This document shows, in pieces, positions 1-64,000 of a stretch of DNA of 64,000 bases. The stretch is from the NCBI GenBank assembly GCA_963719495.1, contig CAVRCI010000002.1:160001-224000 (forward strand), written 5' to 3'. Numbering within the stretch: the first letter of the stretch is position 1; the number at the start of each line of letters is the position of its first letter. The stretch is from an uncultured Verrucomicrobiae bacterium. GTDB taxonomy: Bacteria > Verrucomicrobiota > Verrucomicrobiia > Chthoniobacterales > JAATET01. The notes beneath the pieces are model-generated. The model was given only the letters and a program-made list of their open reading frames with translations. It did no database searches and was not told the DNA's origin. The position numbers and the translations under genes were made by a program.

Positions 1-426
1 AATCGCTCTTCGCTGCATTTTACATTCCGCGCTTTCGGGATCTACAGGACTTTGATATGAACTCCTGCTTAGAGAGGGGCGGATACGGATAATTAACCGC
101 CCGTTGCTTCTTAAAAGTCCATTCTCCACGTAACCGCCCATGCGCCCATCGGATGAACTAGCTCCTAGAGCTTGGGCATAGCCAGTGCGCGTCGTCAGGG
201 AGAAGTGACCTTGACCATCGGTGAGGCCCTCTCCTACTGACTGTGACATCATAGGGAAGAATGCAATAGGTGCCCCATATCTTGATGCGCTGACGTTGGC
301 GAAAGGTTCTGGTCGCTGAAGTGGTTCATTGTAAACGTGACCTTCATAGGTTGTGGGGGGCATGTCCGGGCTCCATGCACAACCAGCGAGTGACGTTGCA
401 AAAAGAACAGACGCAAACAATTTCAT
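1..426 (-). CDS. Cassette 29 (partial): putative lipoprotein, runs off the window edge
   Basis: Translated by hand as MKLFASVLFATSLAGCAWSPD..., with lipobox LAGC and an open frame down to position 1; ATG lies just after the attC. Confidence 0.75.
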   Translation of the reverse strand, partial: MKLFASVLFATSLAGCAWSPDMPPTTYEGHVYNEPLQRPEPFANVSASRYGAPIAFFPMMSQSVGEGLTDGQGHFSLTTRTGYAQALGASSSDGRMGGYVENGLLRSNGRLIIRIRPSLSRSSYQSPVDPESAECKMQRRAI

Positions 427-431
427 AATTT

Positions 432-558
432 ACCGAACGTCAAGCTCAGCCACCCTGAGCGGGCAATCAAGCCAACCCTGAGGTGAGCTGCCAATAGCGG
501 GAGCGAGCAACCCCAGCCAGCGAAGCGGCTAGGGGTTGGCTGCAGCGCCTTGTTCGGA
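432..558 (-). repeat. attC site (class A)
   Basis: R''..AAC-AAGGCGCTGCAGCCAACCCC...GGGTGGCTGAGCTTGAC-GTT..R' imperfect inverted repeat, 127 bp. Confidence 0.95.
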
Positions 559-833
559 TCCGCATCTTCGTGGTCCCGTCGGATCTAAAATCTGCAGCCT
601 TGCTCGCCGCCATGCCGAGTGATGATCGAGCCATACCAGCGAGTCAGACCGATGCGCTTCGATACGGAAATTGACGTCGAACGGACTGCGCAAAAATACC
701 TTGGTTTGGGCTTCCGGCCAGGAAAATCAACCTTATTGTGGACACCTTCCGAATACACCCAATTTATACAAAGCAAATTACAAACGAGCTTGTCTGCAGT
801 TTGGGCGCCGTAGAACAGGGGCATAGGTCCGAA
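438..833 (-). other. Cassette 28, family Y (396 bp; doubtful 79-aa ORF at 585-824)
   Basis: Homologous to 4581-4975 and 13502-13897. Confidence 0.85.
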
Positions 834-956
834 CGTCAAGCTCAGCCACCCTGAGCGGGGCAACGAACGTCTAGGCAAGGTGTTTGCCGGAAGGGGATCG
901 GTCGGCCAAGGCTTGCCTCAGGCCGGCTAGGGGTTGGCTGCAGCGCCTTGTTCGTC
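828..956 (-). repeat. attC site (class B, specific to family X)
   Basis: Same ends as class A with a different central arm, 129 bp. Confidence 0.95.
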
Positions 957-1298
957 GGAAGAGGTGACTGCACAATGGAGGACCCGATCGTCCGACAGGC
1001 CGACGATGGTCAAACCCAGCAAGCGGCTTCGTTAGAGCATTCAGTAGAAGAGGCTTCTGTGGTCCAGATTGACTACGCATTATAAATATATTGCTCGTGA
1101 CAAGAGCAGGCCGGAACGGATTCTGGATGGATCTACTCATGCCGCGTGAGCGCCCCAAGCGTGCATGGCAGGCGAATAATCGTTGGCGTCGAATCGGGAG
1201 TGATCAATAGAAAACCAGAATCGTGCTCAATCGTATGCCGAAGGGAATCGAACAACTCTGAACCTTCCCTTGATCTCAACCCCAATAAATCAGGCGAA
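834..1298 (-). other. Cassette 27, family X gene-less cassette (465 bp)
   Basis: One of 7 colinear copies. Confidence 0.9.
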
Positions 1299-1421
1299 CG
1301 TCAAGCTCAGCCACCCTGAGCGGAGCAACGAACGTCCAGGCAAGGTGTTTGCTGGAGGGGGATCGGTCGGCCAAGGCTTGCCTCAGGCCGGCTAGGGGTT
1401 GGCTGCAGCGCCTTGTTCGTC
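1293..1421 (-). repeat. attC site (class B)
   Basis: Conserved attC ends, 129 bp. Confidence 0.95.
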
Positions 1422-1763
1422 GGAAACGGTGACTGCACAATGGAGGACCAGAGCGTCCGACAGGCTGAGGATGATCAAATCCAGCAAACGGCTTCGTTAG
1501 AGCATTCAGTAGAAGATGCTTCTGAGGTCCAGATTGACTCCGCATTATAAATATATTGCTCGTGATAGGAGCAGGCCGGAACGGAATTTGGATGGATCTA
1601 CTCATGCCGCGTGAGCGCCCCAAGCGTGCATGGCAGGCGAATAATTCTTTGCGTCGAATCGGGAGTGATCAATGGAAAACCAGAATCGTGCTCAATCGTA
1701 TGCCGAAGTGAATCGAGCAAATCTGAAATTTTCCTTGATCTAAACCCCAATATATCAGGCGAA
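1299..1763 (-). other. Cassette 26, family X gene-less cassette (465 bp)
   Basis: One of 7 colinear copies. Confidence 0.9.
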
Positions 1764-1884
1764 CGTCAAGCTCAGCCACCCTGAGCGGGTAGCCGAGCCG
1801 ACCCTGAGGTGAGCTGCCGGTAGCGGGACCGAGCAACCCCAGCCAGCGAAGCGGCTAGGGGTTGGCTGCAGCGCCTTGTTCGGC
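1758..1884 (-). repeat. attC site (class A)
   Basis: Conserved attC ends. Confidence 0.95.
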
Positions 1885-1910
1885 TGTATTGTATTGTATT
1901 GTATTGTATT

Positions 1911-2177
1911 TTATTTATTTAGAGATCCGAATGACCAGTGAGTTGTAATTGATCCATCTTCCTGCGTTCGGGTCGACGACGTGCCATACCCGAAAGGATA
2001 ATTGTATCCGCCAAACAGTATGAATGAAATGAGCAGGATTTTAACTGTGGTCCAGTAGGATATTCGCTTCCAGCCGAACAGATCCGGAAAGGTGCTATTC
2101 CACAGGAGTTTTAGTAACAGGCATGCGAGTAGAAAGAATAAAGCAATGACTGGCAGGACGAATAAAAGGGGATTCAT
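1911..2177 (-). CDS. Cassette 25: small membrane protein (88 aa, two TM-like segments) with a ~180-bp leader
   Basis: Two hydrophobic stretches; ORF ends just before the attC. Confidence 0.7.
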   Translation of the reverse strand: MNPLLFVLPVIALFFLLACLLLKLLWNSTFPDLFGWKRISYWTTVKILLISFILFGGYNYPFGYGTSSTRTQEDGSITTHWSFGSLNK

Positions 2178-2356
2178 TATCTTGATTTTCTATCGTGGTC
2201 AGTCGTACGTTGCGAGGATATGCGAGTTATAGTGACCGAGTCCAAGAACAGTGTGCGAACAGCAAAGGGTATGCCGCTAACAAAACATTTTATTCCTAAG
2301 TTTTTCGGATCTCGAACGTCTCAAGGCTTCTTAAACCTCCGAAGCCATTTACATGA

Positions 2357-2485
2357 GCCGAACGTCAAGCTCAGCCACCCTGAGCGGGGCAACGAACGTC
2401 TAGGAAAGGTGTTTGCGGGAAGGGGATCGGTCGGCCAAGGCTTGCCTCAGGCCGGCTAGGGGTTGGCTGCAGCGCCTTGTTCGTC
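2357..2485 (-). repeat. attC site (class B)
   Basis: Conserved attC ends. Confidence 0.95.
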
Positions 2486-2827
2486 GGAAACGGTGACTGC
2501 ACAATGGAGGACCCGATCGTCCGACAGGTCGACGATGGTCAAACCCAGCAAGCGGCTTCGTTAGAGCATTCAGTAGAAGAAACTTCCGAGGTCCAGATTG
2601 ACTCCGCATTATTAATATATTGCTCACGACAGGAGCCGGGCGTAACGGATTTTGGATTGATCTACTCTTGCCGCGTGAGCGCCCCATGAGTACATGGCAG
2701 GGGAATAACCGTTGGCGTCGAATCGGGAAAGATCAATGGAAAACCAGAATCGTGCTCAATCGTATGCCGAAGGGAATCGAGCAACCCTGAACTTGCCCTT
2801 GATCTCAACTTCAATAAATCAGGCGAA
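2363..2827 (-). other. Cassette 24, family X gene-less cassette (465 bp)
   Basis: One of 7 colinear copies. Confidence 0.9.
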
Positions 2828-2948
2828 CGTCAAGCTCAGCCACCCTGAGCGGGCGATCAAGCCAACCCTGAGGTGAGCTGCCAATAGCGGGACCGAGCAA
2901 CCCCAGCCAGCGAAGCGGCTAGGGGTTGGCTGCAGCGCCTTGTTAGCC
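2822..2948 (-). repeat. attC site (class A)
   Basis: Conserved attC ends. Confidence 0.95.
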
Positions 2949-3482
2949 CTCATTTGATATTTTCATGTATTGAAACATTGGATACCCCGCCCATCCGTTG
3001 GGGAGAACAATCACTCTTGCATGAACGGGTTGCTCTGGTGAATCGGATTGCGAAGGAGCGTAGGTGTGAATGATATGGACATAATAAGAATATTTTCCTC
3101 TTGGTTTGTCTTTGTTCGTGGTTGAGGTGGAAGATATACGTTCAATTGAGACAAGCTCTGTCGATAGGAGCTTATTCTTACTTTTGCTCGAACTTGGTAG
3201 GTTATCTCCGTGGAAAGATTCTGCGCGGTTATAGGCATCTTTGAACGTAAAACCATATGCAGAGGGATCGTCCAAATCTACTGGCTCGATCGAGTCCCAT
3301 AGCTTCTTCGGGGCTATGAATGTCATGAAGACCTTCTCCGAACGTATAACTTCTTCTTTGGTGGATAAGACCGTATCCCCGCCTTGTGGGATAAACGGGA
3401 TGCAATAGCGCTCCTCTGCAGAACGTGTAATGTGCGCGGTGGAAAGAAGTAGTGCAGCGAGTAGGATTGGATGTGTATTCAT
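2943..3482 (-). CDS. Cassette 23: secreted hypothetical protein (179 aa)
   Basis: Signal-peptide-like start MNTHPILLAALLLSTAH; stop TAA lies within R''. Confidence 0.8.
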   Translation of the reverse strand: MNTHPILLAALLLSTAHITRSAEERYCIPFIPQGGDTVLSTKEEVIRSEKVFMTFIAPKKLWDSIEPVDLDDPSAYGFTFKDAYNRAESFHGDNLPSSSKSKNKLLSTELVSIERISSTSTTNKDKPRGKYSYYVHIIHTYAPSQSDSPEQPVHARVIVLPNGWAGYPMFQYMKISNEG

Positions 3483-3491
3483 GTGATTATG

Positions 3492-3618
3492 GGCTAACGT
3501 CAAGCTCAGCCACCCTGAGCGGGTAATCAAGCCAACCCCCGGGTGAGCTGCCAATAGCGGGACCGAGCAACCCCGGCCAGCGAAGCGGCTAGGGGTTGGC
3601 TGCAGCGCCTTGTTAGCC
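3492..3618 (-). repeat. attC site (class A)
   Basis: Conserved attC ends. Confidence 0.95.
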
Positions 3619-4098
3619 CTGTATTTTTTCAGGTTCTACAAGTTCAATCGTAGCGTTATTCCGTAGGGTTTCGATAAACTGATCAAGAGTAGGTTGAGTG
3701 GCATCCTTCCTATTCTCTGTTTTGATGGCTTGACGGAGTGCTTGGACCGCCAATTTGTCGGTTTCGACCTGCGTGAAGGAATTCATTGTATAACCTTGGT
3801 CAGCGAGGGATTTATCGAACGCTTCCTGATCTCCCTTGAATTCTTCGTTGAGGATCGTAGTTGTCCGGTCGTTTATCAGTGTGTCAGGAATCGTGTATTT
3901 ACGCCTTTGAAATTCCAGTAATATCAATTTACGATGGATGGCATCGTTACGAAATGTTTCAAAGTCAGGTTTTGATAAGTCATCGATGGATACCATGACT
4001 GGGCTTTTGTCGACGTATGCGCAAACGACCTGCTCTGCAGCCGATGTGATAGCAACTTGAGTCAATAGGAGTAGTGTTGTGACGATGTTTGTTTTCAT
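3613..4098 (-). CDS. Cassette 22: secreted SurA N-terminal-domain-like protein lacking a PPIase domain
   Basis: Signal peptide; RKLILLEF...GDQEAFDKSLADQGYTMNSF and C-terminal LDQFIETLRNNATIE resemble SurA/PrsA chaperone helices. Confidence 0.7.
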   Translation of the reverse strand: MKTNIVTTLLLLTQVAITSAAEQVVCAYVDKSPVMVSIDDLSKPDFETFRNDAIHRKLILLEFQRRKYTIPDTLINDRTTTILNEEFKGDQEAFDKSLADQGYTMNSFTQVETDKLAVQALRQAIKTENRKDATQPTLDQFIETLRNNATIELVEPEKIQG

Positions 4099-4109
4099 AG
4101 AATTTTATG

Positions 4110-4238
4110 GGCTAACGTCAAGCTCAGCCACCCTGAGCGGGGAAACGAGCGTCTAGGAAAGGTGTTTGCTGGAGGGGGATCGGTCGGCCAAGGCTTGCCG
4201 TAGGCCGGCTAGGGGTTGGCTGCAGCGCCTTGTTCGTC
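4110..4238 (-). repeat. attC site (class B)
   Basis: Conserved attC ends. Confidence 0.95.
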
Positions 4239-4580
4239 GGAAACGGTGACTGCACAATGGAGGACCTGAGCGTCCGACAGGCTGACGATGATCAAATCCA
4301 GCAAGCGGCTTCGTTAGAGCATTCAGTCGAAGAGGCTTCTGTGGTCCAGATTGACTACGCATTATAAATATATTGCTCGTGACACGAGAAGGGCGGAACG
4401 GATTCTGGATTGATCTACTCTAGCCGCGTGAGCGCCCCAAGCGTGCAGGGCGGGCGAATAACCGTTGGCGTCGAATCGGGAGTGATCAATAGAAAACCAG
4501 AATCGTGCTCAATCGTATGCCGAAGGGAATCGAACAACTCTGAACCTTCCCTTGATCTCAACCCCAATAAATCAGGCGAA
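4116..4580 (-). other. Cassette 21, family X gene-less cassette (465 bp)
   Basis: One of 7 colinear copies. Confidence 0.9.
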
Positions 4581-4701
4581 CGTCAAGCTCAGCCACCCTG
4601 AGCGGGCAACCGAGCCAACCCCCAGGTGAGCTGCCAATGGCGGGAACGAGCAACCCCAGCCAGCGAAGCGGCTAGGGGTTGGCTGCAGCGCCTTGTTCGG
4701 A
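4575..4701 (-). repeat. attC site (class A)
   Basis: Conserved attC ends. Confidence 0.95.
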
Positions 4702-4975
4702 TCCGCCCGTCCGTGGTCCCGTTGGATCTGCTATCTACAGCCTTGCTCATTGTCTAGCCGACTGATGATCGAACCATGCCAACGAGTGATACTGATGCTG
4801 GTCGATAGCGAAATACGCAACGAATGAGCTGGGTAAAATACCTTGGTTTGGGCATTCGGATACTCAAAGCAACCTCATTGTGAACACCTTCCGAATACGC
4901 CAATTTTATACAAAGCAAACTACGAACGAGTTTGTTTGCAATTCGGGCGTCCGGCGACTGGGGCATAGGTCCGAA
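4581..4975 (-). other. Cassette 20, family Y (395 bp; ORF frameshifted relative to the other copies)
   Basis: Homologous to the other Y copies but 1 bp shorter. Confidence 0.85.
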
Positions 4976-5096
4976 CGTCAAGCTCAGCCACCCTGAGCGG
5001 GCAATCGAGCCAACCCCCAGGTGAGCTGCCGATAGAGGGACCGAGCAACCCCAGCCAGCGAAGCGGCTAGGGGTTGGCTGCAGCGCCTTGTTAGGC
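4970..5096 (-). repeat. attC site (class A)
   Basis: Conserved attC ends. Confidence 0.95.
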
Positions 5097-5097
5097 G

Positions 5098-5604
5098 TCA
5101 CAGCTTCTTTAGTCTAGCAGCATACGATGAAGGAAGCAGTGGCTTATGCCTTGAGGCGAGACTGCTGATCATGAAGGCGTAGTCCGAGCTAAACTCCATG
5201 TAACGCATGACCAAGGCAATGTTCTCTCTTCGTTTGACTTCGCTATTGTTGACTGAAGCAAACCACGGAGAATTCGGAATGGGTCCAGAATGATTTGATT
5301 GTCCTGTAGATTCTATTTCTTCACCGGATTTCGCAAAATAGGTGCGAATCGTGCCTCTGATCTTTGAGACTGCGTTCTCGAATCCGTCGCTGTCAGCGTG
5401 AAATAAAACACTCAGTATCCCTAAATATCTCACTCCATATCTGAATGAAGTTGGAAGATTTGAGGTATCCAAAAGAATAGGTTCCACTGATCTACGTCCT
5501 CCACTAAGTCGAATTACATCTTCCGGTGTTAGAACATATTTTACGGCATGTTCGCAGACGGCAACGAACGTCTCGGCAGCGAGGGCGGGAGGCTGGTATT
5601 TCAT
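5098..5604 (-). CDS. Cassette 19: SeqA C-terminal-domain-like DNA-binding protein (168 aa)
   Basis: RYLGILSVLF..D...F..A...IRGTIRTYFA........G.......PNSPWFASVNNS...R..I..VM.YM.F aligns by eye without gaps to the recalled E. coli SeqA-C (RFMLLLSTLY..D...F..A...LHGRTRVYFA...PGTPYWVITNTN). Confidence 0.75.
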   Translation of the reverse strand: MKYQPPALAAETFVAVCEHAVKYVLTPEDVIRLSGGRRSVEPILLDTSNLPTSFRYGVRYLGILSVLFHADSDGFENAVSKIRGTIRTYFAKSGEEIESTGQSNHSGPIPNSPWFASVNNSEVKRRENIALVMRYMEFSSDYAFMISSLASRHKPLLPSSYAARLKKL

Positions 5605-5612
5605 ATTATTTC

Positions 5613-5738
5613 GCCTAACGTCAAGCTCAGCCACCCTGAACGGGCGAACTGAGGCAACTGGTGATCAACTGCCGGTAGAAGGTCCGCGCAACCCCAGGAG
5701 CGAAGCGGATAGGGGTTGGCTGCAGCGCCTTGTTCGGC
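5613..5738 (-). repeat. attC site (class C)
   Basis: 126 bp, distinct central arm. Confidence 0.95.
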
Positions 5739-6051
5739 CAACAGCGCCCAAATAACCGAAAGCTCTGCCATCCTACCATAGGTTTCGTGGTATCAAAAGT
5801 TATCATGATGGAATTGAAATGAGCTGTTGGCTCTTCGAAGATATCTCAAGTTGGCAAAAATAAATTTTTCGCTCCGCGAGTGTTTGATGCAGCGATCGTG
5901 ACAGACTGAAGCCCCGATAAGCCGGAGGAAGCATTGCTGATCGCGGGCCGTCCGCCTTGAGATCGCGGGCCGTCCGCCTTGAGATCTCGTGTAGATGGGG
6001 AGAAGGCGAGCGAGCTACCAATATATTCCTCCGCCGGAGGCTGAAGCCGAA
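5619..6051 (-). other. Cassette 18, family Z gene-less cassette (433 bp, with a 22-bp tandem duplication at 5939-5982)
   Basis: Homologous to 6691-7102; no conserved ORF. Confidence 0.85.
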
Positions 6052-6172
6052 CGTCAAGCTCAGCCACCCTGAGCGGGCAATCAAGCCAACCCTGAGGTGA
6101 GCTGCCGATAGCGGGACCGAGCAACCCCAGCCAGCGAAGCGGCTAGGGGTTGGCTGCAGCGCCTTGTTCGGC
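6046..6172 (-). repeat. attC site (class A)
   Basis: Conserved attC ends. Confidence 0.95.
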
Positions 6173-6182
6173 TGTATTTGTA

Positions 6183-6470
6183 TCAGAGTAACCGCGCACT
6201 ATGCCAGAATCGAGAAATGAGCACTGCCCGGCGTTGGTGATCTACGCGATAAATGATCCGGTAGGCTCCGTAAACGAGTTGCCGAGTTCTGCCATCATCG
6301 AACTCGGGAACAAGATTGCCCCTATCCGGCAGAATGCAGAGTGAAAGGGCCTCATCAATGAGTTGGTTTCCGAATCTTTCAGCGGCTCTCGGATCGTCAA
6401 AGGAAATATACCGGGCAATCTGACCAAGATCGCGGATTGCCCGTGGCGAGATTAAGACCTTGAAATCCAC
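6183..6470 (-). CDS. Cassette 17: RelE/ParE-family toxin
   Basis: ISPRAIRDL..I..YI..D.P.AA...P..G..VPE...R.L..G.YRIIYRV...I....H.AR pattern. Confidence 0.92.
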   Translation of the reverse strand: MDFKVLISPRAIRDLGQIARYISFDDPRAAERFGNQLIDEALSLCILPDRGNLVPEFDDGRTRQLVYGAYRIIYRVDHQRRAVLISRFWHSARLL

Positions 6471-6640
6471 GAGGGAATCATCTGGCGAACGTCCTCAGCG
6501 GGAATACCTTCTCCTCTCTCTAACTCATCGAATCCCTCTCGGACTCCAGCAATGAAGTCAATTTCGCGGGCAATGTCGGCCAGCGAAACCTCGGTTGGAA
6601 GACGCTGAATCAGATCGATTGCGATGTCTTGGCTGCTCAT
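6452..6640 (-). CDS. Cassette 17: cognate antitoxin (62 aa)
   Basis: Small acidic ORF overlapping the toxin start; LIQRLP...VREG..E.E.G.GIP pattern. Confidence 0.85.
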   Translation of the reverse strand: MSSQDIAIDLIQRLPTEVSLADIAREIDFIAGVREGFDELERGEGIPAEDVRQMIPSWISRS

Positions 6641-6646
6641 GCGATC

Positions 6647-6674
6647 AAGATGGACGGTGAAACAGATTTTGCAA
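6647..6674 (-). promoter_or_regulatory. Putative sigma70 promoter of the TA cassette (leaderless)
   Basis: TTGCAA-N16-CATCTT-N6-ATG. Confidence 0.55.
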
Positions 6675-6684
6675 GACAATCAGA

Positions 6685-6810
6685 GCCGAACGTCAAGCTC
6701 AGCCACCCTGAACGGGCGATCTGAGGCTGCTGGTGATCAACTGCCGGTAGAAGGTCCGCGCAACCCCAGGAGCGAAGCGGATAGGGGTTGGCTGCAGCGC
6801 CTTGTTCGGC
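6685..6810 (-). repeat. attC site (class C)
   Basis: Conserved attC ends. Confidence 0.95.
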
Positions 6811-7102
6811 CAAAACCGCCCAAACAACCGAAACGTCAGCCAGCCTGCCATAACTTTCATAGTATCAAGAGCATTCATGATAGAATCGAAATGAGCTGAT
6901 TGCTCTTCGGTGATATCTCAAGTTGGCAAAAAATAAATTTTTCGCTCCGCGAGAGGTTGATGCAGCGATCGTGACAGACTGAAGCCCCGATAAGCCGGAA
7001 GAAGCATTGCTGATCGCGGGCCGTCTGCCTTGAGATCTCGTGTAGATGGGGAGAAGGCGACCGAGCTACCAACATATTCCTCCGCCGGAGGCTGAAGCCG
7101 AA
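6691..7102 (-). other. Cassette 16, family Z gene-less cassette (412 bp)
   Basis: Homologous to 5619-6051. Confidence 0.85.
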
Positions 7103-7222
7103 CGTCAAGCTCAGCCACCCTGAACGGGCGAACTGAGGCTACTGGTGATCAACTGCCGGTAGAAGGTCCGCGCAACCCCAGGAGCGAAGCGGATAGGGGT
7201 TGGCTGCAGCGCCTTGTTCGGT
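7097..7222 (-). repeat. attC site (class C)
   Basis: Conserved attC ends. Confidence 0.95.
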
Positions 7223-7227
7223 CTGTA

Positions 7228-7644
7228 TTATCGTGATTGCTCTTTGATGGTTTCAAGCAGCTTCGTATAGGGTGTCCAGATGACCTCTAAACTGGTTGGA
7301 TCGGAGGGAACCACGAAGAATGCATAGCCGACGTGAAGCTCTTCGTGAATAACCGCAACTTTGAGCTCTGGATTTTTAATTGAGCTATACCAAGTGACAA
7401 TACGAACACCTGATTCCTTTTGAGTTGGAAGAATGAAATTGTTGCCTTTTGGAGCTTCTGTAACTGCAAAGCCATTGCTGAGCAAAGCTGACTTGAACTT
7501 GCTTTCAGACTGTGTCGCGTCAGAAGTGGAATTGCTGGTCTGCCCCCAACTGAATGACGCGGAATCTACAATGGGAAGCTTCTTATCTGCGGCGTGGCAG
7601 ACTGAAACTGTGAGCATAACTAAAGATGCGATTTGGATTTTCAT
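7228..7644 (-). CDS. Cassette 15: secreted hypothetical protein (138 aa)
   Basis: Signal peptide MKIQIASLVMLTVSVCHA; ORF fills the cassette. Confidence 0.8.
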   Translation of the reverse strand: MKIQIASLVMLTVSVCHAADKKLPIVDSASFSWGQTSNSTSDATQSESKFKSALLSNGFAVTEAPKGNNFILPTQKESGVRIVTWYSSIKNPELKVAVIHEELHVGYAFFVVPSDPTSLEVIWTPYTKLLETIKEQSR

Positions 7645-7654
7645 AAATTTAATG

Positions 7655-7781
7655 ACCGAACGTCAAGCTCAGCCACCCTGAGCGGGCGACCAAGCCAACC
7701 CCACGGTGAGCTGCAGGTAGCGGGACCGAGCAACCCCAGCCAGCGAAGCGGCTAGGGGTTGGCTGCAGCGCCTTGTTAGGA
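7655..7781 (-). repeat. attC site (class A)
   Basis: Conserved attC ends. Confidence 0.95.
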
Positions 7782-7830
7782 CTGTATTTCCACGTTTCCC
7801 GTTCATTGGAAAGTGCATTGGAACAGTCAC

Positions 7831-8256
7831 TTATTTGAAGTTGTCTGGATTTTGAACATGGTCGATGGCTACCCCCTTCTTTTTGGAGCTTCTCTTTGAA
7901 TAAGTGCAGATGCAAATTAGAAAAGATGCTACGCATGCCGCTTTCAGAATAAGCAGCAAGATCGGCTGAAACCAAGCTCTCGTAAATACCTCGATAAAAT
8001 CTGATAGTCCGAATAAAGCAAATGAGATCGTGCATGCCATCAATATGTCCTGATCTCCCCGACTCTTTTTGCGGTTATTGAGAAATGCAAAGGCGATCGC
8101 CAGCCAGAATACTCCTTCGATGAGATTGAATATCTGGTCTAATTCAAGTCGGGGTATTCGAATAGCGATAAATCCAAGAATCATTGAAGCGATTGCGACT
8201 CCCCATATTCCGAATTCCAAAAATGCGGTAGGGAATGCAGTGTATTGCTTCTTCAT
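7831..8256 (-). CDS. Cassette 14: membrane protein, about 4 TM segments (141 aa)
   Basis: Four hydrophobic segments; FN.IEG.FW and FGLSDFIE motifs; ATG immediately after R'. Confidence 0.8.
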   Translation of the reverse strand: MKKQYTAFPTAFLEFGIWGVAIASMILGFIAIRIPRLELDQIFNLIEGVFWLAIAFAFLNNRKKSRGDQDILMACTISFALFGLSDFIEVFTRAWFQPILLLILKAACVASFLICICTYSKRSSKKKGVAIDHVQNPDNFK

Positions 8257-8259
8257 GAG

Positions 8260-8386
8260 TCCTAACGTCAAGCTCAGCCACCCTGAACGGGTGATCGAGC
8301 CAACCCTGAGGTGAACTGCCAATAGCGTGACCGAGCAACCCCAGCCAGCGAAGCGGCTAGGGGTTGGCTGCAGCGCCTTGTTAGGT
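8260..8386 (-). repeat. attC site (class A)
   Basis: Conserved attC ends. Confidence 0.95.
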
Positions 8387-8398
8387 CTGCATCGTGTT

Positions 8399-8674
8399 TT
8401 ATACCAACGTGAATAGTTCTACCGTTCCTCCGGATTTATGAATAGGACTTTGAACCATGATACTCTTGGCAGTATCAATATCTGGAACTTCAATGGCGAT
8501 GTATCCAGTAACTGTCTCTGAAATGCATGAATCAAATCTATTGTTTTTTAGCGAGATGCCATTGTCCAGAGCAGAGCCGCCAATGATGTATCCCTTTTCA
8601 TGGAGCATCGAAAAATAGTCATCCCAGTCATTCGACTGTCCGACGCCATGGTTGATCATGATGTATTTATTCAT
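8399..8674 (-). CDS. Cassette 13: YciI-related domain protein
   Basis: GG.AL...VTGYI.IE..D.D.A......P....GG.VEL pattern. Confidence 0.75.
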   Translation of the reverse strand: MNKYIMINHGVGQSNDWDDYFSMLHEKGYIIGGSALDNGISLKNNRFDSCISETVTGYIAIEVPDIDTAKSIMVQSPIHKSGGTVELFTLV

Positions 8675-8750
8675 TTTTGGATTCGAGTCCGGTAAAACTC
8701 TATGTGTTATTTGCAAACTTGCTGTGTGTTTAAATGCATTATTTTGAATG

Positions 8751-8876
8751 ACCTAACGTCAAGCTCAGCCACCCTGAACGGGCGAGCGGAGGCAACTGGT
8801 GATCAGCTGCAGGTAGAGGGTCCGCGCAACCCCAAGAGCGAAGCGGATAGGGGTTGGCTGCAGCGCCTTGTTAGGG
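8751..8876 (-). repeat. attC site (class C)
   Basis: Conserved attC ends. Confidence 0.95.
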
Positions 8877-9185
8877 CTGTATTATGATATAGCTTCCAGG
8901 GTCCGCCGTATCCACCGCTGTGACAATCTTCGGAATGAAGGGCTTGAGAAATGGCCAGCGAATCGTGAAGAGTTCGACAATAGCGATCTTGCGGTTGGAC
9001 AAGTTTTGCTGATACCGGAGGTTCTTGTCTCCGAGGACAAAAACATCGAAGCGGGCGTCAATCAGCTTCATCAACTCACCATTTTTAACGCCGGCCCAAC
9101 CCTGATGTTGCACCGAAGTGGTGGAATGGTGATCGAGATACTTCAGTAGCGGATGAGGAACATTCTCATCAATGATGACCGTCAT
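8871..9185 (-). CDS. Cassette 12: PIN-like toxin (DUF5615/VapC45-like)
   Basis: IIDENVP...GW.G.KNG.L...FDVF...DKNLRYQQNL motifs; 4-nt overlap with the upstream DUF433 gene. Confidence 0.88.
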   Translation of the reverse strand: MTVIIDENVPHPLLKYLDHHSTTSVQHQGWAGVKNGELMKLIDARFDVFVLGDKNLRYQQNLSNRKIAIVELFTIRWPFLKPFIPKIVTAVDTADPGSYIIIQP

Positions 9186-9388
9186 GAATCTGATTGTGCC
9201 AGTCGTAGAAGCTCTTCCGCATCCACTTTTTGAACCGAGGGGAAAAAGCTGATGAAGTCATCCAGAGAGTATCCATCAGTCACGTAGTCCAAAAGCGTCT
9301 GAGCTGGAACGCGACTACCTCTGAAAACGATCGTGCCACCCAGAATTTCTGGGTCGGAGTGAACTGGACTGTGATCTAGCGAGATCAT
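9182..9388 (-). CDS. Cassette 12: DUF433 antitoxin
   Basis: DPEILGG..VFRG.RVP...L.DY...G.S.D.F...FP signature. Confidence 0.92.
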   Translation of the reverse strand: MISLDHSPVHSDPEILGGTIVFRGSRVPAQTLLDYVTDGYSLDDFISFFPSVQKVDAEELLRLAQSDS

Positions 9389-9394
9389 GGCTGG

Positions 9395-9422
9395 AAGTTA
9401 CTCTAGCTGGGCCTATCTGCAA
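9395..9422 (-). promoter_or_regulatory. Putative promoter of the DUF433/PIN cassette (leaderless)
   Basis: TTGCAG-N16-TAACTT-N6-ATG. Confidence 0.55.
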
Positions 9423-9439
9423 TCTCATATTGCCTCATG

Positions 9440-9565
9440 CCCTAACGTCAAGCTCAGTCACCCCGAACGGGCGATCTGAGACTCCTTGTGATCAACTGCC
9501 GGCAGAATGTTCGCGCAACCACAGGAGCGAAGCGGCTAGGGGTTGGCTGCAGCGCCTTGTTAGGC
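9440..9565 (-). repeat. attC site (class C, with point changes in the L' arm)
   Basis: tcagtcaccccg instead of tcagccaccctg. Confidence 0.92.
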
Positions 9566-9985
9566 CGCATTGTATGTGTGTCCTACAGTTTGAACGAGCT
9601 GTGAGAAGAGATCGCTATCATCCTGAATCATTTGTTCAGCGCTTATGAGTCTTGCGGATTTCCCGGCTCCAGTCTTCGTGAATCTGACGCAAATCTGAAA
9701 GATATGAGTAATCTGCATGGGGGTTCTAGATCGCGGCCAGCTACGCTCGTAGAAAACAAAATATGTTGCTTCTTCGTTGCGGAGCTGTCCGGTCCTCAGA
9801 TGCTCTGATTCAGTGGCGCTGATCTTGTCCGATATGTCTGTTGAATCAATTCCATCGGGGATGGATAGGAAAAAGAGCTTTCCATAAATTTCTGGGAGGA
9901 TCTCTAGCTCTGATGAATTCATCATTCCAATCGGATCTCCAACTCCGGCGATCGAATATCTCTGGGTTGCGAGAATGTATGTCAT
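9560..9985 (-). CDS. Cassette 11: hypothetical protein (141 aa)
   Basis: ORF fills the cassette; stop lies in R''. Confidence 0.7.
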   Translation of the reverse strand: MTYILATQRYSIAGVGDPIGMMNSSELEILPEIYGKLFFLSIPDGIDSTDISDKISATESEHLRTGQLRNEEATYFVFYERSWPRSRTPMQITHIFQICVRFTKTGAGKSARLISAEQMIQDDSDLFSQLVQTVGHTYNAA

Positions 9986-9994
9986 AAATTTTTG

Positions 9995-10121
9995 GCCTAA
10001 CGTCAAGCTCAGCCACCCTGAGCGGGTGACCGAGCCAATCTTGAGGTGAGCTGCCGGTAGCGGGTTCGAGTAACCCCAGCCAGCGAAGCGGCTAGGGGTT
10101 GGCTGCAGCGCCTTGTTAGGC
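9995..10121 (-). repeat. attC site (class A)
   Basis: Conserved attC ends. Confidence 0.95.
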
Positions 10122-10123
10122 CC

Positions 10124-10381
10124 TCATTTGTCAGCGGACGCGAACGCAAGGATCTTCACATGGCGATCAGCGAAGTCGATCCAGTAGTGTATCGCGAAGC
10201 CGTCAATCACTGAAACATCCAGCAGTCGACCTGTAGAATCGTTCTCGGAGAAGTCCGAATGGCTATCCGGTGATTCCCGAATTCTGTCAAAATGAGTTAG
10301 TAGTCTTAGACGCTTTCGCTTCGTCAGGGAGTCGATATCTCGAACTACTTCAAGATCCACCAGTAGCTTATATGATCTCAA
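10124..10381 (-). CDS. Cassette 10: probable RelE-like toxin (85 aa)
   Basis: Downstream member of a small two-gene pair; basic N-terminus and a C-terminal beta-rich FAIHYWID..D..VKIL. Confidence 0.65.
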   Translation of the reverse strand: MRSYKLLVDLEVVRDIDSLTKRKRLRLLTHFDRIRESPDSHSDFSENDSTGRLLDVSVIDGFAIHYWIDFADRHVKILAFASADK

Positions 10382-10383
10382 CT

Positions 10384-10578
10384 CTAGTTCTGATAGCGCT
10401 TCTTCAAGTCATCGAGCTCAATCCAATTGTTCGAGTCCCCGTCGTCAATCTTGTCCGACATACGTTGCTTGAATGTGCCGTCTCTGTTCGCTTGGATTGA
10501 TACGATGTATGCGACTAATTGGCGCTGCTCGCCCACCTCAAGATGTGCGATTTCGTCTTTGAGTTGGTTGAAGGACAT
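10384..10578 (-). CDS. Cassette 10: probable antitoxin (64 aa)
   Basis: Small ORF upstream of the toxin; C-terminal WIELDDLKK is typical of addiction-module antidotes. Confidence 0.65.
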   Translation of the reverse strand: MSFNQLKDEIAHLEVGEQRQLVAYIVSIQANRDGTFKQRMSDKIDDGDSNNWIELDDLKKRYQN

Positions 10579-10583
10579 CCCTT

Positions 10584-10612
10584 ACAGTGATTTTGGAAAT
10601 CTCGCGTGTCAA
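10584..10612 (-). promoter_or_regulatory. Putative promoter of cassette 10 (leaderless)
   Basis: TTGACA-N17-CACTGT-N5-ATG. Confidence 0.55.
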
Positions 10613-10623
10613 GCTCGTATATG

Positions 10624-10749
10624 GCCTAACGTCAAGCTCAGCCACCCTGAGCGGGCGTTTGTGTTCGACCGATGTCCGGCTGGAAGTTGTGGGTCCGCGC
10701 AACCCAAGCCGCGAAGCGGCTAGGGGTTGGCTGCAGCGCCTTGTTGGGC
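10624..10749 (-). repeat. attC site (class D, unique central arm)
   Basis: Conserved ends, 126 bp. Confidence 0.93.
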
Positions 10750-11080
10750 TAGCAACCGCCCAAAACTACTGAAGGCGATCTTATCTCGTTGCCAACCCCT
10801 TCGTATCAATACCGAAGGCTTTTGAATTGTAAGCGATCCTATTTGAACGTTGGCATCGAATTCGGAATCACCCATGTGCGTGTGCAATTGTTGTGGGCAG
10901 ATGACGCTGATCTCAACATCACATTTTTCATCCATCGGAGATTATTGCTTGTTGCCGAGTGAGAATATGACCGGATCAAAAGTTGTCGCCGATGAAGTAT
11001 CAAATATTACTCGTCCGAGCATCAGACGGTTGCGGAATGCTGCGGCATCCGGAAGTCTGACTTGTATTTTCAGGATTCAT
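10750..11080 (-). pseudogene. Cassette 9: degraded ORF
   Basis: The ATG at 11080 is out of frame with the longer frame ILKIQVRL...GNKQ*SPMDEK..., which itself contains an internal TAA. Confidence 0.5.
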
Positions 11081-11083
11081 CGA

Positions 11084-11210
11084 GCCCAACGTCAAGCTCA
11101 GCCACCCTGAGCGGGCAATCAAGCCAACCCTGAGGTGAGCTGCCAGTAGAGGGAACGAGCAACCCCAGCCAGCGAAGCGGCTAGGGGTTGGCTGCAGCGC
11201 CTTGTTAGCC
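11084..11210 (-). repeat. attC site (class A)
   Basis: Conserved attC ends. Confidence 0.95.
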
Positions 11211-11215
11211 TGAAT

Positions 11216-11743
11216 TCAATTTCTTCGCATATGTTTAGAGGCAGACCCAAGAACTTCTGAGATATCTCCCAAAGCTTTGGTGGTGATGTCATAGACCACT
11301 GTTTTGGATGTTCGACTTTCGAATACGGCCGCCTCATGGCAACCGAAGCATATTAGAAGTGAGTATCCAGCACTTTCAGCATTCCATATGATCATATAGT
11401 CCGCGTGAAATCAGCCGCAGCTTTTCGGGCCACTGTATGGCCTCAGAGCTATAGCATTCGTCAAAATCCTATTTAATTGTTCCGTCCCTTTTTTGTCGAC
11501 CTGAACTGGCTTGCTGTAGAAGTAGAAATCAAGAGACGTAAACAAGAGCTCCTCAGATAAATCTCTTTTGTATTGAGCCCTGTGTTTCCGTGGGTTTGGT
11601 AAACCTTCGAACACCTTGATTGAGTCTGCAGAAGAAATGAATTCCTGAAACCAAATCCGATTGGTTTCAGAGAAAATTGCGTCTTCGCTATAGGAAACGC
11701 AAATGGTTCCGGCGAGTGCGATGATGGTGAGCAACTTTCTCAT
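11216..11743 (-). pseudogene. Cassette 8: secreted protein interrupted by an in-frame TGA at 11411-11413
   Basis: ...PKSCG*FHADYMIIW...ICFGCHE...; the frame stays open for 64 more codons to the cassette end. Confidence 0.8.
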
Positions 11744-11744
11744 A

Positions 11745-11873
11745 GGCTAACGTCAAGCTCAGCCACCCTGAGCGGGGCTACGAACGTCTAGGCAAGGTGT
11801 TTGCCGGAAGGGGATCGGTCGGCCAAGGCTTGCCTCTGGTCGGCTAGGGGTTGGCTGCAGCGCCTTGTTCGTC
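11745..11873 (-). repeat. attC site (class B)
   Basis: Conserved attC ends. Confidence 0.95.
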
Positions 11874-12215
11874 GGAAACGGTGACTGCACAATGGAGGAC
11901 CAGAGCGTCCGACAGGCCGACGATGGTCAAATCCAGCAAGCGGCTTCGTTAGAGCATTCAGTAGAAGAGGCTTCTGTGGTCCAGATTGACTTCGCATTAT
12001 AAATATATTGCTCGTGACACGAGAAGGGCGGAACGGATTCTGGATGGATCTACTCAGGCCGCGTGAGCGCCCCAAGCGTGCATGGCAGGCGAATAATTCT
12101 TGGGGCCGAATCGGGAGTGATCAATGAAAAACCAGAATCGTGCTCAATCGTATGCCGAAGGGAATCGAGCAACTCTGAACTTTCCCTTGATCTTAACTCC
12201 AATAAATCAGGCGAA
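11751..12215 (-). other. Cassette 7, family X gene-less cassette (465 bp)
   Basis: One of 7 colinear copies. Confidence 0.9.
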
Positions 12216-12335
12216 CGTCAAGCTCAGCCACCCTGAGCGGGCAATCAAGCCAACCCTGAGGTGAGCTGCCAATAGCGGGTCCGCGCAACCCCCGCCGCGA
12301 AGCGGCTAGGGGTTGGCTGCAGCGCCTTGTTCGAC
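12210..12335 (-). repeat. attC site (class A/D hybrid)
   Basis: One half A-like, the other D-like. Confidence 0.93.
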
Positions 12336-12829
12336 GCGCATTTGTTCAAACTACGCATATCGTGACTTCCTCAAGCCAACCCCTCCGTATTTCTACCGAA
12401 GGCACTCCAATAATGAAGATCAAACCTTCGAAGAGGCTTCGCGATTGGAATCACTGAAATGCGATTGGAAGATTGTAGAGAGTAGAGCCTGAATTGGAGC
12501 GGGGGACTTGGGATCGAGCTCACAAATATCCGCCTGGAAGATTGTATAGGGGTAGAGGCTGTAGTTGAATAGAAAGGGGGTATCAAGCTCACAAATAGAA
12601 GCTTGGAACGATTGTTGGGACATCTGGTGACTTCCGAACGATTGGTCGAAAATCAAAATATTCTACCCGTTGAGAAACTGTGTTGGTCGCCTAGGCCCCG
12701 ATCCTCCGTCCTACGCTGGTCGAAAAAATAGAACCCGACCGCTTGAAACAAGACGTGGTGTCCCCTGACGGCGTCCGAATATGTGAGAGCGAAATATAGT
12801 CATCCGCCGGAGGCTCACAATGAGTCGAA
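12216..12829 (-). other. Cassette 6 (W): 614 bp, no convincing gene, internal 69-bp repeats
   Basis: TGGAA(C)GATTG recurs at 12466, 12535 and 12604; 5' motif shared with family Z. Confidence 0.7.
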
Positions 12830-12950
12830 CGTCAAGCTCAGCCACCCTGAGCGGGCGACCAAGCCAACCCTGAGGTGAGCTGCCGGTAGCGGGACCGAGC
12901 AACCCCAGCCAGCGAAGCGGCTAGGGGTTGGCTGCAGCGCCTCGTTCGGT
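12824..12950 (-). repeat. attC site (class A)
   Basis: Conserved attC ends. Confidence 0.95.
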
Positions 12951-13492
12951 CTGTATTTCCCACACCCGTTTAGTGATCCGAAGCATGTCTTCATGTATCT
13001 CTACATCATTCTTTATGAATGCGTTGGGAATGTGGTGCGAAAACGACATACCGATCTTTTGGAGGATTTTCCTGCTGGAATGATTCCATACTGCGTGTGT
13101 TGCAGAAATTTCGGTGGCGTGGAGAACACGGAATCCGAATGATAGAATGCACCTGCATGCTTCAGTCATATATCCTCGGTTTTGAAATAATGGATGGGTC
13201 CAGAATCCTATGTCCCAGATATCTGAGTTCGGAGAGCAACTCGTCCGATGCGCTTTCCGTTGTCGAGATCACATATGGTAAATACGAAAGCAGTTCCTAA
13301 GTCCCATGCAATCTTGTTATTTTGGAAGGGTTTTAATAGCTCGTCCATCGAATCAGGCGGATCCCTGCGCATCCCATCGCAAAAATTTGGATGACGACTA
13401 GCAGAAAATACAAATTGAATATCTTCTCTTGTGAACTTCCGCAGAACTAAGCGATCGGTTAGCAAGATTGTGTCCGATGGAATTATTTTCAT
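12921..13492 (-). pseudogene. Cassette 5: RimJ/RimL-type GNAT acetyltransferase, frameshifted near 13225
   Basis: LTDRLVLRKF...IGRV.L in one frame; IWDIGFWTHP.FQNRGYMTEA...N.SS..IL.K.GM in another. Confidence 0.85.
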
Positions 13493-13495
13493 GAG

Positions 13496-13622
13496 ACCGA
13501 ACGTCAAGCTCAGCCACCCTGAGCGGGCAATCGAGCCAACCCCCGGGTGAGCTGCCGGTAACGGGTTCGAGCAACCCCAGCCAGCGAAGCGGCTAGGGGT
13601 TGGCTGCAGCGCCTTGTTCGGA
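13496..13622 (-). repeat. attC site (class A)
   Basis: Conserved attC ends. Confidence 0.95.
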
Positions 13623-13897
13623 TCCGCCCGTCCGTGGTCCCGTCGAATCTGCTATCTACAGCCTTGCTCATTGTCTAGCCGACTGATGATCGAACCATAC
13701 CAACGAGTGACACTGATGCGGGTCGATGGGGAAATACGCAACGCATGGGCTCGGTAAAAATACCCTGGTTTGGGCCTTCGGATACTCAACGCAACGTCAT
13801 TGTGAACACTTTCCGAATACGCCAATTTTATACAAAGCAAATCACGAACGATCTTTTTTGCAATTTGGGCGTCCAGAAACTGGGGCATAGGTCCGAA
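13502..13897 (-). other. Cassette 4, family Y (396 bp; doubtful 78-aa ORF at 13652-13888)
   Basis: Homologous to the other Y copies. Confidence 0.85.
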
Positions 13898-14020
13898 CGT
13901 CAAGCTCAGCCACCCTAAGCGGAGCAACGAACGTCTAGGCAAGGTGTTTGCCGGAAGGGGATCGGTCGGCCAAGGCTTGGCGCAGGCCGGCTAGGGGTTG
14001 GCTGCAGCGCCTTGTTCGTC
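13892..14020 (-). repeat. attC site (class B)
   Basis: Conserved attC ends. Confidence 0.95.
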
Positions 14021-14362
14021 GGAAACGGTGACTGCACAATGGAGGACCCGATCGTCCGACAGGCCCACGATGGTCAAACCCAGCAAGCGGCTTCGTTAGA
14101 GCATTCAGTAGAAGAGGCTTCTGTGGTCCAGATTGACTTCGCATTATGAATATATTGCTCGTGACACGAGAAGGGCGGAACGGATTCTGGATGGATCTAC
14201 TCATGCCGCGTGAGCGCCCCAAGCGTGCATGGCAGGCGAATAATTCTTGGGGTCGAATCGGGAGTGATCAATAGAAAACCAGAATCGTGCTCAACCGTAT
14301 GCCGAAGGGAATCGAACAACTCTGAACCTTCCCTTGATCTCAACCCCAATAAATCAGGCGAA
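13898..14362 (-). other. Cassette 3, family X gene-less cassette (465 bp)
   Basis: One of 7 colinear copies. Confidence 0.9.
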
Positions 14363-14483
14363 CGTCAAGCTCAGCCACCCTGAGCGGGCAGTCGAGCCAA
14401 CCCTGAGGTGAACTGCCAGTAGAGGGTCCGAGCAACCCCAGCCAGCGAAGCGGCTAGGGGTTGGCTGCAGCGCCTTGTTCGGC
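14357..14483 (-). repeat. attC site (class A)
   Basis: Conserved attC ends. Confidence 0.95.
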
Positions 14484-14484
14484 T

Positions 14485-15006
14485 TCACCGTGGTCCTTCA
14501 TACTGTAGACTCTTCCTTATACTGGAGCGAACGCCAAATTCTATATTTGTCAAAATATCATCAATCTTCCACTCGTCCTCGATTCGGTGTAGCACAAGAA
14601 TATCAGTCCAAAATCGATCAGCGAGCGGTGGCTTGCCGCTAAAGCGAACTGTTGCGTAGGCTCGATCAGTAGCGGTAATGACGACTACTACTTCGACAAA
14701 GTTTCCGCCCTCCAAGAGGTTTGTAAAGAGGGGGCCTTCGTCCGGTGGAGGTTTGAGTTCCCTATATTTTTCTGGATTCCGTAGCGCGGCTTCTGTCCAA
14801 GCGTCCACGGTATCCTGTGCCGAAGCTATCGCGGCGCAGAAGCTCGGAGTAAGTGCTTCGAGACAATGTGCAATATCCTTCTGTTCAACCGTCCCTCGGA
14901 TTTCGAGTGCTTGCTTCTCTCTATAAAAGTTGTTGATCAGTGTTTCGATATCGCTTGCTCGAGCATCAGTTGTCCAAAGCAGTAAAATAAAAAAATATGC
15001 CTTCAT
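14485..15006 (-). CDS. Cassette 2: secreted protein, DUF3828/YbjP-like
   Basis: Signal peptide MKAYFFILLLWTTDARA; C-terminal WTDILVL....EWKIDDI motif. Confidence 0.7.
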   Translation of the reverse strand: MKAYFFILLLWTTDARASDIETLINNFYREKQALEIRGTVEQKDIAHCLEALTPSFCAAIASAQDTVDAWTEAALRNPEKYRELKPPPDEGPLFTNLLEGGNFVEVVVVITATDRAYATVRFSGKPPLADRFWTDILVLHRIEDEWKIDDILTNIEFGVRSSIRKSLQYEGPR

Positions 15007-15019
15007 GTGGAAATCCAAA

Positions 15020-15148
15020 GCCGAACCTCAAGCTCAGCCACCCTGAGCGGGGCAACGAACGTCTAGGAAAGGTGTTTGCGGGAGGGGGATCGGTCGGCCA
15101 AGGCTTGCCGTAGGCCGGCTAGGGGTTGGCTGCAGCGCCTTGTTCGTC
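15020..15148 (-). repeat. attC site (class B)
   Basis: Conserved attC ends. Confidence 0.95.
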
Positions 15149-15490
15149 GAAAGAGGTGACTGCACGATGGAGGACCCGATCGTCCGACAGGCCGACGATG
15201 GTCAAACCCAGCAAGCGGCTTCGTTAGAGCATTCACTCGAAGAGGCTTCTGTGGTCCAGATTGACTACGCATTATAAATATATTGCTCGTGACAAGAGCA
15301 GGCCGCAACGCATTCTGGATGGATCTACTCATGCCGCGTGAGCGCCCCAAGCGTGCATGGCAGGCGAATAATCGTTGGCGTCGAATCGGGAATGATCAAT
15401 AGAAAACCAGAATCGTGCTCAATCGTATACCGAAGGGAATCGAGCAAATCTGAACTTTTCCTTGATCTAAACTCCAATAGATCAGGCGAA
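15026..15490 (-). other. Cassette 1, family X gene-less cassette (465 bp), first position after attI
   Basis: One of 7 colinear copies. Confidence 0.9.
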
Positions 15491-15540
15491 CAGTATATTG
15501 GATGGAATTTTGGTTTCCGAGATAGGTGGGGGTTTGTTGT
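15485..15540 (-). promoter_or_regulatory. attI recombination site (crossover G/TT at 15491/15490; upstream limit approximate)
   Basis: The first X cassette starts GTTCGCC but is preceded by ...TCCATCCAATATACT instead of the attC ...GCTGAGCTTGAC; lies 5' of intI. Confidence 0.85.
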
Positions 15541-15744
15541 TTGGGGTGAGTTGGCGGCGCGATTGCGAAAGTAGTCAAGGAGAATGAGGTAACGCGCGGC
15601 GCGACGTTCCCTACCCAATTGGTAACCAGTCGACTTTTTCGTAACCACGGCCGTGAGTTGGGGGGAGTTGGAGAATCTTCTCGTCTTGTTGGATTTGCAT
15701 GAGATAGATGGAATTATGCATATTGCAATTGTGGTGGTTTTGAA

Positions 15745-17352
15745 ATGATGGGTCTGAAGCGCGAAGAGGCTGGCGAGGGTCTTCGCCCGTTGGTTCGGTT
15801 GACGGTATTGGGTGAACTGCTTTCCGGGGAGTGGGACGACTGGATGGGTTTTGCGGTTGCTGGGTATGTCGAGGGCGTTGATTCGGTTGAGCGGGGCGGT
15901 GATGAGTTTGGCGGGGAGCGGGTTGCTGTTGCGGAGGGGGAGCGGGATCCGGGCTGGCGGGTGGCTTTTACCCGAGCGGAGGCTGATTTATGGGTCGAGG
16001 CTTTGCAGCGGCGGATCTTTCGGGATTCGGAGCGGCTTTGGGCGGGGATTTGGTTGGGGCGGTTCGTTCGGTCGATTGGGGGTCGGCGATTGGATGAGGT
16101 TCTTGCGGCTGACGTGGAGCGGTTTTTGGATCGAGCGGTGGTGGTCGGCGGGGAGGACTGGCAGATTTTGCAGGGTGACCGGGCGGTCAAAATTGCTTTG
16201 CAGGATGTGCTGTCGTTGGATTGGGCTCGGAGGTGGCCGAAGTTTGAAGTGGTCGTGCAGGCTCGGGCGACGGTCGAAGCGAGGATGGCGGGTCGATTGC
16301 CGGAGGGGGCGGGGGTGGAGGCTGCCGTTAGTAAGCTCAGGGTGTCGGGGCCGAAAGGGATGGCTCGGTTTGAGGGGCGGACGGACGATGGGGTGTTGCC
16401 GAAGCGGTATGAGGGGTTTCTGGAGGAGGTTCGGGGGGCTTTGCGGAAGCTGCATTACGCGGACCGGACGGAGGAGACTTACGTGGATTGGGTTCGGCGG
16501 TTTCTGGTGTTCACTCGACCGATTGGGCGGGATGCTTTGGCTGCGTCGGACGTGGCTTTGTTTTTGGAGTATCTGGCGGTGGTGCGGAAGGTGGGTCCGG
16601 CTACTCAGAATCAGGCTCTCAACGGGCTGGTCTTTGTTTTCCGTGAGGTGCTGGAGCGGGATTTGGGGGAGATCGGGGGGGTGGAGCGGGCGAAGCAGAA
16701 GCGGCGATTGCCGGTGGTGTTGAGCCGGGATGAGGTGCGGGTTCTCATCGAGGCGGCTCCGGAACCTTATGCGCTGATGATTCGATTGCTGTATGGGACG
16801 GGGATGCGGTTGATGGAGTGTCTGCGGCTGCGGGTGAAGGACGTGGATTTCGACCATCAGCAGATCATGGTTCGGAGTGGCAAGGGGGATAAGGATCGGG
16901 TGACGACTTTGCCGGGTTCGATGAGTGCTGATTTAGTCGAGCAGGTGGCGAGGGTGCGGGTGCTGCACGAAAAGGATCTCGCGGACGGACATGGATCGGT
17001 CTTTATGCCTCAGGCTTTGAACAGAAAGTGGCCGAAGGCGGCTCGGGAGCTGGGTTGGCAATACGTGTTTCCGGCGGGGCGGTTGAGTGTGGATGGCGCG
17101 GAGGTTCGGCGGCACCACGTGAACGAGAATTCTTTGCAGAAGGTGGTGAAGGATTCGGCGGTGCGGGCGGGTTTGAACAAGCGGGTTAGCTGTCATGCTT
17201 TGCGGCATAGCTTTGCGACGCATTTGTTGGAGTCTGGGTATGACATTCGGACGGTGCAGGAGTTGCTTGGGCACTCGGATGTGAGCACGACGATGATTTA
17301 CACTCACGTGCTCAATCGACCGGGGTTGGCGGTGCGGAGTCCTTTGGATTGA
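15745..17352 (+). CDS. intI: Integron integrase with a long N-terminal extension (start uncertain)
   Basis: HY..RTE..Y..W..RF SAM domain, TQNQAL, GMR..E, KG.KDR, IntI-specific insertion LH..DL..G.G.V..P.AL.RK.P.A...[27 protein letters not shown]. Confidence 0.98.
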
Positions 17353-17439
17353 GGCTTTTTTCTTCGGGGGGGACGCGAGCTGGGGTTGTTGTGCCTGCGG
17401 TAGGGAATGTTTTGGTTTCGCTGGGTTTCGGTCGCCTCG

Positions 17440-19133
17440 CTTGGACTCGGGGGCGGTGTGGCTGTCGAGCGATTTGGGACGGAGTGTAGGCCAGAGATGC
17501 TTCGCTTTGCTCAGCATGACAGGGTTTGGAAAGGGGGGGAGAGTGCGGCTTTGCCGTTTGGGTTGGTTCGGCGATTGCAAATCGCCGCTCCTTGAAGCTT
17601 GGCGTGCGAGTTGGGTGGAGTGGCTTTGGGTTGGATGGCTCTGGGCGCGAGGCTCTTGTGGCTGGGATATGAATTGTCGGCTTTGCCGCGCCGGGGATGG
17701 GCGGTTGGAGGTTGCGGTGCCTGGACTCGGGGGCGGTGGGTTTGTCGAGCGTTTTGGGTGAGAGTGTAGGCCAGAGATGCTTCGCTTTGCTCAGCATGAC
17801 AGGGTTTGGAGGGGGGGAGAGTGCGGCTTTGCCGTTTGGGTTGGTTCGGCGATTACAAATCGCCGCTCCTTGAAGCTTGGCGTGCGAGTTGGGTGGAGTG
17901 GCTTTGGGTTGGATGGCTCTGGGCGCGAGGCTCTTGTGGCTGGGGTTTGATCTGTCGGCTTTGCTGCTTGGTGGGACGGGCGGCTGGAGGTTGCGGTGCC
18001 TGGACTCGGGGGCGGTGGGTTTGTCGAGCGTTTTGGGTGAGAGTGTATGCTAGAGATGTTTCGCTTCGCTCAGCATGACAGGGTTTGGAGGGGGGAGAGT
18101 GCGGCTTTGCCGTTTGGGTTGGTTCGGCGATTACAAATCGCCGCTCCTTGAAGCTTGGCGTGCGAGTTGGGTGGAGTGGCTTTGGGTTGGATGGCTCTGG
18201 GCGCGAGGCTCTTGTGGCTGGGATATGAATTGTCGGCTTTGCCGCGCCGGGGATGGGCGGTTGGAGGTTGCGGTGCCTGGACTCGGGGGCGGTGGGTTTG
18301 TCGAGCGTTTTGGGTGAGAGTGTAGGCCAGAGATGCTTCGCTTCGCTCAGCATGACAGGGTTTGGAAGGGAGGAAGAGTGCGGCTTTGCCGTTTGGGTTG
18401 GTTCGGCGATTGGAAATTGCCGCTCCTTGAAGCTTGGCGTGCGAGTTGGGTGGAGTGGCTTTGGGTTGGACGGCTGTGGGCGCGAGGCTCTTGTGGCTGG
18501 GATATGAATTGTCGGCTTTGTCGCTTGGTGGGACGGGCGGCTGGAGGTTGCGGTGCCTGGACTCGGGGGCGGTGGGTTTGTCGAGCGTTTTGGGTGAGAG
18601 TGTAGGCTAGAGATGCTTCGCTTTGCTCAGCATGACAGGGTTTGGAAAGGGGGGGAGAGTGCGGCTTTGCCGTTTGGGTTGGTTCGGCGATTGCAAATCG
18701 CCGCTCCTTGAAGCTTGGCGTGCGAGTTGGGTGGAGTGGCTTTGGGTTGGATGGCTCTGGGCGCGAGGCTCTTGTGGCTGGGGTTTGATCTGTCGGCTTT
18801 GCCGCTTGGTGGGACGGGCGGCTGGAGGTTGCGGTGCCTGGACTCGGGGGCGGTGGGTTCGTCGAGCGTTTTGGGTGAGAGTGTAAGCCAGAGATGCTTC
18901 GCTTTGCTCAGCATGACAGGGTTTGGAGGGGGGGAAGAGTGCGGCTTTGCCGTTTGGGTTGGTTCGGCGATTGCAAATCGCCGGTCCTTGAAACTTGGTT
19001 TGTGGGGTGGAGGACGTGGGTGGGAGTGTAAGCCAGAGATGCTTCGCTTTGCTCAACATGACAGGGTTTGGAGGGGGGGAGAGTGCGGCTTTGCCGTTGG
19101 GTGGGGTCGGCGATTGCAAATCGCCGTTCCTTG
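17440..19133. repeat. Tandem array of ~280-bp composite units built from REP-like hairpins
   Basis: Anchor AGAGATGCTTCGCTTTGCTCAGCATGACAGGGTTTGGA (minor variants) at about 17493, 17773, 18052, 18329, 18609, 18890 and 19035, each followed by a CGGCGATTGCAAATCGCCG-type hairpin. Confidence 0.95.
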
Positions 19134-19324
19134 AGCGGATTTGTAGAGACGCTGCCGCACTTGGTCGCCGCGGGGGTTGCGGGATTGTTTCAGCGGATTT
19201 GCTGGGACTGATTTTATGGCGACTCGTTGCGGGGATGACGAGATCCAATGATGTAGGGGATTCCCCGATATCTGGATTTGCTCGCTGGCTTGGCAAGGCG
19301 CGGATGGCGGGCTAGCTCTTTTGA

Positions 19325-21190
19325 ATGGAGGTGTCGAACTGGCGGGTTATCAAGCGGTTGCTGGTGATGACTTGGGTTTATCGGCGGGATTGTGTGCTGG
19401 TGCTGGTGTGCCAGGTGCTGCTGTTGTCTTTTGGCTTGGCGGGTTTGGGGTTGGCGGGAGTGGCGATTGATTTTGTTCGCTGGAAGGTGGAGCCGGGGGC
19501 GGCGGTGCCGGCCTGGCCTTTTGGGGTGGCTCCCCCGGGGGATTGGTCGGCGATGGGGGTGCTTTTTGCGATTTCGGGGGCGATGGTGGTGCTGGCTGCT
19601 TTGCGGGCGGTGTTGAATTATTTGAATCAGACGCTGTTGAATGTGCTGACCCAGGGGCGGATCGTGGTGGAGGTGCGGGCTCGGGTTTACGAGAAGTTGC
19701 AGCGGTTGAGTTTCCGGTTTTTTGACGCGAACGCGACGAGTTCGTTGATCAACCGGGTGACGGGGGACGTGCAGGCGCTGCGGATGTTTGTGGATCAGGT
19801 GCTGATTCAGGCGGTGATCATGGTGATCTCGCTGACGGTTTACGTGGTGTATCTGGTGAACATCGACTGGCGGCTGGCGGTGGCTTGTCTGGCGGTGACT
19901 CCGTTGCTTTGGATGGTGTCGGCGCAGTTCTCGCGGGTGGTGCGGGTGGCTTACGGGCGGAGTCGGGAGTTGGCGGATGGGATGGTGGCGCAGTTGGTGG
20001 AGACGATTCGGGGGGTGCAGGTGGTGAAGGCTTTTGGGCGGGAGGGGGATCGGGTGGCGCGATTTGATGAGGCGAATGACGTGGTGCGGGATCAGCAGCG
20101 GTGGATCTTCTGGCGGGTGAGCACGTTCGGGCCGACGGTGGGGCTCCTCAGTCAGTTTCCGCTGGTGGTGCTGCTGGGGTATGGTGGGTATCTGGCGGTG
20201 CGGGGGGAGATTGCGATTGGGACGGGGTTGGTGGTGTTTGCGGCGATTTTGCAGCAGTTTTCGGGTCAGGTGAGCAGCATTGCGCAGGTGGCGAATACGA
20301 TGCACCAGAGTCTGCGGGGGGCGCGGCGGGTCTTCGAGGTGCTGGATACGCCGGTGGAGGTGGAGTCGCCGGTGGAGGCGGTGCGGACGGGGCGGCTGGT
20401 GGGGCGGGTGCGGTTCGACGGGGTGTGGTTCGATCACCGGAGTGGGCCGGTGCTGCAGGGGGTGGATTTCGAGGTGGAGGCGGGACGGTGCGTGGCGGTG
20501 ATCGGGCCGACGGGTTCGGGGAAGAGTGCGCTGATGAGCTTGTTGCCGCGGTTTTACGATCCGACGGCTGGGGTGATTTCGATCGACGGGATCGATTTGC
20601 GGCGGATGGATTTGGATGATCTGCGGCGGTCAATCGGGGTGGTGTTTCAGGAGAGCTTTCTTTTCAGCACGACGGTGGCGGCGAACATTGCGTTTGGGCA
20701 TCCGGACGCGACGGATGAGCAGATCGAGCGGGCGGCGCGGATTGCGTCGGCGCATGAGTTCATCGTGGGGTTGCCGGATGGGTACGAGACGGTGCTGGGG
20801 GAGGCGGGGGTGGGGTTGTCGGGGGGGCAGCGGCAGCGGTTGGCGATTGCTCGGGCGGTGTTGTTGGATCCGCCGATTTTGGTGCTGGATGATCCGACGG
20901 CGGCGGTGGATCCGGGGACGGAGCGGGAGATTGCGGGGGCAATCGAGGGGGCGATGGCGGGGCGGACGACGTTTATCGTGGCGCATCGGCCGACGATGCT
21001 GAGGAGGGCGGATTTCGCGGTGGTGCTGGATCATGGCCGGGTGGTGCAGATCGGGACGCACGCGGAGCTGGTGGGGTCGGGGCGGGGGTATTATTTTGAC
21101 GCGATGGAGGCTGTTGGTGGGGGTGGGGGTGAGGTTTTTGAACAGAAGGGCGCGAAGGTCGCTAAGGTGATGAAAGGGGGGGGCGTGTGA
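19325..21190 (+). CDS. ABC exporter subunit (TMD+NBD), heterodimer partner 1
   Basis: GPTGSGKS, LSGGQRQR, degenerate Walker B LVLDD. Confidence 0.95.
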   Translation: MEVSNWRVIKRLLVMTWVYRRDCVLVLVCQVLLLSFGLAGLGLAGVAIDFVRWKVEPGAAVPAWPFGVAPPGDWSAMGVLFAISGAMVVLAALRAVLNYLNQTLLNVLTQGRIVVEVRARVYEKLQRLSFRFFDANATSSLINRVTGDVQALRMFVDQVLIQAVIMVISLTVYVVYLVNIDWRLAVACLAVTPLLWMVSAQFSRVVRVAYGRSRELADGMVAQLVETIRGVQVVKAFGREGDRVARFDEANDVVRDQQRWIFWRVSTFGPTVGLLSQFPLVVLLGYGGYLAVRGEIAIGTGLVVFAAILQQFSGQVSSIAQVANTMHQSLRGARRVFEVLDTPVEVESPVEAVRTGRLVGRVRFDGVWFDHRSGPVLQGVDFEVEAGRCVAVIGPTGSGKSALMSLLPRFYDPTAGVISIDGIDLRRMDLDDLRRSIGVVFQESFLFSTTVAANIAFGHPDATDEQIERAARIASAHEFIVGLPDGYETVLGEAGVGLSGGQRQRLAIARAVLLDPPILVLDDPTAAVDPGTEREIAGAIEGAMAGRTTFIVAHRPTMLRRADFAVVLDHGRVVQIGTHAELVGSGRGYYFDAMEAVGGGGGEVFEQKGAKVAKVMKGGGV

Positions 21191-21679
21191 GTGGGGGCTT
21201 GGGGTTCGGGGGTTTGCGGGTTGGGTTGCTGGCTATGGGCGGGGAGGAGTGTATGCCAGAGTTGCTTCGCTTTGCTCAGCATGACAGGATTTGGGATTGG
21301 GGGTGTCGTTTGCGGAGGCGTGCTGGTGATTCGTTGGGGTGGTGGGGGTGGGGGATTACCCGTGATTGGTGAATGGTGAATGGTGAATGGTGGGTGATGG
21401 GTCCGGCTGGTGTTGGATTGGGTTGGTTCGGCGATTGGGGGTCGCCGCTCGTTGTGTTGGCGTCGAAGATGGGGGTCTTTGGCATGACGGCGTTCCAAGT
21501 GAATTGGCAGCAAACTTGGAGGCGACGGCTCGGCGGAGCCTCGCCCTCCAGATGCCAGATGGGGGCGGCTGGTGCCGCTTGTTTGTCGAGACTTCTTGGG
21601 ACGGTGAAGCCGGTTTCCAGTTACCGGGTGGTAGGGAGAGTGAGTCGGAGGTGTTTCGCTTTGCTCGGCATGACAGGGT

Positions 21680-23653
21680 TTGGGATGGGGAGATCTTGCT
21701 TTGAAGGTTGATCGGGAGCGGCGGCGGGCTTTGACGGCTTCGAGCCTTCGGGTGGAGGCGGGGGAGCGGGTGGTTCGGGCTTCGTTGGATACGGTGGGGT
21801 TGCTGAAGCGGCTCTTTTCCCACATGCGGCCTTACGCACGGGTGCGGAATTGGCTGGTGTCGGTGGTGGTGTTGCGGGCTTTGCTGCTGCCGATGGGGGC
21901 TTGGGCGATTGGGGCGACGATCAATGGGCCAATTTCGCGGGGGGATGTGGGGGGGATCGTTTGGGCGACTTTGGGGTTTGCGGGGCTGGTGCTGGTGACT
22001 CAGCTCGGGATGCATTTTCGGATGCGGTTGGCTTTGGATTTGGGGGAGTGGGTGATTCACGATCTGAGGCGGGATGCGTTTCGGCATTTGCTGACGCTGA
22101 AGATGGGGTTTTTCGATCGGAACAAGCTGGGGAGTCTCATTGGGAAGTTGACGACGGATTTGGACGCGGCGCGGATGGGGGTGCAGGACATCGTCTTCGT
22201 GAGCATGGTGCAGGGGGGGCAGATGCTGGTGACGGCGGTTCTGATGGCGTGGTATGATTGGGTGCTCTTTCTGATCGTGCTGGCGATCGCTCCGGTGATC
22301 TGGCGGTTGAACGTGTATTTTACGCGGAAGATCACGGAGCAGCAGCGGCTGGGGCAGGAGAGTTTCAGCCGGGTGACGGCGGTGCTGGCGGAGTCGGTGA
22401 ACGGGATCCGGGTGACGCAGGGGTTCGTACGGCAGGAGGTGAACGCGGGATTTTTTCGCAATCTGGTGGCGGATCATTCGAAATACAGCGTGGGGGCGGG
22501 GCACACGTCGGCGGTGTTTTTGCCGCTACTGGAGTTGAACAGTCAGTTTTTCGTCGCGCTGCTGGTGGTGGTCGGGGGGTATCGGGCGATCGATCCGGAG
22601 ATTGCGCGGCCGGTGGGGGATCTGGTGGTGTTTTTCTTCCTGGCGAATTTGTTTTTCGATCCGATTCGGGTGCTGGGGATGCAGTACAACAACGCGCTGA
22701 CGGCGATGGTGGGGGCGGAGCGGGTGTTTGCGCTGCTTGATACGAAGCCGGAGTGGGAGGATGCGTTGGGGGCGGTGGAGCTGACGGATGTGCGGGGGCG
22801 GGTGGAGTTTGCGGACGTTTCGTTTCGGTATGGTGAGGTCTCACGCAGAGGCGCAGAGGCGCGGAGTGAGGGGAAGGGGGCGGGAGGGCGCGAGGGCGAG
22901 AGGGGGGGAGATACGGGTGAAGGCTCACGCGAAGGCGCGAAGCCGCAAAGGGACGCGGGGGCGGATCGGCTGGTGCTGCGGGGGATTGATTTTGTGGCGG
23001 AGGTGGGGCAGACGGTGGCGCTGGTGGGGCAGACGGGGAGTGGGAAAAGCTCGATCATCAATCTGGTGGCGAGGCTGTATTTGGCGACGAGTGGGGTGGT
23101 GCGGGTCGACGGTTTGGACGTGAAGGGGGTGCGGTCGGAGTCGTTGCACCGGCATCTGGGGATGGTGCATCAGCAGAGTTTTCTCTTCGATGGGTCGGTG
23201 ATGGAGAATATCCGTTTCGCTCGGCCGGAGGCTTCGGCGAAGGAGGTGATCGAGTGCGTGCGGCGGCTGGATTGCCTGGATCTCATTGAGTCGCTGCCGG
23301 AGGGGTTTCGGACGGAGGTGGGGGAGGCGGGGAAGAATCTGTCGGCGGGCCAGCGGCAGATTGTGTCGTTCGCTCGGGCGATGATGGCGGATCCGCGGAT
23401 CTTGATCTTGGACGAGGCGACGAGCGCGATCGACGCGCTGACGGAGGCGCGGCTGCAGGTGGCGTTGGGGCGGTTGCTGGAGGGGCGGACGAGTTTCGTG
23501 GTGGCTCATCGGTTGAGCACGATCCGGGGGGCGGATCTGATTTTGGTTTTGAGCGAGGGGGAGATTGTGGAGCGGGGGACGCACGGGGAGCTGGTGGCGG
23601 CAGGTGGGGTTTATGCGGGGTTGGATCGGCACTTTTCGGGGGAGGGTTCTTGA
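21680..23653 (+). CDS. ABC exporter subunit (TMD+NBD), heterodimer partner 2 (start uncertain)
   Basis: GQTGSGKS, LSAGQRQ, LILDEATS, AHRLSTI. Confidence 0.95.
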   Translation: MGWGDLALKVDRERRRALTASSLRVEAGERVVRASLDTVGLLKRLFSHMRPYARVRNWLVSVVVLRALLLPMGAWAIGATINGPISRGDVGGIVWATLGFAGLVLVTQLGMHFRMRLALDLGEWVIHDLRRDAFRHLLTLKMGFFDRNKLGSLIGKLTTDLDAARMGVQDIVFVSMVQGGQMLVTAVLMAWYDWVLFLIVLAIAPVIWRLNVYFTRKITEQQRLGQESFSRVTAVLAESVNGIRVTQGFVRQEVNAGFFRNLVADHSKYSVGAGHTSAVFLPLLELNSQFFVALLVVVGGYRAIDPEIARPVGDLVVFFFLANLFFDPIRVLGMQYNNALTAMVGAERVFALLDTKPEWEDALGAVELTDVRGRVEFADVSFRYGEVSRRGAEARSEGKGAGGREGERGGDTGEGSREGAKPQRDAGADRLVLRGIDFVAEVGQTVALVGQTGSGKSSIINLVARLYLATSGVVRVDGLDVKGVRSESLHRHLGMVHQQSFLFDGSVMENIRFARPEASAKEVIECVRRLDCLDLIESLPEGFRTEVGEAGKNLSAGQRQIVSFARAMMADPRILILDEATSAIDALTEARLQVALGRLLEGRTSFVVAHRLSTIRGADLILVLSEGEIVERGTHGELVAAGGVYAGLDRHFSGEGS

Positions 23654-24138
23654 GCTGGTGATTGGTGATTGGTGAGTAGTGATTGGTGGGGTGATTGCTG
23701 GTTGGCGGTGGCTTTTTGGGTGGGGCGGAGCTTGTTGGTGGGTGGGCGGTATTTGAGTGTAAGCCAGAGATGCTTCGCTGTGCTCAGCATGACAGGCGGG
23801 TGTGGGGGCTGGGTGTGGTGGGGGCGGGAGCGAGCGAGTCAACGGAACGAAGAGAACGATGGGGAAGACGGATACCAATGCGGCTTTGAATAGAAGGCCG
23901 CAAAGGTCGCAGAGATTTGGAAGAATGGGCTTCGCTGCCGTTGATCGAGTCATCCCCGGCTTCTTGACGCGCTTGCGTTTTCGTCGTCCTGAGTATGACA
24001 GCGGGGCTGGGGGCGGGGTGGGTCGGCGATTGCAAATCGCGGGTTCTCGAGGGGGGGCGGCTTGCTTGGATTGGCGGGTTCTCGTTTTTTGGGACCGGAT
24101 TCTTTCGGTAGCCGAATCTATGGGTCATAGATGATGTT

Positions 24139-25317
24139 GTGAAAAATGACGGATGGATGGAACCGGCGACGGAGGAAACGGTGAGGGGGGTCCTGGAGGG
24201 ATTGTTGGCCGAGTCGTGGTGGGAAGGGAACTCGGTGGAGACGCTGGTTAATGGGGATGAAATTTTCCCCGCTTTGTTGAAGGCGATCCGGGGTGCCGAG
24301 CGGACGATCAATCTGGAAACCTACATCTATTGGTCGGGGAAAATCGCCCACGAGGTGGCGGACGCTCTGAGTGAACGGGCGCGGGCGGGGGTGGCTGTGA
24401 ACGTGGTGCTGGATTGGTTTGGCTGCGCGAAGATGGACGATTCGCTGGTCGCGACGATGCGGGAGGCTGGGGTGAGGGTGACGATCTACAATCGGCCGCG
24501 GTGGTGGCGGTTCTGGGAGGGGAATCACCGAACGCATCGGAAGATTCTGGTGGCGGATGGGCGGATTGGGTTCACGGGCGGGGTGGGGATTGCGGACTGT
24601 TGGCTGGGAGATGCGCGGGACGAGACGGAGTGGCGGGACGATCATTTTCGGATCGAGGGTCCGGCGGTCGGGGCGCTGCAACGGGTTTTCGAGCAAAATT
24701 GGCGGCGGGAGAACGATGATGCGCTTGCGGGAGAGGGATATTATCCTGGATTGACCGAAGCGGGGGAGGTCGCGGTGCAGGTTTATTCGAGTTCGCCGGG
24801 GGAGGGCGTGACGGAGGCTTACGCGGCGAACCGGTTGGCGCTACGGTCGGCGACGCGTCATTTGCGGTTGAATCCGGCGTATTTCGTGCCGGATCCGACG
24901 ATGGAGGCGGACCTGATCGGCGCGGTGGAGCGCGGGGTGGAGGTCGAGGTGATCGTGCCGGGGAAGCACATCGACGAGACGGCGGTGAGGCTGGCTTCGC
25001 GGGCGCGCTGGGGGCGGCTGCTCGAGGGCGGGGTGGCGATTTATGAGTTCAAGCCGACGATGATCCACCGGAAGGGGGTGATCGTGGACGATTATTGGCT
25101 GATGACGGGGTCGGCGAACTTCGACAATCGGTCGTTTCGAATCAACGACGAGGCGAATTTCAACACGGTGGATCGCGAGGTGGTGGCGAAGGCCGTGCGG
25201 TTGTTCGAGGCGGACCGGAATCGGTGCGAGCGGATCACGCTCGAGGGTTGGCGGGGGCGGCCTTGGTCCGAGAAGGTGAGCGACTGGTCGGCGAATTTGT
25301 TTCGCGGGCAGTTGTGA
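24139..25317 (+). CDS. cls: Cardiolipin synthase (phospholipase D family, ClsB-like)
   Basis: Two HKD motifs: HRKILVADG...GG and HRKGVIVDD...GSANFD.RS. Confidence 0.9.
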   Translation: MKNDGWMEPATEETVRGVLEGLLAESWWEGNSVETLVNGDEIFPALLKAIRGAERTINLETYIYWSGKIAHEVADALSERARAGVAVNVVLDWFGCAKMDDSLVATMREAGVRVTIYNRPRWWRFWEGNHRTHRKILVADGRIGFTGGVGIADCWLGDARDETEWRDDHFRIEGPAVGALQRVFEQNWRRENDDALAGEGYYPGLTEAGEVAVQVYSSSPGEGVTEAYAANRLALRSATRHLRLNPAYFVPDPTMEADLIGAVERGVEVEVIVPGKHIDETAVRLASRARWGRLLEGGVAIYEFKPTMIHRKGVIVDDYWLMTGSANFDNRSFRINDEANFNTVDREVVAKAVRLFEADRNRCERITLEGWRGRPWSEKVSDWSANLFRGQL

Positions 25318-25470
25318 CTGGTGGCTGGTGGTTGTGCGGGTGGCGGGTGGCGGGTGGCGGGTGGTTTTAATTGGGCCGGCGGCCGGAGCGAAGCGGAGAC
25401 AGGCGAAGCCAATCGCAAATCGTCGCTCCTCGAGCGGATTCGGCTCTCTCGCTTCGCTCGACTTGCCTCT

Positions 25471-25519
25471 TGATGCGGCGGGACGCCGCATCTCGCACGC
25501 GGGGACGCGTGCGCTCCCC
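25471..25519. repeat. 49-bp REP-like palindromic repeat (identical copies at 27904-27952 and 31611-31659)
   Basis: TGATGCGGCGGGACGCCGCATCTCGCACGCGGGGACGCGTGCGCTCCCC, two hairpins. Confidence 0.9.
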
Positions 25520-25530
25520 GGCTGATTTGC

Positions 25531-25884
25531 TTATTCGATGTAGGTGTCTTCGTGGTCGTAGGGAGGGGCGCAGGCGCAGAGGAAGGTCAGATCCTGGGTG
25601 GCGGTGATCTGGTGGTAGGTGCCGGGGGGGATGAGGATGGCGTCGCCGGGGTGGACCTGGCGCTCTTCGCCGTCGATTTCCATGGTGCCGGTGCCGGCGA
25701 GGAGGAAGTAAATTTCTTCGGAGAGCTTGTGGTAGTGACGGTCGGTGGCCTGGCCGGTGGGGAGGGTGGCTTCGGCGAGGCTTTGGTTTTGGACCGGGGC
25801 GTTGGTGCGGTCGAGGATGCTGCGGATGGTGGAGCCGTCCTTGGTGGTGAAGGGTTTTTGGCTGGATAGGGTGGAAACGTTCAT
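25531..25884 (-). CDS. Cupin domain protein (117 aa)
   Basis: HYH..SEEIY..L.G.G....G....V.PGD.I.IPPG..H. Confidence 0.92.
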   Translation of the reverse strand: MNVSTLSSQKPFTTKDGSTIRSILDRTNAPVQNQSLAEATLPTGQATDRHYHKLSEEIYFLLAGTGTMEIDGEERQVHPGDAILIPPGTYHQITATQDLTFLCACAPPYDHEDTYIE

Positions 25885-25899
25885 GGAGTGTCCGAGCGT

Positions 25900-26709
25900 A
25901 TGAAATTCTTCGAGGGGTGCACAGCTTTGGTTACGGGGGCTTCGGCGGGGCTGGGGGCGGAATTTGCGCGGCAATTGGCTCCGGTGGCGGGTTCGCTGGT
26001 GCTGGTGGCGCGGCGGAACGAGCGGCTGGAGGAGTTGCGGGCGGAGTTGACGGAGAAATTTCCGAGGTTGTCGGTCTTCATTTACGCGGCGGATCTGGCG
26101 GACGAGGGGAAGCGGGTGGCGCTGGCTGAGTGGTTGAAGGAGCACGGGATCGCGGTCGATTTCCTGATCAACAACGCGGGGTTGGGCGATCACGGGGAGT
26201 TCGAGTCGAGCGAGTGGGAGCGGGTGCGGGCGATGCTGGACGTGAACGTCGCGGCGTTGACGCATTTGACGCATTTGCTGCTGCCGACTTTGCGGGCGGC
26301 GGATCGGGCGGCGATTCTCAACGTGAGCTCGGTGGCGAGTTTTTTTCCGCTGCCGAATCTGGGGGTTTACGCGGCGACGAAGGCTTACGTGACGAGCTTC
26401 TCGGAGGCGCTGCGGATGGAGCTGCTCGACTCGGGGGTGTCGGTGACGGCGCTGTGTCCGGGGCCGGTCGGGACGGAGTTCTCGGCGGTGGCGACGCGGT
26501 CGGGGAAGAACGATCTGGCTCACGCAGAGCAGATGGGCTTGATCGCGCAGACTCCGGCCATGGTGGTAAGGACGGGACTGGAGGCCGTGGTGGCGGGGCG
26601 GGCGCGGATCGTGCCGGGATTCCTGTTGGCGGCGGCGGTGGTCGTGGCCGGGGTGATCCCTTTCGTGATCGTTCGGGGAATCCTCTCGGCGAGCCGCGGG
26701 CGTATTTGA
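25900..26709 (+). CDS. Short-chain dehydrogenase/reductase
   Basis: TGASAGLG, NNAG, YAATK. Confidence 0.95.
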   Translation: MKFFEGCTALVTGASAGLGAEFARQLAPVAGSLVLVARRNERLEELRAELTEKFPRLSVFIYAADLADEGKRVALAEWLKEHGIAVDFLINNAGLGDHGEFESSEWERVRAMLDVNVAALTHLTHLLLPTLRAADRAAILNVSSVASFFPLPNLGVYAATKAYVTSFSEALRMELLDSGVSVTALCPGPVGTEFSAVATRSGKNDLAHAEQMGLIAQTPAMVVRTGLEAVVAGRARIVPGFLLAAAVVVAGVIPFVIVRGILSASRGRI

Positions 26710-26760
26710 TCGTGTGACTGAGGATTTGAATTTGTTGGCGGGATCGCGGAAGGTGGGCTT

Positions 26761-27789
26761 GTGAAAAATTTCACAAAGTATGTCGGAGGGGTGTCCGAGA
26801 TGGACGTGGGGTCGGCCTTCAAGCAGACGTTCGAGCTGATCAATCCGCACCTTTACACGGTGGAGGAGCGGATTCGGCAGCAGGCGAGGGTGTTCGATCC
26901 GGCGGTGGAGGGTTACGTGGCGTATGCGATCAATTCCGGTGGGAAGCGGATTCGTCCGGCGTTGGCGTTGCTGGCGGGCGGGGCGACGGGGAAGATCACT
27001 TCGAGCCACGTGGATCTGGCGGTGATCCTGGAGCTGATTCACGTGGCGACGTTGGTGCACGACGACATCATGGATGACGCGGAGACGCGGCGGGACCAGC
27101 CGACTCCGAACGCGAAGTGGGGGAATTCGTTGAGCGTGTTGCTGGGGGATTGTCTGTTTGCGCACGCTCTGCGGCTCTCGACGAATTTTTCGAACACGGA
27201 CATCAGCCGCCGGATTGCGGACGCTTCGGCGGACGTGTGCCAGGGTGAGATCATTCAGACTCAGCGGCGGTTCGATCTGAAATTGTCGACGACGGATTAC
27301 TACAAGATCATCGAGATGAAGACGGCGGCGCTGTTTTCGACGGCGTGCGAGTTGGGGGCGTTCATCAGCGAGGCGAGCCCGGAGACGATCGGGGCGATGC
27401 GGACATTCGGGACCCGGCTGGGGACGGCTTACCAGATTTACGATGACATTCTGGACATCGTGGGGGACGAGGTGCGAGCTGGGAAGACGCTGGGGACGGA
27501 TTTGGTGAAGGGGAAATTGACGTTGCCGGTGATCCTGATGCTGCAGTCGGCGCGAAACAAGGAGCGGGAGCGGCTGCGGGAGTTGTTGCTGCACGACAAT
27601 GGGGATGGTCACGCGGAGATCACGGAATTGCTCGAGCGGAGCGGGGCTCTGAAGACTTCGGTCGAGACGGCTCGGCGGATGGTTGGGGAGGCCCGGGGGG
27701 AGCTCGAGATTGTTCCGGCGAACCGGTATCTCAATGGGCTGGTGGCGGTGACTCGGCATTTGGATGGGTTGTTGGATCAGTTTGTTTGA
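26761..27789 (+). CDS. Long-chain polyprenyl diphosphate synthase (start may be 26800)
   Basis: GGKRIRP, LVHDDIMD, KTA, YQIYDDILD. Confidence 0.95.
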   Translation: MKNFTKYVGGVSEMDVGSAFKQTFELINPHLYTVEERIRQQARVFDPAVEGYVAYAINSGGKRIRPALALLAGGATGKITSSHVDLAVILELIHVATLVHDDIMDDAETRRDQPTPNAKWGNSLSVLLGDCLFAHALRLSTNFSNTDISRRIADASADVCQGEIIQTQRRFDLKLSTTDYYKIIEMKTAALFSTACELGAFISEASPETIGAMRTFGTRLGTAYQIYDDILDIVGDEVRAGKTLGTDLVKGKLTLPVILMLQSARNKERERLRELLLHDNGDGHAEITELLERSGALKTSVETARRMVGEARGELEIVPANRYLNGLVAVTRHLDGLLDQFV

Positions 27790-27903
27790 GGCGGGGCGTT
27801 TTCGGTGAGGGGAGTGTCCGGCTTCGCCGGATTGGGTTGGTTCGGCGATTGCAAATCGCCGCTCCTCGAGTTGCGGCTCTCTCGCTGCGCTCGACTTGCC
27901 GGG

Positions 27904-27952
27904 TGATGCGGCGGGACGCCGCATCTCGCACGCGGGGACGCGTGCGCTCCCC
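27904..27952. repeat. 49-bp REP-like repeat copy
   Basis: Identical to 25471-25519. Confidence 0.9.
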
Positions 27953-28033
27953 GGCGGCTGGAGCCGCCGCTTGTTGAACTGATTGTTGCTCGATCTTTGC
28001 GGTTGGTGGTGGTTTCGTGTTGGTCCGTTGTCG

Positions 28034-28864
28034 ATGCAGAGTTTCGAAGCTGAGTCCCCCGTTGCGACCGAGAGGTCGTTGGTCGATGCCCGTGAGGCGG
28101 GCGACTCGGCGTGGAATTGGACGGTGCGGCGGACTTGGGATTACGGGATGCAGTTGGCGAGTCTCCTGTATCTTTTCGTGGGCGGGGTGCTGGTGACGCT
28201 GATTTCTCCGATCGTGAGGATTGCGCTGGGGGGGCGGAAGGGGGCGGGCGCCGAATGGGTGGCGGGGCTGTTTCGCGGATACGTGCGGTGGTTGACCTGG
28301 CTGGGGCAGTTCGAGGTGAAATACGAGGGGCTCGAGAAGGTGGGCGATGTGCGCGGGGCGATCATTGCGGCGAATCATCCCGGGATTCTCGACGCGGTGT
28401 TTTTGATCAGTCGAGTGCCGCGGGCGGCCTGCATCATGCGGGCGAGTCTGATGCGGAACTGGGCGTTTGCGGGCTGCGCGAAGTTGGCGGAATACGTGCC
28501 GAACGATCGGGGGGCGGACTCGATCCGGCAGTGCCGGGAGAAGCTGGCGGCGGGCGAAAATTTGCTGATTTTTCCGGAGGGCACGCGGACCTGGCCGGGG
28601 GCGCGGGGGGTGAATCGGTTCAAAACCGGGTTTGCGCTGACGTCGGTGCTGTCGGGGACGCCGATCCACACGGTGCTGATCGAGCGGCAGGGGGATTACC
28701 TCGGGAAGGGGAGGAATTTATGGCTGCCCGCGGTGCCGCCGATTCGGATGACGATCCGGACTGGTGCCGTTTTTGCGCCGAGGGAGGGCGAAAGCGCGAA
28801 GGAGCTTTCGGCCAGGCTGGAACGGTATTTTCGGGATGAGCTGGATCATCCCGTCGGGGCGTGA
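28034..28864 (+). CDS. 1-acyl-sn-glycerol-3-phosphate acyltransferase family protein
   Basis: NHPGILD and FPEGTR motifs. Confidence 0.92.
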   Translation: MQSFEAESPVATERSLVDAREAGDSAWNWTVRRTWDYGMQLASLLYLFVGGVLVTLISPIVRIALGGRKGAGAEWVAGLFRGYVRWLTWLGQFEVKYEGLEKVGDVRGAIIAANHPGILDAVFLISRVPRAACIMRASLMRNWAFAGCAKLAEYVPNDRGADSIRQCREKLAAGENLLIFPEGTRTWPGARGVNRFKTGFALTSVLSGTPIHTVLIERQGDYLGKGRNLWLPAVPPIRMTIRTGAVFAPREGESAKELSARLERYFRDELDHPVGA

Positions 28865-28874
28865 TCGGAGTGGG

Positions 28875-29630
28875 ATGACGGGAGGAGTCAGTGAGACGCA
28901 GTGTGTGATCATCCCGAGCTACAACAGCGGACCGCTGCTGGCCGAGGTCGTGGGAGCGGTGGCGGCGAGGTGGTTGCCGGTGTGGGTGGTGGTCGATGGG
29001 AGCACGGATGGGAGCGAGGCGGCGGTTGTCGCGATGGCGGAATCTTCCGGCGTGAGGTGCCTGGTGCTGGGGGAGAACGTGGGCAAGGGCGGTGCGGTTC
29101 TGGAGGGGCTGCGGGCCGCTCGGAAGGCGGGAATGACTCAGGCGCTGGTGATGGATGGGGATGGGCAGCACGACGTGGGGGCGATCGAGGAGTTCATGGC
29201 GGTGGGCGCGGCGGAGGGGAATGGGGCCATGATTCTCGGGAAGCCGGTGTTCGGTCCGGAGGCTCCCGGTGAGCGGGTGAAGGGGCGGCGGATAGGGAAT
29301 TTCTTCGCGGATCTGGAGACGGACTTTGGGGGGATCGGGGATTCGTTGTTCGGGTTTCGGATTTATCCGGTTGGGACGACGCTGGAGGTGCTGGAGTCCG
29401 TGAAAACGGCGCGGCGGTTCGACTTCGATACCGAGGTGGTGGTGCGGCTTTTCTGGCGAGGGGTGCGTCCGGTCAATCGCGACGTGGCGGTGTATTATCC
29501 ACCGAAGGCGGCGGGAGGGGTGACGCATTTTCGGTATTTGCGGGATAATCTGGTGCTGATTTGGGCGCACGCCCGGTTGTTGATTGGCTCGGTGGGTTGG
29601 CGGGTGGGGCGGTGGGGCGCCGGGGGCTAG
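28875..29630 (+). CDS. Glycosyltransferase family 2
   Basis: IIPSYN, VVDGSTDG, GKG.A, MDGDGQH, FD.E. Confidence 0.93.
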   Translation: MTGGVSETQCVIIPSYNSGPLLAEVVGAVAARWLPVWVVVDGSTDGSEAAVVAMAESSGVRCLVLGENVGKGGAVLEGLRAARKAGMTQALVMDGDGQHDVGAIEEFMAVGAAEGNGAMILGKPVFGPEAPGERVKGRRIGNFFADLETDFGGIGDSLFGFRIYPVGTTLEVLESVKTARRFDFDTEVVVRLFWRGVRPVNRDVAVYYPPKAAGGVTHFRYLRDNLVLIWAHARLLIGSVGWRVGRWGAGG

Positions 29631-29633
29631 TGA

Positions 29634-30521
29634 ATGGTGGAGGGTGATGTGATGGGTCGGAGAGTCGGAAAGCCGGGAGGTTGGAAGGGCGGAGGTCTGG
29701 ACTGGCGCTGCGCGCTTTTGTCGGGACTTGGTGTCTTCGGGGTGGCTCACGGGGCGGTGCTTTATGGGAGTCTGCGGCGAAACTCGGGTTGGTTTGGGCC
29801 GCTGGTTCGGGGGTTCGAGACGGCGGGGAAGGAGGTGTGGCTGACGATCGACGACGGGCCGGAGCCTCGGGACACGCCCGGGATGCTGGACGTGTTGGCG
29901 GAGCACGGGGCGCGGGCGACGTTTTTTTTCGTCGGGCGAAAGGCGGAGCGGGAACGGGATTTGGTCTGGCGGGCTCGGCGGGAGGGGCACGGGATCGGGA
30001 ATCACACGTATTCGCACCCGGCGGGGGCGTTTTGGACGTTGCCGCCTGGGATGATGGCGCGGGAGATTCGGCGGGGGGCGGACGCGCTGGAGGCGGCTTC
30101 GGGAGTTCGACCGACGCTGTTTCGGTCGCCGGTGGGGATGACGAATCCGTTCGTTCACCCGGTGCTTCGGCGGGAGGGGGCGGCGCTCGTGGGTTGGTCG
30201 GTGAGTGGGGTGGATGGGTTGGGCGATCGCGGCGAAGTTGTGGTGCGGCGGATCGTGGCGGGGCTGCGGCCCGGGGGGATCGCGGTGCTGCACGAGGGGG
30301 GGGCTCCGGGGCGGGTGGAGACTTTGCGGATGTTGCTGGAGGAGCTGGGTCGGTTGGGTTGGCGGTGCGTGGTGCCGGAGATTGGGCGGGTGATTTTTCA
30401 CGCAGAGCACCGGAGCCTGGGAAGGCTCGGGGCAGCTCCCGGCTCTGCGGGACCCGAAGGGCGAGACGAGCGGGAGCGAGCGAGGCAAGCGCAGAGGCGC
30501 AGAGGGGATGAAATTCGATGA
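29634..30521 (+). CDS. Polysaccharide deacetylase family protein
   Basis: LTIDDGP, ATFF, GNHTYSH, FRSP.G, VLHE. Confidence 0.93.
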   Translation: MVEGDVMGRRVGKPGGWKGGGLDWRCALLSGLGVFGVAHGAVLYGSLRRNSGWFGPLVRGFETAGKEVWLTIDDGPEPRDTPGMLDVLAEHGARATFFFVGRKAERERDLVWRARREGHGIGNHTYSHPAGAFWTLPPGMMAREIRRGADALEAASGVRPTLFRSPVGMTNPFVHPVLRREGAALVGWSVSGVDGLGDRGEVVVRRIVAGLRPGGIAVLHEGGAPGRVETLRMLLEELGRLGWRCVVPEIGRVIFHAEHRSLGRLGAAPGSAGPEGRDERERARQAQRRRGDEIR

Positions 30522-31432
30522 GTGGGGGGACGAAGCCTCATTACGAGAAGTGGTTTTTCAAGACGCTTTACACGCCGGCGGTCTTTGAGCTGATGGCGCG
30601 GTTGTCGGGGGTGTTTGGGCGGAGGTTTTGCCGGTGGGTGGGGCGGACGATTTCGTTGGGTTATGGACTGACGCAGACGGGGGTTCGCGAGACGGTGCAA
30701 CGGAATTTGAGCCTCCTGGGGGAAGAGGTGGCGACTCGGGAGAATGCGTTGGGGGTGTTCGCGGAGTTTGGCGAGACGATTGCGGATCTGGTGCGGTTGG
30801 GGGCGATCGATCCGGCCGACGCGGAGGCGATCTGTCCGGAGCGCGGGGGCGTGGAGCACATCGATGAGGCTCTGGCCCACGGGAAGGGGGCAATCCTGGC
30901 GACGGGGCACTTTGGTTTTTTCGAGTTCGGGGCATTGTTGCTGGGTCAGATGGGGTTGCCGATTTCGGTGGTGACTTTGTCGGAACACGTTCCGGCGCTG
31001 ACGGAATGGAGGGCGGACTTTCGGCGGAAATGGGGTGCGGACACGATCGAGATCGGGCCGGATGCGTTTTCCTCGCTGCGGGTCGTGAAGGTGCTCAACG
31101 GCGGTGGGCTGGCGGCGATGCTGGTGGACCGGCCGCACGATCATGCGGCGGTGGTGGCGGCTCCGAATGGGCGGACCCGGTTTTCGGAATCACCGGCGCT
31201 GCTGGCTTATCTGGGGGATTGTCCGGTGATCCCGGTGACGATTTCGCGGCGCGCGGACGGAAATTACCGGATGGTGGCGCGGCCTTGCGTCTGGCCGCGG
31301 CGGCTCGGGGAAAACCGGGCGGAGTGCGTGCGGCTGGGGACGGAGGCGGTGGCGGCGGGGTTGTTTGCGGAGTTCCAGCGGGAGCCTCGGCAGTGGTTTC
31401 ACTTTGTGCCGGTGGGGGTTGGGGGGGCGTGA
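30518..31432 (+). CDS. LpxL/HtrB-like lipid acyltransferase
   Basis: G.G.IL.TGHFG.FE, LVDR, C-terminal P.QWF.F. Confidence 0.88.
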   Translation: MSGGTKPHYEKWFFKTLYTPAVFELMARLSGVFGRRFCRWVGRTISLGYGLTQTGVRETVQRNLSLLGEEVATRENALGVFAEFGETIADLVRLGAIDPADAEAICPERGGVEHIDEALAHGKGAILATGHFGFFEFGALLLGQMGLPISVVTLSEHVPALTEWRADFRRKWGADTIEIGPDAFSSLRVVKVLNGGGLAAMLVDRPHDHAAVVAAPNGRTRFSESPALLAYLGDCPVIPVTISRRADGNYRMVARPCVWPRRLGENRAECVRLGTEAVAAGLFAEFQREPRQWFHFVPVGVGGA

Positions 31433-31478
31433 TTGGTGATTGGTGATTGGTGACTGGTGACTGGTGATTGGTGGGTGA
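31429..31478. repeat. Heptamer microsatellite (GTGA[TC]TG)n
   Basis: About 6 tandem units beginning at the stop codon; similar tracts near 21362, 23655, 25314 and 33464. Confidence 0.85.
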
Positions 31479-31610
31479 GGGGGGAGTGTCCGGCTTTGCC
31501 GGATTGGGTTGGGTCGGTAGCCGGAGCGAAGCGGAGATAGGCGGAGCCAATTGCAAATTGCCTCTTCTTGGAATGCGGGCGGCTCCCCGGCTTTGCCGGG
31601 GTTGCCTTGT

Positions 31611-31659
31611 TGATGCGGCGGGACGCCGCATCTCGCACGCGGGGACGCGTGCGCTCCCC
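31611..31659. repeat. 49-bp REP-like repeat copy
   Basis: Identical to 25471-25519. Confidence 0.9.
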
Positions 31660-31684
31660 AGCGGCTGGAGCCGCCGCTCTTGAA

Positions 31685-33457
31685 TCAGCCTTTTTTTGTC
31701 GTTTGGATGTGGAGGTCTCTTAGTTGGCGGGGTTCGACCCCTGCCGGGCTGTGGGACATGAGGTCCTGGCCTCGGTTGTTTTTGGGGAACGCGATGACGT
31801 CGCGGATGGATTCCGCGCCCGCCAGGAGCATGACCAATCTGTCCAAGCCGAAGGCGATTCCGCCGTGGGGTGGGGCTCCGAAGCGGAAGGCGTCGAGGAT
31901 GTGGCCGAAGAGTTCGGTCTGCTCTTCGTCGCTGACGCCGAGGGCGGTGAACATTTTCTTTTGAAGGTCGCCTTCGTGAATTCGGAGGCTGCCGCCGCCG
32001 AGTTCGACTCCGTTGAGGACGACGTCGTAGGCGACGGCGCGGAGGGTTGCGAGGTCGGTGCCGGGGGTGGCGAGCTTCTCTTCGTCTTCGGGGTGCGGGC
32101 GGGTGAAGGGGTGGTGGACGGCGTTCCACTTGTTGTCTTCGGCGGAGAAGGCGAGGAGCGGGAATTCGGTGACCCAGAGGAAGTTGAGCGCCGTTTCGTC
32201 GGCGACCAGTTTCTGGATTTCCGCAACGCGGAGGCGGACCCGGCCGAGGACTTCGCAGGCGGTCTCCCACTTGTCGGCTCCGAAGAGGATGAGGTCGCCT
32301 TCTTCGATGGCCATGGTCTCAGCGAGGGCGGCTCGTTCGGCGTCGGTGAAAAATTTGACGATGGGGGATTTCCATTCGCCGTCTTCGACTTTGACGAAGG
32401 CGAGGCCCTTCGCACCAAATTGCTTGGCGCGGTCGGTGAGGTCGTTGATCTGGCCGCTGGTGATACCGGCGAAACCTTTGACGTTGATTGCCTTCACGAC
32501 TCCGCCGTTGTCGAGGGTGCCGCGGAAGACTTTGAATTCACTCGTGGCGAAGACGGGGCCGAGATCCTTGATTTCGACGCCGAAGCGGGTGTCGGGTTTG
32601 TCGCTGCCGTAGCGGTTCATCGCATCCTGGTAGGTGAGGCGGGGGAAGGGGAGCGCGATGTCGATGTCGTGGGATTGCTTCACGACGGCGGCGAGGATTT
32701 TTTCGGCGAGGGCGAGGATGTCTTCTTCGGTGATGAACGAGGCTTCGACGTCGAGCTGGGTGAACTCGGGTTGGCGGTCGGCGCGGAGATCTTCGTCGCG
32801 GAAACAGCGGGCAATCTGGAAGTAGCGCTCGATGCCGCCGACCATGAGGAGCTGCTTGTATTGCTGCGGAGCCTGCGGGAGGGCGTAGAAACCGCCGGGG
32901 GTGAGGCGCGAGGGGACGAGGAAATCGCGGGCACCTTCGGGTGTGCTCTTGGACAGGATGGGGGTTTCGATTTCGAGGAAACCTTCGGCGTCCATCGTGT
33001 CGCGGATCGTTTTGATGACGCGGTGGCGCAGGCGGAGGTTGCGGCGCATGTCGGCGCGGCGGATGTCGAGGTAGCGGTATTGGAGGCGGAGGTCTTCGTT
33101 GGCGACGCGGCCTTCGATCGGGAAGGGGAGGACGTCGGCTTTGTTGAGAACCGTGATGGCGGTGGCGACGATCTCGATCTCTCCGGTGGGGAGGCGGGGG
33201 TTTTCCGTGCCGAAGAGGCGGGGTGCAACGGTGCCGGTGATGGTGACGACGTCTTCGCCGCGGAGGCCGTGGGATTGCTCGGCGACCTGGGGTTGCTCGT
33301 CGGGGCGGAAGACGATCTGCGTGATGCCTTCGCGGTCGCGGAGGTCGATGAAAATGACGCCGCCGTGGTCGCGGCGGGAGTCGACCCAGCCAGAGAGGGT
33401 GACGGTGGACTCGGCGTCGGTGGCGCGGAGGGCGGAGCAGTGGTGGGTGCGATACAT
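31685..33457 (-). CDS. aspS: Aspartate--tRNA ligase
   Basis: MYRTH, RDHGG..FIDLRD, CFRDEDLRADRQPEFTQ, GAPPHGGIA.GLDR. Confidence 0.98.
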   Translation of the reverse strand: MYRTHHCSALRATDAESTVTLSGWVDSRRDHGGVIFIDLRDREGITQIVFRPDEQPQVAEQSHGLRGEDVVTITGTVAPRLFGTENPRLPTGEIEIVATAITVLNKADVLPFPIEGRVANEDLRLQYRYLDIRRADMRRNLRLRHRVIKTIRDTMDAEGFLEIETPILSKSTPEGARDFLVPSRLTPGGFYALPQAPQQYKQLLMVGGIERYFQIARCFRDEDLRADRQPEFTQLDVEASFITEEDILALAEKILAAVVKQSHDIDIALPFPRLTYQDAMNRYGSDKPDTRFGVEIKDLGPVFATSEFKVFRGTLDNGGVVKAINVKGFAGITSGQINDLTDRAKQFGAKGLAFVKVEDGEWKSPIVKFFTDAERAALAETMAIEEGDLILFGADKWETACEVLGRVRLRVAEIQKLVADETALNFLWVTEFPLLAFSAEDNKWNAVHHPFTRPHPEDEEKLATPGTDLATLRAVAYDVVLNGVELGGGSLRIHEGDLQKKMFTALGVSDEEQTELFGHILDAFRFGAPPHGGIAFGLDRLVMLLAGAESIRDVIAFPKNNRGQDLMSHSPAGVEPRQLRDLHIQTTKKG

Positions 33458-33473
33458 GTTGCGTGATTGGTGA

Positions 33474-34709
33474 CTAGTGAGTGGTGATTGGTGGGAATGC
33501 GGTGAGGGCGTCGCGGTCGATGGTGATTTCTTCGCGGGTGGCGAGGGTTTTTATTTTTACCGTCGGGTATTCTTCGCCAATTAGGATCGTTTTTTTGGCT
33601 CCGAGGGATTCGGCGGTTTTGAACTGTTTGTTGAGTTTGGTTTCGGTGAGGGGGTAGTCGGTGCGGTGGCCGGCGGTGCGGAGCTGCTGGACGAGGGCGA
33701 GGGCTTCGGGGCGTTTGGTTTCGTCGGCGATGAGGACGTAGAAGTCGGTGGCCGTTGGCGTGGGGCGCTTGGCGGCGGCGGTGGGGGTTTCGTCGATGAA
33801 GTTTCCCAGGACGACGTCGCCCATGCCGAAGCCGATGGCGGGGAGGTCGGTGGCGCCCTCGCTGAGGTCGGCCAGGAGAGTGTCGTAGCGGCCGCCGCCG
33901 GCGACGGCGCGGTTCTTTGCTCCCCAGTCGAAGATTTCGAAGACGAGGCCGGTGTAGTAGGCGAGGCCGCGGACGATGGAGAGGTCGACGTCGACGTAGT
34001 CGCGCAGGCCGCGGGCGGCGAGGTCGGCGAGGATTGCGGAGAAATCGTCGGGGCTGCCGGTGGCGATGAATTCGCGGAGGTCGGCGAGGGTGAGGCCGTG
34101 CGGGGCAAGGCTGGCTTCGACTTTTTCGGCGGGGTCGCGGTCGAGTTTGTCGACGATGGCGAGGACGGCGGAGGGGTCGGCGACGTGGCGGTCGGTGAGG
34201 TAGCGGGTCCAGGCTCGGCGGTCGCTGAGGCGGACGACGAAGTCGCTTTCCGTGAAGCCGAGGTCGCGGAGGATGTCGATGGAGAGGGCGATGAGTTCGG
34301 CGTCAGCGGCCGCTGATTTGTCGCCGATGAGGTCGGCGTTGAATTGGATGAACTCGCGGAGACGGCCTTTCTGCGGTCGCTCGTAGCGGAAGAAGGTGGC
34401 GATGGAAAACCACTTGAGCGGCTTTTTGTAGTTTCTCTCCCGGGCGGCGACCATGCGGGCGAGGGTGGGGGTGAGCTCGGGGCGCAGGGCGACGTCGCGG
34501 CCGCCTTTGTCGGTGAAGCGGTAGAGCTGGGTGAGGATCTCGGCGTTGGCTTCGTTTTTCTTGGCGTAGAGGTCGGTGGATTCGAGGACGGGGCTGTCGT
34601 ATTCGACGAAGCCGTAGCGGCGCGCGATGGTGCGCCAGCGCCCGAGGAGGTAATCGCGCCGGGCGCAGTCTTCGGGGAAGAAATCCCGGAATCCGGTGAG
34701 TGACTGCAT
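33474..34709 (-). CDS. hisS: Histidine--tRNA ligase
   Basis: LRPELT, FRYERPQKGR.REF.Q, RGLAYYTG, GGRYD. Confidence 0.98.
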   Translation of the reverse strand: MQSLTGFRDFFPEDCARRDYLLGRWRTIARRYGFVEYDSPVLESTDLYAKKNEANAEILTQLYRFTDKGGRDVALRPELTPTLARMVAARERNYKKPLKWFSIATFFRYERPQKGRLREFIQFNADLIGDKSAAADAELIALSIDILRDLGFTESDFVVRLSDRRAWTRYLTDRHVADPSAVLAIVDKLDRDPAEKVEASLAPHGLTLADLREFIATGSPDDFSAILADLAARGLRDYVDVDLSIVRGLAYYTGLVFEIFDWGAKNRAVAGGGRYDTLLADLSEGATDLPAIGFGMGDVVLGNFIDETPTAAAKRPTPTATDFYVLIADETKRPEALALVQQLRTAGHRTDYPLTETKLNKQFKTAESLGAKKTILIGEEYPTVKIKTLATREEITIDRDALTAFPPITTH

Positions 34710-34781
34710 CCGGGGTAGGTAAGCGGAAGCGGCGGGGCGGGGGAAACCTGAAATTGCCGGTGATGGTGCCGAGCTGGCAAA

Positions 34782-34829
34782 GCGCTCACCGATTAAACGT
34801 AACGGCCGTTACATTTAATCGGTGAGCGC
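34782..34829. repeat. 48-bp near-perfect palindrome upstream of hisS
   Basis: 24-bp arms, one mismatch, no spacer. Confidence 0.9.
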
Positions 34830-34907
34830 CGGGGGTGGTGAGAGCATTGTTACCCCCGCTTCTCTGGGGTTGCCGTCGGGGTCGACGGAAGGGTGAACTT
34901 TGGGTGA

Positions 34908-35879
34908 TTAGGACTTGAGATCTAGAAGGATCTTCCCGGCTCGGGAGTCGGTGGTGGCGGCTTCAATCGCGGCTTGGATTTCTTCGAGTGGGAAGGTTTT
35001 GGCGACGGGGACGTGGATGGTGCCGTCGGCGACGAGGTTGGCGAGTTCGGCGAAGGTGGTGGTGCGGTCTTCGGCGGTGGTTTCTTCGAACCAGCGGCGG
35101 AGCCAAAATCCCTGGAAGGAGATGTCTTTGAAGATGAGGAGTCCGGCGGGGGCTTTGAACGGCTGGCGGGACATCGCTCCGTAGGTGACGTGGACTCCGC
35201 CGGGGGCGAGGGCGCTGGCGATGTCGAGGGCCGACTGGCCGCCGACGGCGTTGAGCGCGAGGCGAGGGGGAGTGTCGGCGATGGGGCTTTTTTTTCGAAG
35301 GTCGACGTCGTCGGTGAGGACGAGGTCGGCTCCGAGTGCGGTGAGTTCGGGGATGAGCTCGGGGCGTCGGACGAGGTTGAGGGTTTTGATTCCGAGACTT
35401 TTGGCGATTGCGATGACGCAGCGGCCGACGCCGGAATTGGCGGCGTTTTGGATGATCCAATCACCGGGTTCGAGGCTGACGAAGATGTGCAGCATGGCGT
35501 GGGCGGTGGGCGGATTGACGCAGAGCATGGCGGCCTGGAGCGGGTCGATGCCGGGTGGAAGCTTGATGGCGTCGGCGACGGGGAGGTTGCGGTGGTGGCA
35601 CCAGTTGCCGAGGGCGGTGTTGGCGATGAGGTCGCCGATGGCGAAGTCGGTGACTTCGGATCCCAGTGCGGTGACGCGGGCACAGCCTTCGTTGCCGATC
35701 GTGGCGGGTGGCTCGGGGAGGTTCCCGTAGGTGCCGTCGATCACGTTGAGGTCGGCGGGGTTGATGGGGGCGGCGAGCATTTCGATCTGGAGCTCGTTGG
35801 CGGCGAGTGGCGGGAGTTCGAATTCGTCGAGTTGGAGGACGTCGGTGGGTTTGCCGAAGGCGTGGATACGGGCGTTCAT
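34908..35879 (-). CDS. MDR-family trans-2-enoyl-thioester reductase (MECR/Etr1-like)
   Basis: APINPADLN...G.Y, GNEG, VNPPTA, QNAANSGVG, TYGAMS. Confidence 0.92.
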   Translation of the reverse strand: MNARIHAFGKPTDVLQLDEFELPPLAANELQIEMLAAPINPADLNVIDGTYGNLPEPPATIGNEGCARVTALGSEVTDFAIGDLIANTALGNWCHHRNLPVADAIKLPPGIDPLQAAMLCVNPPTAHAMLHIFVSLEPGDWIIQNAANSGVGRCVIAIAKSLGIKTLNLVRRPELIPELTALGADLVLTDDVDLRKKSPIADTPPRLALNAVGGQSALDIASALAPGGVHVTYGAMSRQPFKAPAGLLIFKDISFQGFWLRRWFEETTAEDRTTTFAELANLVADGTIHVPVAKTFPLEEIQAAIEAATTDSRAGKILLDLKS

Positions 35880-36487
35880 TGATCTTGGATTTTGAATTCA
35901 GGAATTTGGATTGGGGGTGACGGAAGGAGGAAGGCGGCGAGTTCCTGGTGAATTTTCCGGCTGTAGACTGGCCAGACGTGGGCGGGGACGTCGCAGCGGT
36001 GGGTTTGGGTGGCACGGGGCCAGTTGGCGCTGTGGCCGGGGAGGACCATGAGGTCGGCGGGTGTCCAGGCGACGTAGGTGGGGTGGGACCACGGGGCGGC
36101 GTCGAGTTGTTTCAAAAATTCGCTGTTGGGTCGCATTTGGGCGATGCCGGTGCCGGGGAGGGTGTGGGCGACGAGGGAGCCGGCGTGGGGGGTGTTCAGG
36201 AAGGCGACGCGGTGGATGGGGAGGGCGGCATTGGCAAGGAGGGCGGCCCGGACGACGAGGCCTCCCATGCTGTAGCCAACGAGATTGATGGGGCCGCTGG
36301 CCGGGGTGAGTTTGGCGGCGAGCCGCTGGCCTTCGGCGATGAGGCACGTTCGGCCGCTCGAGTCGTAGCGGTGGATTTCGACCTCGGGGAGTCCGGCGGC
36401 GAGGAGACGGCGGCGGAGGAGGTTGAGACGAATTGGGCGGCCCCAAAGGCCATCGAGGAGGTAGGTCGTCGACGGCGTTTCGTTCAC
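35876..36487 (-). CDS. Small alpha/beta hydrolase (lipase/esterase)
   Basis: GYSMGG nucleophile elbow, TPHAGS, D..V.P, H; GTG start overlapping the upstream stop. Confidence 0.85.
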   Translation of the reverse strand: MNETPSTTYLLDGLWGRPIRLNLLRRRLLAAGLPEVEIHRYDSSGRTCLIAEGQRLAAKLTPASGPINLVGYSMGGLVVRAALLANAALPIHRVAFLNTPHAGSLVAHTLPGTGIAQMRPNSEFLKQLDAAPWSHPTYVAWTPADLMVLPGHSANWPRATQTHRCDVPAHVWPVYSRKIHQELAAFLLPSPPIQIPEFKIQDQ

Positions 36488-37326
36488 AGGAGGAAGGTAA
36501 TGAGGGCGGTGGCGAGGCCAGCGTAAAGGCCGGCCGCGACGTCGTCCCAGGCGACTTTGCCGGGCCAGGGTTGGAGTTCGATCCATTGGATGCCGGGTTT
36601 GAGGACGTCGAAGAGGCGGAAGGTGGCGAAGGCGAGAACGAGGCCGGACGCGATGTGGTCGGCGGGGACGAAGAGGACGGCGATGGCGGCTCCGGCGACT
36701 TCATCGAGGACGAACTCGCGGGCGTCGGGGTCGCGGAAATAGCGGGTGGCGGCGGACTCCGCGAGCAGGCAGAGGATGGTCGCGGTGACGGCCAGGATGG
36801 CGGTGAGGGCGAGAACGGCGTTCCACGGGAGCAGTGTGACCGCGAGTGCGGCGAGGATCGGGGGGATGGCCGATGCGATCGTGGCTCCGACGACCGGAAG
36901 GTGGCCGATGGGGCCGACGGTGGCGGCTCGGATGAAGAGGGGGTGAGGGGGCGAGGTCGTGAGGGGGAAATTGGAGGCGATCCAGATTTCTTCGACGAGA
37001 CCGGGGATCCGGTGGGCGCAGGGGCGACCGCCGACGTGGTGGAGCGGGCCGGAGGAGCGGAAGGGCCAGCCCAGGCCGGGGAGCGAGGCGTCGAGGAACG
37101 CGTGGAGCGGGACGTGGTGGGCGGCTGGTCGGCGGTCGGCGAGATGGTAGCCGGGTGGAGGCTCGCTGCTCTTGGGTCGGACGGTGGCGAGGACTGGGGT
37201 GGTGGTTGCGGGTGAGGGCGACGAGAGTGCGTCGAAGGTAACCTCGACCTTTGTGTTGGGTGCGAGGTCTTGCGCTCGGTCGCGCAGGTTGGTGGCGATT
37301 TGGGCCTGGAGATGTTTGGCGATCAC
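36484..37326 (-). CDS. pgpA: Phosphatidylglycerophosphatase A with an N-terminal extension
   Basis: DPD..EFVLDEVAG, FRLFDVLKP, DDVAAG. Confidence 0.85.
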   Translation of the reverse strand: MIAKHLQAQIATNLRDRAQDLAPNTKVEVTFDALSSPSPATTTPVLATVRPKSSEPPPGYHLADRRPAAHHVPLHAFLDASLPGLGWPFRSSGPLHHVGGRPCAHRIPGLVEEIWIASNFPLTTSPPHPLFIRAATVGPIGHLPVVGATIASAIPPILAALAVTLLPWNAVLALTAILAVTATILCLLAESAATRYFRDPDAREFVLDEVAGAAIAVLFVPADHIASGLVLAFATFRLFDVLKPGIQWIELQPWPGKVAWDDVAAGLYAGLATALITFLL

Positions 37327-37696
37327 GGGGCGGGGCTACGGCTCGCCGGGAGGCTCGCCCTCCGGGTTGGTGGGGGCAAGGTGGAATGTGGGGCTGGAGT
37401 GGGCGTGACCGTCGCTTTTGGTAGCGACGGCGGAGGGATCGGCTCTCTCGCTTTACTCGAATTGCCGACCTTCGGCGGCTGGAGCCGGAGCGAAGTGGAG
37501 ACCGCCGAAGGCAGCCCGCGGTGCCTTGAATCAGGATCTCCGGGCGGAATCGTCACCGGTTCCGGGCGCGTCTCCTCGGAAATGATCCGCTGTACGGATT
37601 TTGGTTGGTTCGGCGATTGAAAATCGCCGCTCCTTGAGAGGCTCGGCTTGCTTCGCTGCGCCGAACTTCGGCGGCTGGAAGCCTCCGCTCCTTGAA

Positions 37697-37912
37697 TTAT
37701 CCCTGCGCGGGGGCTTCTTCGGTGGCGGTGGCGACTTCGTCGACCAAATCAGCGAAGTCGGAGACTCCGGTGCTGGGGATGATGATCGAGTTGCGGCGAC
37801 CTTGGGCTTCTTCGGTGATTCGAAGAAAACGTCCGCGATCGTTCTCGCGGTATTCGATGAAGAATTGCTTGCGTTCTACCTGCAATTCACGGGATTCGAT
37901 AACTTTGTCCAT
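37697..37912 (-). CDS. PUR-alpha-like (DUF3276-type) nucleic-acid-binding protein
   Basis: K.F.I...EN.RG.FLRITE...GRR.SIIIP. Confidence 0.85.
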   Translation of the reverse strand: MDKVIESRELQVERKQFFIEYRENDRGRFLRITEEAQGRRNSIIIPSTGVSDFADLVDEVATATEEAPAQG

Positions 37913-37989
37913 TGCTTTCCTTTCCTATCGGTCGCCATATCGACCGGAGTGAGCGGGGTAATATCGCCCGACTTTTTCTGGTGGCAAGA

Positions 37990-40389
37990 TCAAACTGGGG
38001 CGAAATCGACCTGTTGCTTGAACATGTCGACTTTGGCGACGGTGACTTCGATCAGATCGCCGGCGGTGTAGGTCTTTTTCGTCTTCCGTCCGATGAAGCG
38101 GCCCTTGGCTGGTTCGTGGGTGAAAAAGTCGTCGGCGAGCATCGAGACGTGGATGAGGCCGGTGAGCAGGAAGTCGGGGAGCTCGACGAGGAGGCCAAAA
38201 TTCCGCACGTCGATGATGCGGGCTGGGAAGGACTGGCCTTTTTTCCCGGTGATCTGCTGTTGGAAGAACTCGAGCTTCTTGAGCTTGGTGCTTTCGCGCT
38301 CGGCGTCGGTCGCGGTGCGCTCGGTCGTCGAGATGTGCTCGGCGAGGGTGCCGAGTTCGTTCGAGTTCGGACCGACCTTGGTGAGACCGAGGTGGCGTTC
38401 GAGGGATCGGTGGACGATGAGATCGGCGTAGCGTCGGATTGGGCTGGTGAAGTGCGTGTAGTCTTCCTTGGCGAGGCCGTAGTGGCCGAGCGGGGTGGTG
38501 ACGTAGGACGCGCGCTTGAGGCTCTTGAGGAGGCCGATCTTGATGGCCTGTTCGTAGGGTTTGCCCTTCACCGAGGCGAGAAGCTTGCGGAGATTTTCGC
38601 GTTTGCTGAGGTCGCCGGGGTTCAGGTTGTAGGATGCGGCGATCTCCTGGTATTCGGCCAGGCGGTCGGGCTCGGGGTCCTCGTGGACGCGGTAGACGGT
38701 GGGCTGATTGGCGCGTTTGAGCTGGCGGGCGACGACCTCGTTGGCGAGGAGCATGAGCTCCTCGACGAGCTGGTGGGATTCGTCGTTTTCGATCCGCTCG
38801 AGCCGCTCGGGTTTGCCGTTTTTATCAAGCCAGACTTTGATTTCGGGGAAATCCAGATCCAAAGCGCCTTGGGCGAAGCGGTTTTTGCGCAGGAGCGAGG
38901 CGACTTCCCAAGCTGCGTGCACGCGTTCGCCGGTCTCGTCCTTCGGCTTTTCCTGAAGGATGGCGTAGGCCTGCTTGTAAGTGAGGCGGGCGGCGCTGCG
39001 GATGACCGTCTTGGCAAATCGCGTGCTCGTGATTTTGCCCTTCTTGTCGACTTCGGCGAAGGCGGAAAACGCCATCCGGTCGACATTGGGTTTGAGGCTG
39101 CAGATGCCGTTACTGAGGGCCTCGGGGAGCATCGGGATGACGCGGTCGGCGAGGTAGACGCTGTTGCCGCGCTCGACGGCTTCGCGGTCGAGCTTGGTCT
39201 TTGGGCGGACGTAGTGCGAGACGTCGGCGATGTGGACGGAGACGGACCAACCGGTTTTCGTGCGCTGGACTTCCACGGCATCATCGAAATCCTTGGAGTC
39301 GTCGGGGTCGATCGTGATGATGTGGCGTCCGCGCAGGTCTTCGCGTTGGGCGGCTTCGCGGGCCGGGACTTCGGCGGGGATTTGCTCCGCCTCGCGGATG
39401 ACGTCGGGTGGGAATGCCTCGGGCAGGCGGTGCTTGCGGATGATCGAGAGGATGTCGACGCCGGGATCGCCGGTGCGACCGAGGACCTCGACGAGGTGGC
39501 CCTCCGGATTGACGTGGCGCGAGGCCCATTCGTCGAGCTTGGCCACGACTTTGTCGCCGATTTTTGCGTCGATGTTGCCGGTTGGCGCGGGGACGTAGAG
39601 ATTTTGGACGAAGCGGGGGTCGTCGGCGACGACGTAGAAGAAGGCCTTCGTTTTCTGGAGGGTGCCGACGATCGTCTCGCTGGCGCGGGTGAGGATGCGG
39701 ATGACGCGGCCTTCGGTGCGGCCGGGAGGGCCGGGGCGGCGTCCGCCGGAGCGGGAATCCGTCTTGATGCGCGCGACGACGCGGTCGCCGTGCATGGCGG
39801 TCCAGGTGTTTTCCGGGCTGATGAAGAGGTCGGGCTCGCCGCGGGTTTCGTTGAGGATGTGGGCGGCTCCGGAGGGGTGGATCTGAATCTCGCCGGTGAA
39901 AAGGTCGGCTTCCTTGGGGATGATGAAGCGGTCTTTGCGGATGCGGGCGAGGTCGCCGGAGGTCTCCATCTTCGTGAGGAGATCCGCGAGTTTGCGGCGT
40001 TGGGCGGGGGGGAGGTCGAGGCGTTTGCTGAGTTCTTCAAGATTGAGCGGCTGGTCGGCCACGAGGGCGAGGACGCCGTCGCGGAGGGCTCCGGAATCGG
40101 ATGAAGATTTCTCGCGGCGCTGATCTCCGCGCTGGTCGCGGGGTGGGCGCGAGGGCTTGTCACCGGAGGGTGCGCGGTTCGGACGGCGGCTGCGTTTGGC
40201 GGGGCGATCGGAGGACTTGGGCGCATCGACGCTCTTGTGGGAGGCGCGCGGCTGATCGTCGGCTGGCGCGTTCGATTGACCCGATTTGCTGGACGAGCGG
40301 CGGCGGCGGCGGTTTTTTTTCGCCGGATCCGAGGGGGATTCCGGGGCATTGGCGGAACCCTGCTTCCGCCTCCTTGAATTTTCTGGCAC
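37990..40389 (-). CDS. rnr: Ribonuclease R (start uncertain)
   Basis: TIDP.D.KDFDDA, HIADVS, HYGL...YTHFTSPIRRY.DL, C-terminal S1 domain. Confidence 0.97.
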   Translation of the reverse strand: MPENSRRRKQGSANAPESPSDPAKKNRRRRRSSSKSGQSNAPADDQPRASHKSVDAPKSSDRPAKRSRRPNRAPSGDKPSRPPRDQRGDQRREKSSSDSGALRDGVLALVADQPLNLEELSKRLDLPPAQRRKLADLLTKMETSGDLARIRKDRFIIPKEADLFTGEIQIHPSGAAHILNETRGEPDLFISPENTWTAMHGDRVVARIKTDSRSGGRRPGPPGRTEGRVIRILTRASETIVGTLQKTKAFFYVVADDPRFVQNLYVPAPTGNIDAKIGDKVVAKLDEWASRHVNPEGHLVEVLGRTGDPGVDILSIIRKHRLPEAFPPDVIREAEQIPAEVPAREAAQREDLRGRHIITIDPDDSKDFDDAVEVQRTKTGWSVSVHIADVSHYVRPKTKLDREAVERGNSVYLADRVIPMLPEALSNGICSLKPNVDRMAFSAFAEVDKKGKITSTRFAKTVIRSAARLTYKQAYAILQEKPKDETGERVHAAWEVASLLRKNRFAQGALDLDFPEIKVWLDKNGKPERLERIENDESHQLVEELMLLANEVVARQLKRANQPTVYRVHEDPEPDRLAEYQEIAASYNLNPGDLSKRENLRKLLASVKGKPYEQAIKIGLLKSLKRASYVTTPLGHYGLAKEDYTHFTSPIRRYADLIVHRSLERHLGLTKVGPNSNELGTLAEHISTTERTATDAERESTKLKKLEFFQQQITGKKGQSFPARIIDVRNFGLLVELPDFLLTGLIHVSMLADDFFTHEPAKGRFIGRKTKKTYTAGDLIEVTVAKVDMFKQQVDFAPV

Positions 40390-40512
40390 GCGCGGACTGT
40401 CTGCGAGCGGATCGAGGTTGACAAGCAAATCAGCGGGAGGCGGCGGCGGCGCGGCGAGAAAGTGCTTGATTGGCGGTGCGGAAGGGCGGACTTTCTGGAA
40501 ACGCAACCTCCC

Positions 40513-41010
40513 ATGAAAACTTCACGCCTTTATACCCGCCGCGCCTTCACCCTCATCGAGCTTTTGGTCGTGATCGCGATCATCGCGATTCTGATGGGAC
40601 TGCTGATTCCGTCGGTTACCGGCGTGCTGGAGAATGCCAAGCGAGTGCAGGCGAAGAATGATGTTACGCAAATCGCGACTTCGGTGATTGCCTACGAGAC
40701 GGAATATGGGAAATTGCCGCCCAAAGCGAACATCTACGACATCCTTGGCAATCTCAGCGACACAGATGAAAATCCGCGGGGAATAGTGTTCTTGGAAATT
40801 CCTGACGCAAAGGGTGGGAAGAATGGCTTGGTGGGCAATCAATACAAAGATTCGTGGGGCCAGTCATACAACGTTGAAATCGACGATGATTACGACAACT
40901 CCATAGTCGCGACGACAGCGGACGGACCCAAGACCGTGCGCAAGCGGGTAGCAGTCTGGTCGGAAGGGAATCCGGACAAGTCTCCGAAGCCGGTCTATTC
41001 TTGGCAGTAA
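40513..41010 (+). CDS. Prepilin-type (type IV pilin/pseudopilin) protein
   Basis: AFTLIELLVVIAII class III signal; D.WG..Y. Confidence 0.93.
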   Translation: MKTSRLYTRRAFTLIELLVVIAIIAILMGLLIPSVTGVLENAKRVQAKNDVTQIATSVIAYETEYGKLPPKANIYDILGNLSDTDENPRGIVFLEIPDAKGGKNGLVGNQYKDSWGQSYNVEIDDDYDNSIVATTADGPKTVRKRVAVWSEGNPDKSPKPVYSWQ

Positions 41011-41034
41011 GTTTTCGGTTAGAGCGATAGATTC

Positions 41035-41105
41035 GCGGGTGTAGTTCAATGGCAGAACGGCAGCTTCCCAAGCTGCATACGAGGGTTCGATTCCCTTCAC
41101 CCGCT
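41035..41105 (+). tRNA. tRNA-Gly(CCC); 3' CCA not encoded
   Basis: GCGGGTG/CACCCGC acceptor stem, CAGC-TTCCCAA-GCTG anticodon arm, GGTTCGATTCC T-arm. Confidence 0.97.
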
Positions 41106-41114
41106 CCCCCCCTG

Positions 41115-41340
41115 TAACCAATCTGGCCAGCGTGGTGATGGGAGCGGCCTTGAGAGCCCTGCCAAGGCACTGGTATGAGCGCTTTTGGTTGCCGGGCGGC
41201 TTTTGGCGGAAAGTTTCACCGATCCGGAGAGCTACGTCGGTACCTGGTATCGTGGCCATGGCGCTTTTGGCCGGACGGCGCGAGATCGCCGAGATCGCAC
41301 GTTTTGCCAACAGCCTGACTCCAGCCCAGCGCCGCCCTGG
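41115..41340 (+). pseudogene. Remnant of a DUF4338(DruA-like)/ISAs1-type transposase gene
   Basis: Fragments NLASVVMGAALRALPRHWYERF, LLAESFTDPESYVGTWYR and MALLAGRREIAEIARFANSLTPAQRR spread over different frames. Confidence 0.6.
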
Positions 41341-41778
41341 CCCTGCTCGAAAGCCTGCCCGCCTTGGACGGCAAAATCGTCACCGCTCGGGGTCCCCCGC
41401 ACTGCCAGAAGAAAACCGCCAGCGCCAGCGTGGAAAATGGCGGCGACTACCCCTCCAGCGCCCCGCCCGAACATTACGAAGCTCCGGGGATCCGCTGAAT
41501 TGACCGGAACGACATCTCGGTCGAGTTGTCGAAAGGCGTCGAGGGGCGATCTCGCCGACGTCGTCCGGCACCCGTCGCTTCTTTCGCGTGCAATGGTCGG
41601 CCTCCGAGTTCGTCGAACCGCGGGATGTCGGAGCCCGTCGCGCTCGGAGACGGGTGATTCGAAGATCGTTTCAAAGGGTTTTCATGCTTCGAGACCCAGG
41701 TGAGCCCGCGAGCCGATCCCAAAAACGGGGTCGTTCGCCCCGTCGTGGGCCTTGACCGGGGACGGTGTTGAGGGCGTG

Positions 41779-42789
41779 ATGGTAGGTATGGATTGGATTG
41801 GTGCTCGGCGTTTGCGACGGAATCGGCGGTCGGCTGGATTACGGGATCTGTTGCGGGAGACGGTGGTGCGGGCGGAGGATCTGGTGCAGCCGCTTTTTGT
41901 GAGGGCGGGCAACGGCGAGCCGGAAGCGGTGGCGTCGATGCCGGGCGTCATGCGGTGGTCGGTCGATGGGCTCGTCGAGGAGTGCCGGGCTTGCGCGGCG
42001 GTCGGGATCCGGGCGGTGGCGATCTTTCCGGTGATTGCCGCGGATCTGAAGGATGGGACCGGGTCGCACGCGACGGCGGAAGGAAACGTGCTGTTCCCGG
42101 CGGTGCGGGCGGTGAAGGCGGCTCTGCCGGACCTCGTGGTGATCACGGATGTGGCGCTCGATCCCTACACGGATCATGGGCACGACGGGCTGGTGTCGGA
42201 TGACGGGATGGTGGTGATGAACGACGCGACGGTGGCGGCGCTTTGTGAGCTGGCGGTGGCGGAGGCCCGGGCGGGGGCGGACGTGGTGGCGCCTTCGGAC
42301 ATGATGGATGGTCGGGTGGCGGCGATTCGGGAGGCGCTGGATGGGGTGGGATTCGAGGACGTGGGGATCCTTTCTTACGCCGCGAAGTTCGCGTCGGCAT
42401 TTTACGGCCCATTTCGGGATGCGGTGGGAAGTAAAGTGGGGGGGCGGGGCGTGGATAAGCGCAGCTACCAGATGGATCCCGGGAACGCGCGGGAGGCGCT
42501 GCTGGAGGTGGCGTTGGACGAGGCGGAGGGGGCGGACATGGTGATGGTGAAACCGGCGGGGGCTTATCTGGACATCATTCGAGGGGTGCGGGAGCGAACG
42601 GATCTGCCGGTGGCGGCGTATCAGGTGAGCGGGGAGTTCGCCCAGATCCACGCGGCGGCCCGGCTGGGGTGGTTGGATTACGCGGCGGCTCGGGATGAGA
42701 GTGTGTTGGCGATCAAGCGGGCGGGGGCGGATTTCGTGCTGACTTATTTTTCGCGGGAGATCGCGGAGGGGTTGCGGGAGCGGGGATGA
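41779..42789 (+). CDS. hemB: Porphobilinogen synthase
   Basis: R.RR.R, DVALDPYT.HGHDG, APSDMMDGR, SAFYGPFRDA, MVKP, AYQVSGE. Confidence 0.98.
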   Translation: MVGMDWIGARRLRRNRRSAGLRDLLRETVVRAEDLVQPLFVRAGNGEPEAVASMPGVMRWSVDGLVEECRACAAVGIRAVAIFPVIAADLKDGTGSHATAEGNVLFPAVRAVKAALPDLVVITDVALDPYTDHGHDGLVSDDGMVVMNDATVAALCELAVAEARAGADVVAPSDMMDGRVAAIREALDGVGFEDVGILSYAAKFASAFYGPFRDAVGSKVGGRGVDKRSYQMDPGNAREALLEVALDEAEGADMVMVKPAGAYLDIIRGVRERTDLPVAAYQVSGEFAQIHAAARLGWLDYAAARDESVLAIKRAGADFVLTYFSREIAEGLRERG

Positions 42790-42892
42790 GGGGGGAAGTG
42801 GCGCTTCGCGCTTGGGTTGGTGCGGCAAGCTGGAAGCTTGCCGGTGCGGGCTGGAAGCCCGCGCTCCCCGGGCGGGCAGGCCCGCCGTTTTG

Positions 42893-45091
42893 ATGAGTTT
42901 TGCCCGGGTGCTTTTGGATCAGTCGGCGGGGAAGCCGTTGGACTACGGGGTGCCGGTGGGGGTGACGGTTGCGGTGGGGTCTCGGGTGCGGGTGCCTCTG
43001 CGGACGCGTTCGGTGCTGGGAACCGTGGTGTCGGTTCACGCGGAAACGGACGCGAAGGGGGTGAGGCCGATCGATTCGGTGGTGGGAAATTCGCCTTTGA
43101 TCGGGGCGGTGCTGCTGCGGATGGCGGAGTGGATGGCGGATTACTACTGTTGCCCGGTGGAGGTGGCGACTCGGGCGGTGCTTCCGGTGGTGATCCGCAA
43201 GGCGGAGTTGGGGCACAAGATGGCGGACTTCGCGCGGATCGTGCGGGAGCCGGGGGTGGACGAATTGGCGGAGATCCGGCGACGGGCGGCGAAACAGGCG
43301 GAGGCTTTCGACCGACTGAAGGCCGAGGGGGGGCGGCTCAAGGTGGCGGCGGTGCCAGAGTTGCGGGATGCGTTCAAGGGGTTGGCGCGGCGGGGGTGGG
43401 TGGTGGTGGAATCGCTGGAGGTGGCGCGGGATCCAGAGGGGGTGTTTTTGCCTTCGCCGGAATTGGAAATGAACCCGGAGCAGGCGGTTGCGCTGGCTGC
43501 CGTGAAGGCGGCGATCGACGCGCCCGAGATCGCGAGGCCGATCCTGCTGCACGGGGTGACGGGGAGCGGGAAGACGGAGGTGTTTTTGCAGGGAATTCAG
43601 CACGCCCTGGCGTTGGGGAAAACGGCGTTGGTGATGGTGCCGGAGATTTCGCTGACGCCGCAGACGGTGGAGCGGTTCAAGTCGCGATTTGCGGAGATGC
43701 AGGGCGAGGTGGCGGTGATGCACTCGCATTTGTCGGAGGGGGAGCGTCACGACGAATGGCACAAGGTGCATTCGGGCCGGGCGAAGATTGTGATCGGGGC
43801 GCGGAGCGCGGTGTTTGCCCCGCTGGAGAATCTCGGTCTCATCGTCGTCGACGAGGAACACGAGTCGTCCTACAAGCAGGACGAGGCGCCGCGGTATCAC
43901 GGGCGGGACCTCGCGGTGCTGCGGGCGAGTCTGGAACCCTGCGCGGTGCTGCTCGGGAGCGCGACGCCGTCGATGGAGAGCTACCACAACGCGAAGACGG
44001 GGAAGTACGAGTTGGTGACGATGCCGTCGCGGATCGATGACCGGCGGATGCCGCTGATTCGCGTGGTCGACATGCGGCAGCAGAATCGGGTGAAGGGGCA
44101 GCCGGCGATTCTATCGCCGATCCTCTCGGCGGGGATCGAGGGGCGGCTGGCGCTGGGGCAGCAGACGATTTTGTTTTTGAATCGGCGGGGTTACGCTTCG
44201 GCGCTGCTCTGCGGGGTGTGCGGGCACGTCTGCCATTGCCCGGATTGCTCGGTGGCGCTGACGTATCACCGGGAGGACGAGCGGCTGCGGTGCCATGTGT
44301 GCGGTCATGCGGCGGTGGTGCCGCGGAAATGCCCGGGCTGTGGGGATCCGGGGATTCGGCACGCGGGATTCGGGACTCAGCGGATCGAGGAGGTGGTGCG
44401 GAGGTTTTTTCCGAAGGCCCGGGTGGCGCGCATGGACGCGGACGCGATGCAGCGGAAGGGTGGGTTTCGCGAGACGCTCGATGCGTTCAAATCGGGGAAG
44501 ATCGACGTGCTCATCGGGACGCAGATGATCGCGAAGGGGCTGCATTTTCCCAACGTGACGCTGGTGGGAATCATCAACGCGGACATGAGCTTGCACGTGT
44601 CGGATTTCCGCAGCGGCGAGCGGACGTTTCAGTTGCTGACGCAGGTGGCGGGACGGGCCGGGAGGGGGGATTACGAGGGCGAGGTGGTGGTGCAGACGTT
44701 CACTCCGGCGAGTCCTTCGATCCAGTTTGCGCGTCACCACGATTTCGCGGGGTATTGGGAGCAGGAGGCGGCGATGCGGGAGCAGTTTCGGCATCCGCCC
44801 TTCGTGCGGATGGTGTTGCTGACCGTGCGCGGCGAGAACGAGGAGATGGTGCGGTTCTGTGCCGAGACGGTGGAGCGGAAATTGAAGGCGGTGGCGTCGG
44901 CGGACTGGCTGGTGGGGGTGGCGACGCCGGCTCCGCTGGCGCGAGCAAAGACGTTGTTTCGGTATCAGGTGAGCCTGCGCGGGACGAGCGCGGTGCGGAT
45001 GAGCCGGGCGATCAAGGACGTGTTGGCGAAGCTAACGATGCCGGAGGGCGTGCGGGTGACGGTGGACGTGGACGCTCAGTCGCTGACGTGA
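42893..45091 (+). CDS. priA: Primosomal protein N' (replication restart helicase)
   Basis: GVTGSGKTEV, VPEISLTPQ, DEEH, NRRGY, Cys-rich zinc motifs, GTQMIAKG. Confidence 0.98.
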   Translation: MSFARVLLDQSAGKPLDYGVPVGVTVAVGSRVRVPLRTRSVLGTVVSVHAETDAKGVRPIDSVVGNSPLIGAVLLRMAEWMADYYCCPVEVATRAVLPVVIRKAELGHKMADFARIVREPGVDELAEIRRRAAKQAEAFDRLKAEGGRLKVAAVPELRDAFKGLARRGWVVVESLEVARDPEGVFLPSPELEMNPEQAVALAAVKAAIDAPEIARPILLHGVTGSGKTEVFLQGIQHALALGKTALVMVPEISLTPQTVERFKSRFAEMQGEVAVMHSHLSEGERHDEWHKVHSGRAKIVIGARSAVFAPLENLGLIVVDEEHESSYKQDEAPRYHGRDLAVLRASLEPCAVLLGSATPSMESYHNAKTGKYELVTMPSRIDDRRMPLIRVVDMRQQNRVKGQPAILSPILSAGIEGRLALGQQTILFLNRRGYASALLCGVCGHVCHCPDCSVALTYHREDERLRCHVCGHAAVVPRKCPGCGDPGIRHAGFGTQRIEEVVRRFFPKARVARMDADAMQRKGGFRETLDAFKSGKIDVLIGTQMIAKGLHFPNVTLVGIINADMSLHVSDFRSGERTFQLLTQVAGRAGRGDYEGEVVVQTFTPASPSIQFARHHDFAGYWEQEAAMREQFRHPPFVRMVLLTVRGENEEMVRFCAETVERKLKAVASADWLVGVATPAPLARAKTLFRYQVSLRGTSAVRMSRAIKDVLAKLTMPEGVRVTVDVDAQSLT

Positions 45092-45374
45092 TGAGGGATT
45101 CGGAGCGTTGACGCGGAGGGAGATCGCCGGAATCGAACGAAACGGGCGTGTCGTCCTCGAAAGGCGCGATCCACGATGTGGAGAAATTGGGCGTGCATGT
45201 CGCGGGTGGTAACGGCGTCGATTCGGACGGGCGGATGAAGGGTGGGCGTCCCGCCATCGGAAGCATCTCGGGACTTTTCGCGGTCCCCAAAATACGTCAC
45301 GCTTACATTCGAAATTTCGTTCGGCGAGTTGATCGCCCCGAACCATCGCAACCCAACCCCATCCCCATAATTCC

Positions 45375-46988
45375 TTGAAAACTGTCTTCCTCATCGCCAA
45401 CGGCGACCTCCGCATTGCCGCAAACCAAACCTGCGAGGCCGCGCAGGTCGCCATGGAAAAGCAGGTCACCGCCGCCGTCGAGGCGACCGGCGCGAAAGTG
45501 CGGCGCGCCCACGCCTACGACGAAGCGAAGCGGCACGGCTTCATCGACAGTCAGAAATACGGGATGGCCGTTTTCCGGGACATCCCGCCGGACGCGCCCC
45601 TCATCGTCGCGGAAGCGGTCTGGCAATACAGCCACCACATCCTCGCTGGATTGACGACGCACCGGGGGCCGATCCTCACGGTCGCGAACTGGAGCGGCAC
45701 CTGGCCGGGGCTCGTCGGGATGCTGAATCTCAACGGATCGCTGACGAAGGCGGGTGTGGCCTACAGCACGCTCTGGAGCGAGGAATTCGAGGACGATTTT
45801 TTCAAGAATGGCCTGAGCGAATGGCTGGAAAAGGGTGCGATCACGCAGGACACCTCGCACGTCGCCGCGCTGGCCGATGTCACGGTCCCACGGGCCGCGG
45901 CGGAGGTGGGCGAGCGGTTCGCCGCCGAGCTCCAGAAGAACAAGGCCATCATGGGCGTCTTCGACGAGGGCTGCATGGGGATGTTCAACGCAATCATTCC
46001 CGACGCCCTGCTCCATCCGACCGGCGTCTTCAAGGAGCGGCTGAGTCAGTCGGCGCTCTACGCGCGCATGCTCACGGTCTCGGAAGCGGAAGCTCAGGCG
46101 GTCTACGACTGGTACGTCGGGCGGGGCTTAGAATTCCACCTCGGCACGGACGACGCCACCGAGCTCACCGAAGCGCAGGTGCTCGAACAGTGTAAAATGT
46201 ATGTCGCCGCCGTGCGGATTGCCGACGATTTCGGCTGCGGGACGATCGGCATTCAGTATCAGCAGGGTCTGAAGGACCTCTGCCCGGCCTCGGATCTGGT
46301 CGAAGGAACGCTCAACAACGTCGACCGCCCACCGGTCACCCGCGAGGGAACGAGCGAAGTCATCCTGCCGGGTCGCGCGCTGCCCCACTTCAACGAAGTC
46401 GACGAGTGCGCCGGCCTCGATGGACTCGTGACGGACGGACTCTGGCGCGAACTTGGATTCGAGCCGGAGAATACCCTGCACGATCTGCGGTGGGGTCGCC
46501 ACTTCACCGGCACGTGCGCCGGGCGCGAACTCGACGATTACGTCTGGGTCTTCCTCATTTCCGGAGCGGCGCCGCCCGCTCACTACATCGGTGGTTGGCG
46601 GGGATCCCACAGCTACCGCCAGCCGCCGATGTATTTCGGCAAGGGTGGGGGAACGCTCGCCGGCGTCAGCAAGCCGGGTTGGATCGTTTGGAGCCGGGTT
46701 TTTGTCGCGGACGGTGCGCTGAAGTTCGACACCGGCCTAGGTGAAGTCGTCGAGCTTCCGGAGGAGGAAACCAAGGAACGTCTCGAACTCACCACACCGC
46801 AGTGGCCGATCATGCACGCGATCCTGCGGGGGATCAGCCGCGACCAGATGATGGCCCGGCACCAAGCGAACCACATTCAGGTCGTCTACGCCCCCAGCCG
46901 CGAAGACGCGATCAAGGGTCTCTTCGTGAAGGCGGCCGCGATGCGGGCGCTTGGTTTGGAAGTCGCAGTCTGCGGCGATCTCGACTGA
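45375..46988 (+). CDS. L-fucose isomerase-like protein
   Basis: [26 protein letters not shown]...P, HQANH. Confidence 0.75.
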
Positions 46989-47018
46989 GGCGTCGTCGTG
47001 GTGCGGGAGGCCGGAGCG

Positions 47019-48026
47019 TCAGGCTCCGGTTTCCAGCGCCTTGACCCGTTTGTAGAGTTTCCCCAGGCGGGAAATCTGCGCGCAGTTTTCCCGGTATTCC
47101 TTGATCGGACGGGCGGGACCACCGCCGACGATCTCGCCGGACGGGACGCTTTTGTTCACGCCGCTCTGCGCGGCGACGATCGCCTGATCGCCAATCTCGA
47201 GGTGACCGACGATGCCGGCCTGCCCCGCCAGCGTGACGTATCGTCCGACGCGGGTGCTGCCGGAGACTCCGACCTGCGAGCAGAGGATGGAATGTTCGCC
47301 GATCCGGACGTTGTGGGCGATCTGGACGAGATTGTCGATCTTCGTGCCGGATTGGATCCAGGTTCGCCCGAAGCGCGCGCGGTCGATGGCGGTGTTTGCT
47401 CCGATCTCGACGTCGTCGCCGATTTCCACGATTCCGGTTTGCGGGATTTTTGCGTGGTGGCCGTTCTCGAGTTCATAGCCGAATCCGTCGGACCCGATGA
47501 CCGCACCCGCCTGGATTTCGACCCGGTCGCCGAGCACGCAGCGATCTTCGATGACGACGCGGGGGTGGAGGCGGCAGTCGGCGCCGACGACGGCTCCGGG
47601 GCCGACGACGCAGTGGGACTGAATGATCGAGCCGGCTCCGATCCGGGCTCCGGCGTCGATGGCTGCCATCGGGCCAACGTGCGCCGATGGGTCGATCTCG
47701 GCTTCCGGATGGACGACGGCGGACGGGTGGACGCCCGCTGAAAACTCGCGCGGCGGCGGCGCGAACTCCGCGAGAATGGTCGCGAAAGCGGTTGCGGGAT
47801 TGGCGCAGCGAACGGGTGCGGCGGCGATCGGCTCGGTGAAATCCATGGGCACGAGCACGGCGGTCGCCTGGGTCGCGCGGAGCGCCACGAGGTAGCGGGG
47901 ATCGCCGTAGAACGCGATGTCGCCCGCGGCGGCTTCGGGCAGCGAAGCGGGATGCGTGACCTCGAGAGATTCGTTCCCGGGAGCGATCTGACCATCGATG
48001 AGGTCGGCGATGTGGCGGAGTGTCAT
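47019..48026 (-). CDS. lpxD: UDP-3-O-(3-hydroxyacyl)glucosamine N-acyltransferase
   Basis: Hexapeptide repeats, [26 protein letters not shown]. Confidence 0.97.
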
Positions 48027-49954
48027 TGGGTGGATTCTTCCATCAGAAGGTCGAATCGGTCGAGGGTGAAGCGTTTCGCCTCCGGCTTGATGCGGAGGCG
48101 CAGGCTGAGGCTGTCGGCTGCTTCGGGGATCGTGAGGAAGAAGAAATCCTCGCTGGGATCGGGGAAGAGGTAGGGCTTGAGCGTGAGTTCCTGAATGCGC
48201 TGTCCGTCCCGGTAGAAGTAGACGTTCGCACGGACGGGTTCCGTCTCGTCCGAAGAGTAGCGGAGACCGAGAAAGAGCGTCTTCCCACGCAGCGAAGGCG
48301 GGATCGGCACGACCAGGTACTCCGTGGGGTCGGTGTTGCGGTTGGGGAGTTCCCACCGACCCGGCACGGCCAGTTGGGGGACGAAGAGTTCCCGCAGATT
48401 GCGCCCATCGGGTGTCAGTGGCGTGAGTTCCCGCTGGTCGCCGCGACGAACGAGGAACACAAAATCCGGCACGTCACCCTTGGCGATTGCGCGGGCGGCG
48501 GTCCAGTCCGTGAGCGGCGCCCGGAGGTAGGGTGCGATGCTGCCGATGCCGTCGAGGAGGTCGTATTCGGATTTTTTTCGTGTGCCGGTCCAAACCCATT
48601 TGCGGATGAACCAGATCTGGTCGGAGCGTTCCGCGACCCGCAACGTTTCGGTGCCGGGGTCGAGGAGGTCTTTTTTGAGGGTCCAATCGAATTTCGCGGC
48701 CTGCCCGGCATTCGCCATCGTGACGACCTGCCGCATGGCGGGATTGGCGAGGATGCGGCTGCCGACTGGAACGGTGCGGACGTAATCCGAAATTTCGGAC
48801 AGATAATTCGGGCCGCGAAACGGGCGGGAGGCGAAGGGAATCAGCCCGAGCGCGATGGCGGCGACGAGAACGGTCGGATTCACCGACGCCGATCGTTCGA
48901 AGCCCGCGAAGACCACCAAACGCCGGGCATGAACGGCCAGGAAGGACAGTCCGAGCGCGGCGGCGATGGCGAGAGGGAAGGCGAGACTGGCCAGGAAGCG
49001 GTCGCCGTCGCGCACCAACGGGCGGGGCGGGGAGAGGCTCTGGAGTGCGCAACTGTAGGTGAGCAGGTAGAGAAAACCGTAGGCGACGAGGGCGCGCCCG
49101 GGTTTGCCGAGCTGTCGGACGGCGGGGTAGAGTCCGACGAGGGCCGCGACCATGAAGATGACGTCCGAATAGCGGCGGTAAAATGCGGGGAGGAAGCGGA
49201 AGGGAAGTTGCCAGAGTGGCTGGGTCTCGGTGCCCTTTCTCCCGGTCGCGCCGAGGTTGGCGTGGATGTTGTGGAGCCAGTCTCCTGTGAGCGAGTAGTA
49301 GACGGCGGCCTCGATCGCCACGAAGCCGGCGGCAATACCGCCGCAGAGCGCCAGCCACAGGATCCGGCGCGGGTAGAATGCCAGCGTGCAGAGGACGAGG
49401 ACGGGGATCGCGAAGACACCGGTGATCCGGTTGGCCTGGCCGATTGCGAGGCAGAGACCGACGACGGCGGATAAAAGGATGTCCGGGCCAGTCCGAGGCG
49501 ACCTCATCAGCTTCAACCACGCGAGGAAGGCCGAGGCGACCCAGAAGCCCTCCGAGAGATCGGGCATCGGTCGGTCGATCACCGAGTCGAGTTGCGGGTG
49601 AAAGAGAAAGAGCACGCCCGCCAGGAGTGCGACGTCTCGGCTGGAGCCGATCTCCCGGGTGATGGCGCGCACCACGACCGCGCCGGCGCCGAGGTAGAGG
49701 ATCGGCTGAAGGTAGTAGGAGAGGGCGTCGAATCCGAAGGGGATCTGGAGCAACCAGCAAAGTCCCCAGATGGGCCAGCGCAGATCGTGAAACGATTCCG
49801 CACTCCAGGCACCCGGAGTGCCGAGGTGGAGATCCATCGCGAGGCCCCAGTAGTTCAAGTCGTCGCCAAGGGATGGCGAAGTCTGGTAGATCCAGCTCAC
49901 GGCAAACGCACCGAAGAACAGCAGGATCGGATCGAGAACGTTTCGAGTTCTCAT
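48023..49954 (-). CDS. GT-C-fold (ArnT/GT39-like) membrane glycosyltransferase
   Basis: Multi-TM protein with an acidic DD motif after TM1, PDL motif; overlaps the lpxD start. Confidence 0.65.
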
Positions 49955-51543
49955 GGGGACGGATGCCGCCCGCGGTCGATTCCCAACCGGAGCGCGGACC
50001 AGGCGCAGTCGAGAAATGCGGCGGCGTAGAGGAACCAGAATGGTTCGAACGTGATGCGAAAGCGGGCCCGGACGTTGGCCGTGATCATGACGATCAGGAA
50101 AAGCGCGACGAGGAAACAGCCGAAGAGGAAGTGGAAGCCAAGCGGTTGGGGCGAGCGGACCGCGAGGGTGACGATCCCGAGCACGGCCAGCGTGTAAAGT
50201 GCGGGGAGTCCGTGGATCGATCCGCCTTTCACCTCGGAGCCCGGCAGACTCACGGAAAGGATCGGCAGCAGGGCAGCCTTCTGGAACGCCATGAGGTAGT
50301 TCTGCAGCCAGTCGCCGGGGACCGGGGTGTTCGTCGCCTCGAAGAACTCGGCGGCTTCCCGTTCAGTTGTGAGTTTTTCGCCCCACGCGAGTTCCGTGTA
50401 GCGAAGGGCCTTCCGGCGTTCTCCGTCTTCGAACAGGGCGGTGATCTGCCCCTCGAGCGCGTAGTCGTTGAAGCCGAGCGTGAGCGGCTCGTGGTGGCCG
50501 ATGACGAATTTCTGAACGGCGAAGCGGGGCATGGTCAGCGGATTGCGGAGGATCGTCTCGATGGCGGCGCGCTTGGCGATCCCGTTGACCCGCCCATTCG
50601 CCGCGCGCTCGGAAGTGCCCCGCCCGACCATGTCCTCGCGGATCGCGGCTTGCAGGGATTTCCGGATCCGAACGAGGCCCGGCAAATCGTTCGAAGCCCA
50701 CTCCGACCGACTCTCGTCCCGAACGTCGCGAACGGCTTCGGCCAGACCGGGCGAGGCGAAGAGACGATCGGGGGTGAATTGCACGACTGAAGCGTAGAGG
50801 AGGGTGCCTCCCTGAGAGGTCTGGGTGATCGCGAAAAGAAAGAACGCCCAGGCGCACGTCGCGCCGGTGGCGACGAAGCACATTTTCCGTTGCCCCCAGA
50901 AGGCGCGGACGACGAGCGCGACGCCGAGGAACGCGAAGAGGTGTCCCTCGGGGCGAGCGGTCGCTACCAGCAACAGGGCGAAATACAGGGCCACGAGGCT
51001 CCAGCGCGACGGCGATTGGCTGAAGCCCCATCCGACCAGTGCCACCAGGAGCGCGGCGAAGACGGCGTAGATCTCCGCCAGCGCAACGTGTTCGTACCAG
51101 AGGATGGCAGGGTGGAGCGCGACGATGCAGGTCACTGGCACGATGAAAACACGCCAGCGAACGAACCAGGCACGAACCAACATTCCCACGATGAGGACGA
51201 GCGCCATCCCGAGGACGTGCTGGAGAGCGGCGGCGAAGCCGAGAACGGGCACCCCAAGCAGAGCGGGGATGCAATAGACGGCCGGAACCAGCGGCGTTTT
51301 TTTGCCCTCGGTGGCGAAAGCGGCCTTCGACAGAAGCTGATTCGCGGTCTCGAGCGTCGCGGCGCTGTCGTCGTGAATGAAGGCGACCGGATAATGCCAG
51401 AGAACGTACGCCCGAAGAGCAACCGCAAGGAGGACTGCGGGTAGGCAAAGGAGCAACGCCTCACGCAGACCGTGCCGCCGGACGAACTGCCGCCGGGCCG
51501 ACCGAGCCGCCCGGAGCGAATCTCCGATGTGGTCCGCGATCAC
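49951..51543 (-). CDS. Polytopic membrane protein, GT-C-like
   Basis: HDDS after TM1, many TM segments, RP motif, late R.R motif. Confidence 0.6.
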   Translation of the reverse strand: MIADHIGDSLRAARSARRQFVRRHGLREALLLCLPAVLLAVALRAYVLWHYPVAFIHDDSAATLETANQLLSKAAFATEGKKTPLVPAVYCIPALLGVPVLGFAAALQHVLGMALVLIVGMLVRAWFVRWRVFIVPVTCIVALHPAILWYEHVALAEIYAVFAALLVALVGWGFSQSPSRWSLVALYFALLLVATARPEGHLFAFLGVALVVRAFWGQRKMCFVATGATCAWAFFLFAITQTSQGGTLLYASVVQFTPDRLFASPGLAEAVRDVRDESRSEWASNDLPGLVRIRKSLQAAIREDMVGRGTSERAANGRVNGIAKRAAIETILRNPLTMPRFAVQKFVIGHHEPLTLGFNDYALEGQITALFEDGERRKALRYTELAWGEKLTTEREAAEFFEATNTPVPGDWLQNYLMAFQKAALLPILSVSLPGSEVKGGSIHGLPALYTLAVLGIVTLAVRSPQPLGFHFLFGCFLVALFLIVMITANVRARFRITFEPFWFLYAAAFLDCAWSALRLGIDRGRHPSP

Positions 51544-52850
51544 GTGCCGCGCAGTCCGCTGAGCAGCAGCTCGGCGTTGGTCGCCGTGTTCAGGAGATTG
51601 GATTGGAAGACTTCCATGGCTTCGACGGCTGGCATTTCGGCCAGTTGCTTACGAATCTCGAACACACGATCCAGCTCGTCCGGATGGTAGAGTAATTCCT
51701 CGCGGCGGGTGGCGGATTTCGTGACGTGGAGAGCGGGAAAGACACGCTGCTCCGCGACGGAGCGGTCGAGGTGGATCTCCATGTTGCCGGTGCCCTTGTA
51801 TTCCTCGAAGATGAGGTCATCCATGCGGCTGTGGGTGTCGACCAGCGCCGTGGCCAGAATCGTCAGGCTACCTCCTTCTTCGACGTTGCGCGCCGCGCCG
51901 AAAAATCGCTTGGGGCGGGCGAGGGCTTTCGCGTCGATCCCGCCGCTCATCGTCCGCCCCTTCTTTCCTCCGGGCATGAGGTTGTTGTAGCCCCGGGAGA
52001 GGCGGGTGATGCTGTCGAGGAGGATGACGACATCCTTGCGCATCTCGACCAGGCGCTTGGCTCGCTCGGACACCAGCTCCGCGACCTGCACGTGGCGGGC
52101 GGGGGATTCGTCGAAGGTGCTGGCAAAGATGTCGCAGTCGAGCTCGCGTTGGAAATCGGTCACCTCCTCGGGGCGTTCGTCGACGAGCAGGAGAATCAGA
52201 TGAATCCCGGGCTCGGCTTTGCGAATCGCCCGGGCCAGCTCCTTCAACAGCACCGTTTTCCCGGCGCGGGGGGGCGCCACGATGAGGCCGCGTTGACCCA
52301 TGCCGAGGGGAGAGATGATGTCGACCGCCCGGGGGGAGATTTCCTTGCTGCCCGGGACTTCCAGTAGGATGCGCCGGTTCGGAAAGAGTGCCGTCAGTTT
52401 TTCGAAATCCACGGTCGGTTCCCACTCGGCAACGTGGACGTCTTCGATCTCGAGAATGGCTTCTGCCACGAGTCCGCTTTCACGACGCTCGGGGCTGCGC
52501 GTTGCGACGCGCAGCTTTTGCCCGGGCCGGACGCCGTGTGGTTCCAACAGTTTGTTCGGCAGCAGGACGTCCTCCGGACAGGCGCGGAAATGAAATTGCG
52601 GCCATCGGAGAATCGAGCGGTCGTTTTCGCTCTCGACGATTCCTTCGGCTTCGACGCGGTCTCCCTGGGAGAGGTGAAAGCGGACTTGATCCATCACGAG
52701 GTGATGGAGGCTGCCGTCGGTGCGAACTCGGATCTCCAATTCCTCGGCGCGGGCGACGAGTTCCTTGCGGGAGAACCGGTGAAGGTCGTTGATCGATATG
52801 GTGGCGGGAGCGCGAGTCGGCGCGACCGGAGGCTCGGGAGAGTCAGTCAT
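51540..52850 (-). CDS. rho: Transcription termination factor Rho (atypical N-terminal RNA-binding domain)
   Basis: [54 protein letters not shown]. Confidence 0.95.
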
Positions 52851-53446
52851 GTTGGCGAGTTCAGGAGAGCGGCGAAGAGTTCGGCTTGGGCCTCCAGAAA
52901 CCGAGGTGGCCCGTCGTTCCAAACGATGTGGTCGGAACGCCGCATCTTAACTTCAAGTCCGAGCTGGGATGCGAGTATTTTCCGAGCGATTTCCGTGGGC
53001 ATGTGCCGGTCACGCTCGAGTCTCCGCAGTTGGAGCGTCGCCGGGCAGGCGACCAAAACCGTGAGATCGAGCTCGGTTTCCGCGCCCGTTTCGAAGAGGA
53101 GGGGAATCTCGACGAAGAAATTGCGACCCACCCCGGTGGCCCGAGCAGCCGCAGCAGTCCAGCGGTTTCGAATGATTGGATGGAGGATCGATTCGAGGCT
53201 CCGGCGCATGGCGTCGTCTTCAAAGACTATCCGTCGCAGAAACGCACGATTTACATCGCCGTCGGCGGAGAAAGCTTCCGGCGAGATTTCGGCAGCGACT
53301 CGCTCCCTCACATCGGTGTTGCGATTCAATAACTCGTGCCCACAGCGATCCGTGTCGAAAAATTCGCCCTCGACCCGCTCCAGAAGCAGATTGCGAAAGC
53401 TGGATTTGCCGGACGCAATGCCGCCAGTGATGCCGATGCGGGGCAT
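52847..53446 (-). CDS. coaE: Dephospho-CoA kinase
   Basis: IGITGGIASGKS, LE.I.HP, IPLLFE. Confidence 0.96.
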   Translation of the reverse strand: MPRIGITGGIASGKSSFRNLLLERVEGEFFDTDRCGHELLNRNTDVRERVAAEISPEAFSADGDVNRAFLRRIVFEDDAMRRSLESILHPIIRNRWTAAAARATGVGRNFFVEIPLLFETGAETELDLTVLVACPATLQLRRLERDRHMPTEIARKILASQLGLEVKMRRSDHIVWNDGPPRFLEAQAELFAALLNSPT

Positions 53447-53508
53447 GGAGATCGATGGGGTTCAGTCGAGGTTGGCGGATGGAGGTGGCGGAACCACGAG
53501 GATTCAAC

Positions 53509-53545
53509 AAAAAATCGGCGGGAGAGGATCAACCCCGCCCGCCGA
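53509..53545 (-). terminator. Intrinsic terminator after the secretin genes
   Basis: TCGGCGGG...CCCGCCGA stem followed by a T-tract on the minus strand. Confidence 0.7.
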
Positions 53546-53569
53546 CTTTCAAGCCCATTGGCTGAGCTC

Positions 53570-56167
53570 CTATTTGTAGCCGCCCTTGATCTCGTAGGCC
53601 GGAGGAGGGACCGAGTCGGGCACCCCAAGGAGTTCCACGATCTCTTCCTCTTCCTCACCGGAGCGGACCCGCTTGCCTTCGGCGTCCATTAGGTTCGCGG
53701 TGACGAAGATGATGAGGTTCTTTTTGATTTTCTGGTCCACGTCGGAGCGGAACAATCGGCCGACGAGTGGGATGTCACCAAGAACGGGCACTTTGTCTTC
53801 GACTTTCTGCACGTCCTCACGGATGAGCCCGCCAATTGCAACGGTCATTCCGTCCCAGATCGTGACATTAGTGGTCACCTTCCGAGTGCTGAAGACCGGC
53901 TGGTTGATCACATTCGATGTGACGACCTGAACGCGCGGGGTGAACAGATTGGCAAGCTCGCCGGGATCGATGCCACGAATCGGGGTTCCGTAGTCGATGA
54001 AACCTTCGAAGTCGACCACCTCGGGCGAAAGCTCCAAGTCGATCGTGTAGTTGTCGGGGCCAACGACCGGCGTGACGTCGAGGGTCACGCCAGTGTTCCG
54101 GGTTTCAAAAGCCGTTGGAGTCGTGGGAGTGATGACGCCCGATGTGACGAAGCCCTGAGCCGAAATGGACCCACTGCTGAGCGTGCCGGTCGACTGTGGG
54201 ATCTGTGGCGGATCGAACTCGCTGGGGTAGCGGAACTCGCGAACGATGTTGATCACCGCCTTGGAGCCGCTCTTTGTCGTGACCTTGGGTGCGGACATCA
54301 AGTCGATCCCTTTCTTCTGGTTGAGTGCTCGAATTGCCAGCTGGAATTGCGGATTCGTGAAGACGCCGGAGAGTCCGAAGATCGCGGGGGACACACCGGC
54401 TGGAACCTGCCCGAGGAGTCCATCGATCCCGTTGACCGAGATGGCTTCGCCGCCTGCTCCCTGCCCGGAGCGAAGGCCGCCAGTGACGTTATTCTGACCG
54501 ATCGGGCCGCCCCCGGGAGAGTTGAATGGGAACTCGGCGGAATTGAGACCGGGAGATCCGCCGGCTCCGTAAATCGGGCTGTTGGTCCCGCCAATTTGGA
54601 GGGGGCCGAGCGTCCAGTCGAATCCGAGTTCCTTCAGATTGTTCTGATTGATCTCGACGAACTTGGCCTCGATTTCGACCTGGGTCGGAGCTTGTCCGAC
54701 GGTGATGTCGACCAGCACGTCGATCAGATCGATGTTCTCCTGAGTGTTCCGGACGACGAGTCGGCTACCGGAGGCGATGTAGTTTGCGCTGGCTCCGGGT
54801 GGGAAAGCGATGCTCTGAGACTCGAGGTAGGTCTGCGCGTTCTGCCGTCCCTTGATTCGTTCCTCCGGGGTGGTATCCGAGTTGAACGTGAAGGACGAGA
54901 TGCTGGCCGTCTCTCCGGTGCTGGCCTGACTCGGAATAAAGGTCGGCGGAACGCGGTATTCCTTCGTGACCAAGGCGTCGGTGACTTCCGTGAGCGGCAC
55001 GATCGAAACGGCGACCGAATCGATCTTGATTTTGAGACCGGCCAGATCGGACAGGTAACGAAGCGCCTCGTAGAGAGGCACGTTGTTCAGCGCCAGGGTA
55101 ACGGTCGTGTCCTCGGTGGCCGTCGGTGCCGGTGCGGCATCGACATCGTCACCCGGGACGCCAAGAAGGCCGTCGCTGGCTGCGGCGGCGGAACCGCTCG
55201 GGACCTTGAGAAAAATATTCACGCCCTTTTTCGCGGGGTCAGGCTCGAGCGTGTCGAGCTGCTGACTGATCTGGCGGAGGTATTCGACGGCCTCTCGGAT
55301 CGTCGTGTCACGCAGATCGAGCTGAGGAATGATGATTCGATTCAGCTTGGCCGTGATCTGTTCGTTCTGGGCGGCTGGTCCGAGAGTCGTGTCGCGGATC
55401 GTGTCCTTGCCACCCTGAAATTTCTTACGGGGGAGTTCCCAGTGCTCGGTCACTTCCCAGAGAAGACGGCTCCGCGTCTCGTTGTAGGCATTCTCGTAGT
55501 AATCGCCCTTGGCGTTGGCAATTTTCTCGAGGCCCTTCTGAGCGGCGATGTTGTAGCGGTCGACGTTGAGGACTGCCGTGAAGCGTCGGGTGGCGAGATC
55601 GTAGCGCCCGGTGGTGAAAAAGCCTTCGGCCTCGATCAAGAGCTGAGAGACCTCATCACGGTCGGCGGCGAATTGCGGCGTGACCGTCTTGTTGTAGTAA
55701 TCCGGTTGCTCGAGTTGGGAGAGCAGTTTGACGGCGGGGGTGTAGGTCGGGTTGTATTCGGGAAGCAGAATGGTCTTGGCGACCCTCTCGGCATCGGCGT
55801 AGCGACCGGTATCGATGAGCTCGTTGGCGTAAGCGAGGCCGGACTTGCTGAACTTGCTCAGGGTCTCCGAGCGTTCTCCGCCGGTGGCAGCCCCGGGGCC
55901 GAGGAGGTCGAGCGCATTCAAGTAGCTCTGGTAGGCGGTCTCGTAATCTTCCTTTGCCCAGGCGCGGTCACCTTCGGTGATGAACTGTCGTGCGATGACG
56001 ACGTCCTCCTGACGGCGCACGATCTCCCGTTCGGACTGTGAGCTAAGGGACCCGGTGCCCACGTACGTCTCGCCCTTGACTTGGGCGTGGGCGCTTTGGG
56101 CGAGGGAAACGAGCGCTGCGAGCAGAATACCCAGGCGCGTGGCGGTGAAGGAGAGGGGTTTGGTCAT
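53570..56167 (-). CDS. Secretin-family outer membrane protein (Amuc_1098-like), paralog 2
   Basis: TPR-like N-terminus, QVEIEAKFVE, SAPKVTT.SG, GGL.RE...KVP.LGDIP.VGRLF. Confidence 0.9.
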   Translation of the reverse strand: MTKPLSFTATRLGILLAALVSLAQSAHAQVKGETYVGTGSLSSQSEREIVRRQEDVVIARQFITEGDRAWAKEDYETAYQSYLNALDLLGPGAATGGERSETLSKFSKSGLAYANELIDTGRYADAERVAKTILLPEYNPTYTPAVKLLSQLEQPDYYNKTVTPQFAADRDEVSQLLIEAEGFFTTGRYDLATRRFTAVLNVDRYNIAAQKGLEKIANAKGDYYENAYNETRSRLLWEVTEHWELPRKKFQGGKDTIRDTTLGPAAQNEQITAKLNRIIIPQLDLRDTTIREAVEYLRQISQQLDTLEPDPAKKGVNIFLKVPSGSAAAASDGLLGVPGDDVDAAPAPTATEDTTVTLALNNVPLYEALRYLSDLAGLKIKIDSVAVSIVPLTEVTDALVTKEYRVPPTFIPSQASTGETASISSFTFNSDTTPEERIKGRQNAQTYLESQSIAFPPGASANYIASGSRLVVRNTQENIDLIDVLVDITVGQAPTQVEIEAKFVEINQNNLKELGFDWTLGPLQIGGTNSPIYGAGGSPGLNSAEFPFNSPGGGPIGQNNVTGGLRSGQGAGGEAISVNGIDGLLGQVPAGVSPAIFGLSGVFTNPQFQLAIRALNQKKGIDLMSAPKVTTKSGSKAVINIVREFRYPSEFDPPQIPQSTGTLSSGSISAQGFVTSGVITPTTPTAFETRNTGVTLDVTPVVGPDNYTIDLELSPEVVDFEGFIDYGTPIRGIDPGELANLFTPRVQVVTSNVINQPVFSTRKVTTNVTIWDGMTVAIGGLIREDVQKVEDKVPVLGDIPLVGRLFRSDVDQKIKKNLIIFVTANLMDAEGKRVRSGEEEEEIVELLGVPDSVPPPAYEIKGGYK

Positions 56168-56186
56168 CGGTTAAAACGGCAGCGGT

Positions 56187-58694
56187 TTAGAGGCTAGGAA
56201 GGGACAGAGGGTCGCCCGAGATGATCTCGGATCCGAGGGCATCGGGATCGGGCGCGGCGATAATTTCGTCCTCTTCGTCGGTGCGCAGGAGCGGTTGCCC
56301 GGCCGGATCGAGGAGCTGCGCCGTCACGAACATCACGAGATTGCGCTTGATGTGCTGGTCGGCTGACGAGCGGAACAGCCGCCCGATGAGCGGGATGTCA
56401 CCGATGATCGGGGTCTTGTCTTCGACCTTCTGGATGTCTTCCCGCATCAGACCGCCGAGGACGACCGTCTGACCATCGTAGACCGTGACCTGCGTCGTGA
56501 CTTGCCGGACACTGAAGATCGGCTGATTGATCACGTTTTCCGAGAGAACGAGGGGGACCGAGGGGCCGAGGAATGTCGTGAACGCGGTTTCAGTCAGGGT
56601 GCTTCCGATGACACTTTGCGCGACGGTGCCGATTGGGCTGCCGTAGTTGATGAAGCCGTCGAATTCGGTGACACGCGGCGAGAGGTTCAAGTCGATCGTG
56701 AAGCCATCGGGGCCGACGGTTGGCTCGACCTCGAGCTCGATCCCGATATTCCGGGTTTCGAACTGCGACGGCGTGGTCGGCGTGAAGACAGCGTTGTTTG
56801 CCGAAGCGGTCTGTGGGATCTGCGGTGGATCGAATTGAACGGGGTAGCGGAACTCGCGAACGAGCTGGATCGTGGCCCGCTGACCGCTTTTGGTCGTAAC
56901 TTTCGGGGCTGAGAGGAGGTCGATGCCCTTCTGCTGATCGAGGGCGCGCAGGACGACCTGGAACTGAGGGTTGGAAAAAACGCCCGCAAGAGCGAGGACG
57001 CCGGGTGCGGGTCCGGCGGGTCCGGCGAACAACAGTCCATCGATGGCGTTCGCGCTGATCGCGGTCGAGCCGCTCCGGTTGCCGGACGTCAGCGGTCCCG
57101 AGGTTGCCGAAGTTGCGCCGATCGGAAGCCCCGTTCCGGGTGCGGTGATGGGGAAGTCCCCGGACGAGATCTCACTGGTCCCGCCGGACGTTCCTCCTCC
57201 GCCGTACACGCCCGTTCCGAATGGGAGACCGAACTGACCGAGCAACCAGTCGAAACCGAGTTCCTTGAGGTTGTTCTGGGTGATTTCGATGAAGCGGGAT
57301 TCGATTTCGACCTGACTCGGGACGACCGTGGCGTCGAAGTCGACGAGTTGGTCGACGAGATCGAGATTCGGTTGGGTGTTGCGAACGATCAGGCGGCTGC
57401 TGCTGGCGAGGTAGTTGGCGCTGGCACCCTCCGGGAACTCGACGCCCTGGGCTTCGAGAAATTCGCGAGCGCCGGAGCGAGCAACCGTGGGCGAGTCGGC
57501 GGCGGCGCCGAAGCCTCCGCCGAATCCGCCGCCGGCGTCGCCACCCGCGGCTGGGGCGTTCGAGATGAAGCCGGGTGGGACCTTGTATTCCTTGGTGATG
57601 AGGACGTCGGTGCGCTCGCTGAGCGGAACCACGGCGACCGCGTAGGGCTCGACCTTCGTCTTTAGGCTGGCGGCGGTGGCAATGTAATTGAGCGCTTCGC
57701 GAAGGGGAACGTCGGTGAGCGAGAGGGTGATCCGCTGGCCGGAATCCGCACTGGCGGCGTCGAGCTTGAGCACGATGTTGATGCCGCGCTTGTTGGGGTC
57801 CGATTCTTCGGTGTCGAGGTCACGCGAGCGTTGCTTGATGAAGTCGAGAGCTTCGCGGACGGTGGCTTCGCGGAAGTTGATGCTGGGAATGCGGATGGTA
57901 TCCAGCTTCCGGTTGATGGCGCTCGTGCCGCGAGCGTCGATGATGGGTTGTTCGATGATTTGATTCGGGCCGTCGTCGTATTTGGTGACGGGTAGCTCCC
58001 AACCGCCCGATACGTCGCTGAGGAGCTCGCCGCGGGTGGTGTTGTAGGCGTTCTCGCCGTAGTTCTGCCGGGCGTTGTTAATCTTCTCCTGAAGTCGGCG
58101 GGCAGCGATGTTGTATTTGTCGACGTTGAGAACTTGATCGCAGCGTTTGAAAGCGAGGTCGAAGCGTCCGCTCTGGAAGAAGCCATCGGCTTCGCGCAGC
58201 AGTTGCTTGACGAGTTCGACGTCGGCCACGAACCCCGGGGTGATTGTCTTGTTGTAGCGGTCGGGCGCTTCCAGCTTGGCCAGCAAATCGAGCGCCGGTC
58301 CGTAGTTTGCGTCATAACGCTCGTCGAGGACGACGCGAACCGTCGTTTCCGCGTCTTCGTAGCGCCCTTCGGAGATGCGCTGTTCGGTGAGTTGAATCAC
58401 GGATCGCTTGAAGCCGTCCATCGCGGTTTCGCGAATCTCGAGGGTTGCTTCTCCGCCAGCGGGCAGGGCATCGACGGCTGTCTTGAAAAACGCGAACGCC
58501 GACTCGTAATCGTTGTTCATCAACGCCTCGGTGCCCTTGTTGAGAGCGTTTTGAGCGAAGTCCTGAGTCATCTCGCGACGACGAATCTCGCGTTCAGCGG
58601 CTCCCTGGACTCCCGACGTCTGAGCGGGTGCGGGAGCGATGAGAGCGAGGAGGAAAGCGGTTGCTCCGGTTACGATGAGGGATTTTCTAAGCAT
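56187..58694 (-). CDS. Secretin-family outer membrane protein (Amuc_1098-like), paralog 1
   Basis: Same architecture and motifs as 53570-56167. Confidence 0.9.
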   Translation of the reverse strand: MLRKSLIVTGATAFLLALIAPAPAQTSGVQGAAEREIRRREMTQDFAQNALNKGTEALMNNDYESAFAFFKTAVDALPAGGEATLEIRETAMDGFKRSVIQLTEQRISEGRYEDAETTVRVVLDERYDANYGPALDLLAKLEAPDRYNKTITPGFVADVELVKQLLREADGFFQSGRFDLAFKRCDQVLNVDKYNIAARRLQEKINNARQNYGENAYNTTRGELLSDVSGGWELPVTKYDDGPNQIIEQPIIDARGTSAINRKLDTIRIPSINFREATVREALDFIKQRSRDLDTEESDPNKRGINIVLKLDAASADSGQRITLSLTDVPLREALNYIATAASLKTKVEPYAVAVVPLSERTDVLITKEYKVPPGFISNAPAAGGDAGGGFGGGFGAAADSPTVARSGAREFLEAQGVEFPEGASANYLASSSRLIVRNTQPNLDLVDQLVDFDATVVPSQVEIESRFIEITQNNLKELGFDWLLGQFGLPFGTGVYGGGGTSGGTSEISSGDFPITAPGTGLPIGATSATSGPLTSGNRSGSTAISANAIDGLLFAGPAGPAPGVLALAGVFSNPQFQVVLRALDQQKGIDLLSAPKVTTKSGQRATIQLVREFRYPVQFDPPQIPQTASANNAVFTPTTPSQFETRNIGIELEVEPTVGPDGFTIDLNLSPRVTEFDGFINYGSPIGTVAQSVIGSTLTETAFTTFLGPSVPLVLSENVINQPIFSVRQVTTQVTVYDGQTVVLGGLMREDIQKVEDKTPIIGDIPLIGRLFRSSADQHIKRNLVMFVTAQLLDPAGQPLLRTDEEDEIIAAPDPDALGSEIISGDPLSLPSL

Positions 58695-58781
58695 GGTCAG
58701 GGCAGTCGGCGGGGTGGAAAATGAAAGGGTCTCGGCGAACTCGAATTCGGTCTTAATCAGAGGCGGAAGGTGCCGGGCGGA

Positions 58782-59723
58782 TCAGAGTTTCAAGGCGGGC
58801 ACCTTGATTTCTTCCCCGGAGGCGCGTTGTATTAGTGCTTCGGAGTCGCTTATGTCAATGAGTTTGTATTTGACATCCGGCTCGGGCGCTACCGAGAAGG
58901 TTTCGTTCTTCATCACCTTGGTTTCCGAGCCGTCCCAGAGGTATTGGAAAAGCGCGAATCCGGTCGGGTAGTTGACTTCCTGGTCGTAAACCAGAACGAT
59001 TTTCTCGCCGGTTTCCTGATTTTGGACGGTGAGCTCCGAGACGTCGACGGTGAGTCCGCTGTCCCTGGTCTCGGATTTTTGCTCGTAGTTCATCACCTTG
59101 TAAGCGGTGCCGGCGACTGCGTCGCCGAGCTTGAGGAACTGAGTGGGGGATTGCAGGTCCCGGGTGTTGATCGTGAAGGTTTCGCCGTTGTCCGGGCTGC
59201 CGCTGAACTTGAGGCGAAACGGGATCTGGATGAATTCCTTGAGACGCAGTTTGGTGATGTAGGGGGGCTCGGAGGCGGCACTGGTCGGGTCGGTGTTTGC
59301 CTCGAACTCTTCGATGTTCGAGAATTTGTCGTTATCCGGATCGCGTTGGAGGATGTCGCCCAGAGAATAATCGAGGTCGTATTTCACGAGCCACTCGTTG
59401 GGGACCGGCGGGTGCAGTGGCTTGCTGTCCTTGCTGAGCGGATTCTCCGGTTTTCCATCGACGATGACGTAAGGTTTGGAGACGAAGAGAGATCCCTCGC
59501 TGGGAGTCCATTCAGCTGGCGATTTCAAGGATTCGATCTGGGTCTGAACCAAGTTGCTGTCCGGTCGGTCGAAGTCCGCGGAAGGCGGTTTGCGGCTATC
59601 GCGTTCGTCGAAGATATCGTTGAACGAGAGCGAGCTGAGAACGATGATCGCCGCGCAGGCGATGATGAGAAGACCGAGGACCGCCAGAATGACGCGGTCG
59701 TAGTGCTTTTTGAGCCAATCCAT
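58782..59723 (-). CDS. Amuc_1099-like pilus system protein
   Basis: M.W....Y N-terminal anchor, D.D.D.FSN.EE...TDP motif, gene order. Confidence 0.75.
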   Translation of the reverse strand: MDWLKKHYDRVILAVLGLLIIACAAIIVLSSLSFNDIFDERDSRKPPSADFDRPDSNLVQTQIESLKSPAEWTPSEGSLFVSKPYVIVDGKPENPLSKDSKPLHPPVPNEWLVKYDLDYSLGDILQRDPDNDKFSNIEEFEANTDPTSAASEPPYITKLRLKEFIQIPFRLKFSGSPDNGETFTINTRDLQSPTQFLKLGDAVAGTAYKVMNYEQKSETRDSGLTVDVSELTVQNQETGEKIVLVYDQEVNYPTGFALFQYLWDGSETKVMKNETFSVAPEPDVKYKLIDISDSEALIQRASGEEIKVPALKL

Positions 59724-59749
59724 GTGGAATTAAGGGCAGGTCCGGAAAA

Positions 59750-60682
59750 CTAGGGTTGAGCAGTCGCCGAGGCGACTGGTTCCGGCGGGGTGAAGGTGAC
59801 CATCTCGATGAGAGCGGCGACGGTCAGTTTCTCCCGACCGACGATGACCTTGAGGCTCCCGGGCGCATCGGGAGTCCCGGTGACGCTCGGGTCGGCGGAG
59901 AAGGCGGAATCGGCGAATTCTTCGGTCCGACTAGGGCCTTCGAGTTGACTGTTGACCACGGTGAGATTGCGGATGATGAAAAATTGCTCGCTGCTCGCGA
60001 CGGCATTCAGGATCTGGCGGACCCGGCCTTGTTCGGCGACAAAGATCAACTCGAACGGGGCTTTGGTCATGATCGCGGGAGCCTCCGCATCCTTGGCGTT
60101 GCCTGCGCGATTGTTGTTCGGCCGCGGTGTCGGCGGACGACCGGACTCTTCGCTGAGCTCCGTCCGGTTGACGGCGGAGATCGAAGTCGCACGGAATTCG
60201 ATCAGACGGTCGACCAGAATTTTGATCGCGGCCAACTGACGGGCGAGAGGGCCGGCGGCACGGTCGTTCGGGAGAGTTCCCTGATACTTGCCGAAGCCCA
60301 TGTAGAAGTTCTCCGGCAGCTCGACGTTCCGGGCTTGGGCGGCTGCTTCGATTTCGGAGACGACGGCTCTCAGACGATCCTGAAACGCTTGCGGAGTAAT
60401 GTTTTCGTAGGGGAGCTGGGTTTCGGCCAGGTGCTCGAGGAAGGCGTCGGATTCCTTCGAGTAGTCTTCGAGCGAAGCGGTGAAGGCGTCGTTGTTGGCT
60501 GCGTTCGGGAATGGAGTCCGATTCTGAAGCTGCTGGAGCTTGCCGACCTGGGTGTCGTAAAGCTCGGAGACGGCGGCATATTTGCCGTAGGCGACGTTCA
60601 GAAAGTAGCCGAGCGCGCCCGCGACCAGAATGACGACGACGAGAAAGGCGGTGAGGAAGGGATTGTTTTTGACCCAGTTCAT
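59750..60682 (-). CDS. Amuc_1100-like pilus protein
   Basis: MNW...N.FL anchor, coiled coil, FY.GF..Y....P...A..L..QL; gene order. Confidence 0.78.
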   Translation of the reverse strand: MNWVKNNPFLTAFLVVVILVAGALGYFLNVAYGKYAAVSELYDTQVGKLQQLQNRTPFPNAANNDAFTASLEDYSKESDAFLEHLAETQLPYENITPQAFQDRLRAVVSEIEAAAQARNVELPENFYMGFGKYQGTLPNDRAAGPLARQLAAIKILVDRLIEFRATSISAVNRTELSEESGRPPTPRPNNNRAGNAKDAEAPAIMTKAPFELIFVAEQGRVRQILNAVASSEQFFIIRNLTVVNSQLEGPSRTEEFADSAFSADPSVTGTPDAPGSLKVIVGREKLTVAALIEMVTFTPPEPVASATAQP

Positions 60683-62430
60683 GGGAGGAGGATCGGATTT
60701 TTTAGCGGGAGGACGACTTGGTAGGAATAAGCCCACGTCTTGTCGTCCTGGGTGCTGCGCTTCGTGACGATTTTTGCGTTGTCGCCCGCGTTCACGTTGA
60801 AGATGTCGGACGACACGAGGTTCCCGACGAAGTCATCGATCACTTTGGCCTGGGCGGGGTTGTCGAGGTAGAGTCCATCGATTCGCAGGGCGTCGATGGC
60901 GGGCGCCGTCGCTTGATCAGCACCACCAGGTGCTTGGGGGGCCGAGGGCTGGATGCGGCTTCTGTCGGCTTCCGAGGCGCCGATCGTGATCGGGTTGTTG
61001 TTCGACAGTGGGGTGATTTGAGTCACCCAGATGAAATCGGCAGGAAGTTTTTGCCCGAGGTCGTTGATGATCGCCAGCCAAGCCTGGCGCTCGGCGACGG
61101 CGGTGAGGAGGGGTGCGGTGAGCGCCTCGAGCTTCTTCTTCTCGGCAGCGGCCCGGTCGAACGCGGCTGCGAACGTCTGAAGTTTGTTCGTTTCGGCCGT
61201 GACTTCGTCGAGAACCTGACTTTTGACCGTTGCAGCCTGAGTGAAGTAGACGATCCACATCGCGATCGCGAGAAAGACACAGAGAGCAGCGGCGACGAGG
61301 TAGGGTTTGCGACGGTCGAGATCGTGGGCTCGGATGACGGTCGGGGGACGAAGGTTGATCTCGACCGGACAATTGCCGAGCTGGCGGGCCGCCAGGCCAA
61401 CGATTTCGCCGAGAGCCGGGGCACTCTTGGACAACTCGGCCTGATCGACGGATGCGGCGACGGCGACGTTGCGGAATGGGTTGAAGAATTCGACGGGCAT
61501 CTGCATCTTCTCGGCGAAGAATTCGAGCATGTAGGGCATCGCGACGGTGCCGCCGGCGAGGTAGGCCCGGACGGGCTGGTTGCCGCGTTGATTGGCCCGG
61601 TAGAAGCTGATGGAGCGGGCAAGCTCGGCGTGCAAACGGGTCATCGTCGTGCGGGCGAGCTTCGCGATGCGGCTGGCAACGGGATCTTCGGGGTCGGCGT
61701 AGGAACCGCCGAGTCCGACGAGGCCCTTCTGGCGTTTAAGCGATTCGGCGCGTTCGACGAGCTCTTCGAGTTCTTTGGCGATCGCGACGCTGATGGTGTT
61801 TCCGCCAATCGGAATGCTGCGGCTGTAGGCCTTGTTTCCGTCGATGAAGATGAGGTTGGTCGTGCGGGCTCCGATGTCGATGAGGATCGAGCAGCCGGCC
61901 TGATCGCCGTAGTTGTAGCGAAAGGCGTTGTAGAGCGCCATGGGGGCGACGTCGATGACGCGGGGCGAGAAGCCGGCGCCTTCCACGGAAGCGTTCACTT
62001 CCTCGAGCGTGTCGGTCTTGATGGCGAGCAGGGCAACGTTGAGTTTGCCCTCTTCGGCCTCGCCCAGGGCTTGGTAATCCCAGACCACTTCGTCGATGGG
62101 GAAGGGGATGTTCTGCTGGGCTTCGAAGGCGATGATCTGATCGAGCTCGTGGGGCGTGGAGCCGGGGAGCGAGAGGTAGCGGGCGAAAACGGCTTGCGAG
62201 GGGAGTGAGTAACTGACGGGACCGGGCTTGCCCTTGGCGCTCTGGCGGAGCTGCTCGATGGCGACTTTGAGCTGACCGGATCGGGTGGCGTCGGCGCCCG
62301 GGTCGGCCATCAATTCGGTGGATTCGAAATTGAGGAGGGTGAGGGATCCGTCGGGTGAGACCTGGAATTCACCCAGGGTCACCGTCTGCATGCCCAGATT
62401 CAGGACACGGGTGCGGTTCGTTGCGGCCAT
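60679..62430 (-). CDS. PilM(/PilN)-like assembly protein (Amuc_1101-like)
   Basis: Actin-like fold motifs FEAQQNIPFP..EV.WDY, IDIGA.TT, GG, then INL.P plus TM and coiled coil. Confidence 0.88.
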   Translation of the reverse strand: MAATNRTRVLNLGMQTVTLGEFQVSPDGSLTLLNFESTELMADPGADATRSGQLKVAIEQLRQSAKGKPGPVSYSLPSQAVFARYLSLPGSTPHELDQIIAFEAQQNIPFPIDEVVWDYQALGEAEEGKLNVALLAIKTDTLEEVNASVEGAGFSPRVIDVAPMALYNAFRYNYGDQAGCSILIDIGARTTNLIFIDGNKAYSRSIPIGGNTISVAIAKELEELVERAESLKRQKGLVGLGGSYADPEDPVASRIAKLARTTMTRLHAELARSISFYRANQRGNQPVRAYLAGGTVAMPYMLEFFAEKMQMPVEFFNPFRNVAVAASVDQAELSKSAPALGEIVGLAARQLGNCPVEINLRPPTVIRAHDLDRRKPYLVAAALCVFLAIAMWIVYFTQAATVKSQVLDEVTAETNKLQTFAAAFDRAAAEKKKLEALTAPLLTAVAERQAWLAIINDLGQKLPADFIWVTQITPLSNNNPITIGASEADRSRIQPSAPQAPGGADQATAPAIDALRIDGLYLDNPAQAKVIDDFVGNLVSSDIFNVNAGDNAKIVTKRSTQDDKTWAYSYQVVLPLKNPILLP

Positions 62431-62474
62431 CGAATTTGGAATAGAAGCGAAGTGGGTCGGTGGCTGGGAATGGG

Positions 62475-63095
62475 TCAGCGCGCCGGGGCCGCCTTCAGCG
62501 CTTCGTAGTAGTCCCAGAACAGGGGGGCGAAGGGAGTCTCGTCCTTACTCAGAACGTAGCCCGGGGTTTGCTGGAATTGATTCCACCACTGAGGTTTGCC
62601 CTTGCCGGCACCGATGCTCTGTTCGGCGACGATCTGACCCTGGCGGGAAATCGTGATGCCGACGGCTTGAGTGGCCTGCGCCTTGGAGGGTGTCTTGCCC
62701 TCGAAGAAGCGTTGGAGCGTCCGCGGGCTGACGAATGCGACCGAGTGCAGCTCTTTCCCGGGAGGAATGGCGACGTGGGTGACGGTGCCGACGAGGAGCG
62801 TCCCGGCGGGATTCTCCCGGCTCTTGTTGTCGAGCAGGATGTAGTAATTGAGGGTGAGTTCGTCGAGGAAGGGATCGGCGTTGCGCTCTCGGGGTTCGTA
62901 GGCGAACTCGGTTTCGACCATCATCCAATCCTGGCTATTGGCCTTCCGCTGCGGGCCAATCGTGAGATTGTAGACCGGAGTCGGCTCCAACGAGATGTCG
63001 ATATTCTGGACGGCAAAACCTGTGTTTTGGGCTTGGCCGAGGGGGGCAATCGAGAGGGCGAGTAGAACGAGGAAGGATCGGGAGGAAAGCTTCAT
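62475..63095 (-). CDS. Amuc_1102-like secreted pilus-associated protein
   Basis: Signal peptide; C-terminal TPFAPL.WD.YE; first gene of the cluster. Confidence 0.72.
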   Translation of the reverse strand: MKLSSRSFLVLLALSIAPLGQAQNTGFAVQNIDISLEPTPVYNLTIGPQRKANSQDWMMVETEFAYEPRERNADPFLDELTLNYYILLDNKSRENPAGTLLVGTVTHVAIPPGKELHSVAFVSPRTLQRFFEGKTPSKAQATQAVGITISRQGQIVAEQSIGAGKGKPQWWNQFQQTPGYVLSKDETPFAPLFWDYYEALKAAPAR

Positions 63096-63211
63096 TTTCG
63101 ACGATGAAATCAGTGGTTGAGAGGGTTGGTAGGGGTCGACGGACGGATCGTAGACAGCGGAATCGGGGACGTAAACCTGTTTGTGAAAACTCTTTTGCGT
63201 TTCAGGAAAAA

Positions 63212-64000
63212 TCAGACCTTGTCGCGGAAAAACTCGATGGTCTCGGTGATTCCGGTCTCGAACTCGACCTTGGGTTCCCAATCGAGGAGGCGCTTGGCGA
63301 GGCCGATGTTCGGCTGGCGCACCTTCGGGTCGTCGACGGGGAGCGGTTTGAAGTCGAGCTTGGAGGCCGAGCCGGTGATCCGGATGATCTCCTCGGCGAA
63401 TTGCTTGATGGTCATCTCGCCCGGATTGCCGATGTTCACGGGTTCGTGGTAATCGCTCATCATGAGGCGGTAGATGCCGTCGATGAGGTCGGAGACGAAG
63501 CAAAAGCTGCGGGTCTGGGAGCCGTCGCCAAAAATGGAGAGCGGCTCGCCGCGCAGGGCCTGGCCGATGAAGGCGGGGACGACGCGCCCGTCACGGAGAC
63601 GCATGCGGGGGCCGTAGGTGTTGAAGATGCGGATGATCTTCGTGTCCATGTTGTGGAAGCGGTGGTAGGCCATCGTCATGGCTTCGGCGAAGCGTTTCGC
63701 CTCGTCGTAGACGCCGCGAGGACCGATCGGGTTCACGTTGCCCCAGTAGTCTTCGGTCTGCGGATGGACGAGCGGGTCGCCGTAGCACTCGGAGGTCGAA
63801 GCGAGGAAAAACGAGGCCCCCTTGTCCTTGGCGAGGCCGAGGGCGTTGTGGGTGCCGAGCGAGCCGACCTTGAGCGTGGGGATGGGAAGCTCAAGGTAAT
63901 CGATCGGGCTGGCGGGGCTGGCGAAGTGCCAGACGAAGTCCACCTCGCCGGGAACGAAGATGTATTCCGTGACGTTGTGCTCGATGAATTTGAAATCGGG
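63212..64000 (-). CDS. UDP-glucuronate decarboxylase-family NAD-dependent epimerase (5' end outside the window)
   Basis: [35 protein letters not shown]. Confidence 0.95.

Follow-up and report, generated by a model that had tools for sequence, protein, structure and literature searches.

The window analysed here is a stretch of 64,000 nucleotides (contig CAVRCI010000002.1, positions 160,001 to 224,000) from an uncultured member of the Verrucomicrobiae, whose genome, G000, is 98.6% complete; relatives are labeled G001, G002, G004, and G005. The window carries an integron integrase, IntI, which matches TIGR02249 at 427 bits (cutoff, 265), an attI site, and a cassette array in which one cassette type, X, recurs seven times. 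The integrase and attI are adjacent and the attI end is common to five genomes, as would suit X being a cassette of a sedentary chromosomal integron. The features are listed below by window position; copies of X were placed by alignment, and the slot 27 copy serves as the reference for X sub-features.

15745..17352, plus strand: integron integrase IntI, 535 amino acids, integrase domain at residues 225 to 535 (TIGR02249)
15489..15505, minus strand: attI end with the crossover between G and TT; the ten bases preceding TT are identical across five genomes
15026..15490, minus strand: X copy, slot 1, immediately following attI
13898..14362, minus strand: X copy, slot 3
11751..12215, minus strand: X copy, slot 7
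4116..4580, minus strand: X copy, slot 21, with a stop inside the 95-aa frame
2363..2827, minus strand: X copy, slot 24
1299..1763, minus strand: X copy, slot 26; an identical twin lies 124 kb away at C2:37621
834..1298, minus strand: X copy, slot 27
955..1298, minus strand: noncoding body of X, 344 bp (slot 27); six frames without synonymous excess, no Rfam match
834..954, minus strand: X-type attC, 121 bp (slot 27); the predicted bottom-strand fold is the recombinogenic hairpin
1197..1283, minus strand: sense-strand hairpin, imperfect and with about 31 pairs, close to the start of the cassette (slot 27); contains three AATCG/CGATT repeats
990..1068, minus strand: X core, 79 bp (slot 27), 78% identical to a diverged relative in G001

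The sequence-only reading had reported seven X copies of exactly 465 bp in the window, and its coordinates were all correct; the copies align without gaps over 465 columns at a mean column identity of 96%. Across the genome, X makes up 31 of 206 parsed cassettes and 24 of the 174 slots of the main array, in 29 distinct alleles that are 89 to 100% identical and have a G+C content of 51%. Twenty-five copies are 465 bp long, five are 466 bp, and one is 467 bp, so the exact length holds within the window and not for the family as a whole. X was also said to be gene-less, and indeed no coding signal was detected in any of the six frames. The best z score for X was 1.3, while 35 of the 62 tested families, all small and multicopy, scored between 2.4 and 11.5; multicopy gene cassettes do give a signal in this test, and the description of X as gene-less is supported. 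The 95-aa frame does run into the attC and has a stop in the copy at 4116, as had been described; the stop there is a TAG six codons in, which leaves a 69-aa remnant.

Matches to X were found in 2 of 60 relatives, both of the same genus: a single copy in G004 and a diverged one in G001. In each of four congeners, whose arrays were parsed in part, other gene-less families dominate (in G004, for example, 195 attC sites against 411 pattern matches). An nhmmer search against the other gene-less families gave no homology to X beyond the G001 relative, and the shared words TGTCAC and TTGAYCATC were unconvincing. Phage and plasmid collections contained no X apart from one 28-nt chance match. A 28-letter pattern from the X core had no metagenome matches; a pattern spanning the attC junction matched 24 metagenome loci, all of them lacking both the X body and a complete X-type attC. 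Of five matches in genome contigs, one had the X body. The attC pattern gave no viral matches. Parts of X occur in three DNA sequencing runs of one study, the best of which is possibly the source sample, and no RNA sequencing run containing X was listed. Many sister cassettes, X not among them, carry a strand-specific motif, CCTCCGGCGGATGA, that is also found within the rRNA leader of the genus; twelve matches to this motif outside the G000 rRNA operon, considered as candidate rRNA leaders, are not rRNA leaders.

We favor, with moderate confidence, a reading of X as a low-cost passenger, a gene-less cassette amplified copy by copy through integrase copy-and-paste and probably aided by its short length and by its attC, for which efficient folding is predicted. 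Cassette excision is semiconservative and able to duplicate a cassette (PMC8024014), and attC sites with a high pfold are excised more frequently (PMC5371416). The predicted pfold of the X attC in its circular form is 0.80, at the 95th percentile of 134 cassette types, and the length of X lies at the 6th percentile of the same types. One pfold set comprised all X copies, 49 gene cassettes and 49 others from G000, and at most 16 cassettes from each other group; a second comprised all parsed cassettes with an attC of 111 to 129 bp. The R box is paired in the minimum-energy fold of 24 of 25 X copies, and in the circular form 30 of 32 copies have one mismatch in the 7-bp core. Ten pairs of X alleles differ at 0 to 5 positions; the members always occupy separate slots, and no pair shares both neighbors. 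Such near-identical alleles, far apart and with different neighbors, are what single-cassette copy-and-paste predicts, and the spread of X fits the earlier proposal that the integron amplifies and reinserts it. Divergence from the consensus is unrelated to how far a copy lies from attI (rho of 0.02). Mechanistically, copy-and-paste by the integrase would duplicate single X cassettes and reinsert them at distant slots. Carrying X would cost little, IntI would mobilize X more often than other cassettes, and the allelic diversity may derive from a pool shared between strains or species, together with recombination among copies.

Several observations argue against X as a passenger. In none of five genomes does pfold correlate with copy number across types, and the dominant G001 family has a pfold of only 1e-4. 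Indels in X are scarce, though long homopolymers are also few: singleton indels number 2 per 160 body substitutions, compared with 124 per 2725 in sister families, and shared indels number 0 per 91, compared with 42 per 970 (p of about 0.02, Poisson estimate). The length constraint suggested by the sequence-only reading is in this respect weakly borne out, but a relative of 382 bp exists. Variants in X are patchy in 12-nt windows (p = 0.010), a pattern that 20-nt windows do not show (p = 0.13). Windows rich in singleton variants tend to be rich in shared ones as well (rho of 0.43, p = 0.02). This patchiness and this coincidence both count against a passenger, as do the preservation of 97.8% of the pairs of the 5' hairpin and the borderline scarcity of X just downstream of TA-like cassettes. 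In favor of a passenger, the 160 variants occupy 135 variable sites, where uniform placement predicts 138.7. In the 79-bp core, polymorphism set against divergence gave a signal (p = 0.002) that was lost (p = 0.26 and 0.54) after 7 of 17 sites, those at which the G001 base segregates within X, were dropped.

With respect both to promoterless genes and to its own other copies, X is distributed at random in the array. In the main array (24 X in 174 slots), X precedes a promoterless sense gene 5 times against 5.3 expected, and there are 4 X-X tandems against 3.2 expected. With five genomes pooled, gene-less cassettes precede genes 52 times (55.5 expected) and other gene-less cassettes 109 times (107.5 expected). 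The absence of X from slots 8 to 20, to which attention had been drawn, is true, but the gap is ordinary and of a size that chance would give: in the main array the longest X-free run spans 20 slots (23.8 expected), and gaps of at least 13 slots number 5 against 3.1 expected. The accompanying idea that X is complementary to TA cassettes found no support, the mean distance being 7.0 slots against 7.2, with a lone borderline subtest (3 against 6.8, p of about 0.05). X at first seemed to avoid TA-like cassettes (p = 0.015), but this was an artifact of a null that split TA clusters, and with TA slots fixed the p value was 0.55. A random present order may still be compatible with a benefit of X at the moment of insertion.

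A possible, though doubtful, alternative is that X acts within the array transcript as a structured RNA element, in which the hairpin following the upstream attC would be a processing or stabilizing stem or a source of sRNA, tuning read-through downstream. The hairpin is confined to the sense strand (alignment z of -3.5, against 0.0 for the antisense strand), has single-copy z scores of -1.6 to -4.3 in all seven window copies, is more stable than any 81-nt window in 45 other cassettes, and is weak when folded as DNA. Eleven of its 31 pairs vary, solely between standard pairs and on one side each, and weighting by frequency gives 20 broken pairs where 33 would be expected (p = 0.02). Sister families 4, 6, and 8 have a common conserved long stem (z of about -4), many other sister families have the strand-specific motif that is also present in the rRNA leader, and there is precedent in Xanthomonas for an sRNA within an integron cassette (10.1101/2025.06.18.660453). 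Against this, two-sided compensatory changes were found in 0 of 31 pairs, and unweighted counts give no protection (21 broken pairs against 21.1 expected). A shared-variant test gave a p value of 0.13 and an energy-based test 0.28. The protection tests as a whole span p values from 0.02 to 0.54 and are biased because the structure was inferred from the same sequences. Folding of the whole body gave a z of +0.6 on both strands, and X has no neighbor preference. A covariance model searched in 17 genomes recovered X itself only and missed the G001 relative, and Rfam gave no matches at an E value of 5 or below in window positions 400 to 18000. The earlier suggestion of a noncoding RNA is weakly borne out, by a 5' sense-strand hairpin with wobble-only variation but no two-sided covariation. 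A reverse transcriptase (PF00078), as a retron partner, was not found in G000 (98.6% complete), G001, or G004 and was found in G002 and G005. A broader version, which we hold to be somewhat more doubtful still, makes X one of several interchangeable RNA-level control cassettes, such that a quarter to half of each species' superintegron would be noncoding modules governing array read-through, some via a long sense-strand stem (X and families 4, 6, and 8) and others via a copy of the rRNA-leader element recruiting an antitermination factor.

An unlikely role for X is that of a mobile promoter which, through an alternative sigma factor or weak AT-driven initiation, sustains the expression of distant cassettes. 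The AT-rich core contains TATAAT, X takes slot 1, and few X copies (3, with 6.8 expected; p of about 0.05) stand in the three slots downstream of a TA-like cassette. The Vibrio gene-less cassettes tested mostly have sense-strand promoter activity (PMC11014356), and those of Treponema are reported to have it too (PMC6557892). The promoter activity that Blanco et al. measured in the majority of gene-less Vibrio cassettes weighs against a passenger, and one of their section headings states that such promoters are not identifiable in silico. With a promoter model trained on the tRNA genes of G000, which recovers TA-cassette promoters, X was found to have no host-type sigma-70 site: the best sense score was 4.8 in 16 of 24 main-array copies (range, 4.2 to 8.7), while 16 of 23 two-ORF TA-like cassettes scored at least 10.2. 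Sense-strand scores of five sampled X copies lie at the 9th to 16th percentile of their own shuffles. The closest TTGTCA stands 13 nt from TATAAT, compared with 15 to 18 nt in host tRNA promoters, and three X copies had no match to sigma-54 or extended -10 patterns. X is neither enriched ahead of promoterless genes nor avoids tandems, and the effect of TA cassettes is lost both with promoter-bearing cassettes as the marks (p = 0.24) and with mean distance as the measure (p = 0.55). The mobile promoter put forward by the sequence-only reading therefore finds no support in a host-type site or in enrichment ahead of promoterless genes. Terminator-like hairpins, also considered, occurred in just 2 of the scanned copies, at chance level.

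Still less probable is a DNA-binding platform or decoy, in which CGATT repeats would bind a host or phage protein that the 31 copies titrate. The AATCG repeats at 1192, 1219, 1229, and 1246 are present as claimed, with a fifth at 1178. Their conservation, and that of the AT-rich core, is partial: four of the five are intact in 26 to 29 of 29 alleles, but the fifth in 10 and the core, with its TATAAT, in 18. One pair is spaced by 10 bp, but the spacing is otherwise irregular (17, 10, 27, and 14). Stretches of 75 nt with four copies of one 5-mer arose in 34 of 1000 shuffles and exist in 14 of 252 other cassettes, so the block is just mildly unusual. The repeats lie mostly inside the sense-strand hairpin, which accounts for three of them. 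The 10-bp pair, ACGATT-N4-ACGATT, has no exact match in the genome beyond X, which tells against the binding platform that had been proposed, and nhmmer, given a profile of the 5' part that bears the repeats, did not match the G001 relative. Least probable of all is a microprotein gene, whether a 50-codon TTG frame (cassette position 14) that begins at the usual start position of cassette genes and keeps its stop in 29 of 29 alleles, the 95-codon frame, or a 36-codon antisense frame: synonymous changes are in deficit in the first (15 against 22.8 expected) and near expectation in the second (26 against 22.9), the frames are interrupted by stops in the G001 relative, and three scanned frames had no match in Pfam or NCBIfam.

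The function of many-copy noncoding cassettes in large integrons has been debated since 2006, with selfish DNA set against regulators. Here, the dominant family differs among five arrays of one genus, and for X the tests of order, coding, and promoters favor a passenger over the promoter role described in Vibrio. Should X be a passenger, cassette copy number would mirror recombination properties and not usefulness; should the hairpin, or the rRNA-leader motif of the sister cassettes, be active, a second function of gene-less cassettes would lie at the level of elongation.

Among known systems, X resembles the promoter cassettes of Vibrionaceae (PMC11014356) and oral Treponema (PMC6557892) in having a body without an ORF of more than 70 codons, at 465 bp compared with 491 to 666 bp. 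Those cassettes are AT-rich, unlike X, and have measured promoter activity, whereas X has no host-type sigma-70 site. The "empty" recurrent cassette of Xanthomonas (10.1101/2025.06.18.660453) is, like X, noncoding and repeated in its array. The sRNA-Xcc1/symE cassette of the same study offers RNA as possible cargo, as X would if read as RNA; X differs in that it lacks both an Rfam match and a linked toxin gene. In Vibrio chromosomal integrons, paralogous noncoding cassettes number 45 copies in V. vulnificus CMCP6 and 34 in YJ016 (PMC1382264, BMC Evol Biol 2006), and those authors left undecided whether their role is selfish or beneficial. X is likewise gene-less, with many paralogs per array and homologs in close relatives only. 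Its longest internal ORFs, of 50 to 70 codons, are at or slightly over the 150-bp cutoff of that study. Whole-length similarity is 84 to 89% in the Vibrio family and 89 to 100% in X, with a synonymous-site pattern in neither; X belongs to a different phylum (Verrucomicrobiae), and the likeness is one of kind, with no sequence link expected. This kind of element has thus been described in Vibrio, and X is likely a further member, to which its genus adds five congeners with a different dominant family in each, examined for cassette order, promoter content, and attC folding.

X, a gene-less integron cassette family, is in our moderately confident reading a passenger cassette. Its seven window copies lie exactly where the sequence-only reading had placed them and give a gap-free alignment of 465 columns, and the uniform length of 465 bp claimed for them holds for these seven, not for the whole family (25 copies of 465 bp, 5 of 466 bp, and 1 of 467 bp). 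The genome that holds the window, G000, carries 31 copies of X, 29 of them distinct; the copies are 88.6 to 100% identical (mean, 93.2%). The cassette array runs on the minus strand, adjoins an integron integrase (TIGR02249 match), and extends well past the window, with 206 cassettes parsed in four segments of G000. Each X consists of a 344-bp body and a 121-bp attC of X's own type, found elsewhere, among the cassettes seen, only in two copies of one 398-bp gene-less cassette. Indels are few: one attC insertion is common to four copies, and two singleton body indels, one within a short run and the other within a dinucleotide repeat, could be assembly errors. The substitutions are unlikely to be artefacts, since X fragments with 3 to 6 differences are present in short-read contigs from further DNA runs of one study.

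Several features of the array and its surroundings were seen alongside X.

15745-16420: IntI N-terminal extension of ~220 residues ahead of the integrase domain, most of it matched in congeners
17400-19150: just after intI, a tandem run of several G/T-rich repeats, each roughly 270 bp long
15026-15146: attC haplotype of the slot-1 X, common to the X at G000:C7:39823, which sits within a small attC cluster on contig C7; the bodies differ
1883-1912: short GTATT repeat run, 3' end of the slot-25 cassette
G000:C2:27000-57400: distal array, interrupted; one block is on the minus strand and another, at 49.8-55.4 kb, is inverted

In G004, one of four congeners compared with G000 (G001, G002, G004, and G005), there are 411 matches to the attC pattern.

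That X is gene-less was borne out by a six-frame synonymous test on the body, in which changes were at expectation in all frames (p 0.15 to 0.97). The test has power, because it gave z values of 2.4 to 11.5 in 35 of 62 cassette families; in the 15 largest families z was at most 1.7, with X at 1.3. Synonymous changes fell below expectation in a 50-codon frame of X at the usual start position.

Amplification and reinsertion of X by the integron, also proposed earlier, fits ten pairs of near-identical alleles (0 to 5 differences), each at separate slots with different neighbors, and PMC8024014 shows integrase activity duplicating cassettes by copy-and-paste. Divergence is no greater in copies farther from attI. 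The four-gamete test fails in 521 of 2080 site pairs and differences are clustered within alleles, a pattern that recombination between copies or recurrent change could explain. One X copy (94% identity) occurs in G004, and in G001 there is a relative of 501 bp whose ends are the same and whose 79-bp core is 78% identical. A 94% X match, at locus L044, sits in an array of this kind.

The bottom strand of the X attC is predicted to fold into the canonical hairpin. Under constraints similar to those in PMC5371416, the X attC had a pfold of 0.71 in array context, where other G000 groups reached 0.014 and 0.006. In circular form its pfold was 0.80, which ranks at the 95th percentile among 134 cassette types. 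The circular X core carries one mismatch in seven; 180 of 186 gene cassettes are free of mismatches there. Each genome has a different leading gene-less family, all within the shortest 11% of cassette types.

Multi-copy gene-less families (share of cassettes, from the parsed parts of arrays only) and copies of the leading family
G000: 69/206; 31 copies
G001: 26/116; 16 copies
G002: 68/153; 28 copies
G004: 69/185; 45 copies
G005: 40/85; 28 copies

Across cassette types pfold does not track copy number, and pfold is very low in the leading family of G001; for X, good folding is thus one contributor at most.

A role for X at the RNA level, to which a hairpin at cassette positions 16-102 would point, seems possible but doubtful. 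X shows signs of constraint: its indels are few, its variation is patchy at the 12-nt scale, and the hairpin, which contains three of the AATCG repeats singled out by the sequence-only reading, is predicted to be stable as sense-strand RNA only. Common variants mostly keep its pairing, via G-U pairs, with no two-sided change among the alleles; pairing tests gave p values of 0.02 to 0.54 for a structure derived from the same sequences tested. The hairpin was not found in the G001 relative or elsewhere in the 17 genomes searched.

The suggestion of a mobile promoter did not hold up for promoters of the host type. On a matrix built from 25 of 54 tRNA and tmRNA upstream regions, a proxy with alternative sigma factors outside its reach, whole X bodies scored 4.2 to 8.7 (4.8 in 16 of 24 copies) and cassette junctions scored lower; 16 of 23 two-ORF TA-like cassettes scored at least 10.2, and the median for single-gene cassettes was 5.2. 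In the order test, X neither preferred positions upstream of promoterless genes nor avoided tandems, and it was not evenly spaced; the same held for gene-less families pooled over the five genomes. Nor was the proposed complementarity with TA cassettes (for example, slot 17, with ParE, and slot 12, with DUF433 and a weak PIN match, by Pfam) upheld, the X-TA distance being as expected with TA slots fixed. X lay at most three slots downstream of TA in 3 cases versus 6.8 expected (p 0.047 to 0.053), the sole borderline result among 30 configurations, and this scarcity was not reproduced with promoter-defined marks. A non-canonical promoter is improbable. For the matrix as a proxy, a section heading in a Vibrio gene-less cassette study (PMC11014356) is a caution, stating that promoters of such cassettes cannot be identified in silico.

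Other gene-less families occur in the window, none with a coding signal.

438-833, 4581-4975, 13502-13897: family Y, 12 copies in G000
5619-6051, 6691-7102: family Z, 2 copies here, 45 in G004
10630-11089: G005's leading family, one copy
12216-12829: 614-bp family, 7 copies

Nine G000 gene-less copies (397-398 and 506-509 bp) have the non-canonical core G/GT + GAC, not G/TT + AAC, at G000:C2:38019, 77758, 117011, 128374, 146898, 155602, and others; G/AT + ATC replaces G/TT + AAC in 25 gene-less cassettes of G002 and 12 of G004. Families 4, 6, 8, and 34, plus two singles, form one gene-less superfamily (nhmmer E down to 1e-24; loci L024-L030 in G004 and L036-L040 in G002), sharing a conserved long stem whose closing sequences are GCTCATCG and CGATGAGC (alignment z about -4); the three loci scanned gave no Rfam match.

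A motif absent from X, RCCTCCGGYGGAKGA, is matched 217 times within cassette bodies across the five genomes. All 217 matches are on the cassette strand, most of them 10-18 nt past the cassette start, and many carriers are gene-less or late-starting cassettes.

12800-12812, 7078-7090, 6027-6039, minus strand: RCCTCCGGYGGAKGA in the window
G000:C13:768313: rRNA-leader element matching RCCTCCGGYGGAKGA
G000:C13:409810-410091: second NusG-family gene (L151)

The element lies 337-340 nt ahead of the 16S gene in 5/5 genus rRNA leaders, which are orthologous and so not independent, and at -320 in that of one family member; other rRNA leaders have it in 0/19 cases. In the genus leader it immediately precedes a boxA-like word. 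RCCTCCGGYGGAKGA is a candidate antitermination or pause signal. A second NusG-family gene is present in 4/5 genomes, directly upstream of a long secA-like gene (by translation) in G000, G002, and G004, and G001 likewise has a second NusG-family match.

As a passenger, X, which is short and would be untranslated, promoterless, and easily recombined, would accumulate through repeated excision and reinsertion. PMC1382264 describes a non-coding cassette family of V. vulnificus, present in 45 copies in one array and 34 in another, for which both selfish and beneficial readings are named there; the kind of cassette that X represents is, on that description, already known.
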